Positions 1 through 64,000 of a stretch of 64,000 bases of DNA are shown here, piece after piece. Positions within the stretch are counted from its first letter, which is position 1. Each line of letters starts with the position of its first letter. This DNA is from an uncultured Actinomycetota bacterium (GTDB lineage Bacteria; Actinomycetota; Actinomycetes; Propionibacteriales; Propionibacteriaceae), in contig CAWKFH010000003.1 of NCBI GenBank assembly GCA_963848845.1, positions 257,471-321,470 of the forward strand, written 5' to 3'. The notes beneath the pieces are model-generated. The model had not been told where the DNA came from, made no database searches, and was given only the letters and a program-made list of their open reading frames with translations. The position numbers and the translations under genes were made by a program.

Positions 1-479
1 ACGGCCGGATCCAGGGCATCGTCACCCTGGTCGTTTCGTTCCTCTGGCTGATGTGGTCGCTGGTGATGGCCCTTGCCGCCTTCGTGCTGCTGATGGTCAT
101 GGTTGGCCTGTTCGTCGCAGCGCCGTTCGGCACGATCGCCTACCTGGCCATCTGGGGATCCTTCCCGAAGGGTGAGGCTGCGGCTGTGCTGGGGCTGCTG
201 CTGTTCCTGAAACTGGTGTTCCTTGGCTTCCTGGTGTTCAGCCAGCAGAAGTTCCTCAAGATCGTTGCCCTGATGATCCACGTCGCGTTGTCGTTCGTGC
301 TGCAACTGGTGCTGGGGCTGGTCCAGGGGCTGCTGCCGTTCGTCGTGGTGAGCATCGGCGACCAGCTGATCGCCCTTGTGATCGCGATCGTCGCCATCAT
401 CGGCTCGGTGTTCGCCCTGATCTCGTCCATCCCTGCGGTGGTGAACTCGATCCGGGTCTCGAAGTCACCCAAGCAATGA
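1..479 (+). CDS. Polytopic membrane protein of unknown function; the frame is open to the left window edge, so the true start may lie upstream (first in-window ATG at 51)
   Basis: ORF 51..479 is almost entirely hydrophobic helices (LVMALAAFVLLMVMVGLFVAAPFG, LGLLLFLKLVFLGFLVF, LIALVIAIVAIIGSVFALI). The same frame has no stop from nt 3 to 51. No family recognised. Confidence 0.5.
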   Translation, partial: GRIQGIVTLVVSFLWLMWSLVMALAAFVLLMVMVGLFVAAPFGTIAYLAIWGSFPKGEAAAVLGLLLFLKLVFLGFLVFSQQKFLKIVALMIHVALSFVLQLVLGLVQGLLPFVVVSIGDQLIALVIAIVAIIGSVFALISSIPAVVNSIRVSKSPKQ

Positions 480-511
480 CCCAATCGCAAGCTGTGAGTT
501 GGGCAGGCGGC

Positions 512-793
512 TCAGGCGAGCAGGTCCGCGTATTCCGGGTGCAGCGCGAACCAGCGGACGACGTAGGAGCAGGCCGGCCGGACCTGCCAGTCGCCTGCCT
601 CCCGGATCTCGTCCATGGCATGTTGCACCAGGCGGCCGGCGATCCCACGGCCGCGGAAGGCCGGCGGCACCACGGTGCTGTCGAAGTACGCGACGCTCCC
701 GGACAGCCGGTAGTGGGCCTCCCCCGCGTGGACGCCGTCGATGGTCACCTCGAATTGTCCGGCGGCCCGGTCGTGGGTGAACTCCTCGGCCAT
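512..793 (-). CDS. Small GNAT-fold N-acetyltransferase (YjdJ-like, 93 aa)
   Basis: Sense part of ORF 512..1108 starts at ATG 793 (MAEEFTHD...). It contains FRGRGIAGRLVQHAMDEIREAG and PACSYVVRWFALHPEYADLL, typical of the short GNAT family. The upstream 105 codons are Arg/Pro-rich junk overlapping the adhesin gene end. Confidence 0.75.
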   Translation of the reverse strand: MAEEFTHDRAAGQFEVTIDGVHAGEAHYRLSGSVAYFDSTVVPPAFRGRGIAGRLVQHAMDEIREAGDWQVRPACSYVVRWFALHPEYADLLA

Positions 794-875
794 GAGCTGC
801 TCCTCTGCTGGGCGTGTGCAACGGCCAAGCCGAGTATTCCCCCCGGTTCCAACCCCCCGACGGACACCGCCCGGA

Positions 876-3800
876 TCACTCCGATTCGTCGCGGCGCCTC
901 CGGCTGGCCACGATGATGCCCGCGCCACCGGCAAGCAGCACAAGGCCGACCCCGAGGGCACCGAGCCCGGCGCCGGTGTAGGCAAGAGACGGGTCGCTGT
1001 GGCCGCCGCCGGAGCCGCCGCCGGAACCGCCGCCGTTGTCGTGGGTCGGGTCGACGACGGCCGGGGTGGTGGTGTGCTCCGTGGTGCACACCACCGGGCA
1101 GCTGCCACCGCTGCCGGGAGTGGCCGGGCTGGTGAACTCGGCGTTGTACTCGTCCTCGCCGACCACGACCGAGTAGGTCAGCACCGCTTCCTCGCCGGGC
1201 TGGAGGACGGGCACGGTCCAGGTCAGGATCTGGCCGGTGAGCGAGCTGCCGGCCGGCAGGCCGCCGGTGGTGGTGTGGGCCAGCAGGTCGGACAGGTCGT
1301 CGGTGACCACTGCGTGGGCGACCACGGCCTGCGAGGTGTTGCGCACCCTCAGGGTGAACGTGATCACGCTGCCGGGTTCGACAACGCTGCCGCTGGCCGG
1401 ATCCGAGGTCTTCTCCAGTGTCCAGGCCGGGCTGAAGTGCCGGGTCCGGCAGTCCTCGTCCGGCTCTACGGCGAACGGCTCGAGGCGCCCGTCCCCACCG
1501 GGCGCGCAGCTGTCGGCACCGTCACCGGTGGCCACGTTGCCGAGCGTGATCCCGTAGGCCCCCGGCTTCACGGTCACCGTGTACCGGACGGAGACGGTCT
1601 CGCCCACCGGCACCTCCGGCACCGCCCAGGTGAGCGTGCTCCCGGCAAGGCTGGTCCCCGCCGGCAAGGCGCCGGCCAGGTCGGCGTCGTCAAGCAGGCC
1701 GGACATGTCGTCGACGACCACAGCGCCGGCAAGGGTGACCGGGCCGGTGTTGGCAACCGTCAGGGTGTAGGTGACCTGGTCACCCGGTTCGACGGTGGCT
1801 CCGCTGCCCGGGTCGCTGGTCTTGGTCAGCGTCCACGCGACGGTGTGGGCCACGGTCTCGCAGGATTCGGTGCAGGCGCCGCCCGGGCTGGCCGGGACGG
1901 CGACGTTGCGCACGATGGCTCCGGTCGTTCGGGGGGCCAGCTTGACCTGGTAGGTGAGGGTTGCGGTGCCGTCGACGGCCACCGCTGGCACGTTCCAGGT
2001 CAGCGTTGTGCCCTCAAGGGTGGCGCCGGCGGGCAACTCGACCAGCGTGGCGTCGTCAAGGACGTCGGCCAGGTCGTCGGTCACGACTGCCCCGGTGAGG
2101 GCGGTTGCGCCCTCGTTGGTGACGGTGAGCGTGTAGCCGAGGACGTCGCCGGGCCGGACGACTGCACCGGTGGCCGGGTCGCTGGTCTTGGCCAGCGACC
2201 ACTTCGGGGTGTAGGCCGTCGTGCTGCAGGCCACGCAGGTGCCGCCGGCCGACGCCGGGGTGGCGGTGTTGGTCAGCGTTGCGCCGTAGGCGTCCGGGTT
2301 CACGGTCGCGGTGTAGGTGGCGATCACCGTGGCCCCGACGGCCACCTCCGGGACGTCCCAGGTGAGGGTGTCGGCGTCCCCGGTGATGCCCGCCGGCAGG
2401 TCCCCGATGGTGGCTTCAGCCAGGTCGGAGACGTCATCTGTCACCGAGGCGCCGACCAGCGGAACCGGGCCGGTGTTGGAGACGGAAAGGGTGTAGCTGA
2501 CGACCTGGCCGGGCAGCAATTGGGCGCCGTCGGTCGGGTCGGAGGTTTTGGCCAGCGTCCACCTGGGGCTGTAGGCGGTGGTGGTGCAGTTGGTGCAGGT
2601 GGCGCCGACACCCACCGGGGTCACCGTGTTGGTGATGGTGGCGCCATCGGCGACCACCGTCGCGGTGTAGCTGACCGTCCGGGTCTGGTGCGCGGCAAGG
2701 GTCGGGATCGCCCAGGTGAGCCGGGTGCCGGTCAGGCTGAGCTCTGCTGAGCCGAGGCCGACGGTCGCGTCGTCCAGGACGCCGGTGAGGTCGTCGGACG
2801 CCTGGGCGCCGGTGACCGTCGCGTCGGAGGTGTTGGTGGCCGTCAACGTGTAGGTGATGACGGTTCCCGGCCCGACCACGGCACCGTCGGCGAGGTCGCT
2901 GGTCTTCGCCAGCGTCCACGCCGGGGTGTGCGCGACCGTGGTGCAGGTGTCACAGGCACCGCCGACGGACGCCGGGGTGGCTGTGTTCCGAAGCGTGACG
3001 CCGAGGGCGCCGGCGTTGACCTGCGCCGTGTAGTCGAGAGTCACGGTCTCGCCCGGCGCGACCGGGGGGACGTGCCAGGTGAGGGTGCTGCCGGCGACGT
3101 CGGCGGCGGCCGGCAGATCGCCGAGGGTGGCGTCGTCGACCACGTCGGCCAGGTCGTCACTGACGACAGCGCCGGTGAGCGGCGCCGGCCCGGTGTTGGT
3201 GACGGCCAGGGTGTAGGTGATCAGGTCGCCGGGGACGACGGTGGCCCCGTTGGTGGCGGTGCTGGTCTTGGCCAGCGTCCAGGCTGGGGTGTAGGCGGTG
3301 GTGGTGCAGGTCGTGCAGCTGCCGCCCGGGGTGGCCGTCGACGCCTTGTTGGTCAGGGAAACCCCCAAGGCGCCGACGCCAACCGTCACCGGGTACGAGA
3401 CGCGCACAGTCCCGCCCACCGGCACTGTCGGGATCCGCCAGGTGAGCTCACTCCCGCGTACCGACAGGTCCGCGGCCAGGTCGCCGATGGTTGCGTCGTC
3501 GATGATGTCCGTCAGGTCGTCGGACGCGACGGCGCCCTCCAGGGGCACCGGGCCGGTGTTGGTGACGGTCAACGTGTAGTTGATGACGTCACCGGGGTTC
3601 ACCACTGCCCCCGACGCCGGGTCGCTGGCCTTGGCCAGGGTCCAGGCGGGGGTGTACTGCGTGGTGGTGCAGCTGGTGCAGGTGCCACCCGAACCGATCG
3701 GGGTCACCTGGTTGGTCAAAGTGGCACCGTCGGCGGTCACGGTGGCGATGTAGGTGACCTGGCGGGTCTGGTGCGCCGCGAGCGTCGGGATGGCCCAGGT

Positions 3801-6800
3801 GAGGGTGTTCCCGGTCAGGCTGAGCTCGGCCGAGCTGAAGCCGACGGTCGCGTCGTCCAGCACGGCGGCGAGGTCGTCGGACGCCTTGGCACCGGCGATC
3901 TCGGCCTCGGAGGTGTTGGTGGCGGTCAGCGTGTAGGTGATCAGGTCACCGGGCTTCACCACGGCACCGTCGCCCGGGTTGCTGGTCTTGGCCAGCGTCC
4001 ACGAGCCGGTGTACTGGGTCGTGCTGCAGGCGCCGGGGACGCAGGCGCCGCCGGGTGACGCCGGGACGGCGACGTTACGCAGGGTGGCGCCGGTGGCGCC
4101 GTCATTGACGGTGGTCGAGTACAGCAGGTCCGCCTGCGCGCCCGGCGCGACATCGGGCACCGCCCAGGTCAGCGTCGTGCCGCCGAGGCTCGCGCCGGCC
4201 GGCAGGTCGCCAATGGCCGCGTCGTCAAGGACGTCGGCGAGGTCGTCGCTGACGACGGCGCCGTGCAGGGTGGCCGGGCCGTCGTTGGTGACGGTAAGGG
4301 TGTAGTCGACGGTGCTGCCGACAGCGATCGTTGCGCCGTCGCCCGGACTGCTGGTCTTGGCCAGCGACCACTTCTGCGTGTAGGCGGTGGTGCTGCAGGC
4401 CAGGCAGGTGCCGCCGGCCGTCACCGGGGCTGCGGTGTTGGTCAGCGTTGCGCCGAGCGCTTCAACGGTCGCGGTGTAGGTCACCGTCGCGGTTCCACCG
4501 ACCGGCACCGTTGGCACCGCCCAGGTGAGCAGGTTCCCGGCCCGCGCCAGGTCCGCCGGCAGGGGGCCGAGGGTGGCGTCGTCGACCAGCCCGGACACGT
4601 CGTCGCGCACCTGGGCACCGGCCAGCTGGACCGGCCCGGTGTTGACCACGGTCAGGGTGTAGCTGACCACGTCCGACGGCTCGACAACCGAGCCGGTGGC
4701 CGGGGTGGACGACTTGGCAAGGGTCCACGAGGGGCTGAACTGGGTGGTGGTGCAGGCGAGGCAGGAGCCGCCGTCCCCGATCGGCGCCACCGTGTTGGTG
4801 ATCGTGGCGCCGTCGGCGCGCACCACGGCGGCGTAGGTCACCGTGGCGTGCGCACCGGGTTCGAGGGTCGGAATGGTCCAGGTCAGCTCGTCGCCGGCAA
4901 GGCTCAGCCCGGCCGCGGTGGCGCTGACGCTGGCGTCGTCACGCACATCGGACAGGTCGTCGACAGCCTTGGCGCCGGTGACGACCGCAGCCGAGGTGTT
5001 GGTGGCGGTCAGGGTGTAGGTGATCACGTCGCCGGGCACGACCGTGGCGCCGTCGCCGGGGCTGCTGCTCTTCGCCAGGGTCCACGCCGGCGTGTGCGCA
5101 GTGGTCGAGCAGGAGGCTGCGCAGGAACCGCCCGCGGTCGCCGGGACGGCGGTATTGCGCAGGGTGGCGCCGGTCGCGGTCGCGTCCACGGTCGCGGTGT
5201 AGGTCAGGGTCGCGGTGCCGCCGGCGGCGACCTCGGGCACCGTCCAGGTCAGCCGGTCGCCGCTGACGGTAGCGCCGGCCGGCATCGGTGCCAGCGTGGC
5301 GTCGTCGAGCACATCGGCCAGGTCGTCATGGACGACGGCGCCGCTGAGCGGGCCGGCGCCGGTGTTGGTGACGGTGAGCGTGTACCCGATGTCATCGCCA
5401 GGGGTGATGGTGGCGCCGTCGGCCGGGTCGCTGGTCTTGGCCAGCGTCCAGGCCGGGGTGGTCTGGGTGGTGCTGCAGGTGAGGCAGCGTCCACCGGAGC
5501 CCACCGGCGTTGCCGCGTTGGTGATGGTGGCGCCGACCGAGCCGGCTGCCACGGTCGCGGTGTACCCGACGCTCACCTGGCCGCCGACCGGAACGTCCGG
5601 GACGGCCCAGACCAGCGTGGCGCCGGTGCGGGTGAGGTTGGCGCCGAGGTCGGTGACGAGGGCGTCGTCCAGAACCTCGGCGAGGTCATCGGAGACCAGC
5701 GCGCCGCTGACCGGGACCGGTCCGGTGTTGGTGACGGTGAGGGTGTAGCGGATCTGGTCGCCGGGCAGCACCTGCGCGCCGGAGCCCGGGTCGGAGGTCT
5801 TCGCCAGCGTCCAGCCAGCGGTGGACTGGCTGGTGGCGCAGCCACCGACGCAGCTGCCGCCGGCCCCGACCGGCGAGACCGAGTTGACGACGGTCACGCC
5901 GTCCGCGCCGGCCTTGACGACCGCCGTGTAGGTGACCGATGCGGTTTCGCCCTTCGCAAGGGTCGGGATCGCCCAGGTCAGCAGGTCGCCGGTAAGGCTC
6001 AGCTGTGCGGAGGCGAAGCTGACGTCCGCGTACGGCAGCACCCGGGACAGGTCGTCAAGGGCCAGCGCGCCGCGGATCTCGGCTTCGGAGGTGTTGCTGG
6101 CGGTCAGGGTGTAGGTGATCACGTCACCGGGCTGCACGGTCGCTCCGTCGGCCGGGTCGCTGGTCTTCGCAAGGGTCCAGGCCGGGGTGTGGGCGACGGT
6201 GGTGCAACTGGTGCCGCAGGTGCCGCCGACGCTGCCGGGCTCAGCTGTGTTGTCCAGGGTCGCGCCGACAGCGTCGGCGTGCACGACCACCCGGTACGTC
6301 AGGGACGCGGTCGCCCCCGGAGCCAGGTCGGGCACGTTCCAGGTGATCCGGTCGCCGGACCGGACCGCGCCGGCCGGGACGGCAACGAGGGTGGCGTCGT
6401 CCAGCACGCCGGTAGCGTCGTCGGTGACCACAGCGCCGTGCAGCGTCGCTGGACCGTCGTTGGTGACGGTAAGGGTGTAGTCCACGGTGTCGCCGGGGCG
6501 CACGGTGGCGCCGGGACCGACGCTGCTGGCCTTGGCGAGGGACCACTTCGGCGTGTACTGCTCTGTAGTACAGATGGAGTCGCAGTTACCACCACTGGAG
6601 GCAGGGGCTGCACTGTTCGCCAGGGTCGCCCCGGAGGCGTCCAGCCTGATCGTGGCGGGGTAGCTGACGCTCACCGATGCGCCGACCGGCACGTCCGGAA
6701 CCGCCCAGGTGAGGGTGTCGTCGGTGCGGCTGAGGCCGGCCGCCAGGGTGCCGAGGTCGGCGTCATCCACGAGGCCGGAGACGTCGTCGGTCACGCTGGC

Positions 6801-8114
6801 ACCCATGACCGCTACCGGACCGGTGTTGGTCACCGTGAGGGTGTAGTTGATCGTGTCGCCGGGCTCCAGCACTGCGCCAGGAGCGGCGTCGGCTGTCTTG
6901 GCAAGGGACCACCTGGCGCTGAATTGGGTGGTGGAGCATCCGGAGCCGCAGGATCCGCCCTGGCCGTTGGGGGCGACGGTGTTGGCGATGGTCGCGCCGT
7001 GTGCGCCGGCCGACACCTGCGCTGTGTAGCTGACGGTCCGGGTCTGACCCGGCGCCAGGGACGGAATGGTCCAGGTCAGGGTGGTCCCGGTGCGGCTGAG
7101 CTCCGGCGAGTCGAATTGCACACCTGCGCCGGCGAGCACGCCGGTCAGGTCGTCGGTTGCGGTCGCTCCGGTGACGGCGGCGTCGGCGGTGTTGGTGGCG
7201 GTGAGGGTGTAGGTGATCAGGTCACCGGGCTCGACCACAGCGCCGTTCGCCGGGTCCGAGGTCTTGGCGAGCAGCCAGGCCGGGGTGTTGGCGAGGGTTG
7301 CGCAGCCGGCGGCGCAGCGGCCACCGGCGCTCGCCGGGGCGGCGGAGTTGGCGATCCGGGCGCCGTCGGCCCGGTCGTCGAGCTTCACCTGGTAGGCCAG
7401 TTCGACGCTCGCCCCGCTGGCCACGTCCGGCACGTCCCAGGCGAGGGTGGTCCCGCTCAGCGTTGCCCCGTCGGGCGTTGCCAGCAGGATCGCGTCGTCG
7501 AGCACGTCGCTGAGGTCGTCGTTCACCTTGGCGCCGTGCAGTGTGGCCGGGCCGGTGTTGGTGACGGTAAGGGTGTAGCCGATCACGTCGCCGGGATGGA
7601 CGGTCGCAGCCGTCGGGCGGTCGCTCGCCTTGGCAAGGGTCCAGCTCGGCGTGTGGCTGGTTGTGGTGCAGGACGCGGTGCAGCTGCCGCCGGCCGAAGC
7701 GGGGGCCGCGGTGTTGGTGATGGTCGCGCCGAGCGCTCCGGCCTGCACCTTCGCGGAATAGGTGACCGAGACGGTGGCTCCTGCGGGTACCGCCGGCACG
7801 TCCCAGCTGAGCACGTCGCCGCTGCGGGCCAGCCCGGTGGGCAGCGTTGCCGGGTCGGCGTCATCGACCAGCAGCGAGATGTCGTCGGTGACGACAGCGC
7901 CGGTCAGCATCGTCGGGCCGGTGTTGGTGACGGAAAGGGTGTAGTCGATGGTGTCCCCGGGGGCGACGTCGCTGCCGCTTGCCGGGCTCGAGACCTTGGT
8001 CAGCTGCCAGGCCGGCGTGGTGTGGTTGGTCACGCACGATCCGGGGCAGGCACCGCCGACGCCCTGCGGGCCGGCCGAGTTGGTGATCGTCGCGCCATCC
8101 GCGCCGGCCGACAC
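876..8114 (-). CDS. Adhesin fragment 5 (C-terminal, 2412 aa): 20 DUF11-like repeats, a Gly/Ser linker and an LAYTG cell-wall sorting signal
   Basis: About 120-aa modules of the form TPAWTLAKTSDP-x-GA-x-V-x-PGD-x-I-x-YTLTVTNTGP...DDL...LTW-x-VP...YTA-x-V...GG-x-C-x2-3-C-x-T (TIGR01451/DUF11-type by pattern). The C-terminus is GGGSGGGSGGGHSDPSLAYTG, then a hydrophobic helix, then RRRRDESE. Confidence 0.9.
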   Translation of the reverse strand: MSAGADGATITNSAGPQGVGGACPGSCVTNHTTPAWQLTKVSSPASGSDVAPGDTIDYTLSVTNTGPTMLTGAVVTDDISLLVDDADPATLPTGLARSGDVLSWDVPAVPAGATVSVTYSAKVQAGALGATITNTAAPASAGGSCTASCTTTSHTPSWTLAKASDRPTAATVHPGDVIGYTLTVTNTGPATLHGAKVNDDLSDVLDDAILLATPDGATLSGTTLAWDVPDVASGASVELAYQVKLDDRADGARIANSAAPASAGGRCAAGCATLANTPAWLLAKTSDPANGAVVEPGDLITYTLTATNTADAAVTGATATDDLTGVLAGAGVQFDSPELSRTGTTLTWTIPSLAPGQTRTVSYTAQVSAGAHGATIANTVAPNGQGGSCGSGCSTTQFSARWSLAKTADAAPGAVLEPGDTINYTLTVTNTGPVAVMGASVTDDVSGLVDDADLGTLAAGLSRTDDTLTWAVPDVPVGASVSVSYPATIRLDASGATLANSAAPASSGGNCDSICTTEQYTPKWSLAKASSVGPGATVRPGDTVDYTLTVTNDGPATLHGAVVTDDATGVLDDATLVAVPAGAVRSGDRITWNVPDLAPGATASLTYRVVVHADAVGATLDNTAEPGSVGGTCGTSCTTVAHTPAWTLAKTSDPADGATVQPGDVITYTLTASNTSEAEIRGALALDDLSRVLPYADVSFASAQLSLTGDLLTWAIPTLAKGETASVTYTAVVKAGADGVTVVNSVSPVGAGGSCVGGCATSQSTAGWTLAKTSDPGSGAQVLPGDQIRYTLTVTNTGPVPVSGALVSDDLAEVLDDALVTDLGANLTRTGATLVWAVPDVPVGGQVSVGYTATVAAGSVGATITNAATPVGSGGRCLTCSTTQTTPAWTLAKTSDPADGATITPGDDIGYTLTVTNTGAGPLSGAVVHDDLADVLDDATLAPMPAGATVSGDRLTWTVPEVAAGGTATLTYTATVDATATGATLRNTAVPATAGGSCAASCSTTAHTPAWTLAKSSSPGDGATVVPGDVITYTLTATNTSAAVVTGAKAVDDLSDVRDDASVSATAAGLSLAGDELTWTIPTLEPGAHATVTYAAVVRADGATITNTVAPIGDGGSCLACTTTQFSPSWTLAKSSTPATGSVVEPSDVVSYTLTVVNTGPVQLAGAQVRDDVSGLVDDATLGPLPADLARAGNLLTWAVPTVPVGGTATVTYTATVEALGATLTNTAAPVTAGGTCLACSTTAYTQKWSLAKTSSPGDGATIAVGSTVDYTLTVTNDGPATLHGAVVSDDLADVLDDAAIGDLPAGASLGGTTLTWAVPDVAPGAQADLLYSTTVNDGATGATLRNVAVPASPGGACVPGACSTTQYTGSWTLAKTSNPGDGAVVKPGDLITYTLTATNTSEAEIAGAKASDDLAAVLDDATVGFSSAELSLTGNTLTWAIPTLAAHQTRQVTYIATVTADGATLTNQVTPIGSGGTCTSCTTTQYTPAWTLAKASDPASGAVVNPGDVINYTLTVTNTGPVPLEGAVASDDLTDIIDDATIGDLAADLSVRGSELTWRIPTVPVGGTVRVSYPVTVGVGALGVSLTNKASTATPGGSCTTCTTTAYTPAWTLAKTSTATNGATVVPGDLITYTLAVTNTGPAPLTGAVVSDDLADVVDDATLGDLPAAADVAGSTLTWHVPPVAPGETVTLDYTAQVNAGALGVTLRNTATPASVGGACDTCTTVAHTPAWTLAKTSDLADGAVVGPGTVITYTLTATNTSDATVTGAQASDDLTGVLDDATVGLGSAELSLTGTRLTWAIPTLAAHQTRTVSYTATVVADGATITNTVTPVGVGATCTNCTTTAYSPRWTLAKTSDPTDGAQLLPGQVVSYTLSVSNTGPVPLVGASVTDDVSDLAEATIGDLPAGITGDADTLTWDVPEVAVGATVIATYTATVNPDAYGATLTNTATPASAGGTCVACSTTAYTPKWSLAKTSDPATGAVVRPGDVLGYTLTVTNEGATALTGAVVTDDLADVLDDATLVELPAGATLEGTTLTWNVPAVAVDGTATLTYQVKLAPRTTGAIVRNVAVPASPGGACTESCETVAHTVAWTLTKTSDPGSGATVEPGDQVTYTLTVANTGPVTLAGAVVVDDMSGLLDDADLAGALPAGTSLAGSTLTWAVPEVPVGETVSVRYTVTVKPGAYGITLGNVATGDGADSCAPGGDGRLEPFAVEPDEDCRTRHFSPAWTLEKTSDPASGSVVEPGSVITFTLRVRNTSQAVVAHAVVTDDLSDLLAHTTTGGLPAGSSLTGQILTWTVPVLQPGEEAVLTYSVVVGEDEYNAEFTSPATPGSGGSCPVVCTTEHTTTPAVVDPTHDNGGGSGGGSGGGHSDPSLAYTGAGLGALGVGLVLLAGGAGIIVASRRRRDESE
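972..986 (-). other. LAYTG sortase recognition motif of the adhesin (LAxTG type, as used by actinobacterial class E sortases)
   Basis: The reverse complement of 972-986 is CTT GCC TAC ACC GGC = L A Y T G. It is followed by AGLGALGVGLVLLAGGAGIIVAS and RRRR. No sortase gene lies in this window. Confidence 0.8.
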
Positions 8115-9028
8115 CCGCGCGGTGTAGGTGATGGTCCGGGTCTGCCCGGCGCAAGGGACGGGATCGCCCAGGTCAGGGTGGTGCCGGCCAGGCTGAGCTG
8201 CGGGGAGCCGATGGTCACGGCAGCGCTGGGCAGCACCTTGCCGAGGTCGTCGGTGGCGGTGGCGCCGGTGATGACTGCATCGGAGGTGTTGGTCGCAGTG
8301 AGCGTGTAGGTGATGACGTCCCCGCTCTCCACCACGGTGCCGGACGCCGGGACGCTGTCCTTGGCCAGCGTCCAGGAGCCGGTGTGCAGGGTGCTGCTGC
8401 AGGACGTCGCGCAGGTGCCGCCGACCGTTTCCGGGACGGCGACGTTGCGCAGCCGGGCCCCGATGGCGTCGGAGTGGACGGCCGCAGCGTAGGTAAGGGT
8501 GACGGTGTCGCCGGCGGCCACGTCCGGCACGCTCCAGGTCAGCATGGTGCCGCTGAGCGCTGCGCCTGCTGGCAGGGCGCCCAGCGTGGCGTCGTCGACC
8601 ACGTCGGCCAGCTCGTCGGCCACCCGCGCCCCGTGCAGGGTGGCCGGGCCGGTGTTGGTGAGGCTGAGGGTGTAGTTGATCGCCGCACCGGGAACCACGG
8701 TCGCGCCGTCGGCCGGGTCGGAGGTCTTGGTCAGCGTCCAGGCATCGGTGTAGGCGGTGGTGCTGCAGCCGATCGAGCAGTAGCCGCCCTTGCCCACCGG
8801 GGAGGCGCTGTTGGTGATGGTCGCGCCGGTGGCTTCGGCCCGCACGACTGCGGAGTAGGTGATCGACGCGACCCCGCCGACCCCGATGGTCGGGATGGTC
8901 CAGGTCAGCTGGTCAGCCGATCTGGCCAGGCCGGCCGGGAGCGTGCCCACGTCGGCGTCGTCGACCAGCCCGGAGACGTCGTCGCGCACTGTGGCGCCGG
9001 TGATCGGGACCGGACCCTCGTTGACCAC
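8030..9028 (-). CDS. Adhesin fragment 4: about 2.5 DUF11-like repeats. Sense is roughly 8150-9045.
   Basis: Reads VNEGPVPITGATVRDDVSGLVDDADVGTLPAGL...TDAWTLTKTSDPADGATVVPGAAINYTLSLTNTGPATLHGA... The tail after LTWAIPSLAPG is out of frame. Confidence 0.8.
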   Translation of the reverse strand: MVNEGPVPITGATVRDDVSGLVDDADVGTLPAGLARSADQLTWTIPTIGVGGVASITYSAVVRAEATGATITNSASPVGKGGYCSIGCSTTAYTDAWTLTKTSDPADGATVVPGAAINYTLSLTNTGPATLHGARVADELADVVDDATLGALPAGAALSGTMLTWSVPDVAAGDTVTLTYAAAVHSDAIGARLRNVAVPETVGGTCATSCSSTLHTGSWTLAKDSVPASGTVVESGDVITYTLTATNTSDAVITGATATDDLGKVLPSAAVTIGSPQLSLAGTTLTWAIPSLAPGRPGPSPTPRGCRPARMARRSPTRPARRASAVPAPDRA

Positions 9029-9941
9029 GGTCAGGGTGTACGCGATGGCCTCCCCCGGCTCTCACCACGGCACCCGTTGCGGGGTTGGAGGTCTTGGTGA
9101 GGCCCCACTTCGCCGTGGACTGGCTGGTGCTGCAGCCGCCGAGGCAGCTGCCGCCGGCGCCGTTGGGGGTCACCGAGTTGGTCACGGTGACTCCGGTCGC
9201 TGCGGCCTTCACCGTCGCGGTGTAGCTGACCGAGGCGGTCTCCCCGGGCAGCAGGGTCGGGATCGTCCAGGTGAGCGTCTCGCCGGAGCGGCTCAGCTGG
9301 CTGGACGTGAACGCCACGTCGGCGTTGGCGAGCACGCTGGCCAGGTCGTCGACGCCGGTGGCTCCGGTGACGGTGCCCTCGCCGGTGTTGGTGGCCGTGA
9401 GGGTGTAGGTGATGACCTCGCCGGGTGCTACGACCGCGCCGGTGTCCGGGTCGGACGTCTTCGCCAGGGTCCACCTCGGGGTGTAGGCGGTGGTGGCGCA
9501 GCCGGCGGCGCAGTCGCCACCGGTGGTGGCGGCCGTGGCCGAGTTGTGGAGGGTTGCGCCGATGGCGCCAGGATTGACCGTTACCCAGTAGTCAAGACTC
9601 GCCGTTCCACCGGGAGCGACATCGGGCACCTGCCAGGTCAGGGTGCTGCCGCTGATGGTGGCGCCGGTCGGCAGGACGCCGAACGTGGCGTCGTCCAGAA
9701 CGCCGGAGAGGTCGTCGCCCACTTCCGCACCGTGCAGGGTGGCCGGTCCGTCGTTGGTGACAGTCAGGGTGTAGCCGATGGTGTCGCCGGGCTTGACGGT
9801 GGCGCCGTCTCCGGCCGTGCTGGTCTTGGCCAGCGACCATTTCGGCGTGGTCTGGACGGTGCCGCAGGAGCTGTCGCAGTGCCCGCCGACCGAGGCCGGG
9901 CTGGCCGTGTTCCGCAGCGTCGCGCCACGGGCGCCCGCCAT
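8913..9941 (-). CDS. Adhesin fragment 3: about 2.5 DUF11-like repeats. Sense is roughly 9055-9985.
   Basis: Reads ...GATLRNTASPASVGGHCDSSCGTVQTTPKWSLAKTSTAGDGATVKPGDTIGYTLTVTNDGPATLHGA... The tail after TGAVV is out of frame. Confidence 0.8.
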   Translation of the reverse strand: MAGARGATLRNTASPASVGGHCDSSCGTVQTTPKWSLAKTSTAGDGATVKPGDTIGYTLTVTNDGPATLHGAEVGDDLSGVLDDATFGVLPTGATISGSTLTWQVPDVAPGGTASLDYWVTVNPGAIGATLHNSATAATTGGDCAAGCATTAYTPRWTLAKTSDPDTGAVVAPGEVITYTLTATNTGEGTVTGATGVDDLASVLANADVAFTSSQLSRSGETLTWTIPTLLPGETASVSYTATVKAAATGVTVTNSVTPNGAGGSCLGGCSTSQSTAKWGLTKTSNPATGAVVRAGGGHRVHPDRGQRGSGPDHRRHSARRRLRAGRRRRRGHAPGRPGQIG

Positions 9942-12819
9942 GACCTTGGCGGTGTAGCTGATCGAGGTGGACTCGCCGGCGGCCAGCGTCGCGGACCGTC
10001 CAGGTCAGCCGGTCGCCCGAGCGGGTCAGTCCGGCCGGCAGTTCGCCGAGGACGGCGTCATCGACGACCCCGGAGATGTCGTCGGTGACCGTCGGGGTCA
10101 CCGGCACCGGCCCGGTATTGGTGACGTCGAGGGTGTAGGTGATGGTGTCCCCCGGAGCGACCACTGTGCCCGTGGCGGGCGCGGCAGACTTGGCAAGGCT
10201 CCACTTCACAGTCGCCTGCCTGGTGGTGCAACCGGTGCAGCTGCCGCCGACTCCTTCGGCCTCGACCTGGTTGGTCAGGGTGGCCCCGTCGGCACCGGGG
10301 TGCACTGTCGCGGTGTAGGTGACCGAGGCGTTTTCGCCCGCGGCAAGGGTCGGGATCGCCCAGGTCAGGGTGTCGCCGGAGCGGCTCAGCTGCGCTGAGG
10401 TGAAGTCGACGTCGGCGTCGGCCAGGCCGGAGAGGTCGTCGAGGGCCGTTGCGCCGATGACCCGCGCTTCGGAGGTGTTGGTGGCCGTCAGGGTGTAGGT
10501 GATCGTGTCACCGGGCGCGACGATGCCGCCCGATGCGGGGTCACTGGTCTTCGCCAGCGTCCAGGACGGGGTGTGGTGGGTGGTGGTGCACGCGGCTCCG
10601 CAGGCCGGCGGGTTGGTCTCGCCGGTTGCCGACACCGTGTTGGTCAGGTCGACGCCGATCGCGTCAGCGTTCACGGTGGCGGTGTAGGTGAGCTCGAGCT
10701 TCGCGCCGGCCCTTACCGTACCGACGGTCCACACCAGGTCCGCGCCGGTGAGCGTCGCCGAGCCCTGGGTAGCAGCGATGTCGGTGATGCCGGCATGCTC
10801 AAGGACGCCGGCCAGGGCGTCGGTGACCACCACGTCGGAGGTGAAGCCGACCGGGTCAGCGGTCACGGTGACCGTGTAGTGGATCGCCTGGCCGGGCACG
10901 ACGGTGGCGCCGTCGGCCGGATCACTGGACTTGGCCACGGAGAAGCTGCCCTTGGTACGGGTCAGCCGGTTGATGGCGGTCACCGAGACCGGGGTGTCCG
11001 TCCGCGGGAGGTCGAAGCTGATCCGCCGGCCGCTGGTGGTCCCGGTGGCGTTGGCGACCGCGAGCTCGGTCGACCAGGTGTAGGAAGCGTCGTTCGGCGC
11101 GGGCGGGGTGTCCTCGGTCACCTGGCAATCGCTGCCGACCGGCACGTTCTCCGGGGCGTTCCAGGTGCTGCCGGCGGCGAGGCCGAAGGTGCCGGGGGAG
11201 TTGTCGGGGAACACGTTGCCGTTGGCTGCCCGGCAGCTCCAGGCGAAGGTGTACAGGGCGGCCGGGTCGACGCCCTCGGTGTCACCGGTGAGTTCCTTGG
11301 TGACCCCGAAGCTGCCGGTGATCCGGTTCACCGGGTTGCCAACGACGATCGCCGGACGCTGGCCGGCGGTCACGATCACGGGCTGGCCGAGGTCGGGGGT
11401 GCCCCAGACGTAGGAGTCGTCGATGTTGGAGGGCCGATCCGGGTCGTCCTCGCTGGTCACGGTGCACACCGAGCCGACCAGCACGGGTGGGCTGGTCCAG
11501 TCGGCGCCGGCCGCCATCGGACCCCAGTTGCCGGTGACCGGGTCGTCACCGTCGTGGGTGCATCGGTACTCGCCGGAGAAGGTGAGGCTCGACTCGAGGG
11601 CCGCGGGCAGGACGTCGTTGCCGAGCAGTAGCTGCTTGGTGACGGTGAAGGACTCCTTCACCCGGGTGGTGGCGTTGTTGACAGTGACCCTGGCGGTATC
11701 GCCCGCGACCGTGGCCAGCGTCCCGCCGGCCGGTGCGTAGCCGGGCTGCTGCCAGGTGTAGGAGCTGTCGGTGAGGTCCGCGTCGGCGAGGCTGTTCTCG
11801 GTGACGACGCAGACGGACTCCGCCGGGATGGCCTCGTCCCCTGGGCGGGCGACCACGGCGCTGCCGCCGGTGGCCGGGAGTTCCCAGCTGCCGGATGCGG
11901 CCGCCTCGCCGTTGTAGGTGCACGACCAGCTGCCCTTGACGGTCAGCGAGGCGGCGAAGGCGGTGCCTTGGCCGTCATAGGCCTTGGTGATCGCCAGGCC
12001 CGACCAGCGCCGGGTGGCGGTGTTGGTGACCACGAGTTGCGCCGGCTCAGCTGCCGAAGCGATCCCGACGCTGCCGCCGAGGTCCGGCTGCGCCCAGGTG
12101 TAGGACGAGTCGATCAGGTCGGTGTCGCTCGGGTCGTCCTCGGTGGCTGTGCACTCGGCGGTGAACGGGATGTCGGCGTCGCCGGACAGCGTGGCTTCCC
12201 CGTCGCCGGCGACCGTCCAGTGGCCGGTGTAGCTGTCCGAGCCGTAGGTGCACCGGTAACCGCCGGAGAAGGTGGTGCCCGGCTTCACGGCCCCGAGAGT
12301 GCCGTCACCGAAGGCCTTGCTGACGGCCAGGTGGCCGGTCACCCGGCGGATGCCGTTGGTGACGGTGGCCGTGGGCGCGTCATTCGCAGCGGTGACCCGC
12401 GTGGTCGCCCCGCCGCCGGGGAAGCTGACCGACTCGCTGTCCCAGGCGTAGGAGGCGTCGCGGAGCTGGCTCGGGTTCGGGAACGAGCCTTCGCCGACCT
12501 GGCAGGTCCAGCCGTAGGGCACCTGGTCGATGACGGTCCCGGTTTCGCCCGGACGGACGTGGCGCTGTCGCCTCGAGGTGGCCGCTCTCGGCCGGGTCGT
12601 TGAGGTAGCAGACCGCGGTAACGCTGAAGCCGGCGAAGCTGCCGGACGGGGCGTAACCGCCGGTCGCGCCGCTGAGCTGCTTGGTTGCGCGGACCTTGCC
12701 GGTGTCGCGGAGCAGCGTGTTGGTGACGCCGAGCCGGTTGGCGGCCGCACCGGCGACGGTGACGCCGTGGTACGCAGGTGTGCTGTCCCAGCGGTAGGAC
12801 GGATCGCTGCTGGGGGCAC
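9592..12819 (-). CDS. Adhesin fragment 2: further Cys-pair modules, then the first DUF11-like repeats. Sense is roughly 9990-12565.
   Basis: After a junk N-terminus the frame reads VRPGETGTVIDQVPYGWTCQVGEG..., continuing the module interrupted in fragment 1. Later it reads TPSWTLAKTSDPASGGIVAPGDTITYTLTATNTS.... Sense stops after LTRSGDRLTWTV. Confidence 0.85.
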   Translation of the reverse strand: MPPAAIRPTAGTAHLRTTASPSPVRPPTGSASPTRCSATPARSAQPSSSAARPAVTPRPAASPASALPRSATSTTRPRAATSRRQRHVRPGETGTVIDQVPYGWTCQVGEGSFPNPSQLRDASYAWDSESVSFPGGGATTRVTAANDAPTATVTNGIRRVTGHLAVSKAFGDGTLGAVKPGTTFSGGYRCTYGSDSYTGHWTVAGDGEATLSGDADIPFTAECTATEDDPSDTDLIDSSYTWAQPDLGGSVGIASAAEPAQLVVTNTATRRWSGLAITKAYDGQGTAFAASLTVKGSWSCTYNGEAAASGSWELPATGGSAVVARPGDEAIPAESVCVVTENSLADADLTDSSYTWQQPGYAPAGGTLATVAGDTARVTVNNATTRVKESFTVTKQLLLGNDVLPAALESSLTFSGEYRCTHDGDDPVTGNWGPMAAGADWTSPPVLVGSVCTVTSEDDPDRPSNIDDSYVWGTPDLGQPVIVTAGQRPAIVVGNPVNRITGSFGVTKELTGDTEGVDPAALYTFAWSCRAANGNVFPDNSPGTFGLAAGSTWNAPENVPVGSDCQVTEDTPPAPNDASYTWSTELAVANATGTTSGRRISFDLPRTDTPVSVTAINRLTRTKGSFSVAKSSDPADGATVVPGQAIHYTVTVTADPVGFTSDVVVTDALAGVLEHAGITDIAATQGSATLTGADLVWTVGTVRAGAKLELTYTATVNADAIGVDLTNTVSATGETNPPACGAACTTTHHTPSWTLAKTSDPASGGIVAPGDTITYTLTATNTSEARVIGATALDDLSGLADADVDFTSAQLSRSGDTLTWAIPTLAAGENASVTYTATVHPGADGATLTNQVEAEGVGGSCTGCTTRQATVKWSLAKSAAPATGTVVAPGDTITYTLDVTNTGPVPVTPTVTDDISGVVDDAVLGELPAGLTRSGDRLTWTVRDAGRRRVHLDQLHRQGHGGRPWRDAAEHGQPGLGRRALRQLLRHRPDHAEMVAGQDQHGRRRRHRQARRHHRLHPDCHQRRTGHPARCGSGRRPLRRSGRRHVRRPADRRHHQRQHPDLAGARCRSRWNGES

Positions 12820-15800
12820 CCAGCGCCGAGGTGTCCTCGGTGACCGAGCAGTCCGAGCCGATCAGGATGTGGCCGGCGTCGCCGGTCAGCGTCGCCAGCG
12901 CGCCGTCCTCGCTGCCCGTGCCGTGCCAGGTGCCGGTTACGGCCGGGTCGTCGCCGTACTTGCACGACCAGTTGCCGGAGAAGGTTGAGTCGGCGTCCAC
13001 GACCCCGGCATAGCCGGAGTTGTCGATGGTCTTGGCGATCTCGATCCCGGCGTACACCCGCTTGATCGGGTTCCGGATGCTGATCTCGTAGCTTCCGCCC
13101 GCGTCGGTGAGCTGCACAGCGTCGCCGATGGTCGCGGTTTCCCAGGCGAAGGAGTCGTCCTTGAGGCCGGCGTTGGTGCTGCCTTCGGTGGCCGAGCAGG
13201 TGGCGCCCAGCGGAATGTCGGTCCAGGTGGTCGAGCCGCCCGCCGCGACCTGACGGGTGCCCTGGGCGCCCGCGCCGGTGCAGGTGAGGGTGACCGGGAA
13301 GATCGCGTCGCCGCCGGCGGTGAAGCCGCTGGTCTCGCCGGTGACGGTCTTGGACACCACAACCTGTGCGGTCTTGGCGCTGATCGAGTTCACCACGCGG
13401 ACGCTGACCGGCTGCGCATCGTCGGTGGTGGTGAAGGTGATGCTGCGGCCGTCCTGGCCGGAGTTGGTCGCGTCGCCGCTGACGCTGAGGCTGACGCCGT
13501 CCCAGCGGTACGGGTCGATGGTTCCGGGCAGGTCACCCTCGGTCACGGTGCAGACCGAGCCACCGGGGATGGCCTCGGCCGGGGCCTTCGAGTCGCCGGC
13601 GTTGACGCTGAAACCGCCGGTGATCACCTCGCCCGTGATCGGGGTGCAGCTGTAGCTGAAGCCGAAGTCGGCGGCGGCAGGGAAGGCGTTGCCGGCCGTC
13701 CCGCCATCGACGCTCTTGGTGATGCTGAACGAGCCCTCGGCCCGGTTCAGCGTGTTCACAACGGTCGCGACGGCTCCATCCTTGCCAACGGTCGTCGGGT
13801 CGGGCGTCTGGGTGGACCAGGCATACGACCGATCCCCAGCAACCGGTGCACCCGGGTCGTCCTCCGAGACCGTGCAGACCGAGCCGACCAGGACGTCGAC
13901 GGAGGTCGCCTGCCCCTGGCCGGTGACGTTCCAGGAGCCGGCCTCGACGTGCTCGCCATTGTTGTAGTCACAGCGGTAGCCACCGGAGAAGGCGTACCCG
14001 CCGGTGTCGTGGCCGGTGTGGTTGACGACGTCCTTGGTGATCGAGAACTGGGCGTAGACCCGCCTGATGTCGTTGGTGACGGTGACCCGGCGGGCGTCCT
14101 CGGCCGCGGGCACCGTCACGGTGATCGGGTCGGGCACAGCCTTCCAGGCGTAGGAGGCGTTGGGCAGCGCGTCGTGCCCTTCCGGCGCTGCGGTCTCGGT
14201 GACGGTGCACGAGCTGCCGGCCGGCAGGTAAGGGGTGAGCCCGCTGGTGGCCGAAGGCCAGGTCAGGTTGAACGTTTCGGCGTAGTTGCCGGTTTCGCCC
14301 TGGGCCGCGGCGTCGCAGGTGACCGCGAGCTTGAACTCGGTGCCGCCGGCGACCTGGGTGGCGAAGCTGTCGATCTCCTTGCTCACCTGGAGGCGACCGT
14401 AGCCGATGCTGGTCGGGTTCGTGACGGTCACGGTCCCGGGGTCGGTGCGGGACACCGCGATCGCGCCACCGGTGAGCCCGGCGTAGGTGGGATCGCCCCA
14501 GACGTAGCCGGACTTCAACAGGTTGGCGGACGGTGCCTGTTCGGCGACCGTGCAGGCCACACCGGCGGGCACGGTGACGGTCTCGGTGCCACCGGCGGCG
14601 ATGCTGACGGTGCCGGCGTAAGGTGCGCCGCAGTCGTAGTCGAACTTGAAGTCCTTGCCGGACCCGTTGTAGCCGTTGCCGGTGACGACCTTGGCGAGGT
14701 TCAGGTTCACCAGGTCGCGCTGGAAGTAGTTGGTGACCGTGATCGTGCCGGTGCCGTTGGGGGTGATCGTGACCGCGCTGCTGACGGCGTGGTCGGCCCA
14801 CGCGTACGACGGGTCGACGAAGTCACCGGTCCTGGGTGCCTGGTCCTCACCGGTCACCGAGCAGGTGCTGGACGCCGGGATGCCGGAGATCGTCGCGGAA
14901 GTGCCCGTGGCCACGTCCACCGTGCCCGAGCTGACCGTGGCCCCACCGAGCTGGCAGGCGTAGCTGATCGGGAAGGTGCGGCCGGCGCCGCCGGTGTAGC
15001 CGGCGCCGGGGACGCCGGGGAGCGCCGAGATCGCCTTGGTGAGCTGCAGCGATCCCAGCTGGCGGGAGGTGCCGTTGGTGATGTTCACCGTCGAGGTCTG
15101 GTCGGCGTTGACGGTCACGGTCGCCGGGTTGGCCGGTGCCACCCAGACCCAGGACGGGTCGAGCAGGTCGGTGTCCGTCCCGGTCGGCGGGTTGGCTTCG
15201 GTGACGGTGCAGTTCGCGCCGGCAGGCACGTTGTCGATGGTCACCGGGGCACCGGCAGTGCCGTTGGTGGCGGCCGGGAAGACGGTGACCGTTCCCGACC
15301 TCACGGTGGCGGTGCCGTGCGTGCAGGTGTAGGTGGCGGAGAAGGCCTTGGCGGTGCCACCGGTGTAGCCGTTGCCGGTCACGGTCTTGGTGATCGCGAG
15401 CCTGCCGACCGCGTACTTGTTCCTGACGGTGCAGACCGCACTCTGGCCGGCGGTGAGGGTGAGGGTGCTGCCGTTGAGCGTGCCGCTGGTGCACGACCAG
15501 GCGCCGTCCTGGACGTAGCCGGGCGTGGTGGCGGGATTCGACCCGACCTCGGCGAGGTTGTAGCTGCCCGCGATCACCGTCCTTGTGGTGACCGCGGCGC
15601 TGCCGCCGGCGCCGGAGATGCTCTCGCCGGCTACCGTGCCCGAGCCGGTCGCCGACAGCGTCCAGTCGGCCGGGGTGGCCTGGGTTCCGCTCTGCCCGGC
15701 AGTGGTGACCTGCTTGACCAGGGTGAGGGTCGCCCGCGGCGTGTAGGTGTTCGAGTAGGTACAGGTGATCGGTGCCGCCGTAGCTGTCGGCGTCGAGTAG

Positions 15801-16924
15801 TCGCCGGAGAACCTGATCCCGGACCCGGTGATCGTCAGCCCGGCGATGTCGGAGTTCCCGGCACCATCCACGCAGGCGAGGCCGGTGAACGCCCAGCTGG
15901 GATCGGTGGGCGCCACCTCGGCGACGTTGATGGTCTGGCCGGTGACCAGGTTCGCGGTCTTGACGGCCTGGCCGGCAGCACCCGTCCCGGTGGGGGTGAG
16001 GGCGAAGTTGCTTCCCCACGGCGACCCGGCGACATCGCTGCTGGCCGTGAAGCTGAACGCCGGGTACGCGGGCGGCGCACCGTAAGGAGCTGCCACCTGC
16101 TTCCTGATCGTCAGCGGGCGCACCTCCTGGACCTGCGCGTAGAGGCAGCCGTTGCTGCTGGCGCTCTCCGGGGTGGTGAAGGTGGTGGACACCGTGCCGA
16201 GGCTGGTCACCGTTGCGGTGCACGCGGTGCCGGCCTGGGTTGGCGTGAAGCCCCGGACGATCACGGTGTAGGTGACACCGTCGTAGGTGAAGCTCTGGTC
16301 GCCGACCTGGTTCAGGAAGGTGGTGGTGTCGGGGGCGTTGACTCCGGTCGTCTCGTTCATCTCGTAGCTGAACGGGAGCGTCATGCCCATGAAGCCGATG
16401 TTCAGGTTGCCGCGGTAGTAGGTGCGGGTCAGTGCGTAGACGCCGTTGTTGTTGTGCGTCATCCGGCCAAGGTTGAAGATCGTGCCGGGCGCCAGCGAAG
16501 TGATCGAGGCCGGCGTGAAGCCGAGGGCGCTCTGCGTGCTGAGATCGAGCAGGGTGGTGCAGTTGCCGAATTGGCTGCCACTGCCGTGGCCGGCCCACAC
16601 CGTGTTCCCGGCCGCAGCGTAGACCGTGTTCCCGGTGATCGCTGAGGTGACCGGCACACCGCCGGTGTTGGTGACGGTTCCTGTCGTGGTCGCGCTGGTT
16701 GCCGTGCCAAGCCGGATGCAGTCGGCCGTGGAGAAGCTCGCGGTGCCGCCGCCGGCGGCACTGGCCGTGTAGCCAGTGTGCAGCGCCATCTGGGCCTGCA
16801 CGTTCTGAGAAGCTGAAACTGTGATCGTCGCTGCAGCGGCCACGGTTGGAACCGCGACCAGACCTGCACAGGCCAAGGCGAAAGCCAGGACCCAAGAGAC
16901 CCCTCGGTTTTTCAGCATGTTCAT
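12380..16924 (-). CDS. Adhesin fragment 1 (N-terminal): Sec signal peptide, ~230-aa N-terminal domain, then repeated Cys-pair beta-sandwich modules (DUF5979/SpaA-prealbumin-like by pattern). Sense ends near 12570.
   Basis: ATG at 16924 is preceded by AGGGGAAAG. The signal peptide is MNMLKNRGVSWVLAFALACAGLVAVPTVAAAA. Modules repeat the pattern F-x-Y-x-C ... G-x-x-C-T-V-T-E (e.g. FSATYTCTHG...NCTVTE, FPISYACQLG...TCSVTGE). The last ~60 codons of the ORF are Arg/Pro-rich out-of-frame read-through. Confidence 0.85.
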   Translation of the reverse strand: MNMLKNRGVSWVLAFALACAGLVAVPTVAAAATITVSASQNVQAQMALHTGYTASAAGGGTASFSTADCIRLGTATSATTTGTVTNTGGVPVTSAITGNTVYAAAGNTVWAGHGSGSQFGNCTTLLDLSTQSALGFTPASITSLAPGTIFNLGRMTHNNNGVYALTRTYYRGNLNIGFMGMTLPFSYEMNETTGVNAPDTTTFLNQVGDQSFTYDGVTYTVIVRGFTPTQAGTACTATVTSLGTVSTTFTTPESASSNGCLYAQVQEVRPLTIRKQVAAPYGAPPAYPAFSFTASSDVAGSPWGSNFALTPTGTGAAGQAVKTANLVTGQTINVAEVAPTDPSWAFTGLACVDGAGNSDIAGLTITGSGIRFSGDYSTPTATAAPITCTYSNTYTPRATLTLVKQVTTAGQSGTQATPADWTLSATGSGTVAGESISGAGGSAAVTTRTVIAGSYNLAEVGSNPATTPGYVQDGAWSCTSGTLNGSTLTLTAGQSAVCTVRNKYAVGRLAITKTVTGNGYTGGTAKAFSATYTCTHGTATVRSGTVTVFPAATNGTAGAPVTIDNVPAGANCTVTEANPPTGTDTDLLDPSWVWVAPANPATVTVNADQTSTVNITNGTSRQLGSLQLTKAISALPGVPGAGYTGGAGRTFPISYACQLGGATVSSGTVDVATGTSATISGIPASSTCSVTGEDQAPRTGDFVDPSYAWADHAVSSAVTITPNGTGTITVTNYFQRDLVNLNLAKVVTGNGYNGSGKDFKFDYDCGAPYAGTVSIAAGGTETVTVPAGVACTVAEQAPSANLLKSGYVWGDPTYAGLTGGAIAVSRTDPGTVTVTNPTSIGYGRLQVSKEIDSFATQVAGGTEFKLAVTCDAAAQGETGNYAETFNLTWPSATSGLTPYLPAGSSCTVTETAAPEGHDALPNASYAWKAVPDPITVTVPAAEDARRVTVTNDIRRVYAQFSITKDVVNHTGHDTGGYAFSGGYRCDYNNGEHVEAGSWNVTGQGQATSVDVLVGSVCTVSEDDPGAPVAGDRSYAWSTQTPDPTTVGKDGAVATVVNTLNRAEGSFSITKSVDGGTAGNAFPAAADFGFSYSCTPITGEVITGGFSVNAGDSKAPAEAIPGGSVCTVTEGDLPGTIDPYRWDGVSLSVSGDATNSGQDGRSITFTTTDDAQPVSVRVVNSISAKTAQVVVSKTVTGETSGFTAGGDAIFPVTLTCTGAGAQGTRQVAAGGSTTWTDIPLGATCSATEGSTNAGLKDDSFAWETATIGDAVQLTDAGGSYEISIRNPIKRVYAGIEIAKTIDNSGYAGVVDADSTFSGNWSCKYGDDPAVTGTWHGTGSEDGALATLTGDAGHILIGSDCSVTEDTSALGAPSSDPSYRWDSTPAYHGVTVAGAAANRLGVTNTLLRDTGKVRATKQLSGATGGYAPSGSFAGFSVTAVCYLNDPAESGHLEATAPRPSGRNRDRHRPGALRLDLPGRRRLVPEPEPAPRRLLRLGQRVGQLPRRRGDHAGHRCE

Positions 16925-17039
16925 TCTTTCCCCTAAAAAGAGATGACCATGTTTCGACTAGGAAGCTACACCACCGAAGGCACTTAAAGCCACCGAAACC
17001 GGAAAGATTCGGGAATGCTCTCCACTTTTCCCGGCTTTT

Positions 17040-17124
17040 GTCACCCGCAATGGGGACACTATTTCGAGAATGTCCCCATTCCGGGTGACCGGCATTTATC
17101 GCCGGATGTCCCATACCGGGTGAC
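17040..17124. repeat. Three copies of the locus-specific palindrome TGTCCYC-N3-5-CGGGTGAC upstream of the adhesin gene. The first two form a 19-bp inverted repeat.
   Basis: 17040-17058 is GTCACCCGCAATGGGGACA. 17071-17089 is TGTCCCCATTCCGGGTGAC, whose reverse complement differs from the first copy at one base, with a 12-nt spacer. 17107-17124 is TGTCCCATACCGGGTGAC. Confidence 0.7.
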
Positions 17125-17234
17125 GCCCGTAGTGGGGGGTCTTCGCCAGACCACGGGACGTGGTTGAGCAGGCCCGCGAACGCCACTCGCCGCGGCCTGG
17201 TCGCCCGAGCAGGCGGAAAGGGCCGGAACACGGC

Positions 17235-17270
17235 GGCGCTCCCTTACCTGAGCGCGGGAAAGGGAGCGCC
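17235..17270 (-). terminator. Candidate stem-loop terminator downstream of the tadE-tadG operon (second hairpin)
   Basis: GGCGCTCCCTT (17235-17245) pairs perfectly with AAGGGAGCGCC (17260-17270) across a 14-nt loop. There is no U-tract. Confidence 0.35.
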
Positions 17271-17306
17271 ACCGGACGACCAACAATCGAGCCGCGACCC
17301 GCAGGA

Positions 17307-17334
17307 ACCAGGTCGCCGGCCCCGGCGACCTGGT
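17307..17334 (-). terminator. Candidate stem-loop terminator about 70 nt downstream of the tadG-like stop
   Basis: ACCAGGTCGCCGG / CCGGCGACCTGGT is a perfect GC-rich inverted repeat in the gap after the stop at 17404. There is no U-tract. Confidence 0.4.
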
Positions 17335-17403
17335 CCGGTGCCCAGCAGCATGGCCAGACAATGAATTCAGAGCTGGCTCCGAGGTGCGGGATTGTTGTCG
17401 CTA

Positions 17404-18981
17404 CTAGATTCCTGGCAATGCCATGAGCCTGCCGTGCCCCGAGATCTGACCCATGGCCGTAAGGAAGATACCCTTCAGGTCGTCGGCCGATGCCCCGCAG
17501 AAGTAATTGTCGCGGTCGGAGTTCTCGGCCTTCCGCGCGGTTTCGGACGTGCAGTCAGTCGCCGTGCTGGCCGCCCCGTCCTCCCCCTTCGAGGCCACGC
17601 CGGCCAGCACATCGCGAACGAGCGCCGTGCTGCTGTCGTTGGTCTTGCAGCGCGCGGTGTTCACGTTGCCGTACCCGATCACAATGATCATTACGCCCTT
17701 GCTCTTCGCCTCGGTCGCGATCGCGGCCAGGTTGCTGCAGGCCTTCGCCGAGCCGCCGGCACCCGCAACGCCGATGTCGTAGGGGCTGCTCAGGCTGGTC
17801 GCCGAGTCAGCGCTGCTGAAGATCTCCGAGGGTGCGCCGTCGGTCTCGAAGATCACCACCTTCTTGGGCGTCCCGAGATCGTCCCTTGCCGGCATCCCAG
17901 CGAGGTTGCCCGCATCGAGCACGTAGTTCACCGCGCCCTTGAGTGCCGAAGCCAGGTGGGTGCCCTCATTCGTGTTGGCGGGCTGGCCCGCGTACTGGTT
18001 GCCGTCCCACCCCGCGGTCGGCGCCGGATACCGAACCTCGTCGGACGAGTGGTTCAGGCAGGTGGTCGAGGCCTTGTACAGCGCGCTGCTGGTGTTGACC
18101 TCGATGCCGTCCGTGGTGAGCGTGGAGTAGTCGCTGGAATACGGTACCGACACCCACTTGCCGGCGAACTTCCAGAGCTTGTTGGTGGCGCTCCAGGGCG
18201 TGCCGGACACGCGATAGTCGGCCGCAGTGAAGGCCTCCCCGCCCTTCGGCGTCTCATTCAGGCAACCGTCGCGGGCCCAGCCGATCGCGATCGTGCCGAG
18301 CGCAACGAACTGCTGCTGGCTGTTCATGACACTGAACATGTTGACCAGCCCTTCCTTCAACGCCGTCAAGGCGGAGGAGGACATCGACGGGGTGCGGTCG
18401 GCCATCACGACAACGTCCATCGGGTTCGGAATGGCCTTCCCGCAGAAGCCCCGGCAGGCGGCGGAAACCATTGTCCCGGTGTCGCCCTTATTGATCCCGA
18501 TCGCCGGCCCGAACGAGTAGTCCACCTCCTTGTTGTGCTTGACGACGATCGTGTTGCACTGCTGGCCGGCCGTGCAGGGCACCGAACAGATGTAGTCGTT
18601 GCAGGTCAGTGGATCCCAGACCTTGCTGGTGATCCCACACAGGCTCGAGACAGTCGCCCAGTCGGGCGAGTTGGTGATGTTGTTGTAAGCCACCACACAA
18701 CGCAGGGCAACGCTCGGCGTGATTGCGCCGAGCCCGGCGGCCACCATGTTGTCCGAGGCGAACTTCTCCGCATCCTCGATCGCCTTGGCAGCGTTGCCCG
18801 GCAACTGCTGGGCACCGGCAGCCGCGGCGGAGTCAAGGGAGTTCTGGAGCTGCTGGCGCTCATAGGCCAACTTGGCGATGTCCAGACCGAGCGCCGCCGA
18901 CCCCAGCAGCACCACCATCATCAGGGCAACGATGATCGCAACGGCCCCGCGCTCGCTTCGGTGTCTACCCAGCAGACTCAT
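17404..18981 (-). CDS. TadG-like pilus-associated protein with a von Willebrand A domain (525 aa)
   Basis: The start was moved to ATG 18981, 5 nt after the tadE stop. The N-terminus ERGAVAIIVALMMVVLLGSAALGLDIAKLAYERQQLQNSLDSAAAAGA matches the TadG-like N-terminal pattern. vWA/MIDAS-like motifs DVVVMADRTPSMSSS and VVIFETDGAPSE are present. Confidence 0.75.
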   Translation of the reverse strand: MSLLGRHRSERGAVAIIVALMMVVLLGSAALGLDIAKLAYERQQLQNSLDSAAAAGAQQLPGNAAKAIEDAEKFASDNMVAAGLGAITPSVALRCVVAYNNITNSPDWATVSSLCGITSKVWDPLTCNDYICSVPCTAGQQCNTIVVKHNKEVDYSFGPAIGINKGDTGTMVSAACRGFCGKAIPNPMDVVVMADRTPSMSSSALTALKEGLVNMFSVMNSQQQFVALGTIAIGWARDGCLNETPKGGEAFTAADYRVSGTPWSATNKLWKFAGKWVSVPYSSDYSTLTTDGIEVNTSSALYKASTTCLNHSSDEVRYPAPTAGWDGNQYAGQPANTNEGTHLASALKGAVNYVLDAGNLAGMPARDDLGTPKKVVIFETDGAPSEIFSSADSATSLSSPYDIGVAGAGGSAKACSNLAAIATEAKSKGVMIIVIGYGNVNTARCKTNDSSTALVRDVLAGVASKGEDGAASTATDCTSETARKAENSDRDNYFCGASADDLKGIFLTAMGQISGHGRLMALPGI

Positions 18982-18986
18982 GGCTC

Positions 18987-19442
18987 TCACTCGATTCTCA
19001 TAAGGCTCTGGCCCTGCAGGGTGATGGTTGGGTCGAAGCCCAGCACTACCGGCGCAAGCCAGGTGTGCACGTAGGTGAGCGTCACCGTGACAGTTCCCCC
19101 GGTGTCGACAGTCGCATCGTCGAGCGAGCACGCGCTTCCCGATGCGGTCTTGCAGGTGACGACGACAATCGTGCCGGAGTCGGTGGCGCCGGGCATTGCG
19201 GCGATCGCCGCTTCCGTCGCCGCTTGCGCCTGGAACGTATTGCCACCGAGTGCCGCCGACCGTGACCCCTCGCGGGCCGCGTTCGCAACCACGGCCTGGG
19301 TGGTCATCACCGTTCCGAACTCGACGATACCGAACACGAGCATGATGAGGACGGGGGCTACCAACGCGAATTCAAGGGCAGCGGCCCCCCGCTGCGACTT
19401 ACGCGATCTCCACTTGGTGAGCACGCGCTTCCATTCTGCCAT
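18987..19442 (-). CDS. tadE: TadE-family pilus assembly protein / minor pseudopilin (151 aa)
   Basis: The N-terminus QRGAAALEFALVAPVLIMLVFGIVEFG is the TadE signature. GGAG lies 10 nt upstream of the ATG at 19442. Confidence 0.8.
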   Translation of the reverse strand: MAEWKRVLTKWRSRKSQRGAAALEFALVAPVLIMLVFGIVEFGTVMTTQAVVANAAREGSRSAALGGNTFQAQAATEAAIAAMPGATDSGTIVVVTCKTASGSACSLDDATVDTGGTVTVTLTYVHTWLAPVVLGFDPTITLQGQSLMRIE

Positions 19443-19476
19443 TTAAACTACTCCGGACCCCTCCAGAATCAATCGG

Positions 19477-19505
19477 AGTCTAAGGCCGGGTGCAGAGCGT
19501 GTCAA
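19477..19505 (-). promoter_or_regulatory. Candidate sigma-A-type promoter of the tadE-tadG operon
   Basis: On the minus strand: TTGACA (19505-19500), a 17-nt spacer, then TAGACT (19482-19477). The -10 lies about 35 nt upstream of the tadE ATG. Confidence 0.45.
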
Positions 19506-19658
19506 TGCAGCGGTGGATCTCCATACATTAGTGCAGGTCGGCCGATTGGTTGGGATTGTTGTCGGAGTGTCGCACCGCGAGATCTGGTGCATGATCCCTA
19601 GCCAGCGGGACAATGCAGGCAAAGCTCAGGCACCGCTGATCGGCTTCAACCAATCCCG

Positions 19659-19716
19659 GTGTCCCCCTTTCGGGCGACACTGCTCCAGGTGCCCTTGTCC
19701 CCCTTTCGGGCGACAC
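19659..19716. repeat. Two exact copies of the 21-nt palindromic unit TGTCCCCCTTTCGGGCGACAC, 15 nt apart
   Basis: 19660-19680 and 19696-19716 are identical. Each can fold as GTGTC(C)CCC-TTTC-GGG(C)GACAC. They sit between the stop of the vWA gene (19743) and the tadE promoter. Confidence 0.75.
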
Positions 19717-19742
19717 GAAAAGCCGCAGAATGCCCCCAAACC

Positions 19743-21254
19743 CTATTGCTGCGGGAACCCGATTTTCTCGAGCACTCGGCGGCGTCCACTGACGTAGGCG
19801 ATTTCCAGGTCACCCATTTGGATGACATCGCCGTCAGCCACCAGCCCGCTGGCCCGATCGGCGCCGAGGTGGGCGTTGATGCGCACTGCCCGCTGGCCGC
19901 GGGTCGCTCCCCTGGCGCCGACCAGCACACCGCTGAGTCCGGCCAGTTCACCCGCACCCTCTGGCGCTGCCAACTTCATTCGCCGGCCCATGAGCACAAT
20001 GTCCGCAACCCCGCGCCCGTCCCGGGTGAAGGCGAGCAGTCCGTCCATGCGCGGGGTGAGCAGCGTCCGGCCGATCAGCAGCAACACGGCGCCGAACGCG
20101 ACCAGTACGGCGATGACGCCAAGGGTTGGCAGCAGGACCGGTGGGAGCTTGAGTGGTGGCGGCGGAACCACTGCGCTCCCGACGAGTTCCGGGGCGAACA
20201 CCAGCCCGAGATCCTTCTCCAGCACGTTCGCCCAGGGAGAGGCCACCTTCGCGACCAGGCTCACCCCGGCATCGGATCCCGGCGTTCCCGACACGGTCGC
20301 CTGCGCCTGGACGGTGACGTGGCTGCCGGGTTCGAGGGTCACCTTGTCCGGCAAGCCGGAAAGGGTGACCCTCAGGCCCGCCGGCGCCTTCACCTGCAAC
20401 CCGCTCAGTTCCACCGGCACGTGCGCATAGGGTGAGGTGAACTCGAGGCTCACCGCCGCCGGCGCATTGTTCGCCAGCGCCGAGGTGAGGTCTCCGGTCC
20501 AGGCCACCTTGATCGGCGCGGCCAGTTCGTCCTTGAGGGCTTTCGCTGCCTGCAGCCGGACCAGGTCTCCGGCGACCTGGGCAAAGCGGTTGCCGACCTC
20601 GGTCGAACTCACCTCCGTTGCCAGGGGGAACACCTTCTTCAACAATGCTGCGTCCGTGGTGGCCTTGAGGGAGACGGCGTAGGCGGCAACCTCATGACCG
20701 ATGGCGAGTTCGGTGGCGCGGGTCCTCAGCTTCTTCCATGCCGCCGACCTGTGGTCCGCGTACGCCGAACCCGGGAGGGTGTCCGTCTTCCCGTCGGTGA
20801 TCAGGATCAGGGCGGTCAGCCGGTGGGTGTCCTCGCTCTCGAGGGCCTTGAGCCCGGCGGCGATGCCGGCACCGATGTCGGTGTGGTCGCCAGTGGCTCT
20901 GGCCGGCAGCTTGGCCACGATGGCGTCGGGGTTCTTCCCGATCACCCCGCGGAACCGGGCTTCAGCCCTGGCATCGAACGTCAGCAGGGAGACCCGGTCG
21001 TCGGCGTCGAGGTCGGCAAGGAGCTTGCGCAGCTCGAGCCGGACCGCTTGATAGCGCCCGCCCTGGTTCATCGATCCCGAAGTGTCGACCACCACGACGT
21101 AGTCCGCCGGCTCGGGGGCCAGTCCAAGTGCCTTGATGACCTCGTCGACACCGATCGCGGCCGGAGCAGCCTGCGCCGGCACTGGGGCCGCCAGCAGGCA
21201 GGAGCCCGCCAGGCCCAGGAGGGCCCCGACCAACTTCGTTCTGAATCCCACCAC
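19743..21254 (-). CDS. Secreted or membrane-anchored von Willebrand A domain protein with a C-terminal TM helix and a ~105-aa cytoplasmic FHA-like tail (503 aa)
   Basis: GTG start is preceded by AGAGGGG. The signal peptide is LLGLAGSCLLAAPVPAQAAP. MIDAS motif YVVVVDTSGSM and LILITDGKTD are present. The TM helix is PTLGVIAVLVAFGAVLLLIG. The tail ends ...GLVADGDVIQMGDLEIAYV; the FHA-like call is tentative. Confidence 0.75.
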   Translation of the reverse strand: MVGFRTKLVGALLGLAGSCLLAAPVPAQAAPAAIGVDEVIKALGLAPEPADYVVVVDTSGSMNQGGRYQAVRLELRKLLADLDADDRVSLLTFDARAEARFRGVIGKNPDAIVAKLPARATGDHTDIGAGIAAGLKALESEDTHRLTALILITDGKTDTLPGSAYADHRSAAWKKLRTRATELAIGHEVAAYAVSLKATTDAALLKKVFPLATEVSSTEVGNRFAQVAGDLVRLQAAKALKDELAAPIKVAWTGDLTSALANNAPAAVSLEFTSPYAHVPVELSGLQVKAPAGLRVTLSGLPDKVTLEPGSHVTVQAQATVSGTPGSDAGVSLVAKVASPWANVLEKDLGLVFAPELVGSAVVPPPPLKLPPVLLPTLGVIAVLVAFGAVLLLIGRTLLTPRMDGLLAFTRDGRGVADIVLMGRRMKLAAPEGAGELAGLSGVLVGARGATRGQRAVRINAHLGADRASGLVADGDVIQMGDLEIAYVSGRRRVLEKIGFPQQ

Positions 21255-21268
21255 AAACCCCTCTTAGA

Positions 21269-21328
21269 TGTCCTCTTTCGGGTGACTCATACCCCGAATA
21301 ACTCATTTCATGTCCCCTTTCGGGGGAC
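21269..21328. repeat. Two copies of the locus-specific palindrome in the vWA/flp divergent region
   Basis: 21269-21286 is TGTCCTCTTTCGGGTGAC and ends 14 nt from the vWA GTG start. 21311-21328 is TGTCCCCTTTCGGGGGAC. Confidence 0.7.
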
Positions 21329-21495
21329 CGTGGAGAGCCTAATGGGAACAGCCTAATACGAATCTCAGACTTCTTCGAGCAAACCTTTGACAAACCACTG
21401 GGGGCGTGTGTAATCATTCTATCGAAGTGACTCTGGGGGGAAGGTTTCCGGGGTCACCAGCGGAAACCTATCCCAACACCTGAAAGGGGTCTCTC

Positions 21496-21681
21496 ATGAA
21501 GAACCTACCCGCCAAGATCGTCGGCTCCATCGTCGCCACCAAGGAACGGGGCGCCACCGCCGTCGAGTACGGCATCATGGTCGCGCTCATCGCCGCCGTC
21601 ATCATCACCGCCGTGACTCTGCTCGGCAGCAACATCAGCGGCCTGTTCAACTCTGTCGCCGGCGATATCGCCGTCCCGTGA
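21496..21681 (+). CDS. flp: Flp/Fap-family type IVb pilin precursor (61 aa)
   Basis: MKNLPAKIVGSIVATKERG/ATAVEYGIMVALIAAVIITAV carries the canonical Flp G/xTAxEY processing motif followed by a hydrophobic helix. AAAGGGG RBS precedes the ATG. Confidence 0.9.
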   Translation: MKNLPAKIVGSIVATKERGATAVEYGIMVALIAAVIITAVTLLGSNISGLFNSVAGDIAVP

Positions 21682-21699
21682 TCTCGGATTGAAGCCGTT

Positions 21700-21735
21700 G
21701 CGAGGCGCCCCGGGCTGCCGCCCGGGGCGCCTCGC
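21700..21735 (+). terminator. Perfect 15-bp GC-rich stem-loop 19 nt after the flp stop (terminator or attenuator)
   Basis: GCGAGGCGCCCCGGG - ctgccg - CCCGGGGCGCCTCGC. It sits between flp and the assembly genes. There is no U-tract. Confidence 0.55.
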
Positions 21736-21772
21736 TCCTTCCACAAGAGACGGTCACGCCGGAAGACCAAGT

Positions 21773-21791
21773 GTCACCCGGACGGAGGACA
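21773..21791. repeat. Inverted-orientation copy of the locus-specific palindrome between flp and cpaB
   Basis: GTCACCCGGACGGAGGACA is the reverse complement of TGTCCTCCGTCCGGGTGAC. Confidence 0.55.
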
Positions 21792-21852
21792 AATATCCCC
21801 CAGGGGGCATTCCCCCCACCCGGTCGACAACTAAACGGCCTACGAGATTATC

Positions 21853-21884
21853 GTTACTTGTCACCCTTAAGGATGACAAGTAAC
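21853..21884. promoter_or_regulatory. 32-bp near-perfect AT-rich palindrome (candidate operator) upstream of cpaB
   Basis: GTTACTTGTCA-C-CCTTAAGG-A-TGACAAGTAAC has 11-bp perfect arms, a palindromic CCTTAAGG core and only one mismatched pair. Its core, GTCACCC-TTAA-GGATGAC, resembles the locus motif. Confidence 0.5.
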
Positions 21885-22027
21885 GCCGATCCGGCCCGCG
21901 AATCCGGTTATTGACAAGGCTCAAGAAGAGCAATACTCGTCACGGCCTGCTGGCGGCAGGAAGACGAGCGCCACCCGACAGCCCAGCTGTCGACCATTGT
22001 TAACAACTCGAGTCCAAGGCGGTCCCA

Positions 22028-22735
22028 ATGCAACGCCGAATCATCGCCGCGGTCGCCGCGGTCCTCCTCGCTGGCATCGGCGCGGCCATGCTCTACAGCT
22101 ACGTGAACACTGCCGAAGCCAGAGCGTTGGCCAAGATGGAGACGACCACCGTGCTGGTCGCAACCAAGGTCATCCCCGCCGGCACCCTCGGCGCGGACCT
22201 TGCCCCGTTCGTCGCACTCAAGCAGCTACCCAAGATTGCCGTGGTCGATGGCACTCTCACCGATGTGGTCAACGTTGGCGACCTCGTCACCACCAGTGAC
22301 TTCCAGATCGGCGAGCAGCTCCTTGCTGCGCGGTTCGGCGAACCCAACATGACCACCGCCGGCGAGGTCGACGTCCCCTCCGACCTGCAGCAGCTGACCG
22401 TCCAGCTTGGTCCTGACCGCGTCATCGGCACCAACATCGCGCCCGGGAACAAGGTCGGCGTCATGATCTCCAAGGAAGAGAACCAGGTGGGCCTGACCAA
22501 GCTGGCCTTCCGCGATGTCCTGGTCACCAGGGTGCAGGGCGCGCCCGGCGCGCCTGCAGAAGCCGGCGACGTCGCCCCCTCCAGCGACCTGCTGGTCACC
22601 CTGGCGATCTCGCCCCAAAGCGCAGCCCAGATCGTCTGGGGTGCCGAGTTCGGCCATCTCTATCTGGTCCTTGAGCCCGTGGATGGCGACCACGACAGCT
22701 TGCCTCTGGTCAAGGCGAAGACAGTCCTCGGATGA
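22028..22735 (+). CDS. cpaB: Flp pilus assembly protein CpaB/RcpC (SAF-domain, 235 aa)
   Basis: N-terminal TM helix IIAAVAAVLLAGIGAAMLY is followed by a SAF-like segment (VLVATKVIPAGTLG). It is the first gene after flp and shares an ATGA overlap with tadZ. Confidence 0.75.
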   Translation: MQRRIIAAVAAVLLAGIGAAMLYSYVNTAEARALAKMETTTVLVATKVIPAGTLGADLAPFVALKQLPKIAVVDGTLTDVVNVGDLVTTSDFQIGEQLLAARFGEPNMTTAGEVDVPSDLQQLTVQLGPDRVIGTNIAPGNKVGVMISKEENQVGLTKLAFRDVLVTRVQGAPGAPAEAGDVAPSSDLLVTLAISPQSAAQIVWGAEFGHLYLVLEPVDGDHDSLPLVKAKTVLG

Positions 22736-23934
22736 GCCCGGTACTGGTCATCAGCCGCAACCCCCAGGTGGTGGACCTGGTTCAGCAGGCCTGGGGGCCC
22801 GATGGCTACGCGATTGCGCCCGAACAGTTCCCCGACAATGTGCCGGCGCTGCTGAACCTCCTGCAGGGGGCACCTCTCCCCGTGATCGCCGTGCTCGACC
22901 CGACCGAACAGGTCACGGCGGCACTCGCATTGGCTGTGGAACTTGATCGGAACTTCAGCATCGCTTCCATCCTCGTGAGTGACCAGGCGGCGGAGCTCGG
23001 TCTCGCCGCCATGCGGGCCGGGGTGCGCGACATCGTCCGCCCGGGCGCGCCTGTGGAAGAGATGAAGCATGCCTTGGAGCGGGCCGCCACCCACTCCGGG
23101 CCGCGGGTGCAGCAGAAGCCGGGTACGCCCGGTGCAGCCACCCAGCGGGGGAAGGTGGTCACGGTGGCTTCGCCCAAAGGTGGCGTGGGGAAGACCACCG
23201 TGTCCACCAACCTCGCTCTCGGTCTGGCCCAGAAGCTGCCCAAGTCGACGGTCCTTGTCGATCTCGACCTTCATTTCGGAGACGTCGCCAGCGCCCTCAA
23301 CATCAGTCCTGACTACACCTTGCCGGACATGGCCCACGGGCCGGCCAGCCACGACCCGCTGGCCCTGAAGAGCTACCTCTACCTGCACCAGACCGGGTTG
23401 TACGTCGTGCCGGGCTCGGAGTCCCCGGCAGCGGCGGACGCGGTCACCTCCAAGGAGGTGGTCAACCTCCTGGACACCCTGGCCGGCCAGTTCAAGTACG
23501 TGGTCGTCGACACCGCGCCAGGCCTCAGCGAGCACACCCTCGCTGTGCTGGACCAGACCGACATCCTGGTCATGGTGACCAGCCTTGACGTCCCCGGCGT
23601 CCGTGGCCTCCGCAAGGAATTGGACACCCTGCGCGACATCGGCCTGCTGCTGGAGTCCCGCACCGTTGTGCTCAACTTCATGCACCCCAGCCGTGGGATC
23701 TCCGTCGCGGACGTCGAGGCATCAATCGGCCGCAAGGTGGACTTCCAGATACCGCAGTCGAACTCGGTTCCGATCTCGGTGAACCAGGGCATCCCGCTGC
23801 TCCAGGGCGGCAGCCGAGATCCGGTCACGAAGGCGCTCCGCGCCCTCGTCGACACCATCGACAACGACGAGAAGGCCGGCAACAAGGGCCGCCGCTTCCT
23901 CGACTTCGGGCACAAGAAGGAGGCGGTCCAATGA
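22732..23934 (+). CDS. tadZ: TadZ/CpaE pilus-localisation ATPase (pseudo-receiver N-domain plus ParA/MinD-type ATPase, 400 aa)
   Basis: Deviant Walker [26 protein letters not shown] is present with a receiver-like N-terminal ~120 aa. ATGA overlaps occur on both sides. Confidence 0.85.
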
Positions 23935-25532
23935 ACCTCACCGAGCGAGTCCTGGCCGTGCAGAAGGGTGAGCGCGGGATCCCGCGCGACTCGAACTCGC
24001 CCAGGGCCGGTTCCACCCCGACCCGCGCCTTCGAGCCCGGCTCCCCCGCGGCCCCCGCAGCGCCCGCAGCCCCCGCCGGCGGCAATGCGCCGCCGGCCCC
24101 CTGGCTGCCGGTGCCCGAGTCCACCCAGCAGCCCGCCGCGGCACCGTCGGTGACCTGGGCGCCGCCAACCTTGACCGGGACGGACGACCAGCATCGCCTG
24201 GCCGCCCGGGCACCGGCGCCGCCGCTGGCGGTGGAGACCCACGACGCGCTTTCCCGAATCAAGGAGGACGCCGTCGAGCAGCTGTTCGAACGGATGGGGG
24301 CGCGGCTCAACGACCCGAACCTCGACGAGGCAGCTCTGCGCGGCCTGGTTCAGCAGGAACTCAACGCGATCATCGAGGGTGGGAAGCTGCCGCTGACCGC
24401 CCGCGAGCGGCAACGCCTGATCCGCGAGGTTCACGACGACGTCCTCGGACTCGGTCCGCTGCAGCCACTGGTCGACGACAAGGCCGTCACCGAGGTGATG
24501 GTGAACGGCCCGTACAAGGTTTACATCGAGCGCGCCGGCAAGCTGACGCTCTCCCAGGTCCGCTTCAAGGACGAACCCCACCTGCGCCGGGTCATCGAAC
24601 GCATCGTCAGCCGGGTCGGCCGCCGCATCGACGAGTCCTCGCCGCTGGTCGACGCCCGCCTCGAGGATGGCTCCCGCGTGAACGCGATCATCCCGCCCCT
24701 GGCGGTGAGCGGGTCGACGCTGACCATCCGCAAGTTCTCCAAGGATGCGCTCACCGTCCCCGACCTGATCAAGCTGCGGACGCTCACCCCGGAGATCGCC
24801 GAACTGCTCAACGCCTGTGTCGTCGCCCGGCTGAACATCATCGTCTCCGGCGGCACCGGAACCGGCAAGACGACCCTGCTGAACATCCTGTCGGGGTTCA
24901 TTCCGAGTACCGAGCGCATCGTCTCGATCGAGGACGCCGTCGAGCTCCAGCTGCAGCAGGACCACGTGGTCCGGCTGGAGTCCCGCCCGCCCAACGTCGA
25001 GGGCAAGGGTGAGGTGACGATCCGCGACCTGGTCAAGAACTCGCTGCGCATGCGACCCGACCGCATCATCGTCGGCGAGTGTCGTGGCGGCGAGGCCCTC
25101 GACATGCTCCAGGCCATGAACACCGGCCATGACGGATCGCTGTCCACCATCCACGCCAACACCACCCGCGATGCTCTTGCCCGGCTCGAGACCCTGGTGC
25201 TGATGGCCGGCATGGACCTGCCGCTGCGGGCCATTCGCGAGCAGGTCTGCAGCGCCATCGACGTGATCATCCAGATCACTCGTCTTCGGGACGGCAGCCG
25301 ACGGGTCACCTCGGTGACCGAGGTACAGGGCATGGAGGGCCAGACCATCACCATGCAGGAGGTCTTCGGGTTCGACTACTCCGCCGGGATCGCCCCCGAC
25401 GGCACCTTCCTCGGCCAGATCCGGCCCACCGGCGTGCGCCCGGGCTTCACCCAGAAATTCGATGACTACGGGATCCAGCTGACCCCCGGCATCTTCGGCA
25501 CCGGCGACCTGTGGTCGGGGGGGCACCGCTGA
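23931..25532 (+). CDS. tadA: TadA/CpaF secretion ATPase (533 aa, with an Ala/Pro-rich N-terminal extension)
   Basis: Contains [19 protein letters not shown], Walker [14 protein letters not shown], and [33 protein letters not shown]. Confidence 0.9.
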
Positions 25533-26476
25533 TGGGCTTCTTCGCATCCCCGATGGCCCTGACGACCGGCTGGACACTGCTCGGCCTCGCCGGTCTGCTG
25601 ACGTTCGTGCTGTTGATGCTGCCCAACCGTCGGCTGCCCCTTGCCCGCCGACGGCCAGGTTCGCAGGACACCGGATCCGGCCTGAAGAAGATTGCCGGCG
25701 CGGCCACCGACACCGTCGACAAAGTCATGCGCGGCCGCGGCGGCTCGTTGAACGCAATCCTCGAAGAAGCCGGCGTGACCACCCCGGCCAAGGACCTGAT
25801 CGTCATCGTCGGCGCCGCAACCCTTGCCTGTTTCGCGTTCGGACTGGTGGCCGGGCAGCCAGTCGTCGGAGTGCTGCTGGCGCTGCTGTGCCCGATGGCT
25901 GGCCGGATGGTGCTGTCCATGCTGGCGGATCGGCGCAGAAAGGCCTTCGGCGGACAGCTGGATGAGATCCTGCAGATGATGGCCGGCAGCCTACGCGCCG
26001 GCTACAGCCTGCCGCAGGCGGTGGCGACCATCTCCCAGGAGGCGGAGCAGCCGGTCTCGACGGAATTCGCCCGGGTGACCAACGAGGCCCGGGTTGGCCG
26101 GTCGATGATGGAATCCCTGGATGACGTCGCGGCGCGGATGCGCAACGAGGACTTCTACTGGATCACCCAGGCCATCGGGATCAACCGGGAGGTCGGCGGC
26201 AACCTCGCCGATGTCCTCGACAACGTCAGCAAGACGATCCGCGAGCGCACCCAGATGAAGCGGCAGGTGGCAGCGCTGGCCGCCGACGGCAAGCTGTCGG
26301 CAATCATCCTGATGCTGCTGCCCTTCGTGATCACCCTGGTCCTGTTCGTCCTGAACCCGACCTACATCATGAAGCTGTTCACCGAACCCATCGGCTGGAT
26401 GATGCTCGGAGTTGGCGCGATCATGCTCGCCATCGGCGGCTTCTGGCTGGCCAAGGTAATCAACCTCAAGTACTAG
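25532..26476 (+). CDS. tadB: TadB (type II secretion system F-family inner-membrane platform protein)
   Basis: ATG 25532 overlaps the tadA stop (TGATG); an alternative GTG start lies at 25511. The TM - soluble T2SSF-like domain - TM layout is present (QMMAGSLRAGYSLPQAV, GKLSAIILMLLPFVITLVLFVLNP). Confidence 0.8.
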   Translation: MGFFASPMALTTGWTLLGLAGLLTFVLLMLPNRRLPLARRRPGSQDTGSGLKKIAGAATDTVDKVMRGRGGSLNAILEEAGVTTPAKDLIVIVGAATLACFAFGLVAGQPVVGVLLALLCPMAGRMVLSMLADRRRKAFGGQLDEILQMMAGSLRAGYSLPQAVATISQEAEQPVSTEFARVTNEARVGRSMMESLDDVAARMRNEDFYWITQAIGINREVGGNLADVLDNVSKTIRERTQMKRQVAALAADGKLSAIILMLLPFVITLVLFVLNPTYIMKLFTEPIGWMMLGVGAIMLAIGGFWLAKVINLKY

Positions 26477-26485
26477 GACGCGCAC

Positions 26486-27385
26486 ATGCAACCCATCGCC
26501 CTCGTCGCGATCGCCGCCCTGACGCTCGGCCTCGGCACCCTGCTCTGGTTCGCTTTCGGCGGCGGAACTGCCGGACGGAAGCAGATGCTCGCCAACCTGC
26601 GCCGCCAACAGGAGCAGCCCAAGGAAACGATCAGCATTCCCACCGACCAGCAACCGGGCGGCCTGGCGAGGCTGCTGCGCCGCGGCCTGCCGGTGCCACT
26701 GGTGAAGTCGATCACCAAACTCTGGTCCGGTGCCGGACGTCCCGAGCACAACACCCCCGACCGGGTCATGGCGATGATGGCCCTGTTCGGCCTGGTGGGC
26801 GCGGTCGTCGGCATCCTGGCGTCCCGGGTCGTCGCGGCGCCGCTCGGGATCATCCTGGGCCTCGGCATCTTCGTGCTCGCCTTCTTCCTCCCCATGGTCC
26901 GGCTGCAGAGCGCCGGAGCCGACCGCAAGACCGCGATCAAGCGGGAGTTGCCGGACACGCTCGACCAGATGAGCATCGCGGTCAACGCCGGCCTCGGCTT
27001 CGACGCAGCCATGTTGCGGGTGGCCAGGAACGGGAAGGGGGTACTCGCCAACGAACTGGTGCGCACGCTGCAGGACATCCAGGTCGGGCAGACCCGGCGG
27101 GTGGCCTACGAGGACCTCGCAACGCGCACCGGGGTGGACACGTTGCGGAGGTTCGTCCGCTCGATCATCCAGGCCGAGGCCTACGGCATCGCCCTCTCCG
27201 ACGTCCTCCAGGCCCAGGCGGACGAGCTACGGCTGGAGCGGAGCCAGCACGCCGAGCGGAAGGCGATGGAGATCCCGGTGAAGGTGGTCTTCCCGCTGAT
27301 CCTGTTCATCATGCCGGCCATGTTCATCGTGGTGATGGGCCCGGCGGTGATCGGCATCATGGAAGCCTTCGGCAGCATGGGCTGA
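26486..27385 (+). CDS. tadC: TadC (type II secretion system F-family inner-membrane platform protein)
   Basis: Contains LPDTLDQMSIAVNAGLGFDAAM...IIQAEAYGIALSDVL and C-terminal TM helices. It lies directly after tadB. Confidence 0.8.
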   Translation: MQPIALVAIAALTLGLGTLLWFAFGGGTAGRKQMLANLRRQQEQPKETISIPTDQQPGGLARLLRRGLPVPLVKSITKLWSGAGRPEHNTPDRVMAMMALFGLVGAVVGILASRVVAAPLGIILGLGIFVLAFFLPMVRLQSAGADRKTAIKRELPDTLDQMSIAVNAGLGFDAAMLRVARNGKGVLANELVRTLQDIQVGQTRRVAYEDLATRTGVDTLRRFVRSIIQAEAYGIALSDVLQAQADELRLERSQHAERKAMEIPVKVVFPLILFIMPAMFIVVMGPAVIGIMEAFGSMG

Positions 27386-28026
27386 TGGAGCACCTCACCG
27401 GAGTAGTGGTCGGTGCCCTGGTGGCCGCTCTGGCCGCGTGGGCGCTGAACGGCGTCATGCTGCGGTTGGCCACCTCCGACGCCCCGATCCTGCACTGGCG
27501 CCTGCAGGTGCCGGTGGCAGCGGTACTCGGCGGCTTGGCCGGCCTGGCCGGCAGCTGGGCCGAGACCCTGACCTTCGTCGTGCTCGCGATCGCTTCCGGG
27601 CTGCTCACCGTGATCGACCTCGCCGAGGAGCGGCTCCCGGACGCGATCGTGCTGCCACTGATCCCGATCACCGCAGCACTGCTGGCCGTGGCCGCCTGGG
27701 TCACCGGAGACTGGGGTGCGCTGCTGCGTGCCCTCGGGGCGGGGGCAGCCCTGTTCGTGTTCATGTTCGCGATGATGATCTTCTCCCCCGACCTCGGCTT
27801 CGGCGACGTCAAGCTGGCTGCGGTGACCGGCATGGTCGGTGGCTGGTTCGGCTGGGGAGCCGTACTGCTCGGGTTCGGCGCAGCCTGGATCACCTTCGCC
27901 GTCCTCGGGGTGGTGATGCTGGCCACCCGCAAGCGCCACGGCCGGGGGTCCTTCGCTTTCGGCCCGTTCATGGTCATCGGAGCCGTCATCGGCGTCTTCT
28001 GGGCCGGCGCCGCCCTCGCCTGGTGA
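27385..28026 (+). CDS. tadV: Prepilin peptidase, A24 family (TadV/CpaA type, 213 aa)
   Basis: A polytopic membrane protein with the two catalytic Asp contexts LLTVIDLAEERLPD and GFGDVKLAAVTG. It has a 1-nt overlap with the tadC stop. Confidence 0.85.
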   Translation: MEHLTGVVVGALVAALAAWALNGVMLRLATSDAPILHWRLQVPVAAVLGGLAGLAGSWAETLTFVVLAIASGLLTVIDLAEERLPDAIVLPLIPITAALLAVAAWVTGDWGALLRALGAGAALFVFMFAMMIFSPDLGFGDVKLAAVTGMVGGWFGWGAVLLGFGAAWITFAVLGVVMLATRKRHGRGSFAFGPFMVIGAVIGVFWAGAALAW

Positions 28027-28033
28027 GCTTCGG

Positions 28034-28531
28034 TCAGTCCGGTTGGATCGCCTGGTCCAGCTTCAGCGTCCGCGGGGGTGACTGATCCCCGGAAGCCCGG
28101 CGAATCACCAGCACGTCGCAGCGGGCATGCTCGACCACCTGGTCGCTGACCGAGCCGAGCAACAGGCCCGAGAACCCACCGAGACCCCGGGTGCCGACCA
28201 CAACGATCCGGGCATCCTGGGACGCCTTGACCAGTTCCCGGCCGGCCGCGCCGTGCGGCACCTCGAAGGTGACCTGGACGTCCGGGAACTCGGCCCGCCG
28301 GGCAGCGGTCTGGGCCGTGAGCTGCTCAAGGACCGCCGCGGCGAAGTCATCAACCGGCGGGACGTAGCCCGGCGTCCAGGAGCGCGGACGGGGAGCATTG
28401 CTGATCGACCAGGCCCGGACGATGCGCGCCGGAGCCCCCACCTTCGACGCCAGCCAAAGGCCCTTGCGCAGGGCCTCGTCGGCGAAATCGGAACCGTCGT
28501 AGCCGATCACGATCGGGGCTAAGTCATCCAT
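28034..28531 (-). CDS. Universal stress protein (UspA family, 165 aa)
   Basis: Contains IVIGYDGSDFADEAL and the ATP-binding-type motif VVGTRGLGGFSGLLLGSVSDQVVEHARCDVLVI. Confidence 0.85.
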   Translation of the reverse strand: MDDLAPIVIGYDGSDFADEALRKGLWLASKVGAPARIVRAWSISNAPRPRSWTPGYVPPVDDFAAAVLEQLTAQTAARRAEFPDVQVTFEVPHGAAGRELVKASQDARIVVVGTRGLGGFSGLLLGSVSDQVVEHARCDVLVIRRASGDQSPPRTLKLDQAIQPD

Positions 28532-28579
28532 GACCTGACTCTACCGGCCGTAGAATCGACATCGGGTATCAGCGGGCAG

Positions 28580-29914
28580 ATGGGAGCCGTCATGAACCAG
28601 CGCCGGAGGACGTTGATCGTTGGAACGGCCGGGCGGGACTTCCACGTCTTCAACACCATCTATCGCGAGGACCGCCACCACGAGGTGCTCGGTTTCACCG
28701 CTGCCGACACGGCCCCGGGTACCAGCGGACGCTACCCGGCCTGCCTCTCCGGACCGCTGTACCCCGACGGCATCGCGATCCTGCCGGAATCACAACTTGA
28801 GCAGGTCATCGCCGAGCTCGGGATCAATGATGTGGTGTTCGCCTATTCGGAGCTGGGTACCGCTGAAGTGCTCCGGCTCGCCGCGCGGGTGCTGGCCGCA
28901 GGGGCCGATTTCCAGTTGCTCAGCCCGTTGCGCACGATGCTGCCGACCAGCAAGCCCGTGATCGCGGTCACCGCCGCCAGATCCGGAGCCGGCAAGTCGC
29001 CGACCGTGCGCTACCTGGCCACCCTGCTCACATCCTGGGGGCTGCAGGTCGCCGTGATCCGGCACCCGATCCGCGCCCAGAGCTTCGCCGAGGATCGGCA
29101 GCACACGTTCGCCCTGGTCGACGACGTCCAGCTGGACAGCTGTGCCCGGCCCAGCCGCGAACCGTACGACGCGCTGCCCGGGACCTGGGTGTTCTCCGGG
29201 CTCGACTACGCGGCCATCCTGGCCGAGGCCGAGGGCGCAGCCGACGTCATCCTCTGGGACGGCGTCGGGAACGACCTGCCCTTCCTGAAGCCACGCCTGC
29301 ACATCGCCCTGACCGACCCCTTGCGGGCTGGGGAGGAAGCCGACTACTTCCCCGGCGAGGTCGGCCTGCGGCTGGCCGACATCGTGCTCATCACCAAGTG
29401 CGACTCCGCCGGCATCGACCAGATCGAGCAGCTGGAGAGCGGCGTAGGCCGGATCAACCCGGGCGCGATCGTGCTCACCGCCGACTCCCCGGTCCTCGTC
29501 GAAGGCGCCGGGAACGTGATCGGACGCACCGTGGTGGTGGTCGAGGAGGTGCACAGCTTGCGCCTTGGGGCGGTGAAGCCGGGCGCCGGGCTGACCGCGG
29601 CCCACCAGATCGGGGTCTCCGGCATCATCAGCCCGCTGCCCCAGGCCGTCGGTTCGCTGGTCGGCGTCTACCGGCTGCACCCCGAGGCCCAGTCGGTGCT
29701 GCCGGTTCCCGGCTTCGGGGCGTCCGACCTGGCCGAGGTGAGGGCCACCATCGAGGCCACGCCCAGCGAGGGGATCATCAACGCCACCCGACTGGACCTG
29801 GCCGTTGCGCTCGGCGTTGACCGTCCGGTGGCCCGGGCGACCTACGCGCTTGCCCCCCACGATCCCGACGAACTGGCCAGGCTGGTCCGGGCAGCTGTGG
29901 ACCTGCCCACCTGA
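28580..29914 (+). CDS. COG2403-type P-loop protein (predicted GTPase / cyclic 2,3-diphosphoglycerate synthetase family, 444 aa)
   Basis: Contains LIVGTAGRDFHVFN, VLGFTAAD, RYPACLSGPLYPDGI, PVIAVTAARSGAGKSPT, VIRHP and ILWDGVGNDLPF, which match my recollection of the COG2403 pattern. The family call is from memory only. Confidence 0.6.
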   Translation: MGAVMNQRRRTLIVGTAGRDFHVFNTIYREDRHHEVLGFTAADTAPGTSGRYPACLSGPLYPDGIAILPESQLEQVIAELGINDVVFAYSELGTAEVLRLAARVLAAGADFQLLSPLRTMLPTSKPVIAVTAARSGAGKSPTVRYLATLLTSWGLQVAVIRHPIRAQSFAEDRQHTFALVDDVQLDSCARPSREPYDALPGTWVFSGLDYAAILAEAEGAADVILWDGVGNDLPFLKPRLHIALTDPLRAGEEADYFPGEVGLRLADIVLITKCDSAGIDQIEQLESGVGRINPGAIVLTADSPVLVEGAGNVIGRTVVVVEEVHSLRLGAVKPGAGLTAAHQIGVSGIISPLPQAVGSLVGVYRLHPEAQSVLPVPGFGASDLAEVRATIEATPSEGIINATRLDLAVALGVDRPVARATYALAPHDPDELARLVRAAVDLPT

Positions 29915-29975
29915 CCCGCGACGCGGCCGGCGGTCCGGCGGCGCTACGATCTCATGCCTGACCAGGAAGGAACCC

Positions 29976-31247
29976 ATGACCGACCACCGGGTGCTCAGCC
30001 CCGCCCAACTGCTGGCTGTAGAGCAGACCGAGACCTACGGTTCACACAACTACCACCCACTGCCGGTGGTCGTGGAGAGCGGTTCGGGAGTCTGGCTGAC
30101 CGACGTGGACGGCAACCGCTACCTTGACTTCCTTTCTGCCTATTCCGCGGTGAACTTCGGCCACTCCAACCCCGAGCTGGTGAAGGTGGCCGTCGACCAG
30201 CTGGCGAAGGTGTCGATCACCTCCCGGGCCGTCTACTCGGCCACCTACGGACCGTTCATCGAGGCCCTGGCAAAGCTGTGCGGCAAGGACATGGTGCTGC
30301 CGATGAATACCGGCGTCGAGGCGGTCGAGTCGTCCCTGAAGCTGGCCCGCAAGTGGGGCTACGAAGTGAAGGGCGTACCCGAGGACCTGGCCAACATCAT
30401 CGTGATGGAAGGCAACTTCCACGGCCGCACGATCAGCGTGATCTCGTTCTCCTCCGACGACGACGCCACCACCAACTACGGCCCGTTCACCCCCGGTTTC
30501 GTCCAGGTTCCCTACGGCGACCTTGCCGCGATGGAGGCGGCAATGGATGAGCACACCGTGGCCATCCTGGTCGAGCCGATCCAGGGCGAGGCAGGTGTGA
30601 TCACCCCGCCGCCCGGCTTCCTGCACGGCGTCCGGGAGCTTGCCGACCGGCACCGCGTCCTGATGATCGCCGACGAGATCCAGTCCGGGCTCGGCCGCAC
30701 CGGCAGCACCTTCTACTGCGAACAGGTCGGCGTCGTGCCCGACCTCTACCTGCTCGGCAAGGCCCTCGGCGGTGGCGTGGTTCCGGTGTCGGCAGTGGTG
30801 GGGAACGCCGACATCCTCGGCCTGCTGAAGCCCGGCCAGCACGGGTCGACCTTCGGCGGCAACCCGCTGGGCGCAGCGGTCGGCCTCGCCGTCGTGCGGC
30901 TGCTCGAGACCGGCGAGATGCAGCGGAACTCCCGGGAGCTGGGCGCCCACCTGCACAGCCGGCTCAACGAACTGCTCGGACACGGCGTGACAGAGGTGCG
31001 TGGCATCGGCCTTTGGGCAGGAGTGGACATCGACCCGGCACTCGGCAGCGCCCGCAGCATCTGCGAGCGGATGCTCGCCAAGGGCGTGATCGCCAAGGAC
31101 ACCCACGGTTCAACGATTCGTTTGGCTCCGCCGCTGGTGATCACGCGCGAGGAACTCGACGAGGGCGTGGACGTGCTCGCGGAATGCCTGGCAGAGGCCC
31201 GGACAGAGACGCAGGCCGACGCCGGACTGGTTGCCTCGCTCTCGTGA
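29976..31247 (+). CDS. rocD: Ornithine aminotransferase (class III PLP aminotransferase, 423 aa)
   Basis: ATG 29976 is preceded by AGGAAGG. Contains YGSHNYHPLPVVVESGSGVWLTDVDGNRYLDFLSAYSAVNFGH, ADEIQSGLGRTG and LGKALGGG. The upstream part of ORF 29805.. is junk overlapping the previous gene. Confidence 0.85.
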   Translation: MTDHRVLSPAQLLAVEQTETYGSHNYHPLPVVVESGSGVWLTDVDGNRYLDFLSAYSAVNFGHSNPELVKVAVDQLAKVSITSRAVYSATYGPFIEALAKLCGKDMVLPMNTGVEAVESSLKLARKWGYEVKGVPEDLANIIVMEGNFHGRTISVISFSSDDDATTNYGPFTPGFVQVPYGDLAAMEAAMDEHTVAILVEPIQGEAGVITPPPGFLHGVRELADRHRVLMIADEIQSGLGRTGSTFYCEQVGVVPDLYLLGKALGGGVVPVSAVVGNADILGLLKPGQHGSTFGGNPLGAAVGLAVVRLLETGEMQRNSRELGAHLHSRLNELLGHGVTEVRGIGLWAGVDIDPALGSARSICERMLAKGVIAKDTHGSTIRLAPPLVITREELDEGVDVLAECLAEARTETQADAGLVASLS

Positions 31248-31274
31248 GGTGACCTCCAGCCCGAGGCGCCGACG

Positions 31275-32819
31275 CTAGCCCCGACCTGCCTGCGCAGGCA
31301 CCCAGAGTTCCAGGTCTTTCCCCGCTGCCTGCAGGATCCACTCGGGTGAGGACCGAAGGCCACGCAAGAGGCCTAAGGTCAGCCCATCGGTGACGTCCAG
31401 AAGGATGCACCTCGTGCCATCAGGAACGACCCGCTGGGCAGTTCCTCCGAGATACGCGGAGGTGAGGATGAGCATGTCCCTGCCAAAGAAATCCGCCCTG
31501 CCGTCCATCCACACGGGCACGTCCGGTCGCAGCAGCACCACCGAGCCACCGATGCCCGGAGCGGAGAACAGGTTGCAGCCGGCCGGCAACTGGGCCGCGA
31601 AGGCCCGCTCGGGAGGTTCGCCGTGCTGTCCAGCGAGAACCACCAACCCGGGCGAGAGCACAACCAGGGTGGCAGAAAGGACAATCCTCCAGAACCGCCC
31701 GCTGCTGTAGTCCTGCAACCGAGCCCGGAACCCCACCGAAGCGGGCCAGGCCACCATGCGGAGTCGCAACCAGTCCACGGCACGGGTCGCCGCTGCCGCA
31801 GCGACCGGTGAGAGCATGAGCAGCGACACTCCCAGGAAGCGGATTGCCACAAGCCCGGCCACCGCTGCCGGAACCCCAATCATCGCCAGTGCGGCCAGTT
31901 CGCGAACGGGCTGACCTGCTCGCCAACGTCGTCTGAGCCACCAACCGGTTCCGGCGGCGAGCACCAGCGCCACAACCAGCATCACCGAGCTGATGAGCAC
32001 CAGCCGCGGCGGCAGCCTTGTATCGAACGGCGACATCCATTCGGTGATGATGCCCTCGCAGGCATCCTGCACTGCCCGGGAACGCGCCAAGCCCGTCGCC
32101 ACCCCGTAGGGCGACATCAGGGTGCCAAGCGCCCACCCGAAGCCACCGCCGACAATCAGCGCCCAGCGCCGGCCAGCTGTAAGGCCTGACGTCAGCATCC
32201 AGATAAGGGCCCAGACCACTGCCATTGCCGGTCCGAGCAGAAGGAACGACAGATGGAGCCAGTTCCCCAGTGTGGAGAGACCAAGGGCCAGGATGGTGAC
32301 GCCGGTGGTGAGTGCGAACACTGGCGCAGCGCCGGCGCGATCGCTGATTCGAAGCGCCACGTACACGGCGAAGAGCAGCACCACTTGCACGGCGAGCGTC
32401 GCGCGCGCATTGAGCATTGAGTAGGCGGCTGCCATGACCACCAGCAGTCCCAGCAGGCCCGGCAACGGTCGCGACCCGAGCCTCCGGCCGAGCAGGTTCA
32501 CGATCACCATCAACAGCACGATTGAGGTGGCCGAGAGGACGAAGAACCCCCAGAAGCTGCCGAGCTGGTACGAGTATGCGAGCAGGATGTTCCACAGTGG
32601 TGAGTTCGGGTACCAGTTACCCTCGACCCCGGACCACGTCCAGGTGTCCGGCCTGGCCAGCGGCACGCCAGCGAGGTTCTCAATGCCGGCGCGGATCTGC
32701 CAGTACGGGTCACGTTCCTCCATGTGACCGGCCCGGATCAAGGCCAGCGAGCCCAGGAATCCCCAGAGCACGAGACTGTCCCAGCGGCGCTCCCGGTTCG
32801 CGCCGGCCGGCTTGCTCAT
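31275..32819 (-). CDS. Large polytopic membrane protein, function unknown (possible GT-C-type glycosyltransferase, 514 aa)
   Basis: Start ATG 32819 (MSKPAGANRERRWDSLVLWGFLGSLAL). There are more than 10 predicted TM helices with a C-terminal soluble part. No diagnostic motif was recognised. Confidence 0.55.
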   Translation of the reverse strand: MSKPAGANRERRWDSLVLWGFLGSLALIRAGHMEERDPYWQIRAGIENLAGVPLARPDTWTWSGVEGNWYPNSPLWNILLAYSYQLGSFWGFFVLSATSIVLLMVIVNLLGRRLGSRPLPGLLGLLVVMAAAYSMLNARATLAVQVVLLFAVYVALRISDRAGAAPVFALTTGVTILALGLSTLGNWLHLSFLLLGPAMAVVWALIWMLTSGLTAGRRWALIVGGGFGWALGTLMSPYGVATGLARSRAVQDACEGIITEWMSPFDTRLPPRLVLISSVMLVVALVLAAGTGWWLRRRWRAGQPVRELAALAMIGVPAAVAGLVAIRFLGVSLLMLSPVAAAAATRAVDWLRLRMVAWPASVGFRARLQDYSSGRFWRIVLSATLVVLSPGLVVLAGQHGEPPERAFAAQLPAGCNLFSAPGIGGSVVLLRPDVPVWMDGRADFFGRDMLILTSAYLGGTAQRVVPDGTRCILLDVTDGLTLGLLRGLRSSPEWILQAAGKDLELWVPAQAGRG

Positions 32820-32910
32820 CCCTGATTCCCTCCGCGGTTGCCGCAGACACCATAGCGGCGAACACCCGCGGCCGAGGTGCCGGCCACCCCGGGGCAATCC
32901 GCCGGAATTG

Positions 32911-32948
32911 CCAGAATCTGGGCGCCCCCCGGGTAGCCCAGATTCTGG
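32911..32948 (-). terminator. Stem-loop about 23 nt after the yceI stop
   Basis: CCAGAATCTGGGC - 12 nt - GCCCAGATTCTGG forms a perfect 13-bp stem. Confidence 0.5.
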
Positions 32949-32970
32949 TAGGTCGATCGAGTGGTAAGGC

Positions 32971-33537
32971 TCAGGCGGCCTTGACCGCAGAGACCTCCAG
33001 CTCGAGGGTCACCTTGTCGGCAACCAGCACGCCGCCGGTCTCCAGCGCCGCGTTCCAGGTGAGACCCCAGTCCTTCCGGTTCACGACGACCTGGCCCTCG
33101 AAGCCCACCCGGCTGTTGCCGAACGGGTCGACGGCGACGCCACCGAAGGCGAACGGGACGGTGACGGACCTGGTGACATCCTTGATGGTCAGGTCACCGG
33201 TGACGTTGACGGTCTCTTCGTCGCTGATGGCGAAGTCGGTCGCCTTGAAGGTGATGGTCGGGAAGGTGGCGGCGTCGAAGAAGTCGGGGCTCTGCAGGTG
33301 GCCGTCGCGACCGGCGTCCCTGGTGTCGACGCTGGCGACCTGGATGGTCACGTCGAGGTTCGAGGCGGACGGGTTCGCGCCGTCGATGCTGGCGGTGCCT
33401 GAAACGTCGTTGAACGCGCCGCGCACCTTGGCGATCATCGCGTGGCGGGTGACGAAGCCGACCCGGGAGTGGGACGGGTCGAGGTTGTAGGTCCCGGAAA
33501 GGTCCTGCAGGCGAGCGGACTGGGTGGCTGTGGTCAT
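32971..33537 (-). CDS. YceI-family (polyisoprenoid-binding) protein, 188 aa
   Basis: Contains YNLDPSHSRVGFVTRHAMIAKVRGAFNDVSG...VDTRDAGRDGHLQSPDFFDAATFPTITFK, the typical YceI pattern. Confidence 0.85.
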   Translation of the reverse strand: MTTATQSARLQDLSGTYNLDPSHSRVGFVTRHAMIAKVRGAFNDVSGTASIDGANPSASNLDVTIQVASVDTRDAGRDGHLQSPDFFDAATFPTITFKATDFAISDEETVNVTGDLTIKDVTRSVTVPFAFGGVAVDPFGNSRVGFEGQVVVNRKDWGLTWNAALETGGVLVADKVTLELEVSAVKAA

Positions 33538-33555
33538 TGGGGTTCCTCCTGAAGC

Positions 33556-33608
33556 ATTGTTGAACTCTCAACTAAAACCATAGTACCCGATTGTTGATTC
33601 GTCAACTA
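33556..33608. promoter_or_regulatory. Paired AT-rich palindromes ATTGTTGA-N4-TCAACTA in the yceI/gltA divergent region (candidate operators)
   Basis: 33556-33574 is ATTGTTGAACTCTCAACTA. 33590-33608 is ATTGTTGATTCGTCAACTA. They are 34 bp centre to centre. Confidence 0.45.
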
Positions 33609-33727
33609 TTGCCTGGGCCAGCCGTCCCCCAAGGCCCTGCCGAGGGGTGTGGCCGGGAGGTAAGGTGACAGCACCACTCAGCCGGACGGCGCGCCGCCGC
33701 CCGTCCGACGACCTGTACGGAGGATGG

Positions 33728-35011
33728 ATGAGCAACGCGACCTTCAGCCACGACGAGGTCAGCCTGGAGCTCCCGCTGGCGGAGGCGACGCAGGGCAACA
33801 ACGGGTTCGACATCACCAAGCTCCTCGCCGTCACCGGCGACACCACGCTCGATGTCGGTTTTGCCAACACCGCTTCCTGCCGGTCGGCCATCACCTTCAT
33901 CGACGGTGACGCAGGCATCCTGCGCTACCGCGGCTACCCGATCGAGCAGCTGGCGGAGACGTCGAGCTTCCTCGAGGTCTCCTACCTCGTGCTCAACGGT
34001 GAGTTGCCCACCCCAGCCCAGCTGCACGAGTTCTCGACTGGCATCGCGAAGTACCACCTGATCGACGAGCGGATGCGGGAGATGTTCCGCTCCATGCCCC
34101 GCAAGTCGCATCCCATGCCAGTGCTGGCGGCCGGCCTGAACGCGCTCTCCACCTTCGCCGAGTCCAAGTACGGCGCCGGCGCCCACGACCCCGACCGGGC
34201 GACCCACCTGCTGCTGGGCGCGATGCCAACCCTCGCCGCCTACGGCTACAAGAACTCTGTCGGTCAGCCGTTCCTGTACGCCGACGACTCCCTCAGCTAC
34301 ATCGAGAACTTCCTGCGCATGTCGTTCGGCCTGCCGACCGGCCCCTACCCGTTCGACGACGCCTTCACCAGGGCGCTCGACGTGCTGCTGATCCTGCATG
34401 CCGACCACGAGCAGAACTGCTCCACCTCCACCGTCCGCATGGTCGGCTCATCCGGAGCGAACATCTACGTCTCGGTCGCAGCCGGCGTGAATGCCCTTTC
34501 CGGTCCGCTGCACGGCGGTGCCAACCAGGCCGTGCTCGAGATGCTGAAGGGCATCCGCGAGGAGGGCAGCGACGTGGCCAGCTACGTGAACAAGGTGAAG
34601 GACAAGAAGGACACCACCAAGCTGATGGGCTTCGGCCACCGGATCTACAAGAACTACGATCCGCGCGCTGCGATCATCAAGAAGCACGCCGACGAGATCC
34701 TGCGGAACCTCAACGGCAACGACGAACTGCTCGACCTCGCCGTCCAGCTGGAAGATGCGGCGCTGTCGGACCCGTACTTCCAGGAACGCAAGCTCTACCC
34801 GAACGTGGACTTCTACACCGGCCTGATCTACCAGGCAATGGGCTTCCCGCAGAACATGTTCACGGTGCTGTTCGCCCTCGGCCGACTGCCCGGCTGGCTC
34901 GCGCACTGGCGCGAGCAGGCGAGCGACCCGGCCACGAAGATCGGCCGTCCGCGCCAGGTCTACATCGGTGAGGTCGCGCGCGACTACGTGCCGATCGAAC
35001 AGCGCGGCTGA
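33728..35011 (+). CDS. gltA: Citrate synthase (type II, 427 aa)
   Basis: The start is at ATG 33728 (MSNATFSHDEV). Contains ITFIDGDAGILRYRGYPIEQLAE and the signature GFGHRIYKNYDPRA. Confidence 0.9.
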   Translation: MSNATFSHDEVSLELPLAEATQGNNGFDITKLLAVTGDTTLDVGFANTASCRSAITFIDGDAGILRYRGYPIEQLAETSSFLEVSYLVLNGELPTPAQLHEFSTGIAKYHLIDERMREMFRSMPRKSHPMPVLAAGLNALSTFAESKYGAGAHDPDRATHLLLGAMPTLAAYGYKNSVGQPFLYADDSLSYIENFLRMSFGLPTGPYPFDDAFTRALDVLLILHADHEQNCSTSTVRMVGSSGANIYVSVAAGVNALSGPLHGGANQAVLEMLKGIREEGSDVASYVNKVKDKKDTTKLMGFGHRIYKNYDPRAAIIKKHADEILRNLNGNDELLDLAVQLEDAALSDPYFQERKLYPNVDFYTGLIYQAMGFPQNMFTVLFALGRLPGWLAHWREQASDPATKIGRPRQVYIGEVARDYVPIEQRG

Positions 35012-35120
35012 ACCGGCTGCGGGCCCTCAGCCTGACCGGACCCTGATAGCCCGCCGACGCTTCGAATGCGACGTCCGAAACCCGCGAGCCGCGGGCCGGG
35101 TGGGCAGCTAGCGTGACCAG

Positions 35121-36020
35121 GTGACCGCAACCTCACCCGTCCGGACCGTCGCTCCACCACGGTTGTCGCCGCTAGTGGTCGTGGCGATCATCGTCACGGT
35201 GCTCGCCTGGGCGAGCGCCTTCATCGTCATTCGAGGCACGGCCCCATTCTTCAGCGGCGGCGCCCTCGCCCTCGGGCGCCTGCTTGTCGCCTCGGCGCTG
35301 CTCAGCCTCGCCATGATCGGGCGGCGGTGGGTGCGTCCGACCAGGCGGGAGTGGCTACAAGTCGGCGCGTTCGGGGTCGCCTGGTTCGGCGCCTACAACG
35401 TCGCGCTGAACATTGCCGAACAGACCCTGGACGCGGGGACGACGGCCATGGTCGTCAACACCGGCCCCATCCTGATCGCCCTCGGCGCCGGCTGGATCCT
35501 CCGCGAGGGCATCCCGAAGTGGCTCGCGATCGGCGCCGGGATCGCATTCGTCGGCGTCGTCTGCATAGGCCTTGGCACCAGCGGCGCCGGTTTCGGCTCG
35601 GGGGTCGGCGTGCTCTGGGCACTTGTCGCCGCAGTCACCTACGCGGCCGGCGTGCTCTTCCAGAAGCCCGCTCTGCGGCGCCTGCCGGCAGCACAGGTCA
35701 CCTGGCTGGGCTGCCTGATCGGCATGATGACCTGCCTGCCCTTCGCTGGCGAACTAGTCAGCGGGGTCGCGACCGCGCCCCCGCCGGCGATCCTGGGCGT
35801 CGTCTACCTCGGCGCCATACCTTCCGCCCTCGCCTTCAGCACCTGGGCCTACGCCCTCGCGCGGATGCCAGCTGGCCAGCTCGGCATCTCGACCTACGTC
35901 GTGCCGCCGCTGGCCATAGTGCTCGGCTTCATCGTCTTCGCTGAGGTGCCCGCGACGCTGGCGATCATCGGTGGGGCGATCTGCCTGGCCGGTGTCGCGC
36001 TGAGCCGCCGCCGGGGCTAG
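35121..36020 (+). CDS. DMT-superfamily (EamA-type) transporter, 299 aa
   Basis: About ten TM helices in two halves (LVVVAIIVTVLAWASAFIVIRG ... ; ...IIGGAICLAGVALSRRR). GTG start. Confidence 0.75.
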   Translation: MTATSPVRTVAPPRLSPLVVVAIIVTVLAWASAFIVIRGTAPFFSGGALALGRLLVASALLSLAMIGRRWVRPTRREWLQVGAFGVAWFGAYNVALNIAEQTLDAGTTAMVVNTGPILIALGAGWILREGIPKWLAIGAGIAFVGVVCIGLGTSGAGFGSGVGVLWALVAAVTYAAGVLFQKPALRRLPAAQVTWLGCLIGMMTCLPFAGELVSGVATAPPPAILGVVYLGAIPSALAFSTWAYALARMPAGQLGISTYVVPPLAIVLGFIVFAEVPATLAIIGGAICLAGVALSRRRG

Positions 36021-36118
36021 CCCGACCGGTGCCGCCGCAGCAGCAAGTTCGTTGACGCCGCCGGTATCAGGGCCTCCCCACGCCGCTCCAATCAGCGGAG
36101 TCAACCAAGGAGGCGTAC

Positions 36119-36796
36119 ATGTTTGTCGTCAAGCTCACCGTGCTCGTTTCAGCATTCTCCCTTGCGGGGGCACTGTTGGTGCCATCAACCCAGGCAGCGG
36201 CCGCCCGCCCGCTGGCCATGCCGACCGTGGCCACCCGGACCGTCCAGGTGGACGTCGACGGCGATGGCCTGGTCGACGAGGTGACCGTCGAACAGAACGC
36301 GCCGCACTCGTACGTTGTCAATGTGGTCACGGCCGCCGGTCAGGACGACGTGGTGCAGTTCGCGTCGACGATCGAGGACGACTGGGGCATCGAACCCTGG
36401 TACGGCGCCGCCCGCATGGACCGCGTCAAGGGCTACGAACTGCTCCTGCTCACCTCGGGAGGCGACGGGGTGATGTTCCGCGTGCTCACGTGGCGCACGG
36501 GCGGTCTCGTGTTCCAGCGCGCTCCCAAGACCCTGATGAAGGGCTCCTACGACTGGTACCTCGCCGACCTAGGCTGGGTCAGGTTCGGCTACCGGTTCAC
36601 GACCACCAACGGCCGCCGCTACGTCCGCGACTTCGAGCTCTACCGCAACGGCAAGTACTGGAAGGGCACCATCGTGAAGTCGGTGTGGAAGTCCGGCGCC
36701 TGGCGCAAGGTCAGCTCAGCCAAGGTGAAGCTCACGAAGGCCCAGGCGAAGACCTACGACTGGCTGAGCGGCTTGAATGTGATCGCCCAGCCCTAG
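36119..36796 (+). CDS. Secreted hypothetical protein, 225 aa
   Basis: The signal peptide is MFVVKLTVLVSAFSLAGALLVPSTQAAAA. A DVDGDGLVDEV (FG-GAP/EF-like) segment is present and GGAGG precedes the ATG. No family recognised. Confidence 0.6.
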   Translation: MFVVKLTVLVSAFSLAGALLVPSTQAAAARPLAMPTVATRTVQVDVDGDGLVDEVTVEQNAPHSYVVNVVTAAGQDDVVQFASTIEDDWGIEPWYGAARMDRVKGYELLLLTSGGDGVMFRVLTWRTGGLVFQRAPKTLMKGSYDWYLADLGWVRFGYRFTTTNGRRYVRDFELYRNGKYWKGTIVKSVWKSGAWRKVSSAKVKLTKAQAKTYDWLSGLNVIAQP

Positions 36797-36871
36797 CCCT
36801 CCACCCCACCCCACCCCACCCATCCTGCGCAAAGTGGACGGAAACCGCCGACAGCGGCGGTTTCCGTCCAC
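36797..36871. repeat. REP-like intergenic element: (CCCCA)n tract plus a 17-bp perfect hairpin. It also serves as a bidirectional terminator candidate between convergent genes.
   Basis: CCTCCACCCCACCCCACCCCACCCAT...GCAAA-GTGGACGGAAACCGCCG-acag-CGGCGGTTTCCGTCCAC. A related inverted copy lies at 54864-54932. Confidence 0.6.
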
Positions 36872-36920
36872 CTTGTAGCCACCGAGGTCGCGTACCCACG
36901 TGGCGCTTGAGCGGAGCGCG

Positions 36921-38585
<1,665 letters not shown>

Positions 38586-38724
38586 GACACTCCTTTGCTA
38601 GCAGTCGCCATCTTCCCACAGCAGCACCGGCCAGATTGCACGGAACGCGTATCCGGGCGGCCGCATGGGTACCATCGAGGTGGCTGACGAAGATGTCGGT
38701 CGACGCCCACCCAGCGGAGGTCAC

Positions 38725-39627
38725 ATGTTCGGCCAGCCCCGGTTTGCTGCCATGAATGCGCACATCAACAGCGTCTTCGAGAAGCAACGGGTCCTGATCT
38801 CCGCACACCGGGGCAGCGGCGGTGGCAGCGTCGCGGTGAACACGACGCTCGGGATCAAGGCGGCCGTCCTGCACGGGGCCGACGTCGTCGAGATCGACGT
38901 CACGGCGTCCCGCGACGGCGAGTACTACTGCTTCCATGACGGGTGCGAACCCGAGCTGCTGGGCATCGAGACGAACCTGCAGAACTTCACAGCCGCTGAG
39001 ATCGACAAGCAGTCCTACATCTGGGTCGAGAGGCCCGGACGCCCGGCGAAGGTGGAGCGGCTGCTGCCCCTGCTGCGCGGTTTCCGCGAGACCGACACGC
39101 TGTTCAACATCGACCGGTCATGGTGGCGCTGGCCGAACCTGCTGAAGGCGCTGGACGGGCTCTACATGGCCCACCAGATCCTGATGAAGTGCCCGGCGTG
39201 GGAGGAGGCGGCGCTGGAGCGGCTGCGCGAGTTCGACGTGAAGTTCCCGTTCGTGCCGATCTGCGCCACCCCTGAGGACGTGCTCCGCACGGTGAACGAC
39301 CCGAAGCTGAACACCATCGGAGTGGAACTGATCACCAATTTCCGGGAGCACGCGTGGTTCAGCCCGGCGGTGATCCAGTCCTGCCACGAGCAGGGGGTGT
39401 TCGTGTTCGTCAACACCGTCACCCTCCCCACGGGCGTCCCGCTGTTCGGTGGCCTGGATGACGAGCTGGCGATCAGCGAATCCCCTGACCTTGCCTACGG
39501 CCCCGTCTTCGACCTCGGCGTGGATGCGGTCCAGACCGACTGGCCGGCGCTGGTTCGCGACTACCGCAGCCGACGCCTGGCCTCCCGGGGCGCGCAGCTG
39601 GTCTCGGAAACGACGGCGTCGTCCTAG
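38725..39627 (+). CDS. Glycerophosphodiester phosphodiesterase-family protein (300 aa)
   Basis: ATG 38725 lies 4 nt after GGAGG. Contains ISAHRGSGGG and VVEIDVTASRDGEYYCFHD (the GDPD HR...E-x-D pattern). Confidence 0.7.
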   Translation: MFGQPRFAAMNAHINSVFEKQRVLISAHRGSGGGSVAVNTTLGIKAAVLHGADVVEIDVTASRDGEYYCFHDGCEPELLGIETNLQNFTAAEIDKQSYIWVERPGRPAKVERLLPLLRGFRETDTLFNIDRSWWRWPNLLKALDGLYMAHQILMKCPAWEEAALERLREFDVKFPFVPICATPEDVLRTVNDPKLNTIGVELITNFREHAWFSPAVIQSCHEQGVFVFVNTVTLPTGVPLFGGLDDELAISESPDLAYGPVFDLGVDAVQTDWPALVRDYRSRRLASRGAQLVSETTASS

Positions 39628-39679
39628 GCAGCGGAACCCTGGCCAGGGAGGGCGCCAACACCAGCAGCACGCGGCCGGA

Positions 39680-41446
39680 CTAGGGAGCGGGGACGGCCGG
39701 TGGCCCGACCGCGACCTGCGGCCCCGCAACAGCGTCGGCGGACGGCGTCCAGCTTTCGGAGGGTCGCAGCAGCAGCCACAGCCCGGTGACCAGCCCGGCA
39801 ACATAAAGGGGATCGCCGAGGACGGTGTCGCCGAGTTCACCCCACTGTGACGGATCGACGTCGGTGCCGGTGGCCCTGGCGAGGGCAACGTAAGCGACCC
39901 CGGTGGTGGCGAGAAGGGTGTTGGCAAGGAACAGCAGGACCCGGGTCGACTGCGGATACTTCGGCGACGAGACGTAGGTGACCTGGGCCTCGGTGAACAC
40001 CCGCCACGCCAGGCCGAAGATGAGCAGCAACGAAGGGGTGAGCGCCAGCAGGACGCCGGCCGGGTTCTCGAGGGCGTTGCGGTGCGGATACAGCACGGCG
40101 AGCAGCAACACCGTCATCACCCCGGTGGCCCGGCCGCGGTCGAGCCGTCGGGTTGCGGCGAGCACGGCGGCCGCGACCAGCGCGACCACGGCAGCCAGCA
40201 GGCCCAAGGCGGTGGTGGTGCGGTCCTGGAGGAAGGTGAGCGCCGGGGCGACGCCGACCGCGTCGGCGAGGGCAAGGATCGCGAAGCTGCCGAGCGCCAC
40301 GGCCTCGGCCAGCCGTTCGCTGCCAGCCAGCCGCCAGGCCAGCACAAGGGTCACCGTGCCGAGCGCCAGGCGCCACAGCAAGGCCGGGCTGTTGTCGTTG
40401 AAGGCGAACCACGCGGTGTTGAGCGCGTCCACCAGGCCGGTCTGCCCGAGCAGCTGGAAGATCCCGCGCAGGATGATCACGGGAAGGGTGAGCGCCACGA
40501 CGGCAGCCACGGCCGCGGCCAGCGGGTACAGCCAGCGTCCCCACACCTCGGGATAGGTCGCGGGGGGCGGCGGTGCGGGCACCCGGGCACGGCGGACCAG
40601 CACCGCGAGCGTGATCACCACCAGGGCGAGGACGACCGCGCTGGCGCCGATCGCCGGCCAATTCAGTTCGCGGCTCCCGGCGGCCAGGAAGGTGGCGATC
40701 GCCAGCCAGGCGACCGTGATGCCGAAGCCCGTCCAGAACAATCCCCGGCCCATCGGACGGTTGGCGGTGGCCTGGGCACCTGTCACCACGATCTGCGCCG
40801 GGGCGGAGCCGGCCACCATCACCGCTGGCAGGATCAGCGCCTGCAGGCTCACCAGGGCACCCTGCAGCGCGGTCGGGCGCAGGTCGAGTCCGAAGTCCAG
40901 CCCGGCGGCCGGCATCGACCACGGCGCAAGGGTGGCCACCGTCAGCAGTCCGGCGACCACCAGGAACTCCCACCACGCGTAGCCGCGGAACGAGCGGGCG
41001 ATCGTGAAGCCGACCAGGCCAAGGTAGGCGAGCGCGGAAGTCGCCAGCAGTGCCGGATTGGTCCAGGCCTGGGCGGAGAAGAAGACCACCGCTGCTGCGC
41101 CGATCAGCAGCAGGGTGACCCGCAGCCACCAGGACGAGTGCAGGGCTGCGGTGCCCGCCATGGCGAAGGAGAGGATCACCCCGGTCAGCAGCACCGGCAG
41201 GGCCACCTGCGGGACGCCGTCGGTCACGTTCGGACTCACCGCCAGGTCGCCGTTCTGCCGCAGCGGGGTGGCGAACAGGATGGCAAGGGTGAGCAGTCCG
41301 AAGACGACGGCGGTGGCTGTGCCTACCTCCCGCAGTCCGCGTGGCCACGCCGAGGGGTGTGGGCGGCCTTCCCGCACCGGGGCGACGAAAGTGATCCGCA
41401 GCACATCGCTGACCGCGGCAAGGAGCTCTGCCAGCACCGGTCTCAT
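39680..41446 (-). CDS. Large polytopic membrane protein, function unknown (588 aa), translationally coupled to the upstream beta-propeller gene
   Basis: Start ATG 41446 shares an ATGA overlap with the stop of 41443..43197. There are about 14 hydrophobic helices. The upstream 37 codons of the listed ORF are Arg/Gly junk. Confidence 0.65.
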   Translation of the reverse strand: MRPVLAELLAAVSDVLRITFVAPVREGRPHPSAWPRGLREVGTATAVVFGLLTLAILFATPLRQNGDLAVSPNVTDGVPQVALPVLLTGVILSFAMAGTAALHSSWWLRVTLLLIGAAAVVFFSAQAWTNPALLATSALAYLGLVGFTIARSFRGYAWWEFLVVAGLLTVATLAPWSMPAAGLDFGLDLRPTALQGALVSLQALILPAVMVAGSAPAQIVVTGAQATANRPMGRGLFWTGFGITVAWLAIATFLAAGSRELNWPAIGASAVVLALVVITLAVLVRRARVPAPPPPATYPEVWGRWLYPLAAAVAAVVALTLPVIILRGIFQLLGQTGLVDALNTAWFAFNDNSPALLWRLALGTVTLVLAWRLAGSERLAEAVALGSFAILALADAVGVAPALTFLQDRTTTALGLLAAVVALVAAAVLAATRRLDRGRATGVMTVLLLAVLYPHRNALENPAGVLLALTPSLLLIFGLAWRVFTEAQVTYVSSPKYPQSTRVLLFLANTLLATTGVAYVALARATGTDVDPSQWGELGDTVLGDPLYVAGLVTGLWLLLRPSESWTPSADAVAGPQVAVGPPAVPAP

Positions 41447-43197
41447 CGGGCCACCACGCCCAGCATCACACCGTTCGGACCGTGTACCAGCACCCGGCCG
41501 TGGGCGGCCACCAGATAGGCGCTGCCCGAGGACGGGTCGCCGATCGCCACCGGCCATTCGGTGACCTGGTTGCCGTCACCGTCCAGGAGCACCAACCGGT
41601 CGGCGCCGAGGAGCAGCAGCCGGCCACCCCCGCCGATCCCGGCGAAGGTCCGCGGTCCGCGCCAGGACCAGATGCGCTGACCGGTCCCGGGGTCGAGGCC
41701 GACGGTTTCGTCCTCGTCGCGGAGCACCACCACCCGGTCGAGGGCGATCACGTCCTGGGTGGTGAGCCGGTGGCGCAGCGTCCAGCGTTGGCTGCCGTCG
41801 GCGAGCGACAAGCCGCTGACCCTTGGCCCGTCGGAGTTCGGGATCACCACGACCGGGTCGGGACCGGCGCTGACAGCGAGGTCCTCAACCCGGCCGACCC
41901 GGGTGCTCCAAAGCTGGTTGCCCGGGGCGTCGAAGCAGGTCAGCTGGCCGCCCTGGTCCACGACCAGCACCCGCTCGCCGGCCACCAGCGGCGGGACGCG
42001 TACCTCGATCCCCAGCTGCTGCTGCCAGCGTCGGTCGCCGGTGGCGAGGTCGTAGCCGGTGACACTCCCGTCGAGGGTTGCTACCACCACCAGGTCGCCG
42101 AGGCGGGCCGGGCGCACCACAGCGAGGTCGGGCAGCCGCACCTCCCAGAGCCACTCCCCGGCCGGCCCGTACGCCACCAGTTGGCGATTGACGTTGGCCA
42201 CCACCGTGGTGGTGCCGAAGGTGGCGGCTGCGGTGTTCCGAACGCCGGGCCGCGCCCGCCAGACCGCAGGTGGCGGGTCGACCGCTGTGGCCAGGGCGAT
42301 CACATCGGGCACCACCTGGTTGGCGTAGACGACGGTGCCGTCGGCCAGGATCCCCGGAGCCGAGACCGGGCTGACCAGGGTGGTTCCCACGCCCAACTGG
42401 TTCACCTTGCGCGCGGTGAAGCTGAGCCGGTCGGCGCCGGACCAGTCGAACGGCGCTTCGGGGGTGACCCTGGCCGCCAATGGGTCGGTTGGCTGCCAGC
42501 GTCCGGCATCGGTGGCGAAGCCGGTGATACCGGCGTGCCGGCACCAGGTGCGCTCGCTGCTGGCCGGCTGGTTGTCGCCGATCTGTTCGCGCATGGTGAC
42601 CACCAGGCAGCCGCGGACCGTTAGTGCCCGGTCGCCGGCGGCTGTCGCGGAGAACTCGGCGCGGTAGCCGGCGGTGTCCGTTGCCCCTCCGGCGTCGGTC
42701 ACCAGCACGGCACCCTCGGAGGTCCAGCTGCGGCCGGCAGCGAGGTTGTCGGGCAGGTCGAGCCGTCCCGGTGCATAGACCAGGCTGGTGTCGTCGAACC
42801 CGCTGACCACTTCGGCGCGGACCCCGTCGCTGCCGATGCTGAACAGGTCGTCACTGCGGCCGCTGACCTGCCCCGCGCCGGTGAGCCGGACCGTGCTGAG
42901 CCGGGCCAACCCGGCGGTCGCCCAATCCAGCTTGGTCAGCGACAGCCAGGTGAAGAACTGGCCGGGGCCCGAACCGATCAGGGTGGCGGCCTGCCCGATC
43001 GCCCATTCGCTGGCTTCGACCCCGTCCGGACCGGCGAAGCGTTGGCGGTGGCCGTCCGCCGGGAGCCAGCCGGCTCCGCCCGTGTCGGCGGTGGTCACCG
43101 GGCGACCGAGTGCCGCCGTCAGGACCAGCAGGGAGACCAGGATCAGCCCGACGCCGATCACCGGAGCGCGGATCCGTCTCGGTTCGGTGGATTCCAC
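41443..43197 (-). CDS. N-terminally anchored extracytoplasmic protein with PQQ-like (BamB-like) beta-propeller repeats, 584 aa
   Basis: GTG start. The TM helix is VIGVGLILVSLLVLTAAL. The C-terminal half repeats the pattern G-x-V/L-x-A-x-D-x-x-T/G-G-x-x-x-W (LDGSVTGYDLATGDRRWQ, QGGQLTCFDAPGNQLWS, LADGSQRWT, DPGTGQRIWS). Confidence 0.7.
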   Translation of the reverse strand: MESTEPRRIRAPVIGVGLILVSLLVLTAALGRPVTTADTGGAGWLPADGHRQRFAGPDGVEASEWAIGQAATLIGSGPGQFFTWLSLTKLDWATAGLARLSTVRLTGAGQVSGRSDDLFSIGSDGVRAEVVSGFDDTSLVYAPGRLDLPDNLAAGRSWTSEGAVLVTDAGGATDTAGYRAEFSATAAGDRALTVRGCLVVTMREQIGDNQPASSERTWCRHAGITGFATDAGRWQPTDPLAARVTPEAPFDWSGADRLSFTARKVNQLGVGTTLVSPVSAPGILADGTVVYANQVVPDVIALATAVDPPPAVWRARPGVRNTAAATFGTTTVVANVNRQLVAYGPAGEWLWEVRLPDLAVVRPARLGDLVVVATLDGSVTGYDLATGDRRWQQQLGIEVRVPPLVAGERVLVVDQGGQLTCFDAPGNQLWSTRVGRVEDLAVSAGPDPVVVIPNSDGPRVSGLSLADGSQRWTLRHRLTTQDVIALDRVVVLRDEDETVGLDPGTGQRIWSWRGPRTFAGIGGGGRLLLLGADRLVLLDGDGNQVTEWPVAIGDPSSGSAYLVAAHGRVLVHGPNGVMLGVVAR

Positions 43198-43404
43198 CCG
43201 CGCACCCTATCGAGCAGCGAGCACCAGCGCGAGGGCTTGGCGGAGTCGTCCCGCCTCGCCGCCGCCATTCTCAAGATCAGTCCAAACGAGACAGGTAGTT
43301 TGCTATTGGGGCATTTACTTGAGGGTGGAACAAACGCATATCGAATGGCAGCTCGATCGAAGGCCAGCTTTTCATCCTGGTCCTCTGGACTCAGCCCGCT
43401 CTCC

Positions 43405-44406
43405 TCATCGCCCCATCACATCCCGCACCGCCCGTACCACGTCCTCGGCATACTCCTCCGCATTCACAATCGAGGCATGGTTGGCTCCGGATACCATGCG
43501 GAATTCCCCGCGGGTGGAGAGGGTGGCCGAGCGGCGGTTGAACTCCGTCCAGGACCGGCGGTAGGCGTCGTCGGGCTGGTCGGCGTTGAGCACGATCAGG
43601 GGCAGGTCACCGAGGCTGGTCACGGCGCGCAGCTCGGCTGAGGTCCCGGGCATGCCGGCGCTGACGTCCAGCAGCAGGTTCCAGAAGCCGTTCTTCTGGC
43701 GCATGGCGCGGTAGGCAGCCGCCTGTTCCGCTGGCAGGTCGCCGGTGGTGATGCCGTCGACGCCAAGGCTGTCGCTCAGGCGCATCACGCCGACGGGCGC
43801 GAGCGCCGCCGCGATCTGCATGAATGAGTCATCCTGATTGGTGGAGAGCTCTGCGGGCAGGTCCGGTGTGTCGTAGATGCCCGGATCCACCAGCACCAGC
43901 CCGGCCGCCTGCCCAGCATTGCGGTCGGCGAACAGCAGCATCACGTCCGCGCCGTAGGAGTGCCCCACCAGAACGTAGGGTCCGCCGATGCCGGCGTTTA
44001 CCAGTGCTGTGTGCAGCTCGTCTGCCGATCGCCCCGCCGTGCGCGGCAGCGGTCCCGGTTCCGACCAGGCAAAGCCGGCCCGGTCGTAGGCGCACACGCG
44101 GTTGGTTCTGGAGAGCTCGGGCTGGACCAACGCCCACTCGGCGGAGTTTCCGTCCCCCAGATGGTCGAGGATCACCGTTGGACTGCCCTCGCCGGTGCAG
44201 TAGAGGTGCAAGCTGTGCCCGCCCACATCCACCAGTTCCCCAGGCGGCGGGAAACGCCGCACATCGGCGCTGTTCCCGACCTGCTGGTAGACGGCGCCGG
44301 CCCCCAGCATCGCGATCAGCAGGAGGATCAGCGCCAGCGAGGCGCGCGCCAGCCAGAACAGGAAGCCACGCCGGTGGGTGTTTCGCACGGGCCCACTCGA
44401 TGCCAT
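43405..44406 (-). CDS. Membrane-anchored alpha/beta-fold hydrolase, 333 aa
   Basis: Start ATG 44406 (MASSGPVRNTHRRGFLFWLARASLALILLLIAML). Contains the nucleophile elbow VLVGHSYGAD and VILDHLGDGNS. Confidence 0.75.
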   Translation of the reverse strand: MASSGPVRNTHRRGFLFWLARASLALILLLIAMLGAGAVYQQVGNSADVRRFPPPGELVDVGGHSLHLYCTGEGSPTVILDHLGDGNSAEWALVQPELSRTNRVCAYDRAGFAWSEPGPLPRTAGRSADELHTALVNAGIGGPYVLVGHSYGADVMLLFADRNAGQAAGLVLVDPGIYDTPDLPAELSTNQDDSFMQIAAALAPVGVMRLSDSLGVDGITTGDLPAEQAAAYRAMRQKNGFWNLLLDVSAGMPGTSAELRAVTSLGDLPLIVLNADQPDDAYRRSWTEFNRRSATLSTRGEFRMVSGANHASIVNAEEYAEDVVRAVRDVMGR

Positions 44407-44757
44407 GCTGCGCTCCACAGGAAGAGGTTGTCTGGGCAATTGGCATGGACAGTAACAGTCCCCCGGGAGGCCCACATCCCCGGCTGCTAGAAGTGCGTAC
44501 GGCCTTCAATGATTGGCAGAAGGGACCCCGTATTCGGTTTCGCGGGAACGGGAAAGGGCGGGATGGTTCTTTCGAATGCCTGGATCCACGTCCTGCTGCG
44601 CTATGTGGAAACGTTGCTGGGGAAGTGGCAAGACTCCGCCGGCGGAGGGCGAGCCAGAAGAAACGGCGTGCGAACAGCACAAGGGATTCGCGATCCTCTT
44701 CCAGATGGAAGAGGGCCGGATGACCCCGCCACGGGTTCACCAGCATCGAGCAACGAC

Positions 44758-46521
44758 TCAGGCCCGGCGAGCGCGCGGCCGGCCCTCGATGACCTGCTGG
44801 CAGAGCTCGACAGTCTCCGGCAGCAGGTCGAACCCGAGCATCCGGGCCTGGCGGGTCACCTGGTTGACGAGGCGCTCGACGTCGACTCGATTGCCGGCGC
44901 GATGCTCGGTGCGGATGCGGGCGCAGAGTAGTTGCTCGTCCTCCGCTGCCACCACCAGTGCCCGGGCGGCGGCCCACCGGGCCAGGTCGACATCTCCCCT
45001 CGCCAGCGCCCGCTCGGTGAGGATCAGCCCGACGTCGCGCAGGGCGCTGGCGATGTCCGTCCGCAGCTCCTCGGCCCAGTGCCACTGGCCGGGTGCAGCA
45101 TCGGCCAGTGGTGCACCCCGGACGAGTTCGAGGGCGGCCACCAGGGTGCTGTCGCCGACGCGATCGATCCCGGGGGACAACAGGAGCTGGACTCGCTGCC
45201 AATCCGAGGTCACCCCCGGATGCAGCAGGATCCGCCCGGAGTAGGCGTCGGGCAGGTAGGCCTGGCCGACCGGATCGTCGCCGAGCCAGTTCCGCAGCCG
45301 GCTCAGGTTCGATCGGCGCGTGCCCTCGGCCACTGCCAGCCCCGACGCCATGGCCGTAGCCGTGCGGCCGGGGTGCTCCAGCAGCCAGGCGCAGAGCTCG
45401 ATCAGCTGCTGCCGGGAGCGGCTCGGCTCGGGACCGGTGGCCCCGCGCAGGTCAGTGGGGCCGATCAGCAGCACCTGCGGGTGGGGTGTGGCCGCGACAA
45501 GTCTGACGACGTCCACTGGTTCATCTCCTCGGCGTGCGATCTGGGGCAGGGCAACGACGTTGCCGTCGTCCCCGCTCCACCACGGAGCGGGTGTGGTGGT
45601 GGGGTTGTCGGCGAAGCGGAACAGGGCGGCGACCCCCGCCCGGGCGGCTTCCGGGATGCCGTGCGCCCGCAGTTGCCCAGGCCGGCCGGCCAGTTGCCCT
45701 GCCGGTGCGTATGGGTCGCCGGTGACGGTCCACTGGACCACGGCGGGGGCAGGTGTTGGCAGGATCGCAGCGACCCCCGCAGCCGTTCCGCGGAGCACCC
45801 GGTCCAGTTCCTCGGCCGCTTCCGGAGGCACGTCGCCCGTGAACAGGAAGACCACCGGCGCGACTGCGTCGGCGCGGTCCGGATCGGTCCGCAACGCTGA
45901 CAGCTCTTCCTGGCCGAGGGCTGCCCGGCGTTGGCCGACCAACAGGTGGAGCTGGGCGATCGCGTCCTCGACCCGGGGCTGCCGCTGCACCCGGTCTCCG
46001 CCGGCCAGGGCGATCAGCTCCGCACCCTCGCCGACGACCACCAGCCGTGTTTCCTGTGACCAGGGCGCACAGGCAAGTTCCACTCCGATCGCGGCGAGGG
46101 TCGCGTTGCCCAACTCGACCTCTTCGGCCGCCACGCCGAGGACTCGGGAGCGCTCGGCGTCCACCAGAACAAGGTCTCCGGAAGCCGTGCTGCCCAGGCT
46201 CACGACCGCTGGGTAGGGGCATGGGTGCGCACTCGCGACGGGTTCGGACCATTGGTCGGCAGGGAGGGTCCAGCTGTCCGGGCTGGCGGTGAATCCGGCT
46301 GGTCGCGACCCGCTGGGGCCGGCCCAGTGAAAGGTGATCCCATCCTCGGCCACCTCGATCCGCTCGAGTTCCGGCAGCGCGATCCCGGCGTCGAAGCAGT
46401 GTTGACCGATCGTCCGAAGCGCAGCGTCCAGGGCGGCCAACCGGTCCGGACGCTGCCGGATCCCCATGGCTGCGCGGAGCCGGGCCGCCTGGTCCTCGGG
46501 CGGGATCAGCCGCCGGCCCAC
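44758..46521 (-). CDS. SARP-like regulator module (winged-helix plus BTAD domain). It is probably the C-terminal part of a LysM-TM-SARP fusion, because sense continues upstream to 46770 without a start codon.
   Basis: The C-terminal half reads QVLLIGPTDLRG...QQLIELCAWLLEHPGRTATAMASGL...RSNLSRLRNWLG...GRILLHPGVTSDW (OmpR/SARP-type wHTH pattern). It is followed by a helical BTAD-like region (STLVAALELVRGAPLAD...WAAARALVVAAEDEQLLCARIRTEHRAGNRVDVERLV). The first start in frame is GTG 46521. Confidence 0.7.
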   Translation of the reverse strand: MGRRLIPPEDQAARLRAAMGIRQRPDRLAALDAALRTIGQHCFDAGIALPELERIEVAEDGITFHWAGPSGSRPAGFTASPDSWTLPADQWSEPVASAHPCPYPAVVSLGSTASGDLVLVDAERSRVLGVAAEEVELGNATLAAIGVELACAPWSQETRLVVVGEGAELIALAGGDRVQRQPRVEDAIAQLHLLVGQRRAALGQEELSALRTDPDRADAVAPVVFLFTGDVPPEAAEELDRVLRGTAAGVAAILPTPAPAVVQWTVTGDPYAPAGQLAGRPGQLRAHGIPEAARAGVAALFRFADNPTTTPAPWWSGDDGNVVALPQIARRGDEPVDVVRLVAATPHPQVLLIGPTDLRGATGPEPSRSRQQLIELCAWLLEHPGRTATAMASGLAVAEGTRRSNLSRLRNWLGDDPVGQAYLPDAYSGRILLHPGVTSDWQRVQLLLSPGIDRVGDSTLVAALELVRGAPLADAAPGQWHWAEELRTDIASALRDVGLILTERALARGDVDLARWAAARALVVAAEDEQLLCARIRTEHRAGNRVDVERLVNQVTRQARMLGFDLLPETVELCQQVIEGRPRARRA

Positions 46522-47579
46522 CGGACGCTCGCGGAGCCGCAGGAAACGCCGGGCCTCGAGCGTCCCGATGATGGCGGCGGCAGCCAGCGTCCCGAGGGTC
46601 CCGAGCAGCGGAGCGAGGGGGGCCGCCGGCTCCTCAGCAACCCCCTCGGCGGCGGGCGATGCCTCGGCCGGGGGGGCCGTGGAGGCGCGTCCGGGTTCGG
46701 TGGCCGCCTGCTGATCGACCGGGGCGTCTCGGGAGGCGGTTCCGGTTCCGTGGCGAGCGTCGGCTCGGCTTCAGGGCGGTCGGGGTCCGGCCGGGAGCTG
46801 CGCGGAGCCTTCCCGGCGCCCGGGACTACCAGGCTCCAGCCGACCTCGATGTGATCGGGATCCCGGATCAGGTCGTCGTTGGCTGCGGCGATGCTTGGCC
46901 AGCGGCCAGCCGCGCCCAGGTGTTCGAGGGCGAGGCCCGAGAGCGTGTCGCCGGGCACGACCCGGACCCGAAGCGGCTCCTTGCCCCGCCCGGCCGGCAG
47001 CGCCAGCCTTGAGCCCGGCGTCAGGGGTCTCGATGGGTCGCCCAGCTCCACGGGGTTCGCTGCCGCGAGCTCCCGCCAGCGGCCACCGTCCCCAAGTAGT
47101 CGCTCGCTCACCGTCCAGAGATCGTCGCCGGGAGCAACGAGATACGTTCCCCGGCCAGGTTCGGCCAACTCGACGCGGGCCTCGGGCTCCGCAGCCAGAC
47201 CCGGGGGAGCCGGCTCCAGCGCCACCACCCTCGCCTGGTCCGGCGTCACATCCGCTGACCGTGCCGGGGCAAGGGCAAGGACGGCGAGCAGCAGGGCCGT
47301 GCTCACCTGCTGCAGGCCACCGAGCAGTGGAATCCGGAACCGCAACCTCCCGGCAGTGAGCAGCCGGACGGCTTCCACAACGATCGACGCGGTGAAGGCC
47401 GACCACGCGAGCCAGCCGACCGCGGTCAGGCCGACCAGCAGTACCGTCCCGTCGTCGGGGCGGGCCAGGGCCGCCGGCCACCCCTCGGGCGCCCGGCCCC
47501 AGGCGACCAGGGCGAGCGGGGCGCCCACCAGCATCACGACGAGGGCGGCCAAGGCACTCAGGCCACGAAGCCAGCGCAT
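46506..47579 (-). CDS. Membrane protein with two LysM peptidoglycan-binding domains and a Pro-rich linker. The last ~70 codons look out of frame.
   Basis: ATG 47579 has a 1-nt overlap with the upstream stop. Three TM helices are present. The LysM-like segments are YLVAPGDDLWTVSERLLGDGGRWRELAAANP and VRVVPGDTLSGLALEHLGAAGRWPSIAAAND. After ...EPEPPPETP the translation becomes Arg/Pro junk. Confidence 0.7.
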   Translation of the reverse strand: MRWLRGLSALAALVVMLVGAPLALVAWGRAPEGWPAALARPDDGTVLLVGLTAVGWLAWSAFTASIVVEAVRLLTAGRLRFRIPLLGGLQQVSTALLLAVLALAPARSADVTPDQARVVALEPAPPGLAAEPEARVELAEPGRGTYLVAPGDDLWTVSERLLGDGGRWRELAAANPVELGDPSRPLTPGSRLALPAGRGKEPLRVRVVPGDTLSGLALEHLGAAGRWPSIAAANDDLIRDPDHIEVGWSLVVPGAGKAPRSSRPDPDRPEAEPTLATEPEPPPETPRSISRRPPNPDAPPRPPRPRHRPPPRGLLRSRRPPSLRCSGPSGRWLPPPSSGRSRPGVSCGSASVRWAGG

Positions 47580-48001
47580 CACTTCCTCCCCCGGAATCGG
47601 TCCACCACGGCCTCGGCACTTGCCTCCACCAGGACCACCCCCGGCCACCCCGGTACCAGCACGTCGCCCAGCGGGACGTCGCAGCTGACGGTTGCGCTCA
47701 CCACCGCCGGCCGACCTGGCTGAGTTGCCAGCGCTGTGACGTCAACCTCGACCCCGAGGCGCAGGCAGCGGAGCCCACCGACGGCGGCCTGGGCCGCGGC
47801 CAGCTCCCGGGCGACCCGCGTGGCACCGCCCGGATCCCGCGCCTGGGATATCCCGCGAGCGGCGGCTCCTGCGGCCTGCTCGACGGTGGCGCGGGCCAGC
47901 CAGGTCCGCGCGCCGCCAACCACAAGGCCGACGAGCAACACCAGCACCGGGACGACCAGGGCGAACTCGACCGCCACCGACCCCCGCTGCTGCCCGGTCA
48001 C
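47579..48001 (-). CDS. TadE-like pilus assembly protein (140 aa; Rv3654c-type by pattern)
   Basis: The N-terminus QRGSVAVEFALVVPVLVLLVGLVVGG is TadE-like. It has a GTGA overlap with the upstream gene. Confidence 0.7.
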   Translation of the reverse strand: MTGQQRGSVAVEFALVVPVLVLLVGLVVGGARTWLARATVEQAAGAAARGISQARDPGGATRVARELAAAQAAVGGLRCLRLGVEVDVTALATQPGRPAVVSATVSCDVPLGDVLVPGWPGVVLVEASAEAVVDRFRGRK

Positions 48002-48357
48002 CGGGTGACCTGTTCCAGCGGCAGGACTGCACGCTCGATGACCAACCCCTGGCCGATGTCGAAGAACAACGGGGCCCGGCCGGAGACGGTAACGACCAGA
48101 TGCCCCTCCTCAGCGGCAAGAGTGATCTCCACCTGTTCCAGCCCGCCCTGGGCAGCGACCCGCCGTCCGGCCTGGCGGGCAGCGGCTTCGGCCGCCGGAC
48201 CGGTCGCCCGCAGGTCGGCCGCGACCGCCGCCGCCTGCGAGGCCACCGTCCTGGAGTGGAGCCACACCCCCAGCTGGACCAGCCCGAGCACCAGCAGCAG
48301 CAGGACGGGGAGGAGGATCGCCCACTGGGTGGATTCGGCCACCCCTCGCTGGTTCAC
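47998..48357 (-). CDS. TadE-like pilus assembly protein (119 aa; Rv3655c-type by pattern)
   Basis: Reads MNQRGVAESTQWAILLPVLLLLVLGLVQLGVWLHSRTVASQAA. It has a GTGA overlap with the small pilin gene upstream. Confidence 0.7.
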   Translation of the reverse strand: MNQRGVAESTQWAILLPVLLLLVLGLVQLGVWLHSRTVASQAAAVAADLRATGPAAEAAARQAGRRVAAQGGLEQVEITLAAEEGHLVVTVSGRAPLFFDIGQGLVIERAVLPLEQVTR

Positions 48358-48530
48358 GGCCGCGGCAGCTTCGCAGTGACGTAGATGGTGACGGCACTGA
48401 TCACGATCAGGGCGACGGCGACCGCCCCGGCGAGCAGGATGGCGTTCTCGGTCGACTGGGAGAGACCCCGCTGATCGCGGGCAGGTGGCGGCGCAACCAG
48501 GACTCCGACCAACAGGTGCAGGATTCTCAT
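48354..48530 (-). CDS. Flp/DUF4244-like small pilin candidate (58 aa), below the ORF-track cutoff
   Basis: My own translation of the minus strand gives MRILHLLVGVLVAPPPARDQRGLSQSTENAILLAGAVAVALIVISAVTIYVTAKLPRP. AAGGAG lies 5 nt upstream of the ATG at 48530. The stop overlaps the next gene's GTG. It occupies the flp position in the tadZ-tadA-tadB-tadC-flp-tadE-tadF order. Confidence 0.6.
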   Translation of the reverse strand: MRILHLLVGVLVAPPPARDQRGLSQSTENAILLAGAVAVALIVISAVTIYVTAKLPRP

Positions 48531-48551
48531 CGGTTCTCCTTGAAGGTGGTT

Positions 48552-49430
48552 TCAGCCGCTGACCAGTCGCAGGATGGGCGGCACGAGAAAGAACAACCCG
48601 AACACCAGGCTCGGGATGACCATGAACAACGACATCCGTTCCGAAACCGAGGCTGCGGCGATCTTCGCTTGCGTGAGGTGGGCGTCCCGTAGTTCCTTGA
48701 CCCGGGCGCGGAGCGCACCGGAGAGCGCTGCGCCGGACTCGTCCAGTGACATCACATCCGCGGCATCAACCAGGGCGGGCAGCTCCAGCTCGAGTCCGAG
48801 CCGGTGGAGTTCTGCAAAGGGCGCGCGCTGCTCGAGCCGGGCGCGTTCGAGCGCGTCCCGGATGGCTACGAACACCGCGATGTCGCTGACCGCTGCCGCC
48901 GATCGCAGCGACTGGCTCCCCGACTGGTTGGCCAGCCGTTCCAGGGTCACCAGGTCGAAGTAGGTCAACAGCGCCTCGGTTGCGTCCGCGCTGAGGTTGC
49001 CCTCGGCGCGGCGCAACAGCAGGTCGGGCAGGAAGAAGCCGGCCAGGCCGAGAACCAGCCCAGCGGCGGCCGGGAGCTCGGGTCCCGACCAGCCGGCGAG
49101 CACCGCGCCCAGGCCGAGGAGTGGCGGCAGCACCAACCCGCCCAGAGCCGTCAGCACCTTGTGCGCGCAGTGGCGATCCACCGACCGGCCCGCCATCCGC
49201 AACCGGCGGAGCGTCTCGGTACCCACCGGTTGCGGCACCCTGGCCCTGACCAGGCCGCCGATCCGGTCGATGCCGGTGCCAGCCGGCTCCGGCGGCGCTG
49301 CCGGCCGACCGTCCAGCAGGTCAAGGGCGTCCGCGAGCCGCGGCTGTACCGGCAGCAGGACGCCGACGAGAGACCACACCCCGAAGGCGACCAGCGACCC
49401 GGCCAGCACTGCGATCAACAGGTTGTTCAC
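48552..49430 (-). CDS. TadC-like platform protein (T2SS F family, 292 aa)
   Basis: GTG 49430 overlaps the tadB2 stop (GTGA). It has TM helices at both ends and a soluble middle. The listed 570-aa ORF is an out-of-context N-terminal extension overlapping tadB2. Confidence 0.7.
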   Translation of the reverse strand: MNNLLIAVLAGSLVAFGVWSLVGVLLPVQPRLADALDLLDGRPAAPPEPAGTGIDRIGGLVRARVPQPVGTETLRRLRMAGRSVDRHCAHKVLTALGGLVLPPLLGLGAVLAGWSGPELPAAAGLVLGLAGFFLPDLLLRRAEGNLSADATEALLTYFDLVTLERLANQSGSQSLRSAAAVSDIAVFVAIRDALERARLEQRAPFAELHRLGLELELPALVDAADVMSLDESGAALSGALRARVKELRDAHLTQAKIAAASVSERMSLFMVIPSLVFGLFFLVPPILRLVSG

Positions 49431-50290
49431 TGGGCCCGCCGCAGGATCCGCTGCCGGGGCCTTGGCAGGGTGAGCCGACGCAGGAGGAGCAACGAACCCA
49501 GGTAGGCCAACACCAGTGCCGTCAGCAGAACCTGCCCGAGACCCGAACCGTAGGGCGCGAAGAAGGACCCGCCGAAGAGCAGCGCCAGGGAGAGCACGAC
49601 CAGGGTGATCACGGTCACCTGCCGTACGACGATCCGGGGCTTGGCCCGCTCGGTCTCGATCTCCCGAAGCGCCCGAAGCCGGTCCTGGATGCTGTCGGCG
49701 AGCGCGGCGAGCGTGGCGGTGGCTCCCGTGCCGCCGCGTTCGGCAGCCAGCGAGAGGGCGGCGATCACGGCGTCCGCGTCGGCGCTGTCCAGTTCGTCGG
49801 CCAGGTTCAGGAGTGCCTGGCCAACGGTCCAGCGGTCGTCCAGCCGTACGATCAGCAGCCGCAGGCTCGGGGCCAGCAGAGCCGGAGCCTGGCCGACCGA
49901 GACCCGGATCGCATCCGTGATCGAGCGTCCGGTAGGCAACAGCGAGCTCAGGGTACGAATCCAGCGGTCGAGGGCTTCCAGCACGGCCACGTCGCGGTTG
50001 GACGGTGCCGAAAGCACCATCGGCAGCCCGAAGGTCACGATCGGGACCAGCACGGCGAGCAGCGGCCAGCCGACGAGGGCAGCCGTCACCAGCCCGGCGG
50101 CAAGGGCGAGAGCCAGCTGCCACCACCGCCTCCGGATGGCCCTGCCAGTGCCGCTGTCCACAAGCTTCCTCCACAGGCTTGTGGATGACGCGGTCGCGTT
50201 GGGAGGCGGGCTGTGGAAACCGGCGACGATCGCGATCCCTCCGCCGACGATCAGCACGCCGCAAACCGCAGCCAACAGGTTGCCCATCAC
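49427..50290 (-). CDS. TadB-like platform protein (T2SS F family, 287 aa)
   Basis: The N-terminal TM helix is LLAAVCGVLIVGGGIAIVAG. A soluble domain and C-terminal TM helices (VTVITLVVLSLALLFGG, LLTALVLAYLGSLLLL) follow. It has a GTGA overlap with the ATPase stop. Confidence 0.7.
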   Translation of the reverse strand: MMGNLLAAVCGVLIVGGGIAIVAGFHSPPPNATASSTSLWRKLVDSGTGRAIRRRWWQLALALAAGLVTAALVGWPLLAVLVPIVTFGLPMVLSAPSNRDVAVLEALDRWIRTLSSLLPTGRSITDAIRVSVGQAPALLAPSLRLLIVRLDDRWTVGQALLNLADELDSADADAVIAALSLAAERGGTGATATLAALADSIQDRLRALREIETERAKPRIVVRQVTVITLVVLSLALLFGGSFFAPYGSGLGQVLLTALVLAYLGSLLLLRRLTLPRPRQRILRRAQ

Positions 50291-51678
50291 GCCTCCCAGG
50301 CCGGGTTGAACTGGGCCAGCTCGGTCAGCAGGCCGGCTTCCGGACTGAAGTACTCCTCGCCGGCGGGATCTGAACGGTAGGTCAGGTGCGTGACCGGGCG
50401 ACCGCCCTCCAGCCCGCCGGTCAGCTGCCGGATCTCGGCTACGGCACGGGTCCGCAGCCCGCCGCGCCAGGTGTCGTCGACCAGCCGGACGTGGATCAGC
50501 AGGTGAATGTGGTGGGCGATCTGGCGGTACGCCTCATCCACGGTCAGCACCCCGCCCTGGGCTACCCGGGATGCGAGCCGGTCCATCGTGGAGGCGGCCG
50601 AGTGCGAGTGGGTGGTGGAAAGGGTCCCGGCACCAGCTGTCATCGCCTCGAACATGGCGCCCGCCTCACCTCCCCTGACCTCCCCGACGATCAATCTGGA
50701 GAGGTTCTGCCGGAGGGCCTCCGGGATCAGGTCGGCAACGCTGAACTCGCCGATGCGGCGACCGTCCTGCATCTCGCCCATGCCGACCCTCGCCTGCAGC
50801 GCCAGCATGTTCCGCCGCAGCGGCTGCAGGTGGGTCAGCAGTTCATAGTCGGTCTCGAGGGTCCCGAACCGCTCGTTCTCCGGGATCGCGGCGATCAAGG
50901 CACGGAGAAGGGTGGTCTTGCCCGCCCCCTGATCGCCCGAGATCACCATCGACTTGCGGGCCAGAACGGCCGCGTGCAGGAACCGCGCCACCTCGACCGG
51001 CATCGTTCCGCCCGCAGCGAGCTGACGCAGCGTCACGTCGGTCAGCGTGTGCTGGCGGATGGTTACCGACGGGCGGTAGCTGAGCCCGAAACCGATCGCA
51101 TGCAGCCGGAACCGATCGCCGAGCGCAAGGGTCATCATCGGGTGGGCGTCGTCGAACGGACGGGCCGGCGACACCGACTCACCAAGGAAGCGGATCGCCT
51201 CGACGAGCTCGACATCGGAGTCGGCAACGGCCGGTTGCGCCTCGCGCCGCCCGTCCCCGTACTGCACGACAACCGAGTCGAACCCGTGGATCTCGATGTT
51301 TTCGGCTCCCGGGATCTCGAACAGGGGCTGCAGGCGACCGAAGCCGAAGATGGCGTTCTCCACCGCCTGGGAGTAGGCCCGCTCCACCGGCATCGACCAG
51401 AGTGCCTCCCCGTTGCTGCTCAGCGCGTCCACGTGCTCGCGTACCACCGTCGCGATGATCGACCGGCCCAGGAGCAGGCGATCCACGTCAGTCTTCGGCC
51501 CGGGATGCTCGGCGAGCGCAGCCGTGATCCGCTCGGACGCCCGCCTTCGCAGCGTGACCACCAACGGCCAGTCGACGGCAGGGCCGTCGGGCCAGGTCTC
51601 GATCAGGCGCCCGCGACCGAAGCTGGTCTCCAGTGTCTCCGCCCCGGCCAGCAGGCCCACCTCGGCGAGCCGCTTCAC
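50287..51678 (-). CDS. CpaF/TadA-family secretion ATPase of tad-2 (463 aa)
   Basis: Contains GFGRLQPLFEIPGAENIEIHGFDSVVVQY, Walker A ISGDQGAGKTTLLRAL, and RLIVGEVRGGEAGAMFEAMTAGAGTLSTTHS. Confidence 0.8.
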   Translation of the reverse strand: MKRLAEVGLLAGAETLETSFGRGRLIETWPDGPAVDWPLVVTLRRRASERITAALAEHPGPKTDVDRLLLGRSIIATVVREHVDALSSNGEALWSMPVERAYSQAVENAIFGFGRLQPLFEIPGAENIEIHGFDSVVVQYGDGRREAQPAVADSDVELVEAIRFLGESVSPARPFDDAHPMMTLALGDRFRLHAIGFGLSYRPSVTIRQHTLTDVTLRQLAAGGTMPVEVARFLHAAVLARKSMVISGDQGAGKTTLLRALIAAIPENERFGTLETDYELLTHLQPLRRNMLALQARVGMGEMQDGRRIGEFSVADLIPEALRQNLSRLIVGEVRGGEAGAMFEAMTAGAGTLSTTHSHSAASTMDRLASRVAQGGVLTVDEAYRQIAHHIHLLIHVRLVDDTWRGGLRTRAVAEIRQLTGGLEGGRPVTHLTYRSDPAGEEYFSPEAGLLTELAQFNPAWEA

Positions 51679-52436
51679 CGCGGTGCCCCGATCAGGCTGC
51701 GCCGACCGGCTGAGCGCTCGGCGAGCTGCTTGCCGAGCGACCGGACGTCGTCGAGGTAGGCGCTGGTTCGCAGCCGGCGCGGCTCACGCTCCCCGGCGGC
51801 GAACACGGCCGCCTCGTTCGGCTGCCAGGCGATCTTGGCCCAGACGGGCACGCCGAACTGGTGCCCGATTTCACCGGAGCCGTACGGTCGGCCGGGTCCG
51901 GTGACGATCAGGCCCACCCGTTCCTCGCCGGCGGCGGCCACCACCTGGGGAAGGTAGAGCCGCAGGGCGGCCAGGTCGACCAGGCGGCTGCCGGTGACCA
52001 CGCCGATCCCACTGCTCACGTTCACCAGGGCTGCAGGGAGCCCGTCCGGGGTCACTCGGCCCGCGTCGACCAGCACTGTCCGGCCATAGCCTTCGAGCGC
52101 AGTTGCCAGCTCCGGCCACACCGGGTTGAACAGGGTCACCATGCCCGGGTGGGAGAAGCCGGGCAGGAAGTCGTGTGCCTCCGCCTCGTCCAATGGAATG
52201 GACAATGCCGCGATGATTGCCGCCAACGGTCGCCGTTCCCGGTGCGCCTGCAGCACACCGCCAAGTCCCCGCCCGGCCGGGTCGGCACCCTGCAGGTAGC
52301 CGGCCAGCACAGACTGGTCGGGTTCGGTGTTCGCATCGACGAGCAGAACCGGTTCGGGCCAGGTGACCGCCAAGGCCACCGCGAGGCTGGTCACCCCAGG
52401 GGAGTGGCCGGCGCTGGTCAGCAGCAGGACGCTCAT
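51675..52436 (-). CDS. ParA/MinD-like (TadZ-position) protein with a degenerate P-loop, 253 aa
   Basis: ATG 52436 shares an ATGA overlap with the SAF gene. It reads MSVLLLTSAGHSPGVTSLAVALAV where a Walker A KGGxGKT would be. The listed 432-aa ORF carries a 179-codon Arg/Gly junk extension. Confidence 0.6.
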   Translation of the reverse strand: MSVLLLTSAGHSPGVTSLAVALAVTWPEPVLLVDANTEPDQSVLAGYLQGADPAGRGLGGVLQAHRERRPLAAIIAALSIPLDEAEAHDFLPGFSHPGMVTLFNPVWPELATALEGYGRTVLVDAGRVTPDGLPAALVNVSSGIGVVTGSRLVDLAALRLYLPQVVAAAGEERVGLIVTGPGRPYGSGEIGHQFGVPVWAKIAWQPNEAAVFAAGEREPRRLRTSAYLDDVRSLGKQLAERSAGRRSLIGAPR

Positions 52437-53053
52437 CGCTGGCCCCCGGCCAGCCGCACCAACACGAGCTGGTCGGCTGCCGCCAGCCGCGCCACCCGCT
52501 CGCCCTCGGCCGCAGCCACGGCGACGTCCACCGCGGCAGCCCCGTCCGGCAGGGTCGTGGCCGTCGTGGCGATTCGGCCGGTGACGCTGGCGCCGGCCGG
52601 CGGCTCGCCTCCATCGCGGCCGACCGGCACGAGCAGCACCTCGGTCCCCGGTGGCATCGGTGCCGCCGGCAGCCGCCCGGCCGCCAGCCGCAGGCCCAGC
52701 CGGACGCTGCCGAGTTCGACCGGCGGCTGGCCGTAGGAGCGGGGGCTGAGCAGGCCGCCCTCGCCGAGGTCGATCAGGGCGGTGCGGCCGACCACCTCGT
52801 CCAGCTGCGCGGACGACACCGTCTCCACCCCGACCGCGGGAACCGCTGACGTGACGCCGAGGTCGGCAGCCGTGATCACCTGGTCGCGATACACCGTCCG
52901 CTTCACTGTGAGCACCGACTGGGCGCTGCTCAGGTTTCCGTAGAGCAGGGCCGCGCCCAGCCCACCGAGACACACGGCCAGCACACCTACCGCCATCCAG
53001 CGCAGGTTCCGCCGGGTGCGCACCGGGCTAGCGCCCAACCTCTCCGCGGCCAT
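52433..53053 (-). CDS. SAF-domain / CpaB-like protein, first gene of tad-2 (206 aa)
   Basis: The TM helix is WMAVGVLAVCLGGLGAALLY. A SAF-like segment follows: VLTVKRTVYRDQVITAADLG...LIDLGEGGLL. GGAGG RBS precedes the ATG at 53053. Confidence 0.7.
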   Translation of the reverse strand: MAAERLGASPVRTRRNLRWMAVGVLAVCLGGLGAALLYGNLSSAQSVLTVKRTVYRDQVITAADLGVTSAVPAVGVETVSSAQLDEVVGRTALIDLGEGGLLSPRSYGQPPVELGSVRLGLRLAAGRLPAAPMPPGTEVLLVPVGRDGGEPPAGASVTGRIATTATTLPDGAAAVDVAVAAAEGERVARLAAADQLVLVRLAGGQR

Positions 53054-53301
53054 CAGCCGACCCCCTCCCGCCGGGGCGGCTGGACCTCGGGGTGGAGCGC
53101 AGCGACCAGTCCGGCGGTGCAGGGATCGTAGGCGAGCAACCCGACCGATTCCTAGAGCGCATTCGTACCCTGTGGAGAACTCGTGAACCCATCCACAACC
53201 GCCGGGCCATCCCCCGGGGCCGTGGTCATTGTCCTGACACCTGCTTGTCCTGTGGCGGCCACGTTGGTGGCACTAGGGTGTTCATCGTGAACGTAGAGGC
53301 G

Positions 53302-53820
53302 ATGGCCGCCCAGTATCACGACCTGGTCGTGACAGCTTGCGAGTGGCGGGCGATGGGTGTGGCTGACCCCCATGAGATGGCCGCCCAGGTATTCGACCTG
53401 CTCGACGAACGCCGCGACCACAACCTGCAGGACCTCTACCGGGCGATCGACCGAGTGGTGTTCGCCAGCTATCAGCACTATTCCGACGGCATCAACCTGC
53501 TCCAGCGGTTGCAGTTGGGCACCATGCTCGGACGGACAGCCCCCAGGACCCCCGCCGACGAGTTCCTCAAGGCCCTCAGCAACCTGCGAGGTCGCGACCG
53601 CCAGCTGCTGCAGTTGCGCTTCTGGGACGAGCTGGACGAGACCGAGGCCGCCGAGGTGCTCGACATCAGCATCGAAGAGGTCCGCCGGCGCCTGGCGAAG
53701 GCTGGAATGCGATACCTGAACAAGCTCCTTCGCAGCCATCCCGACCTGGCGATCAGCGACGTGATCGACACGATCGCCAGCATCAAGCCCGGCATCTATC
53801 GCCGCTACGGGTCCATCTAG
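53302..53820 (+). CDS. Sigma-70-family (ECF-like) sigma factor, divergent from tad-2 (~172 aa; start uncertain, alternative GTG 53287)
   Basis: Region 4 HTH is clear: RDRQLLQLRFWDELDETEAAEVLDISIEEVRRRLAKAGMRYL. The region 2 equivalent is weak. The upstream part of ORF 53092.. looks non-coding. Confidence 0.6.
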   Translation: MAAQYHDLVVTACEWRAMGVADPHEMAAQVFDLLDERRDHNLQDLYRAIDRVVFASYQHYSDGINLLQRLQLGTMLGRTAPRTPADEFLKALSNLRGRDRQLLQLRFWDELDETEAAEVLDISIEEVRRRLAKAGMRYLNKLLRSHPDLAISDVIDTIASIKPGIYRRYGSI

Positions 53821-53904
53821 GCCCAATGGGCGAGCCGTTTCCCGTCCGCCGGGGCGCGACCCGCCCAGTTTCGGCCGAAGGGCTCGTTGCGGTTCCGGTT
53901 TGCG

Positions 53905-54816
53905 TCAGTTCAACAGCAGGTACAGCGCCGGCATCGCGATCATCCCGATCACCAGGGTCACCGACGTCATGAACGCCGACAGCTCGACGTCCAGCCCGGC
54001 CCTGCCGATGAACCCGGGCACCATGGCCGCGATCGGCGCGAACAGCAGCATCACCAGCACCAGCCGGGCTTCGACCGGCAGCGGCAAGAGCGTCCAGCAG
54101 GCCACGGCGACCACGATCGAGAAGGCGTAGCGGACGGCAAGGAGCCGCGCGGCGGCTGCGTACTTCGAGCGGTGCAGCTTCAGTTCGAGGCCGATCCCGA
54201 TCATCAGCATCGCCAGGAACGGGTTCGCTGCCCCGACGATGCTGGTGAAGGTGATCAGCAGGTCCGGCAGCCGCAGGTCCAACAGCTTCAGCAGCAGCAG
54301 CACGACGTATGTCACGAAGACCGGGGACCGGGCGAGCGTCCGCCCGGTGTTGCGCCAGCGGTGACTGCCCGGTTCACCGGCCAGCGCCATCCCCCAGCCG
54401 TAGCCGACCCCGGCCGAGGCGACAGCGTTGCCGATGTCGAACAGCGAGGAGTAGATCATCGCCTGCGGCCCCATGAATCCCGACAGGTACGGAGTGGCGA
54501 AGGCGCCGATGTTGTAGGTGCCGGAGTTGAACACAGCGAACGCCTGCTCCCGTCGTCCCCGGCGGGCAGCGACCAGGTACCCGATGCCCTGCTGGACGAC
54601 GGTCACGAGCAGGCCGAGCGCGGTCAGCCCGAGCAGGGCCCGGTCGAGGTGATAGTCGTTGAAGCTGGTCAGCAGGGCACACGGCAGCGTTACCCCGAGT
54701 ACCAGTCGTGCGAACAGCCCGAAGTCGGCCTTGGTCACCCAGCCGAGGCGCTTGATCCCAAGGCCGATGCCGACGATCGCCACCAGCGAGAGGGCCCGCG
54801 CAGCGATCTCCAGCAT
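53905..54816 (-). CDS. AEC-family (auxin efflux carrier-type) transporter
   Basis: A polytopic protein reading MLEIAARALSLVAIVGIGLGIKRLG...VLGVTLPCALLTSF.... The ORF-track start at 54825 is TTG, so ATG 54816 is preferred. Confidence 0.7.
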   Translation of the reverse strand: MLEIAARALSLVAIVGIGLGIKRLGWVTKADFGLFARLVLGVTLPCALLTSFNDYHLDRALLGLTALGLLVTVVQQGIGYLVAARRGRREQAFAVFNSGTYNIGAFATPYLSGFMGPQAMIYSSLFDIGNAVASAGVGYGWGMALAGEPGSHRWRNTGRTLARSPVFVTYVVLLLLKLLDLRLPDLLITFTSIVGAANPFLAMLMIGIGLELKLHRSKYAAAARLLAVRYAFSIVVAVACWTLLPLPVEARLVLVMLLFAPIAAMVPGFIGRAGLDVELSAFMTSVTLVIGMIAMPALYLLLN

Positions 54817-54863
54817 GGCTGGCAACCTACCCGCGTGGCCGTCCCGCGCCGACCTGGCGGGCC

Positions 54864-54932
54864 AAAGTGGACCGAACCCGCCGACTGCGGCGGTTTGAGT
54901 CCACTTTGCGTGAATGGGTGGGTGGGTGGGGC
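54864..54932. repeat. Second, inverted copy of the REP-like element (hairpin plus (TGGG)n tract)
   Basis: AAAGTGGAC-cgaa-CCCGCCG-actg-CGGCGG-tttga-GTCCACTTTGCG-TGAATGGGTGGGTGGGTGGGG. Its reverse complement aligns with 36797-36871. Confidence 0.6.
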
Positions 54933-54954
54933 TGCGAGGATCAGACGCCGAGGA

Positions 54955-55563
54955 TCAGTCGAAGATCGGGTCGACCGTACGGGTGCGCTTGAGTTCGAAG
55001 AAGCCGGGGTAGGCGAGCACGTTGACGAAGCCGTCCCACAGGCGCCCGGCCTCCTCGCCGTTCGGGGCCGGCGACATCACCGGACCGAACAGGCTCATCC
55101 CCGCCACCCTGATCACCGGGGTGCCCACCTCGTCACCGACGGCGGCTGTCACCTCGGCCTGAACGGCCCGCAGGGCGCCGTCGTTGGCGTCGGTCTCACC
55201 GGCGTCCGCCAGGGCCACCGGCAGGCCCACCTCGGCGAGCGCGGCCTCGTGGGTGGCTCTGGAGTTCGGCTCCTCACCAAGGTGGATGCGGGTGCCGAGC
55301 GCCGTGTAGAAATCGGCGAGCTTGTCCGGGTGTTGTTCGGCGACCGCCAGGCTGACCCGAGCCCCTCCCCAGGCGTTGTCCATGGTTCTGCGGTAGGACG
55401 GCGAAAGGTCCCGGCCCTCGTTGAGCACCGAAAGGCTCATTACGTGGAATTGCACGTCCACTTCGCGGACCTTCGCGACCTCAAGCGCCCAGCGCGAAGT
55501 CATCCAGGCCCATGGGCAGAGCGGGTCGAACCACAGGTCAAGGGTCTTTCGATCAACGGTCAC
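54955..55563 (-). CDS. DsbA-like thioredoxin-fold protein (202 aa)
   Basis: GTG 55563 (VTVDRKTLDLWFDPLCPWAWMTSRW) carries a CPWA redox-type motif at the start of helix 1. The upstream 63 codons are junk. Confidence 0.7.
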   Translation of the reverse strand: MTVDRKTLDLWFDPLCPWAWMTSRWALEVAKVREVDVQFHVMSLSVLNEGRDLSPSYRRTMDNAWGGARVSLAVAEQHPDKLADFYTALGTRIHLGEEPNSRATHEAALAEVGLPVALADAGETDANDGALRAVQAEVTAAVGDEVGTPVIRVAGMSLFGPVMSPAPNGEEAGRLWDGFVNVLAYPGFFELKRTRTVDPIFD

Positions 55564-55629
55564 CTTGGCGAGTCTAGGTCGGTTGTGGGACCGGCCGGGC
55601 GCGCCAGCCCCGCCAGCTAACCTCGGACG

Positions 55630-56226
55630 GTGATCCGCTTCGTGGTCCTCGACCTGGGCCAGGTGCTGTCGTCGCCCCAAGACCTCTACCGCGCCCCCGC
55701 CGCGCTTCTTGGGGTGGATCCCGCGGCCTACGAGGCCAGGTACTGGTCGCATCGTCGCGCTTACGACACCGGCGGCTCCGATGCGGAGTACTGGCAGGTG
55801 ATCCTCGAAGGGGTCGGCGTGCAGCCGTCCGAGGAGCTGGTCGGCGCTCTGGCCACGCTGGACGCCAACCTGTGGACCGAGCTGCGCCCGAGCGCCCGCC
55901 GGCTGCTGGCAACGGTCCGCAGCTGGGGCCCGGCGATGGCCCTACTGAGCAACGCCCCGCTGGTGCTCGGCGAGGCGGTCCGGCAAGCCGAGTGGGCGAC
56001 TCTCTTCGACCGGGTCTTCATTTCGGCCGAGCTCGGGGTGACCAAACCGGATCCGGCGATCTTCGAGATCGTCACGGCCGGGCTCGAGGTCGCGCCCGAT
56101 GAACTGGCCTTCATCGACGACCGTCCCGCCAACGTCGAGGCTGCCCTCGCGGCCGGCTGGAACGCCCACCTCTGGGTCGACGACGCGGACTCCATCGCCT
56201 GGCTCACCGAGGTTCTGGACCGCTGA
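55630..56226 (+). CDS. HAD-superfamily hydrolase (subfamily IA-like, 198 aa)
   Basis: Contains FVVLDLGQVL, LLSNAP, GVTKPDPAIF and AFIDDRPANVEAA. Confidence 0.75.
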   Translation: MIRFVVLDLGQVLSSPQDLYRAPAALLGVDPAAYEARYWSHRRAYDTGGSDAEYWQVILEGVGVQPSEELVGALATLDANLWTELRPSARRLLATVRSWGPAMALLSNAPLVLGEAVRQAEWATLFDRVFISAELGVTKPDPAIFEIVTAGLEVAPDELAFIDDRPANVEAALAAGWNAHLWVDDADSIAWLTEVLDR

Positions 56227-56231
56227 CCCCA

Positions 56232-56277
56232 CAAGCTGTGAGTTGGGCGCCGGTGTCGGCGCCCAACTCACAGCTTG
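56232..56277. terminator. Perfect 20-bp stem-loop between convergent genes (bidirectional terminator candidate)
   Basis: CAAGCTGTGAGTTGGGCGCC - ggtgtc - GGCGCCCAACTCACAGCTTG. It starts 6 nt after the HAD gene stop. Confidence 0.6.
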
Positions 56278-56295
56278 CGACGGGGAGTGGGCGGG

Positions 56296-57660
56296 TCAGC
56301 GCAGCGGCAGGTAGAACGTGCCCGCAGTCTGCTGCCGGCCATCCCAGCCGCCGAAGACCAGGACGCCGTCGGGGCCGGCCCCGACGGACTGGCCCAGCAG
56401 GTTGCCTGCCGGAGGCGGGGACAGCTCAGTCCAGGTGCCTGCCGCCGGGTCGAGCAGGTGACCCGAGGCAAGCAGCAGGTTGCCGGCCACCGAGGTGTTG
56501 CTCCAAGCCTGGATGACGCCCTCACCGGCCGGCAGCTCGGGCAACCGCGTCCACAACCCTGTGGCCGGGTGGTAGATGCCACCCATCGGGTAGCTGCGGC
56601 CCCAGTTGCCCACCTCGCCGCCGTCCGCGGAACCCGGTTCGGGCCAGACCACCAGGTCACCGACCGTGGTGGCGCCGCCTCCGATCACCTCGGAGTCCGG
56701 AAGGCGCCGCCACGTCCGGGTGCTGAAGTCGTACTCGGCCAGCCGCGCCACCGCGGGCTTCTCCGAACCCGGGTTGGACACCAACTCCTTGGCGGCCAGC
56801 AGCAGCTTGCCGTCCGCCCAGACCGCCCGCCTGTCGAAGCTCGGCCCCAGCGGGTCGACCGGAAGCGAGGACCACTGGCCGCTTGCGGGGTCGTAGATCT
56901 CGCATTCAGCTTCGTCCTGCTCGTCGCTGTAGCCGATGCTCACCAGGACACCGCCGGCAGCCACCAGTTCGCCGTCGCCGGCGTTGCCTGGCAGCGTCGC
57001 CCACGCATTCGCTGCGGGGTCGTAGCTCACGACGGTCTGTCCGCTCTGGGACGAGACCCGGTAGTACAGCTTCCCGAGGACGGCGACCGGGGCCGTCTCG
57101 GAGATTTCCACCGGCGCGGTCGCGATGCGCTGCCAGGTGCCCGTCACCGGGTCGTAGCTGGCCCCGTCCCGCAGCCGCTGGCTGGGGGCCGGGCAACTCG
57201 CAGCACGCGGGCAGGGGGCGTCCAGCTGGCCGCCGACCAGGTAGAACCTGCCGCCGAGCCATGCCCCCGACGCGTAGCTCCGCGGCGTCAGCGGGGAGCT
57301 GGAAACCTTGCTCCAGTCACCGGGGGTCCTGGTGACCTCTGCGGGCTTGTCGGCGGAGCCGAGCCGGTCCTCCGCGTCCATCGGCGCAGCTCCACCGGCA
57401 GCCTCGGGAATTCCGGCAACGGTCGTCGACGAAGGGCTGGCTCCGCCCAGCTGCGGCAGGATCACCGCACCGGCCGTGGCCACGACCACCAGGGCGGCAG
57501 CAGCAGCAAGGCCCTTCGTCCAGCGGCCGCGGCTGGCGATGGCCGGCCCGGCGGCAGCCTTGAGCTCCTCGGGGTCCAGCGGACGAAACGACTCGACCGG
57601 AACCGAGCCGCGCAGTCCCTCGGTGAAGGCCCGCTCCTCACGCTCGAAGTCCTCAGCCAT
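56296..57660 (-). CDS. Single-pass membrane protein with an extracytoplasmic Kelch-like beta-propeller; probable anti-sigma or sigma-associated partner (454 aa)
   Basis: It overlaps the ECF sigma gene by 8 nt. The TM helix is GLAAAAALVVVATAGAVILP. Repeats include GGRFYLVGGQ, LGKLYYRV, AAGGVLVSIG, ADGKLLLAA, AGNLLLASG and DGVLVFGGWDG. Confidence 0.6.
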   Translation of the reverse strand: MAEDFEREERAFTEGLRGSVPVESFRPLDPEELKAAAGPAIASRGRWTKGLAAAAALVVVATAGAVILPQLGGASPSSTTVAGIPEAAGGAAPMDAEDRLGSADKPAEVTRTPGDWSKVSSSPLTPRSYASGAWLGGRFYLVGGQLDAPCPRAASCPAPSQRLRDGASYDPVTGTWQRIATAPVEISETAPVAVLGKLYYRVSSQSGQTVVSYDPAANAWATLPGNAGDGELVAAGGVLVSIGYSDEQDEAECEIYDPASGQWSSLPVDPLGPSFDRRAVWADGKLLLAAKELVSNPGSEKPAVARLAEYDFSTRTWRRLPDSEVIGGGATTVGDLVVWPEPGSADGGEVGNWGRSYPMGGIYHPATGLWTRLPELPAGEGVIQAWSNTSVAGNLLLASGHLLDPAAGTWTELSPPPAGNLLGQSVGAGPDGVLVFGGWDGRQQTAGTFYLPLR

Positions 57661-58204
57661 GCTCGCCGACCTCCAGCTTGGCCCGCAGGGCGAGCAGTGC
57701 CCGGTGGACGTGGGAGCGCGCCGTCCCCTCGGGGCAGCCGAGGATGTCGGCGATCTCTGCGAAGGTCCGGTCCTCGTAGAACCGCAGCACGACGGCCGCC
57801 CGCTGGATCGGGGGCAACTCGCCGCACAACCGCAGGGCCTGGTCGGCGTCCGCGACGGCCTGGGACGCGTCAGGGGTAACCGGCGCCGGACCGACCAGCG
57901 ACGGGTCGGCCGTTGGGAAGACCCGGCGGACCTTCCGCCACGCCGAGACGTGGGCGTTCACAATGCTGCGCCGCACATAGGCGTCCACCGCGCCCCGGGC
58001 TGCGATCTGCCGCCAGCGCGGATACAGCCCCAGAAGGGCATCCTGCACCGCGTCGTGGGCGTCTTCGGAGTTGCGGGTGACCAGATAGGCGAAGCGCAGC
58101 AACGCGGCCGAGCGGGTGGTCACGTAGTCCTCGAAATCGCCAACGCCGGCGTCAGCGACCACCGCGATCGGCTCGCTCACGCCAACCCCCGTCCAGACCG
58201 TCAC
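57653..58204 (-). CDS. ECF sigma factor (SigE-type sigma-70 family, 183 aa)
   Basis: Region 2 is FEDYVTTRSAALLRFAYLVTRNSEDAHDAVQDALLGLYPRW. Region 4 is RAAVVLRFYEDRTFAEIADILGCPEGTARSHVHRALLALR. Confidence 0.85.
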   Translation of the reverse strand: MTVWTGVGVSEPIAVVADAGVGDFEDYVTTRSAALLRFAYLVTRNSEDAHDAVQDALLGLYPRWRQIAARGAVDAYVRRSIVNAHVSAWRKVRRVFPTADPSLVGPAPVTPDASQAVADADQALRLCGELPPIQRAAVVLRFYEDRTFAEIADILGCPEGTARSHVHRALLALRAKLEVGEHG

Positions 58205-58239
58205 CCATTCAACACGCGCCGGCCACCCGGAACGTTGCG

Positions 58240-59286
58240 TTACTCGCCCGGGTAACGCACCCGGACCTGGGACCGGATCTCGTCCAGCACCTCAATGATG
58301 GCCACAGTTTCGTCCAGCGGCAGCCGCGGCGACTCGGTGAACCCATCGGCGACCAGTTGCGCGAAGTGCGCGGCCTCGTACGCCAACCCCTGGTGTCCCA
58401 CCAGCTCCGGCGTCGCGCTGGTGATGCTGACCCCGGACGGGGCTACCAGCCGAACCCGTCCCGGAGCGTAGAAGTCGCCGTCCAGCTCGATCCGGCCGAG
58501 GCTGCCACTGATGCTTGCAGTCGTCGGCGTCTTCGCGGCCAGGGTGCAGCTGACCAGCGCCTGGGCGTTCGGGTTGGTCGGGAAGCGGGTCAGTTGCGCA
58601 GACACCTGCCGGTCGACCCCGGTCTCGGTGAGCGCCCCGGTGGCGAACACCGCGCTCGGCACTCCGAGCGCGAAGGCTGCGAACGAGATCGGGTAGATGC
58701 CAAGGTCGAGCAGGGCCCCGCCGGCCAACTCTGGCAGGTGCAGCCGGGGTGCCCGGTCGGCCGGCAGCAGCTGCCCGTGGTCGGCGATGAGTGTTTCGAG
58801 GGAGCCCAGGACGCCGTCGGCGAGCAACTGCCTGACGATGTCGGTCCGCGGCAGGAACCGTGTCCACATCGCCTCCATCAGCGCCACCTGCTGCTTGCGG
58901 GCTGCGGCCACCACCCGGCGCGCCTCCTTGGCGTTCCGGGTGAACGCCTTCTCCACCAGCACGTGCTTGCCGGCTTCGATGGCCAGCAGCGCCTGCGCGG
59001 CGTGCTCACTGTGCGGGGACGCGACGTAGACCGCCTGCACTTTGGGGTCGGCGACGAGCTCGGCGTAGGAGCCGTAGACGGTCGGGACGCCGAACTCGGC
59101 GGCGAACGCCCGGCCCCGTTCGAGCGAGCGCGAGCCCACCGCCACCACCCGTTGCCGGGTCGAGGCGCGGAGCGCGGAAGCGAAGAGCCGGGCGATCCCG
59201 CCGGGGGCGATGATCCCCCAGTTCAGCGGCGGCGCCTCGACCGGATCGGGCACGCGGGAGGGCGGCAGGAACGTCGTAAAGGCCAT
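58240..59286 (-). CDS. Gfo/Idh/MocA-family NAD(P)-dependent oxidoreductase (348 aa)
   Basis: Rossmann motif WGIIAPGGIARLF is present with VYVASPHSEHAAQALLAIEAGKHVLVEKAF. Confidence 0.85.
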   Translation of the reverse strand: MAFTTFLPPSRVPDPVEAPPLNWGIIAPGGIARLFASALRASTRQRVVAVGSRSLERGRAFAAEFGVPTVYGSYAELVADPKVQAVYVASPHSEHAAQALLAIEAGKHVLVEKAFTRNAKEARRVVAAARKQQVALMEAMWTRFLPRTDIVRQLLADGVLGSLETLIADHGQLLPADRAPRLHLPELAGGALLDLGIYPISFAAFALGVPSAVFATGALTETGVDRQVSAQLTRFPTNPNAQALVSCTLAAKTPTTASISGSLGRIELDGDFYAPGRVRLVAPSGVSITSATPELVGHQGLAYEAAHFAQLVADGFTESPRLPLDETVAIIEVLDEIRSQVRVRYPGE

Positions 59287-59358
59287 GCAGCAAACCTACG
59301 AGCACGAACGACGGATGCGCCAGCGGCTACACCCTTGCACCCGCAGCCCCGGCGATCC

Positions 59359-59378
59359 TAGAATGTAAGATATCTAAC
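59359..59378 (+). promoter_or_regulatory. Candidate -10 (TAGAAT) and adjoining palindromic operator of the MarR gene
   Basis: TAGAAT lies at 59359-59364. It is followed by GTAAGATATCTAAC (59365-59378; core AGATATCT is a perfect palindrome). This AT-rich island sits about 20 nt upstream of the GGGGAGG RBS and GTG 59399. Confidence 0.4.
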
Positions 59379-59398
59379 TACCTCGAAGGGGAGGTCAG

Positions 59399-59872
59399 GT
59401 GCGAACGCCAGCGCCGGCCGATCGCCTCGACGCCGCGATCAGCGGCTTCATGCGGTACTTCCTGGTCTACGTGAACCCGATCATCCATCGCACCGAGTAC
59501 CGGGGACGGTCCTACTCCGAGTTGGAGATCATCGTCTGCATGGCGCTCAGCGTGGTCGGCCCGACGCGCCCCGGCGGCCTCAGCCGGGGCCTGCGGATCG
59601 AGAAGGGCAGCCTCACCTCGGTGATCCGGCGGCTGCGCGAGCTCGGCCTGATCGAGCGCACCGCCGTCGTCGGCGACGAGCGCGGCTACCGGGTCTCGCT
59701 CACCGTGGCCGGCGACCAGCTCATCGAACACCTCGCCGAGCAGCGCCGCCAAGGCTTCGAGGAGTTGTTCGCCACCATGGACCCCGGGGACGCGGAAGCA
59801 GCCGCCGCTGGCGTCGACCTCCTGACGACTCACCTCAAGAGAAGGGACGAAGGACATGGCCGGGTGGGCTAG
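59399..59872 (+). CDS. MarR-family transcriptional regulator (157 aa)
   Basis: The wHTH segment is LSRGLRIEKGSLTSVIRRLRELGLIERTAVVGDERGYRVSLT. Confidence 0.8.
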   Translation: MRTPAPADRLDAAISGFMRYFLVYVNPIIHRTEYRGRSYSELEIIVCMALSVVGPTRPGGLSRGLRIEKGSLTSVIRRLRELGLIERTAVVGDERGYRVSLTVAGDQLIEHLAEQRRQGFEELFATMDPGDAEAAAAGVDLLTTHLKRRDEGHGRVG

Positions 59873-60812
59873 GCGCAAGCAGGTCCAGTTGGTCGACTGG
59901 CGAAAGGCGGCCGACCCCGACGACCTCAGGGAGTACGACGCGTTCGGCCCCTGGATCGACCAGGTGCGTTCGGAGATCGGCATGCCGAGGGTCTTCCGGT
60001 CCCACTACCCCGAGTTCGGCGACGCCCGGTTCCTGCTCAAGATCCCCCGAGCCATCGACCGGGCCGCCGCCCGCCCGGGCATGGACCTGTACGCGGCGGT
60101 CCTTGCCGTCCACGATCGGGGGGTCTGCCTGCTGCGGCACGAGGACGGCAACGTCACCCGCCAGGACGCTGCCTGGACGCAGGTGGTCGCCTGTGGGACC
60201 TACACGAACCTGCTGCTCGCCCGCTGGTCACTGCTGCTGTCGGACGGCTCCGCGATCCACGTCAAGCACAACAGCGTCGGCGCCCCCATGCTGGCGAAGG
60301 TCACCCAGTTCGTGAGAACCCGCATCGTTAACGACGTCGAACCGTCCACCCAGCCCATGCTGCCGTCCGTGCCCGTGCCCCAGGACTTCTTCGGCAGCAA
60401 GCTGGCAAACCTCAAGTGGACCTTTCCCGCCCCGGTCGTCCCGGTCCATGTCGAACCCAGGAACCGGCTCTGCCGCGACCAGCGAAATCGGCGGCGCCTG
60501 TCCACGGGAGTCATGGTCGTCGACACCCCGCGGGAACTGGTCCTCGTCAGCTGCGGCGAACCGCTGCGCCCGTTGTTCATGCCGAACTACGCCACGAACG
60601 TGCTGATCGTGCCGTACGGCGGCCTGACCTCATTCGACGTCGTCCCGCCGGCCGCCGGCAGGCCGCAGACCTTCAGGTCCCTCGTGTTGCGTGCCGGGAG
60701 CCAGGTGATCACCCAGCCCTGCCTCGATCACCCAGGGCCGGCGGTGACCGCCCTGGCCGCCCGCGGCGTGCCGCAGGGCGCCCCCGCGGAGGCGGCCGTC
60801 GGACTCAGGTGA
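59856..60812 (+). CDS. Hypothetical protein (318 aa), overlaps and is probably co-transcribed with the MarR gene
   Basis: A long ORF with GC3-rich, balanced composition. ATG 59856 lies inside the marR 3' end. No family recognised. Confidence 0.55.
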
Positions 60813-61800
60813 GGGTGGCCACGAGGATCGCCTTGATCGAGTGCATCCGGTTCTCGGCCTGGTCGAAGACGATCGAGGCCGACGACTCGAACACCTCATC
60901 GGTGACCTCGAGCTCCGGCAGCCCGAAGCGCGAGTAGACCGCCTCACCGACCTCGGTGTCCCGGTTGTGGTAGGCGGGCAGGCAATGCATGAACTTCACC
61001 TCGGACACCCCGGTGCGCTCCAGCAGGGCAGCGTTCACCTGGTAGTCGCGCAGCAACAGGATGCGCTCGGTCCACACGCTCTCCGGCTCACCCATCGACA
61101 CCCAGATGTCGGTGTGGATGAACTGGCAGCCCTGCACGCCGTCGAGGTCCTCGGTGAAGGTGATCCTGGCTCCGGTGTCCGCTGCGATCCGGCGGGCCGT
61201 GGCGATCACCTCGGCCGGCGGTTGCAGCTTGTCCGGCGCCACCAGCCGGACGTCCATGCCGAGCAGGGCGCCCCCGATCAGCAGCGAACAGCCGACGTTG
61301 AACCGGGCGTCACCGACAAAGGCGAACGCGATGTCGTGGTCGTCAAGGCCGGAGGCCTCCCGCATCGTGAACATGTCGCACAGGCTCTGGGTCGGGTGCC
61401 ACTCATCGGTCAGCCCGTTCCAGACCGGGACGTCAGAGTAGCGAGCGATCTTCTCCACCGTCGACTGGTGGGCACCGCGGTACTCGATGCCGTCGAACAG
61501 CCGCGACAGCACCCTTGCCGTGTCCGCAGGTGACTCCTTGTGGCCCAGCTGGGAGGAGTTGCCGTCCATCTGGGTCACGTGGGCGCCCTGTTGGTGCGCT
61601 GCGACCTCGAAGGCGCTGCGGGTACGGGTGGACGTCTTCTCGAAGATCAGCGCGAGGTTCATGCCACCCAACAGCTGCAGTTCGGTGCCGGCCTTGCGGG
61701 CGGCCTTCAACTGCGCGGTCAGCGTGAGCAGCTCAAGCCACTGCTCCGGGGTGAAGTCCTGCTCCTTGAGGAAGTGCCGGCCGGTCAGACTGTTGGCCAC
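60805..61800 (-). CDS. argF: Ornithine carbamoyltransferase (331 aa)
   Basis: Contains [21 protein letters not shown] and [14 protein letters not shown]...[12 protein letters not shown] start. Confidence 0.9.
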
Positions 61801-61852
61801 CTTGTGCCTTTCTCGATCTCATTCGATGGGAGAACTCTGCCAGAGTCCGAAG

Positions 61853-61952
61853 AGGAACGAACTGCGAGGAACAGACGACGACCGCCCCGGCGCGTCAGCG
61901 GCGGGAAGGGAGGAGTCCTGACGAGCAGTCAGGAACGAACTGCGAGGAACAG
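61853..61952. repeat. Two identical 22-nt direct repeats, AGGAACGAACTGCGAGGAACAG, 78 bp apart in the argF/holin-like divergent region
   Basis: 61853-61874 and 61931-61952 are identical. Confidence 0.75.
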
Positions 61953-62000
61953 GAGCCAACGCGGACGGCGATGTCGCCGTCCATGGAGAGACATGACAGC

Positions 62001-62390
62001 ATGGAGGCCATGCTCGTTCGTTTCCTCGCCAGCGCCGCGGCACTGGCGGTTGCCACCTGGGTGCTGCCCGGGATCACGCTCGCTGACAACGACGTCTCGA
62101 GCAAGGCGATCACCATGCTCGTGGTGGCGGCGATCTTCGGGGTGGTGAACAGCATCATCAAGCCGCTGTTCAAGTTCGTCAGCGCCCCGCTGATCCTGAT
62201 CACGCTCGGCCTGTTCCTGCTGGTCATCAACGCTGGCCTGCTGCTGCTGGTCTCCTGGGCCGCCGAGCAGCTGCACCTGGGCTGGCACGTCGAGGACTGG
62301 GGTTCAGCGGTTTGGGGGGCGTTGATCGTCTCCGTCGTCAGCTTCGTCCTGAACGCGTTCTTCAACAAACGCGGCGAGAACCACCGGTGA
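62001..62390 (+). CDS. Small 4-TM membrane protein of the 'phage holin family / superfamily IV' type (about 129 aa; longest ORF starts at 61971)
   Basis: Reads LVRFLASAAALAVATWVLPGITL...VVAAIFGVVNSIIKPLFKFVSAPLILITLGLFLLVINAGLLLLVSW. GGAGAG lies 10 nt upstream of ATG 62001. Confidence 0.7.
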   Translation: MEAMLVRFLASAAALAVATWVLPGITLADNDVSSKAITMLVVAAIFGVVNSIIKPLFKFVSAPLILITLGLFLLVINAGLLLLVSWAAEQLHLGWHVEDWGSAVWGALIVSVVSFVLNAFFNKRGENHR

Positions 62391-62860
62391 GCGTGGACAT
62401 CAAGTTCATCTGCTGGGGCAATATCTGCCGCTCACCCATGGCCGAGGTGGTGGCGAAAGCGCACGCCGCACGGGAGAGGCTCAAGGGTGTCACCTTCAGC
62501 AGCGCCGGCGTCAGCGCCGAGGAAGCCGGCCACCCGATGGACCCACGGGCGGCGGCGACGCTGCGGGCCGCCGGCTACACCCCGGGGCCCTTCACCGCCC
62601 ACCGGATCACCGTCGAAGAGGTCCATTCGGCAGCGATCCTGATCGGGATGGAGCAGCTGCACCTGGAGAAGCTGCGCCAGCTTGTGCCGGGAGCCCACCA
62701 CCTCTACCTGCTCAGCGACTTCGACCGCGACGCGGTTCCGGGTTCGGCGATCGAGGACCCCTGGTACGGCGACGACTCCGACTTCGAGATCACCCTGAAG
62801 GAGATCGAGGCGGCAATGCCGGAAGTACTCAAACGGGCAGCGGAACTGGCCGCCGGATAG
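62387..62860 (+). CDS. Low-molecular-weight protein-tyrosine (or arsenate-reductase-like) phosphatase, 157 aa
   Basis: GTG 62387 overlaps the upstream stop (GTGA). The P-loop is ICWGNICRSPMAE (C-x5-R-S), and DPWYG is present. Confidence 0.85.
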   Translation: MSVDIKFICWGNICRSPMAEVVAKAHAARERLKGVTFSSAGVSAEEAGHPMDPRAAATLRAAGYTPGPFTAHRITVEEVHSAAILIGMEQLHLEKLRQLVPGAHHLYLLSDFDRDAVPGSAIEDPWYGDDSDFEITLKEIEAAMPEVLKRAAELAAG

Positions 62861-62935
62861 GCTTCCGGGCAGTCGTCCGGCTGGATCCGGGACTGTCAGG
62901 AACCAAGCCCGCCCCGCGCATGGCAGGCTGGGGCC

Positions 62936-63625
62936 ATGCATATCCTCGTTGTCGATGACGACCAGGCGGTCCGCGATTCGCTGGCCCGGTCGCTGCACTA
63001 CTCCGGTTGGGAAGTCACGACGGCCAGCGACGGGATCGAGGCCCTGGCCCGATTGTCGGCGATGCGCCCGGACGCCGTCATCATGGATGTGATGATGCCC
63101 CGGCTCGACGGCCTGGAGACCACCCGTTCGCTGCGGGCCTCCGGCAACGACGTGCCGATCCTTGTGCTCACCGCGCGGGACGCCGTCGGGGACCGGGTGG
63201 ACGGCCTCGACGCCGGCGCCGACGACTACATGGCCAAGCCGTTCTCCTTCGAGGAGCTTCAGGCCCGGCTGCGGGCACTGACCCGGCGGGTGCGGCCGGC
63301 CAACGACGATTCGGGTGCCGACCTGCTGTCGTTCGCCGACCTCAGTCTCGACCTGCAGACCCGCGAGGTCACCCGTAGCGGGCGCCGGATCAGCCTGACC
63401 CGCACCGAGTTCGCGCTGTTGCAGACCTTCCTGGAGAACCCGCGTCGAGTGCTGGAACGAAGCTGGCTGCTGAACGAGGTCTGGGGGTTCGACTTCCCGA
63501 CCACGGCCAACTCGCTCGAGGTGTACATCGGGTACCTGCGCCGCAAGACCGAGGGTGAGGGTGAGTCCAGGCTGATCCACACCGTGCGCGGCATCGGATA
63601 TGTGCTGCGCGAGACCCCACCGTGA
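62936..63625 (+). CDS. OmpR-family response regulator (MprA-like, 229 aa)
   Basis: The receiver is [14 protein letters not shown]...[16 protein letters not shown]...LVLTARD...DDYMAKPF. The wHTH is [20 protein letters not shown]...VYIGYLRRK...[11 protein letters not shown]. Confidence 0.9.
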
Positions 63626-64000
63626 TCCGCTGGTTGCGATCAGTCCTTTCGGTCAGTAACCGGCCCCTCCACGACCGGCTCACCGCGCTGATCTCGGCTG
63701 CGGTGGCCGGGGCGGTCGCCATCACCGGCATCGCCGCCTACGTGATCACCACTGTGGCCGTTTACGACCAGCTGGATCGGGAACTGGTCGACATCGCCGC
63801 CGTGACCAGCAACTGGATCTCCGGTGACATCGAGAGCATGGGTGGGCTGAACAGCGACGCGTTGGCGACCGCCAACGTCACCGTGCTGGTGATCCGCTCC
63901 GACAACCGGACGATCGCGCCGCCGGGAGCCACCACCGTGCTGGTGCCGAGCGCGCGCGAGATGGCGGTCGCCCGCACGCAGACCGGCTCGTCGGCGCGCA
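63622..64000 (+). CDS. Probable cognate sensor histidine kinase, N-terminal part only (runs off the window)
   Basis: GTG 63622 overlaps the regulator's stop (GTGA). The TM helix is [28 protein letters not shown], followed by an extracytoplasmic segment. The kinase core is not in the window, so the call rests on position. Confidence 0.55.

Follow-up and report, generated by a model that had tools for sequence, protein, structure and literature searches.

A conserved 20-bp palindrome in the regulatory gaps of an actinobacterial tad pilus, vWA and adhesin locus as a probable operator array

In the tad-1/vWA/adhesin locus of a non-sporulating, Propionicimonas-like actinobacterium, every regulatory gap contains pairs or triplets of a 20-bp palindromic unit, tGTCnCCC-N4-GGGnGACa. 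Because the units recur in each gap and occupy the same places in all of the related genomes examined, a single regulator most likely docks at them and would switch the whole adhesion apparatus together. We consider it reasonably probable that the array is made up of double-stranded DNA operators for a dimeric, BldM-like regulator of the NarL/LuxR type that is encoded elsewhere.

Form and placement of the palindromic unit

The window analyzed is a 64-kb stretch of DNA in which the gene identities of the locus were confirmed by Pfam (Table 1). Four of its gaps bear units, namely tadG-adhesin, vWA-tadE, the divergent vWA/flp region and flp-cpaB, with 2 to 4 sites per gap at a spacing of 31–43 bp. 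The strict pattern TGTCCYC-N3-5-CGGGBGAC had 7 matches on both strands of the window, all inside these four gaps, whereas dinucleotide-preserving shuffles averaged 0.00 matches and never exceeded 0. All nine copies listed in the initial annotation were recovered at their coordinates, and their confinement to the four gaps held, as none was seen elsewhere between genes in the window, a second tad-like locus at ~47–53 kb included. The list itself was incomplete, lacking a tenth, good copy within the 3' end of the vWA coding region; this copy is also present in one orthologous locus (L001) and was not seen in more distant loci. The copies at 17107–17124 and 21860–21878 are looser members that fall outside the strict-pattern set, and the latter type was confirmed as a conserved copy by the orthologous loci.

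The variable N3-5 spacer proposed at the outset proved to arise from the way the C-run was parsed. A fixed geometry is shared by most copies, an 18-mer of the form GTC-N-YCC-N4-GGG-N-GAC (20 bp counting the T and A flanks), and three (D-a and both copies upstream of vWA) are 17-mers. The proposal of conserved arms around a variable center was correct: the arms are invariant, the central 4 nt are free, and positions 4 and 15 are free within the fixed 18-bp core. Together, D-c and D-b form a 19-nt inverted repeat.

Table 1. Window coordinates of the palindromic units, genes and candidate promoter elements
Feature	Position	Strand	Detail
D-c, upstream of adhesin gene	17040–17058	−	minus strand TGTCCCCATTGCGGGTGAC
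D-b	17071–17089	+	TGTCCCCATTCCGGGTGAC
D-a, weaker 17-mer	17107–17124	+	TGTCCCATACCGGGTGAC
C-2, vWA-tadE gap	19660–19680	+	TGTCCCCCTTTCGGGCGACAC
C-1, exact 21-nt repeat of C-2	19696–19716	+	27 nt past vWA stop codon
Tenth, good unit, within 3' end of vWA coding region	19809–19826	.	GTCACCCATTTGGATGAC
B-proximal, 17-mer	21269–21286	+	vWA sense reads GTCACCCGAAAGAGGACA; ends 14 nt from vWA GTG start and 3–5 nt from vWA Shine-Dalgarno
B-distal, 17-mer	21311–21328	.	TGTCCCCTTTCGGGGGAC; starts 42 nt from B-proximal start
A-1, flp-cpaB gap	21773–21791	−	minus strand TGTCCTCCGTCCGGGTGAC
A-2, perfect palindrome with 12-bp arms	21852–21885	.	core TGTCACCCTTAAGGATGACA (21859–21878)
Giant adhesin gene (N-terminal ORF)	12380–16924	−	DUF5979 + SpaA_2 repeats
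TadG-like/vWA gene	17404–18981	−	
tadE	18987–19442	−	with TadG-like/vWA gene spans 17404–19442
vWA-domain protein gene	19743–21254	−	
flp pilin gene	21496–21681	+	
Assembly operon cpaB-tadZ-tadA-tadB-tadC-tadV	22028–28026	+	
Candidate adhesin −10 hexamer	16963–16968	−	TAGCTT
Candidate tadE-tadG promoter	19477–19505	−	TTGACA-17-TAGACT
Candidate vWA −10 hexamer	21350–21355	−	TAGGCT; alignment by eye
Candidate flp promoter	21388–21417	+	TTGACA-18-TAATCA

The promoters, as predicted from sequence, are themselves well kept. Almost every locus retains the flp promoter as CTTTGACAAA...GTGTAATCATTC, the vWA −10 candidate reads TAnnnT in all loci, the tadE-tadG −35 TTGACA is retained in all loci with a −10 of TAGACT or a close variant, and the adhesin −10 region reads (G)TAGCTTTC in most adhesin-bearing loci. 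Given these candidates, both B units would fall within the vWA mRNA, between roughly +15 and +74, and the D units would be centered at about −92, −124 and −160 of the adhesin gene; the C units lie ~200–235 bp upstream of the tadE-tadG promoter. The sites hold no uniform position relative to the predicted promoters, which counts against the operator reading. Because the tadE and adhesin promoters have their sites a long way upstream and the predicted vWA promoter has them downstream, the regulator may act by activation, repression or looping.

Conservation in orthologous loci

We compared 19 syntenic loci (L001–L019) from Propionicimonas/Propionibacteriaceae MAGs, in which the vWA protein is 54–74% identical. 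At least two units were present in each gap of every orthologous locus having that gap (16/16, 18/18, 17/17 and 8/8), and some 20 further metagenomic tad loci showed the same arrangement. A relaxed search of 358 kb returned 176 matches, 168 of them within 27 kb of gap DNA and 8 in the remaining ~320–330 kb (the window and the 19 loci with flanks of ~20–21 kb). In an unbiased comparison of 7-mers between gap and non-gap DNA, the top-ranked words were mostly pieces of the unit. Thus, neither of the two outcomes that the initial annotation had named as contrary to its reading, absence from the tad/adhesin loci of relatives and generic scatter, was observed in these loci and flanks.

The conservation extends to position, copy number, orientation and gap-specific sequence variants. 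The orientation and position of B-proximal were kept in 18/18 loci, and a TGTCAYCC-N4-GGGTGACA copy stood at the place of A-2 in most orthologous loci having the flp-cpaB gap. The triplet of D units (-> -> <-) was kept in the adhesin-bearing orthologous loci, with a counterpart of D-a at the orthologous position in L012, L016, L017 and L019. In L007, where a gene is inserted between the adhesin gene and tadG, the units remain with the adhesin gene, and loci without the adhesin gene lack the adhesin-side units. The adhesin-side units therefore travel with the adhesin gene.

Could the units be REP-like or miniature mobile palindromes that accumulated in the locus by chance? The likeness to REP/RAYT systems is real in form, as these also involve short GC-rich palindromes, GTCGCCC-N4-GGGCGAC, that are often paired. 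Such sequences occur as classical dispersed repeats with 'tgtag/ctaca' flanks in unrelated metagenomic contigs of low or middle GC content and, in places, adjoin an ORF with a putative IS200/RAYT-like transposase N-terminus (judged by eye). REPs, however, are spread genome-wide and their positions are not conserved between species, whereas the present units are restricted to the locus, with none in the other intergenic regions of the window or of the 19 flanks of ~20–21 kb, and retain their orthologous places between loci whose proteins are only 54–74% identical. We therefore regard a mobile origin as very improbable.

Sequence or pairing as the conserved property

The initial annotation named a 5'-UTR hairpin as an alternative, and the palindromes could indeed act as RNA hairpins, serving as 5'-UTR or intercistronic stabilizers, processing sites, attenuators or sites for a sequence-specific RNA-binding protein. 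Several units do form stable folds (−11 to −15 kcal/mol, z = −2.2 to −4.6), and in most loci the vWA-tadE units begin 25–45 nt past the stop codon of vWA. An RNA role is best supported for the tandem copies that adjoin the ribosome-binding site of vWA in its 5'-UTR, copies that the conserved TAnnnT candidate would place inside the transcript. In the flp/vWA gap, the 2–3 copies per locus in 18 loci all have one orientation relative to vWA, their sense-strand center is a GNRA-like G-N-A-A (88% G, 85% A, 85% A), and the last copy always ends 2–5 nt before the Shine-Dalgarno. This pattern of the 17-mers upstream of vWA looks RNA-like, and their departure from the fixed spacing also counts against the operator reading.

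The arms, however, are conserved as sequence rather than as pairing, being invariant without covariation across 19 species. Positions 4 and 15 were paired in 59% of the units, compared with 50% expected, and 40% of the 18-mers carry a mid-stem mismatch. In the flp-cpaB gap, T5 stands opposite G14 in 43 occurrences and was never compensated to T-A; in the sense-strand RNA of the vWA and cpaB copies, the conserved mismatch is C.A, and G.U would arise only on the antisense strand. With 4:15 pairing near expectation and T5.G14 uncompensated, the compensatory changes that mark a hairpin under selection were not found. The fold z-scores ranged from +0.57 to −4.6 over the units, and the universally conserved vWA-proximal unit folded no better than its shuffles (−2.8 kcal/mol, z = −0.09), and two adhesin units gave z = +0.57 and −0.59. 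Moreover, the copies on the adhesin side are located upstream of the predicted promoter of that gene and after GC hairpins of tadG's own. Rfam gave 0 matches at gathering score in the 64 kb.

Intrinsic terminators were also considered and rejected: the terminator scan made no call at the unit coordinates, and no unit is followed by a U-tract (the flanks read 'acaagg', 'accggg' and similar), so that the combination of a GC hairpin with a U-tract is missing.

An RNA role thus appears unlikely, and a dimeric operator is favored over a hairpin by the fixed geometry, the free center, the arms without covariation, the poor folding of the best-conserved copy and the BldM-box core described below.

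The candidate regulator and the BldM box

Under the mechanism that we propose, each unit would be bound by a dimeric helix-turn-helix regulator whose gene lies at another place in the genome, with one monomer per GTCnCCC half-site; its family would most likely be NarL/LuxR (GerE), with a BldM-like specificity. The 10 sites would serve five predicted transcription units (flp, cpaB-tadZABCV, vWA, tadE-tadG and adhesin), and the presence of 2–4 sites per gap, 31–43 bp apart, may let dimers occupy them cooperatively. Such a regulator would switch the pilus subunits and their assembly machinery jointly with the vWA proteins and the giant adhesin. The earlier suggestion of a dimeric operator tying these genes into one regulon gains support from the comparative data. 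The absence of a regulator gene inside tad-1 was likewise confirmed: no ORF with a GerE/LuxR helix-turn-helix was found in the 64-kb window, in L001–L019 or in the 10 kb around each orthologous locus, a result that also weighs against the proposed mechanism.

Half-sites with G/C tracts are typical of GerE-type proteins, such as DosR (GGGAC) and RamA (G-tracts). LuxR-type control of Tad/Flp pili occurs in other phyla, through VisN/VisR in Liberibacter and Agrobacterium and through the TcrA box, a direct repeat GCA(A/C)CCG-n4-GCA(A/C)CCG, for the zoospore pili of Actinoplanes. The concept in those systems is alike, with a GerE-type regulator encoded elsewhere coordinating pilin and assembly genes, but the motifs, phyla and lineages differ from those of the present units.

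BldM is an orphan NarL/FixJ response regulator that acts as an activator in Streptomyces, and the primary report describes its Group I box in Streptomyces venezuelae, 5'-TCACcCgnncGgGTGA-3', as a DNase-footprinted operator of the BldM homodimer (PMC4125116). The core of the unit equals this 16-bp palindrome, with its 6-4-6 geometry, TC.CCC/GGG.GA arms and g..c center preference, and the units share with the box an intergenic placement at developmentally or surface-related genes. Many of them match 12–13 of the 14 specified bases, e.g., GTCGCCCGAACGGGTGAC, and the A-2 core has the exact Group I geometry, TCACCC-N4-GGATGA. When as many as 2 of the 14 bases were allowed to mismatch, the independently derived BldM consensus had 46 matches in the 27 kb of gaps versus 6 in 319 kb elsewhere (~90-fold), and 2 in ~66 kb of DNA from other high-GC actinobacteria. 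On the other hand, the A at box position 3 and its mirror T at position 14 are free in the units, where half-site position 4 is A in 42%, C in 47% and G in 10%, and the mirror T prevails solely in units of the flp-cpaB gap, in their right half. Conserved bases, G/T at one end and A/C at the opposite end, also lengthen the palindrome (tGTC...GACa), and the units, unlike the Group I box, come in arrays of 2–4. With position 3 free and the additional T and A flanks, the specificity would not be identical to that of BldM.

Would a dimeric regulator of another helix-turn-helix family, with the BldM likeness being a coincidence among GC palindromes, explain the units equally well? The units agree with the BldM box in 6-4-6 geometry, in CCC/GGG inner triplets and in the g..c center, its published consensus is strongly enriched in the gaps, and the half-sites are of the GerE-type G/C-tract kind, so that we consider such a regulator rather improbable. 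In its favor are the free position 3, the extra flanks and a TetR gene adjoining a similar pair in L045, by which other families can sit beside such palindromes. A review places BldM mostly in developmentally complex, sporulating actinomycetes and WhiI almost only in complex ones (PMC4255298), and any BldM orthologue in the present MAGs is putative. The BldM sequence used as query was validated by 100% matches and by a groES-groEL...whiB-like-bldM-IMPDH neighborhood. No units were found near the three bldM-orthologue loci examined, giving no sign of autoregulation. In the available part of PMC4125116, Tad pilus, vWA and adhesin genes are not named among the BldM targets, and neither pilus nor Flp is mentioned.

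The BldM-WhiI heterodimer recognizes a Group II box, 5'-TGnnCCGnnCGGGTGA-3', which pairs a canonical CGGGTGA half with a differing half starting with TG (PMC4125116). The vWA-side 17-mers (TGTCCYC-TTNC-GGGTGA) resemble this box in style and constant orientation. A Group II operator, TGnnCCG-nn-CGGGTGA, was nevertheless rejected, because the half-spacing of the 17-mers (TGTCCYC-TTN-CGGGTGA) and of the other units (TGTCCCC-N4-CGGGTGA) is 1–2 nt longer and the boxes do not align.

Similar palindromes in other contigs also speak for the operator reading. In two unrelated metagenomic contigs (L066 and L059), a similar pair lies in the divergent promoter region of an operon, which in L066 includes a NarL-type response regulator. 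In other high-GC contigs, tGTCCCCC-N4-GGGGGACa pairs precede other genes for surface structures, which encode Flp pilins, TIGR04089 proteins of the SipW type and a secreted protein of the YkwD family.

The palindromic unit and its distribution

All nine palindromes that the initial annotation had listed in the intergenic gaps of tad-1, the Tad pilus/vWA/adhesin cluster, are present in the sequence where it placed them, and its full pattern matched seven times in the window compared with no match in 100 shuffles. A very loose pattern, GTCC-N6-12-GGNGAC, was not enriched (23 matches against 17 expected), so the signal resides in the full arms. The variable spacer of 3–5 nt in that description proved to be an artefact of a run of C residues. 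With the run re-parsed, most units have one 18-bp geometry, and a model of a hairpin with a bulged base and a variable loop was dropped. When 18-mers within the gaps were picked by GTC-N12-GAC alone, nearly all were units, with YCC at positions 5–7 and GGG at 12–14. The consensus is tGTC-n-CCC-gnnc-GGG-n-GACa, in which position 4 and its mirror position are free; T occupies −1 in 71% of cases and A occupies +1 in 73%. An extra well-formed unit, within the 3′ end of the vWA coding region, is common only to the window and its closest relative, L001.

Gene identities in tad-1 were confirmed by Pfam (see table). The window is 69% G+C, and the neighbours of the cluster encode Usp, aminotransferase, YceI, citrate synthase and similar proteins. 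Homologues of the vWA protein, 54–75% identical, are annotated as Propionicimonas or Propionibacteriaceae. A single-protein query gave no relatives; a profile (alignment) search fetched 19 syntenic MAG loci (L001–L019), and the same four gaps carry the motif in every one. Under a relaxed definition, at least two units were found per gap (cpaB-flp, 16/16; flp-vWA, 18/18; vWA-tadE, 17/17; tadG-adhesin, 8/8), and 168 of the 176 relaxed matches fell in gap DNA, which makes up 27 kb of the 358 kb examined. Most of the top-ranked 7-mers enriched in gap versus non-gap DNA are likewise pieces of the unit. The initial annotation had asked whether the motif might be scattered elsewhere or absent from the tad loci of relatives; within the DNA examined, it was neither. 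Furthermore, a second tad-like locus in the window, comprising a T2SSE ATPase gene, flanking ORFs without Pfam hits and small ORFs, contains no copy, and the motif is therefore specific to tad-1.

Coordinates of tad-1 genes, predicted promoter-like elements and other features of the window
Feature	Position	Strand	Basis	Units relative to promoter
Giant DUF5979/SpaA_2 adhesin	12380-16924	-	Pfam	
TadG-like/vWA	17404-18981	-	Pfam	
TadE	18987-19442	-	Pfam	
vWA protein	19743-21254	-	Pfam	
Flp pilin	21496-21681	+	Pfam	
cpaB-tadZ-tadA-tadB-tadC-tadV	22028-28026	+	Pfam	
Adhesin promoter, conserved TAGCTT			Predicted	about -92, -124 and -160
tadE promoter, TTGACA-17-TAGACT, with two short boxes upstream	19477-19620	-	Predicted	about -200 and -235
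vWA promoter, conserved TAnnnT candidate			Predicted	about +15 to +74
flp promoter, TTGACA-18-TAATCA			Predicted	about -105 and -147
Extra unit GTCACCCATTTGGATGAC	19809-19826			
flp 5' leader	21424-21495	+		
Hairpin after flp stop, GCGAGGCGCCCCGGG...CCCGGGGCGCCTCGC	21701-21737	+		
cpaB 5' leader, GCAATACTCG to cpaB ATG	21927-22030	+		
Adhesin region, overlapping ORFs 12380-16924, 9592-12819 and 876-8114	876-16924	-		
Second tad-like locus	~47500-53000	-		
T2SSE ATPase of second locus	50287-51678			
OmpR-type response regulator	62936-63625			

Each gap keeps its own variant across species. The flp-cpaB gap carries GTC(A/C)TCC...GGGTGAC and the gap after vWA carries GTC(G/C)CCC-N4-GGG(G/T)GAC. 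Upstream of vWA, the units are 17-mers (GTCNCCC-GNAA-GRGGACA), always in vWA sense and spaced by about 43 bp, the last of which ends 2–5 nt 5′ of the Shine-Dalgarno sequence. The arrangement before the adhesin gene is a → → ← triplet; its last two units together make up a 19-nt inverted repeat, perfect in L017. These adhesin-side units track the gene itself: they are kept beside it in L007 despite a gene inserted after tadG, and loci without the adhesin gene are also without them.

DNA operators or RNA hairpins

The motif is a genuine cis-regulatory element and is strongly conserved. The operator interpretation of the initial annotation draws support from the sequence evidence, with a corrected motif definition and a candidate regulator family, and the units probably form a transcription-factor operator array for a dimeric DNA-binding regulator. 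They would stand at very different positions relative to conserved promoter-like elements, as predicted here (see table). The tadE promoter is near-consensus, and its −35 TTGACA is kept in all loci.

Could the units instead act as RNA? The pointers to such a role concern vWA only, where the units have a constant orientation, present GNAA centres on the sense strand and adjoin the Shine-Dalgarno sequence. We consider it unlikely, however, because what is conserved in the units is sequence rather than fold stability. The arms are invariant and show no covariation, and several units fold poorly. At the variable pair 4:15, 59% of distinct units can pair, compared with 50% expected from composition; in the flp-cpaB gap, T5 stands opposite G14 43 times, never as T-A or C-G, and in the vWA and cpaB sense RNA this position and its vWA-side equivalent give a C·A mismatch. 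Folded as sense RNA, the universally conserved vWA-proximal unit reached only −2.8 kcal/mol (z = −0.09) and two adhesin units scored z = +0.57 and −0.59, whereas other units of the window reach −15 kcal/mol. No U-tracts follow the units, and Rfam gave no match anywhere in the window at gathering score. CsrA-like GGA sites were dropped, as the GGA falls in the stem and CsrA is not known to be typical of Actinobacteria.

Candidate regulators and the BldM box

If the units are operators, which regulator might bind them? Its family can only be inferred, because neither the window nor the orthologous loci L001–L019 contain a gene with a GerE HTH, and the sole response regulator of the window, rejected as a cis regulator, is OmpR-type and 41 kb away. 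The boxes of BldD, CRP/GlxR, DosR, TcrA, PhoP and MtrA differ from the units in geometry. On the other hand, the unit core TC.CCC-N4-GGG.GA corresponds to the Group I box of Streptomyces BldM, 5′-TCACcCgnncGgGTGA-3′, the footprinted homodimer site of this orphan NarL/FixJ regulator (PMC4125116). This published consensus, independent of the present sequences, gave 46 matches in the gaps versus 6 in 319 kb outside (at most 2 mismatches of 14), and 2 matches in ~66 kb of DNA flanking bldM orthologues in other actinobacteria. Because its spacing differs by 1–2 nt, the BldM-WhiI Group II box does not align with the units. The supplements of the paper yielded no site sequences, and a literature search by motif sequence string returned noise only.

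A BldM query, which matched Streptomyces proteins at 100%, found homologues ~70% identical to the Streptomyces protein in distant actinobacteria (L090, L091 and L093). There, groES-groEL, a WhiB-family and/or MerR/B12-binding gene, bldM and then IMPDH genes follow one another, which is the expected bldM neighbourhood. No units, looked for as a sign of autoregulation, lie near bldM at the three orthologue loci examined. BldM homologues are present outside Streptomyces (bioRxiv 10.64898/2026.01.14.699351); an earlier survey associates BldM chiefly with complex actinomycetes (PMC4255298). On this evidence, a specifically BldM-like regulator is possible, though less likely than not.

Metagenomes searched with a two-unit pattern yielded 69 loci, about 20 of which are further tad loci of the tad-1 type. 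About half are unrelated (REPs, tandem repeats and other GC palindromes), some of the REPs adjoining an ORF that by eye resembles a RAYT-type transposase; taken out of context, the bare two-unit pattern therefore lacks diagnostic value. In a third group, on high-GC contigs, tGTCCCCC-N4-GGGGGACa pairs precede genes for Flp pilins, SipW-type TIGR04089 proteins and a YkwD-family secreted protein. These pairs hint at a broader surface-structure regulon with a putative common regulator. In two further high-GC contigs (L066, 4688-6841; L059, 3568-5518), palindromes GTCGCCCTCATGGGCGAC and GTCGCCCATTCGGGTGAC occupy a divergent promoter region. A gene for a small secreted protein lies on one side and an operon on the other; the operon encodes a membrane protein, joined in L066 by a NarL-type response regulator (Response_reg + GerE). 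The arrangement resembles autoregulation through an operator that shares the general form of the unit.

It is conceivable, though we think it improbable, that the motif and a trans-acting BldM orthologue or close paralogue form an ancient actinobacterial surface-appendage regulon; the role of BldM in aerial-hypha development would then derive from the control of adhesion structures in unicellular actinobacteria. Such a regulon could cover Tad/Flp pili, vWA proteins, giant adhesins, SipW-type fibres and secreted CAP-domain proteins. In one version of this speculative scheme, the vWA-side 17-mers would be read twice, as a DNA site for the regulator and as a 5′-UTR element beside the ribosome-binding site.

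Little is known of Tad pilus regulation in Gram-positive Actinobacteria, and a literature search found no described operator for these tad loci. The analysis provides a precise, testable cis-element with 10 sites and a clear consensus, together with a concrete candidate regulator class for the whole adhesion module of Propionicimonas-like bacteria, a group frequent in anaerobic digesters and sediments. Were BldM indeed linked to pili, this developmental regulator of Streptomyces would be connected with an older surface-attachment function, and the otherwise moderate interest of the finding would rise; if not, the element could still serve as bait for DNA-affinity capture of the actual regulator.

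Leaders, hairpins and reading frames beside the units

The cpaB leader, about 100 nt long, is kept in at least 13 orthologous loci. Two hairpins, P1 (CTCGYC/GRCGAG) and P3 (CGRCAGC/GCTGYCG), both showing compensatory changes, are predicted by RNAalifold; 7 of 25 pairs are changed on both sides, and in L007 the P3 stem is wholly different in sequence with its pairing kept. The Shine-Dalgarno region AGGCGG is matched by an invariant CGCC with which it pairs. Rfam gave no match for the leader, a candidate for a new cis-regulatory RNA controlling the tad assembly operon. The unrelated loci L028 and L070 have a comparable TACTCGTCAC...GGTGGCGG leader 3′ of their motif arrays. The flp leader hardly varies between loci and includes the hairpin GGTTTCC-N12-GGAAACC, and the strong GC hairpin after the flp stop, found in all loci, is probably a terminator or attenuator setting the pilin-to-machinery ratio.

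Upstream of the tadE promoter are two further conserved short boxes, ctgGCTAGg/tGACTAGg and CGACAC(g/t)CC; the latter contains GACAC, which resembles the WhiA motif. CCGATA of sigma-28/WhiG promoters is absent throughout the window. In the adhesin region, several very long ORFs overlap in different frames, and the first of them (12380-16924) has an odd arginine/proline-rich tail. This layout suggests either a single giant gene interrupted by frameshifts or by misassembly of repeats, or a tandem series of adhesin genes. In some relatives (L005, L009, L010 and L015), a further flp pilin gene stands in tandem in the flp-cpaB gap.

Follow-up and report, generated by a model that had tools for sequence, protein, structure and literature searches.

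The SARPs AfsR of Streptomyces coelicolor (PDB 8K60, 8HVR) and EmbR of M. tuberculosis (PDB 2FEZ, 2FF4) carry an N-terminal module formed by an OmpR-type winged helix and a BTAD domain. In the 'large' SARP AfsR, this module is joined to a P-loop-fold domain (STAND NOD) that could control oligomerisation, and its recognition helix contacts DNA through R87, T88, S91, R92, R94, and K95 (PMC10936776). ToxR, CadC, and TcpP combine a cytoplasmic OmpR-type winged helix with an outside sensing domain in one polypeptide with a single transmembrane segment (TM). In the FtsK/SpoIIIE family (FtsK, Streptomyces TraB, pCW3 TcpA, and the EccC 'DUF'), a membrane anchor precedes an FtsK-type P-loop fold, and both FtsK and TraB have a C-terminal winged helix by which short repeats are recognised. 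TsaP and FimV/HubP have a peptidoglycan-facing LysM domain and genes linked to type IV filament machines; FimV/HubP is outlined as LysM, TM, and a large cytoplasmic part (PMC12918733), with a C-terminal TPR 'FimV' domain in FimV, for which no SARP or FtsK-like fold is described. A homologue of the gene studied here, PAGK_2369 (PAGK_RS11975, 1037 aa), is located on the Cutibacterium acnes plasmid pIMPLE-HL096PA1, directly 3' of TadE/TadG-like genes in a plasmid Tad locus, and was scored 'LysM, BTAD' and labelled 'TadB' in a 2013 paper on C. acnes plasmids (PMC3666418, Table 2).

The studied gene ends the tad-2 pilus operon within a 64,000-nucleotide stretch of DNA (the window). Its repaired product shares with AfsR and EmbR the predicted winged helix and BTAD fold in the C-terminal 260 aa (the only significant PDB matches of this region), and with SARPs the 'LLIGP...' start and an 'xSRLRxxL' putative recognition helix; as in AfsR, this module is joined to a P-loop-fold domain. 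In contrast to AfsR and EmbR, the module is C-terminal, its partner is a catalytically dead domain of FtsK/HerA type, and the polypeptide is integral to the membrane and bears predicted extracellular LysM domains; further, the adjacent promoter has no SARP-type direct repeats, and the context is a pilus operon rather than a biosynthetic gene cluster. The initial annotation had called the protein ToxR-like, which fits only loosely: the sensor comes first and the DNA-binding part last, the reverse of ToxR, CadC, and TcpP, there are four TM instead of one, a pseudo-ATPase and a BTAD-like domain are added, the ectodomain is LysM, no operator of SARP geometry was found in the promoters searched, and the regulatory role is only inferred. 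Unlike the FtsK/SpoIIIE family, the family of the studied gene has no Walker A motif in this domain (members examined) and no DE pair (44 aligned members), its C-terminal DNA-binding candidate is a SARP module rather than a gamma domain, and it is linked to Tad genes, not to conjugation, cell division, or ESX genes. TsaP and FimV/HubP share only LysM with it, and TsaP binds a secretin, whereas the tad-2 operon has none. PAGK_2369 is 27% identical over the FtsK-like and SARP parts; it is plasmid-borne and differs in its recognition-helix residues (LSASTVRSIATHLRHWLG). As the initial annotation stated, no role in Tad systems has been described for such a protein, and our literature search found no functional study of a LysM + BTAD Tad-locus gene, PAGK_2369 included; such a gene had, however, already been listed.

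One gene with a frame break in the linker

The interval 44758-47579 on the minus strand contains two ORFs that are the halves of one gene interrupted by a one-base frame change:

46506-47579, minus: ORF A, from ATG 47579 to the stop at 46506, 358 aa as it stands
44758-46521, minus: ORF B, with GTG 46521 as the called start
44758-47579, minus: repaired gene, 940 aa plus stop after one added linker base, last gene of the tad-2 operon
46618-46820, minus: Pro/Ala/Glu-rich linker, predicted extracellular, containing the frame change
46721-46724, minus: C4 run, GGGG when read on the plus strand, preferred location for the missing base
46670-46676, minus: C7 run, alternative site of the missing base

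ORF A encodes TM1-3, both LysM domains, and half of the linker, followed by an out-of-frame Arg/Pro-rich tail of about 72 aa that begins after ...EPEPPPETP (46722-46748), where the initial annotation had noticed it. The 83 codons upstream of GTG 46521 are, likewise as annotated, open in frame B back to a stop at 46771-46773 and contain no ATG, GTG, or TTG. This stretch is coding-like (GC3 0.82) and encodes 'APLAPLLGTLGTLAAAAIIGTLEARRFLRLRERPVGRR', a linker, TM, and stop-transfer sequence that is near-identical in intact homologues; a long, coding-like, start-less upstream extension of this kind is unique to ORF B among the 38 gene-like ORFs of the window. Insertion of one base in the Pro-rich linker yields a protein of 940 aa, the length expected beforehand. 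Homologues are single ORFs: over 100 of them, 920-1000 aa long, align with 100% of the repaired protein, and in tblastn nearly all of 80 loci, each from another species, gave a single-frame match that spans residues 1-940. The linker is in one frame in 69 of 74 sequences, and TM4 with the stop-transfer segment, both upstream of the called GTG, is near-identical in homologues. The proposal that ORFs A and B form one gene, frame-broken in the linker, is confirmed. The frame change is bounded by the frame-B stop and a position at about 46640. Its composition likelihood peaks at 46713-46730, by only 2-3 natural-log units, and an additional base in the C4 run (C5) would read ...EPEPPPETPPVDQQAATEP...; the alternative C7 run exceeds every other C or G homopolymer in the 74 linkers, none of which is longer than 6.

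The frame break may have arisen in assembly or by a genuine and very recent mutation. We give somewhat less than an even chance to a real break at this locus, which would now produce two products or no working one, having recently become a pseudogene or undergone a natural fission. The products would be a three-TM LysM protein with a junk tail, without TM4, and, from GTG 46521 on, a pseudo-FtsK-SARP protein that is soluble and untethered. Such a break is consistent with the absence of other indel-error signs in the window, where all checked neighbouring genes are intact and only ORF B has a start-less coding-like extension, and with interrupted linkers in assemblies of four other species; two interrupted copies (L021 and L071) are on contigs with Illumina-style (NODE_) names and have two overlapping ORFs each. 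On the other hand, in-frame linkers prevail by far, the C-terminal product would lose its anchor, since frame B has no start codon upstream of TM4, and GTG 46521 is not preceded by a clear ribosome-binding site. Moreover, neither half has further stop codons or frame breaks, TM4 is perfectly conserved, and the break falls in a linker that is rich in G+C and has a C4 and a C7 run, runs of a kind that readily gives rise to sequencing errors. Among the other broken copies, some belong to MAGs with names (MFD..., tig...) suggestive of long-read assemblies.

Predicted domain architecture of the repaired product

The segments of the repaired protein, from N- to C-terminus, are as follows:

47505-47561, minus: TM1 (residues 7-25), by hydropathy and the positive-inside rule
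47379-47444, minus: TM2 (residues 46-67), by hydropathy
47271-47327, minus: TM3 (residues 85-103), by hydropathy
46995-47147, minus: LysM domain 1 (residues ~145-195), predicted extracellular, with Pfam LysM and PDB LysM profile matches
46821-46970, minus: LysM domain 2 (residues ~204-253), predicted extracellular, with the best Pfam stretch at 206-253
46558-46617, minus: TM4 (LAPLLGTLGTLAAAAIIGTL), in frame B upstream of the called GTG, a helix in the structure model
46510-46557, minus: positively charged stop-transfer segment EARRFLRLRERPVGRR, enclosing GTG 46521
45571-46518, minus: FtsK/TcpA/EccC-like P-loop-fold domain, predicted cytoplasmic, ~315 aa between TM4 and the SARP module, model pLDDT 87
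46072-46146, minus: P-loop-equivalent stretch (RVLGVAAEEVELGNATLAAIGVELA), without Walker A
46021-46047, minus: Walker-B-equivalent stretch RLVVVGEGA, without Walker B
45175-45498, minus: OmpR-type winged helix of the SARP module, by structure model and fold match
45448-45474, minus: 'LLIGP' start of the winged helix
45280-45327, minus: putative recognition helix EGTRRSNLSRLRNWLG, register against AfsR (PMC10936776) aligned by hand
44773-45174, minus: all-helical BTAD-like domain of the SARP module, by structure model, with Pfam BTAD in 3 of 34 members

The four hydrophobic segments have a charge distribution that agrees with the positive-inside rule: the N-terminus (MRWLR) and the loop after TM2 (VRLLTAGRLRFRIP, with four Arg and zero acidic residues) are predicted to be cytoplasmic. 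The three TM, two LysM-like segments, and Pro-rich linker that the initial annotation read in ORF A are all present. LysM was the sole domain found by Pfam and NCBIfam in the repaired protein (PF01476, two stretches, 40.8 bits against a cut-off of 20.9); LysM domain 2 matches Kbp/LysM with an E-value of 1.7e-9 in the PDB profile search, and LysM was also found in all 8 divergent family members tested. The intact product is predicted to have a cytoplasmic N-terminus, TM1-3, two outside LysM domains, the linker, TM4, the basic stop-transfer segment, the FtsK-like fold, and the SARP module, in this order.

The FtsK-like region of about 315 aa was missing from the initial domain list. Its best Foldseek match is TcpA (E 2e-6), followed by FtsK (1.6e-5) and EccC domains (TMt 0.47-0.51), the whole-chain TM-scores being low (0.3-0.4) because the query was multi-domain. 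Within this domain, the Walker A motif GxxxxGK[ST] was not found in 44 aligned members, 237 long members, or 3 plasmid members, and the Asp-Glu pair of Walker B was not found in the 44 aligned members, in which this stretch is 'LVVVGEGA'-like. Therefore, the domain is not an active FtsK/HerA-type ATPase but a pseudo-ATPase, resembling in this respect the EccC DUF domain of type VII secretion, likewise a degenerate ATPase.

The AlphaFold model of the last 265 aa (pLDDT 89.3, pTM 0.85) gave only six PDB matches at E <= 1e-3 in Foldseek, all of them AfsR or EmbR (about 260 aligned columns, TM 0.58-0.67, 19-24% identity). The match to AfsR had E 4e-7, TMq 0.62-0.64, and TMt 0.65-0.67, that to EmbR had E between 7e-6 and 3e-5, and the next matches were generic TPR proteins with E > 0.017. 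The winged helix and BTAD domain named in the initial annotation were thus recovered at the level of fold, whereas the HMM search, which placed LysM above its cut-off, gave no match for either, an outcome that the initial annotation had named as counting against its reading: with Trans_reg_C (PF00486), neither the window protein nor the C-termini of 34 family members matched at E <= 1, BTAD (PF03704) had no match in the window protein, and no SARP was found by PDB sequence-profile searches. PF03704 does match 3 of the 34 members (best E 5e-4), and some members are named 'bacterial transcriptional activator domain' or 'BTAD' proteins at NCBI. Accordingly, the SARP assignment, based on the predicted fold, sequence motifs, and BTAD matches or names in a few divergent homologues, holds at the fold level only.

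In a register set by hand and not by structural alignment, the helix 'RRSNLSRLRNWL' fits the AfsR contact pattern R87, T88, S91, R92, R94: 'R-R-S-N-L-S-R-L-R-N' can be placed on 'R87-T88-x-x-S91-R92-x-R94-K95' with R, S/T, S, R, and R kept. This helix is invariant in the chromosomal family and different in plasmid subfamilies, while 'LRxW.G' is constant, a pattern expected of specificity-determining residues. Classical SARPs conserve W74 and P79, for which the module has no evident equivalents, and its loop between helices 2 and 3 is short.

The tad-2 operon and its family-specific last gene

The upstream part of the tad-2 operon (47579-53053, minus strand) was delineated by Pfam, the flp ORF, and synteny, and two hairpins follow the stop codon of the studied gene:

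52433-53053, minus: cpaB/SAF (Pfam)
up to 52973, minus: tadZ-like ORF, without a Pfam match
50287-51678, minus: tadA (Pfam), divergent in the tad-2-type locus
49427-50290, minus: tadB (Pfam)
48552-49430, minus: tadC (Pfam)
48354-48530, minus: flp (ORF)
47998-48357, minus: tadE1 (Pfam)
47579-48001, minus: tadE2 (Pfam)
44667-44714, minus: two hairpins 3' of the stop codon, at 44695-44714 and, terminator-like with a T-rich tail, at 44667-44681

A single base is shared by the tadE2 stop codon TGA and the start codon ATG of ORF A (TGATG, 47577-47581), and the hairpins likely mark the operon end. The gene is, as annotated, the last, translationally coupled gene of a pilus operon. It is located immediately 3' of cpaB-tadZ-tadA-tadB-tadC-flp-tadE-tadE in 53 of 55 chromosomal loci and occupies the same position after the tad genes on Cutibacterium, Kitasatospora, and Rhodococcus plasmids (three loci). 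The window also has a canonical tad-1 operon, which does not contain the gene. The family comprises about 1,850 clusters at 50% identity and includes 172 plasmid-borne records, of which 123 are from Streptomyces. This large actinobacterial family is uncharacterised, and its genes stand at the end of one type of Tad pilus operon on chromosomes and plasmids.

SARP target promoters have direct repeats spaced by 11 or 22 bp, the 3' one of which lies 8 bp from the -10 element. Such an arrangement was seen neither in the tad-2 promoter of the window nor in the 44 promoters related to it. Only one upstream motif is strongly conserved; it looks like a DnaA box, is located near -58 in either orientation, and is unlike known SARP sites. 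If the family is the new class of 'large SARPs' suggested below, conserved sites of this type, which occur in the tad-2 promoter and also within tadB, might be its operators.

Proposed function and its alternatives

We give an even chance to the reading in which this frame-broken single gene, the last of tad-2, encodes a wall-anchored, membrane-tethered activator of the 'large SARP' type. The LysM ectodomain would anchor the protein to peptidoglycan, the dead FtsK-like domain would serve as an oligomerisation or relay module by analogy with the NOD ATPase domain of AfsR, and SARP modules gathered at the membrane would activate transcription. The input signal would come from the condition of the cell wall or the pilus machine, and the most likely target would be the tad-2 locus itself or genes dependent on it. 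Several observations argue against a regulator: the negative HMM and PDB profile searches, the lack of SARP-geometry repeats in a promoter whose DnaA-box-like motif differs from SARP sites, the poorly visible W74/P79 positions and short helix 2-3 loop, and the strict operon position with a start overlapping the stop of a minor-pilin gene, more typical of a machine part. In addition, a membrane-fixed DNA-binding domain, possibly in a ring, would be sterically awkward unless released.

A role as a structural part of the Tad machine is rather less probable but must be taken seriously. The LysM domains would fix the machine to peptidoglycan in a secretin-less envelope, the dead FtsK-like domain would form a cytoplasmic ring or platform beside TadA, TadB, TadC, and TadZ, and the SARP-fold module would be re-used for protein-protein contacts, its BTAD part being TPR-like. 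This agrees with the gene's place directly after two tadE genes at the chromosomal and plasmid loci, the overlap with tadE2, and the absence of a SARP-type operator from the tad-2 and related promoters. In the profile search the LysM region matches TsaP, a LysM protein solved within a type IV pilus machine (PDB 3jc8); FtsK/EccC relatives work as membrane-proximal rings, the EccC DUF domain being similarly degenerate; and, since the tad-2-type TadA is divergent and the TadZ-like ORF has no Pfam match, extra parts may be needed. However, the full SARP arrangement of winged helix and BTAD is kept, beyond a TPR-like part, the putative recognition helix is Arg-rich, invariant among orthologues, and different between subfamilies, and Pfam and NCBIfam revealed no homology to known Tad structural components or other named Tad proteins (TadD, TadG, RcpA, RcpB, and others).

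DNA handling at the envelope, in which the protein would resemble TraB or FtsK without a motor and hold DNA at the Tad apparatus while it is taken up or a plasmid is transferred, is very improbable: the TcpA and FtsK matches of the middle domain, the frequency of the family on actinobacterial plasmids, the reported peptidoglycan binding by TraB of pSVH1 (PMC4447253), and the requirement of Tad/Flp pili for Micrococcus luteus natural transformation (PMC4322843) speak for it, but with Walker A missing from this domain in the members examined and DE in the 44 aligned ones, it cannot be a translocase motor, the C-terminal fold is that of SARPs and not of the FtsK gamma domain, and the M. luteus tad clusters in PMC4322843 list no such gene.

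Returning to the membrane-tethered regulator, we tentatively suggest that the family is an undescribed class of 'large SARPs' across many actinobacteria, in which the wall-binding LysM domains and a membrane-proximal pseudo-FtsK/EccC ring would gate the SARP module and so pass the state of the envelope or of the Tad machine to transcription, or to DNA tethering at the pilus base. If this is true, the gene would mark a distinct Tad subtype that is common to chromosomes and many actinobacterial plasmids, including the acne-associated plasmid of C. acnes.

Two reading frames of one interrupted gene

The tad-2 operon, a Tad pilus operon, ends on the minus strand in two called ORFs, which the initial annotation had interpreted as the halves of a single frameshifted gene.

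46506-47579, minus strand: ORF A, N-terminal half, from ATG 47579 to stop 46506 (the ORF list entry begins further up, at GTG 47648)
44758-46521, minus strand: ORF B, C-terminal half, from GTG 46521 to stop 44758 (587 aa, separate protein-database entry P0020)
46721-46724, minus strand: C4 run, inside the break interval favoured by composition
46670-46676, minus strand: C7 run, exceeded or equalled by no other C or G homopolymer in the 74 linkers

This interpretation was confirmed, as the homologues are single ORFs in which the linker (anchored by LysM2 and TM4) is in frame in 69 of 74 sequences. A scan using one genome per species provided 355 relatives, and in nearly all of their 80 best loci a tblastn search with the repaired protein aligned residues 1-940 in one frame. 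The repaired protein is covered to 100% by more than 100 homologues, which are about 920-1000 aa long, come from Propionicimonas, Micropruina, and other Propionibacteriaceae, and share 40-75% identity with it; the closest relatives are 75-78% identical. With one C more in the C4 run the protein has 940 aa, in agreement with the anticipated length of about 940.

The frame of ORF B is indeed open for 83 codons upstream, back to a stop at 46771-46773, and contains no ATG, GTG, or TTG. This extension is coding-like (GC3 of 0.82) and constitutes the only start-less coding-like upstream extension among the 38 gene-like ORFs of the window in a GC3-based scan. The segment encoded upstream of the called GTG 46521, APLAPLLGTLGTLAAAAIIGTLEARRFLRLRERPVGRR, is near-identical in intact homologues, and thus frame B is translated there in the relatives, as TM4 and a stop-transfer sequence. 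ORF A contains the three hydrophobic segments and two LysM stretches noticed earlier, as well as the Arg/Pro-rich tail after ...EPEPPPETP, which is present in no homologue. Its ATG overlaps the TGA of the upstream tadE (TGATG), in agreement with the view of a last, translationally coupled operon gene; hairpins and a terminator-like site are located 3' of the stop at 44758. For annotation purposes, both called ORFs, including P0020, should be read as one interrupted gene.

The frame change is bounded by the frame-B stop (46771) and approximately 46640, and the frame is restored by one base more or two fewer in the linker. The amino-acid composition, compared with that of homologous linkers, slightly favours a break at 46713-46730, the C4 run included, with an advantage over the C7 run of only 2-3 natural-log units. 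The same linker is frame-broken in the assemblies of four other species (L009, L021, L051, and L071), two of which (L021 and L071, with Illumina-style contig names) have two overlapping ORFs, the second of them (691 and 684 aa, respectively) retaining TM4. Given these other broken assemblies, the linker is either an error-prone G+C-rich stretch or a tolerated point of gene fission. In one further homologue (L045) the break lies further downstream than the linker.

An assembly artefact and a real mutation appear roughly equally probable. No same-species sequence across the junction was found in an exact search of metagenome contigs, and no second indel or frame-broken gene was found within the window (GC3-based scan, after a tblastn survey). 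With a real break, translation of the C-terminal part would begin after TM4 and yield a soluble product, not a membrane-tethered one. Homopolymer phase variation as a family feature is unsupported, since no run exceeds 6 in any of the 69 linkers that are in frame, and in two of the other broken copies all runs are shorter than 5. Programmed -1 frameshifting is unlikely and was rejected, as there is no slippery heptamer, a -1 slip on CCC lands on GCC, and the orthologues are single-frame. Other apparent frame switches near the locus, obtained by tblastn with stop-to-stop ORFs from relatives, proved to be shadow ORFs that overlap intact genes (fumarase, GDPD, citrate synthase, and EamA) on the opposite strand or in another frame.

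Membrane topology and cytoplasmic domains

The topology predicted from the four hydrophobic segments and the charge distribution places the N-terminus inside, followed by TM1-TM3, two LysM domains and an acidic Pro-rich linker outside, TM4, and the remaining 600 aa inside. LysM was detected near residues 170-325 in all eight divergent family members scanned. The protein thus combines wall-binding domains predicted to be extracellular with two cytoplasmic parts, a dead FtsK-like domain and a SARP module. The LysM, TM, and SARP-type parts of the initial domain list stand, but the list had missed the pseudo-FtsK domain of about 315 aa.

The frame-B part, 670 aa long, gave a confident AlphaFold2 model (pLDDT 87.1, pTM 0.84), in which Foldseek against PDB recognized two separate folds. 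The middle part of about 315 aa is similar to TcpA, a coupling protein of conjugation (E 2e-6), to the motor of FtsK (1.6e-5), and to domains of EccC/EssC, among them the degenerate 'DUF' domain of EccC. In the family, its P-loop position reads 'RVLGVAAEEVELGNA...' and its Walker B position 'LVVVGEGA', and GxxxxGK[ST] is absent from this domain in all 44 aligned members, 237 long members, and three plasmid members. The middle domain is a pseudo-ATPase.

The C-terminal 260 aa match the SARP domains of AfsR and EmbR. Modelled separately (265 aa, encoded by 44761-45555; pLDDT 89.3), this end of the protein yielded only six Foldseek matches at E <= 1e-3, all of them AfsR or EmbR (TMq 0.58-0.64, TMt up to 0.67, about 260 columns, 19-24% identity), and all other matches were generic TPR proteins with E > 0.017. 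The module starts with the motif 'LLIGP..L.G', and 'Y.GR..L...V.SD...' is located after the wing. The helix 'TRRSNLSRLRNWLG' resembles the 'xxSRLRKxL' recognition helix of SARP/OmpR proteins; in a register placed by hand, with the numbering of PMC10936776, the AfsR residues R87, T88 (Ser here), S91, R92, and R94 are kept. This helix is invariant in the chromosomal family; in the plasmid members from Cutibacterium, Kitasatospora, and Rhodococcus it differs, with 'LRxW.G' kept constant.

Sequence profiles gave a different outcome for the proposed SARP/BTAD module, which was borne out by the predicted fold (AfsR and EmbR only) and failed the Trans_reg_C/BTAD HMM check for the window protein. Pfam detected no Trans_reg_C at all and BTAD in only 3 of 34 members. 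Two sequence-profile searches of PDB, as well as Pfam and NCBIfam, returned LysM or weak TPR/HAT repeats and no SARP, and phmmer with the Kitasatospora C-terminus as a bridge did not link the family to AfsR. The SARP assignment is supported by the predicted fold and not by sequence searches.

Linkage to a distinct Tad subtype

The gene order of tad-2 is cpaB(SAF)-tadZ-like-tadA-tadB-tadC-flp-tadE-tadE-LysM-SARP gene, and this order was observed in 53 of the 55 loci with enough upstream DNA. Annotation shows an identical arrangement for three plasmids (pIMPLE-HL096PA1 of C. acnes, pKP058 of Kitasatospora, and pLP156 of Rhodococcus), on all of which the gene is named 'LysM peptidoglycan-binding domain-containing protein', the only database label of the family. 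Matching plasmid records number 172, including 123 from Streptomyces. Cultivable carriers of the gene are Propionicimonas paludicola (P0049), Propioniciclava, and C. acnes with pIMPLE (PAGK_RS11975). A full HMMER search with ORF B over 1.84 billion representative proteins returned 1,852 clusters at E <= 1e-3, of which 357 reach E <= 1e-30. The majority are 850-1,280 aa long and match at the C-terminus; these are clusters at 50% identity, matched by the cytoplasmic FtsK-like plus SARP part.

The LysM-SARP gene is strictly linked to one Tad subtype of actinobacteria; all members scanned possess LysM and stand last in an operon of this type. The other Tad operon of the window, tad-1, is canonical and contains no LysM-SARP gene; a gene for a VWA-domain protein (19743-21254, minus strand) adjoins it.

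22028-28026, plus strand: tad-1 (RcpC/CpaB, ParA-like TadZ, CpaF, TadB, TadC, and A24 prepilin peptidase)
50287-52973, minus strand: tad-2 ATPase and TadZ-like ORF region (Pfam)

The tad-2 ATPase is divergent (T2SSE E 5e-20 versus 6e-68 for tad-1) and the TadZ-like ORF has no Pfam match at all; tad-2 therefore constitutes a distinct Tad subtype, the one that actinobacterial plasmids carry too. Lacking a peptidase gene, tad-2 may rely on tad-1 to process its pilin. About 100 nt downstream of the LysM-SARP gene, the closest relatives have a gene for a PQQ/BamB-like beta-propeller; in the window an alpha/beta-hydrolase gene (43405-44475, minus strand) stands between the LysM-SARP gene and the beta-propeller gene (41443-43197, minus strand).

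The promoter side of tad-2 carries a recurrent box.

53171-53180, minus strand: DnaA-box-like box, with an inverted TGTGGAT about 21 nt upstream
53054-53301: cpaB-sigma intergenic region with candidate GTTCTCCACA boxes
50153-50162, plus strand, and 50180-50189, minus strand: box pair inside tadB

In 40 of 44 tad-2-type promoters (upstream of cpaB, loci L003-L080), the box 'GTT[AG]TCCACAG' precedes a GGAAT-type -35 by about 20 nt, often with a second copy, direct or inverted, 18-41 nt further up. It matches the DnaA-box consensus (TTATCCACA; TTGTCCACA in actinobacteria). The whole window has four matches with one mismatch, of which three belong to tad-2, including two in the 5' part of tadB, where relatives have two or three boxes 13 nt apart; some relatives also have boxes upstream of flp. 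No such boxes were found in the three plasmid loci. Candidate binders are DnaA and the SARP domain encoded by the operon itself.

The promoter layout is ECF-like (GGAAT-N17-TAnnAT). A sigma-70 region-4 gene, running from 53092 (probable true start about 53302) to 53820 on the plus strand, is divergent from tad-2 and conserved in nine close relatives; a sigma/anti-sigma pair was reported ahead of the C. acnes plasmid Tad locus (PMC3666418). A Mem_trans (auxin-efflux-carrier-like) ORF (53905-54825, minus strand) covers no more than positions 7-133 of the Pfam profile, which has 343; the corresponding L009 stop-to-stop ORF is longer, and its two-frame match is probably a shadow of the sigma gene. 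Two long minus-strand ORFs elsewhere (876-8114, 2412 aa, and 12380-16924, 1514 aa) have gene-like GC3.

Possible role and significance

Known SARPs are soluble proteins that activate antibiotic gene clusters. The best explanation we infer, to which we give an even chance or slightly less, is that the LysM-SARP protein would act as a membrane-tethered 'large SARP'. Its pseudo-ATPase domain might serve for oligomerisation or as a relay, in analogy to the NOD domain in AfsR, and its activation would be tied to the state of the wall or the pilus machine. Against this explanation stand the operon position, which looks structural, and the outcome of the search for SARP-type direct repeats, found neither in the tad-2 promoter nor in the region downstream of the gene. 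The main rival, a wall-anchored scaffold of the Tad machine, is the less likely of the two but a serious alternative; a TraB-like role in DNA tethering, without a motor, is a minor one. The description of this regulator as ToxR-like fits only in part, since the layout is reversed and the domain order of ToxR is the opposite one.

The literature searched contained no functional study of a protein combining LysM, BTAD/SARP, and Tad, in line with the initial statement that no role in Tad systems had been described; a gene with LysM and BTAD had, however, already been listed in 2013, when PAGK_2369 of the C. acnes plasmid Tad locus was given the Pfam domains 'LysM, BTAD' (PMC3666418, Table 2) and mislabelled TadB. 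The plasmid carrying this locus was linked to acne-associated strains (PMC3666418). No such gene is listed in the published M. luteus tad clusters (PMC4322843) or in the R. equi rpl locus as published. The SARP module is thus found in an undescribed architecture and context, in a large family whose only name is uninformative. A SARP that is embedded in the membrane, binds the wall, and is linked to a pilus machine would, if true, widen the range of this regulator class and offer a testable handle on the control or anchoring of Tad pili in bacteria without a secretin.
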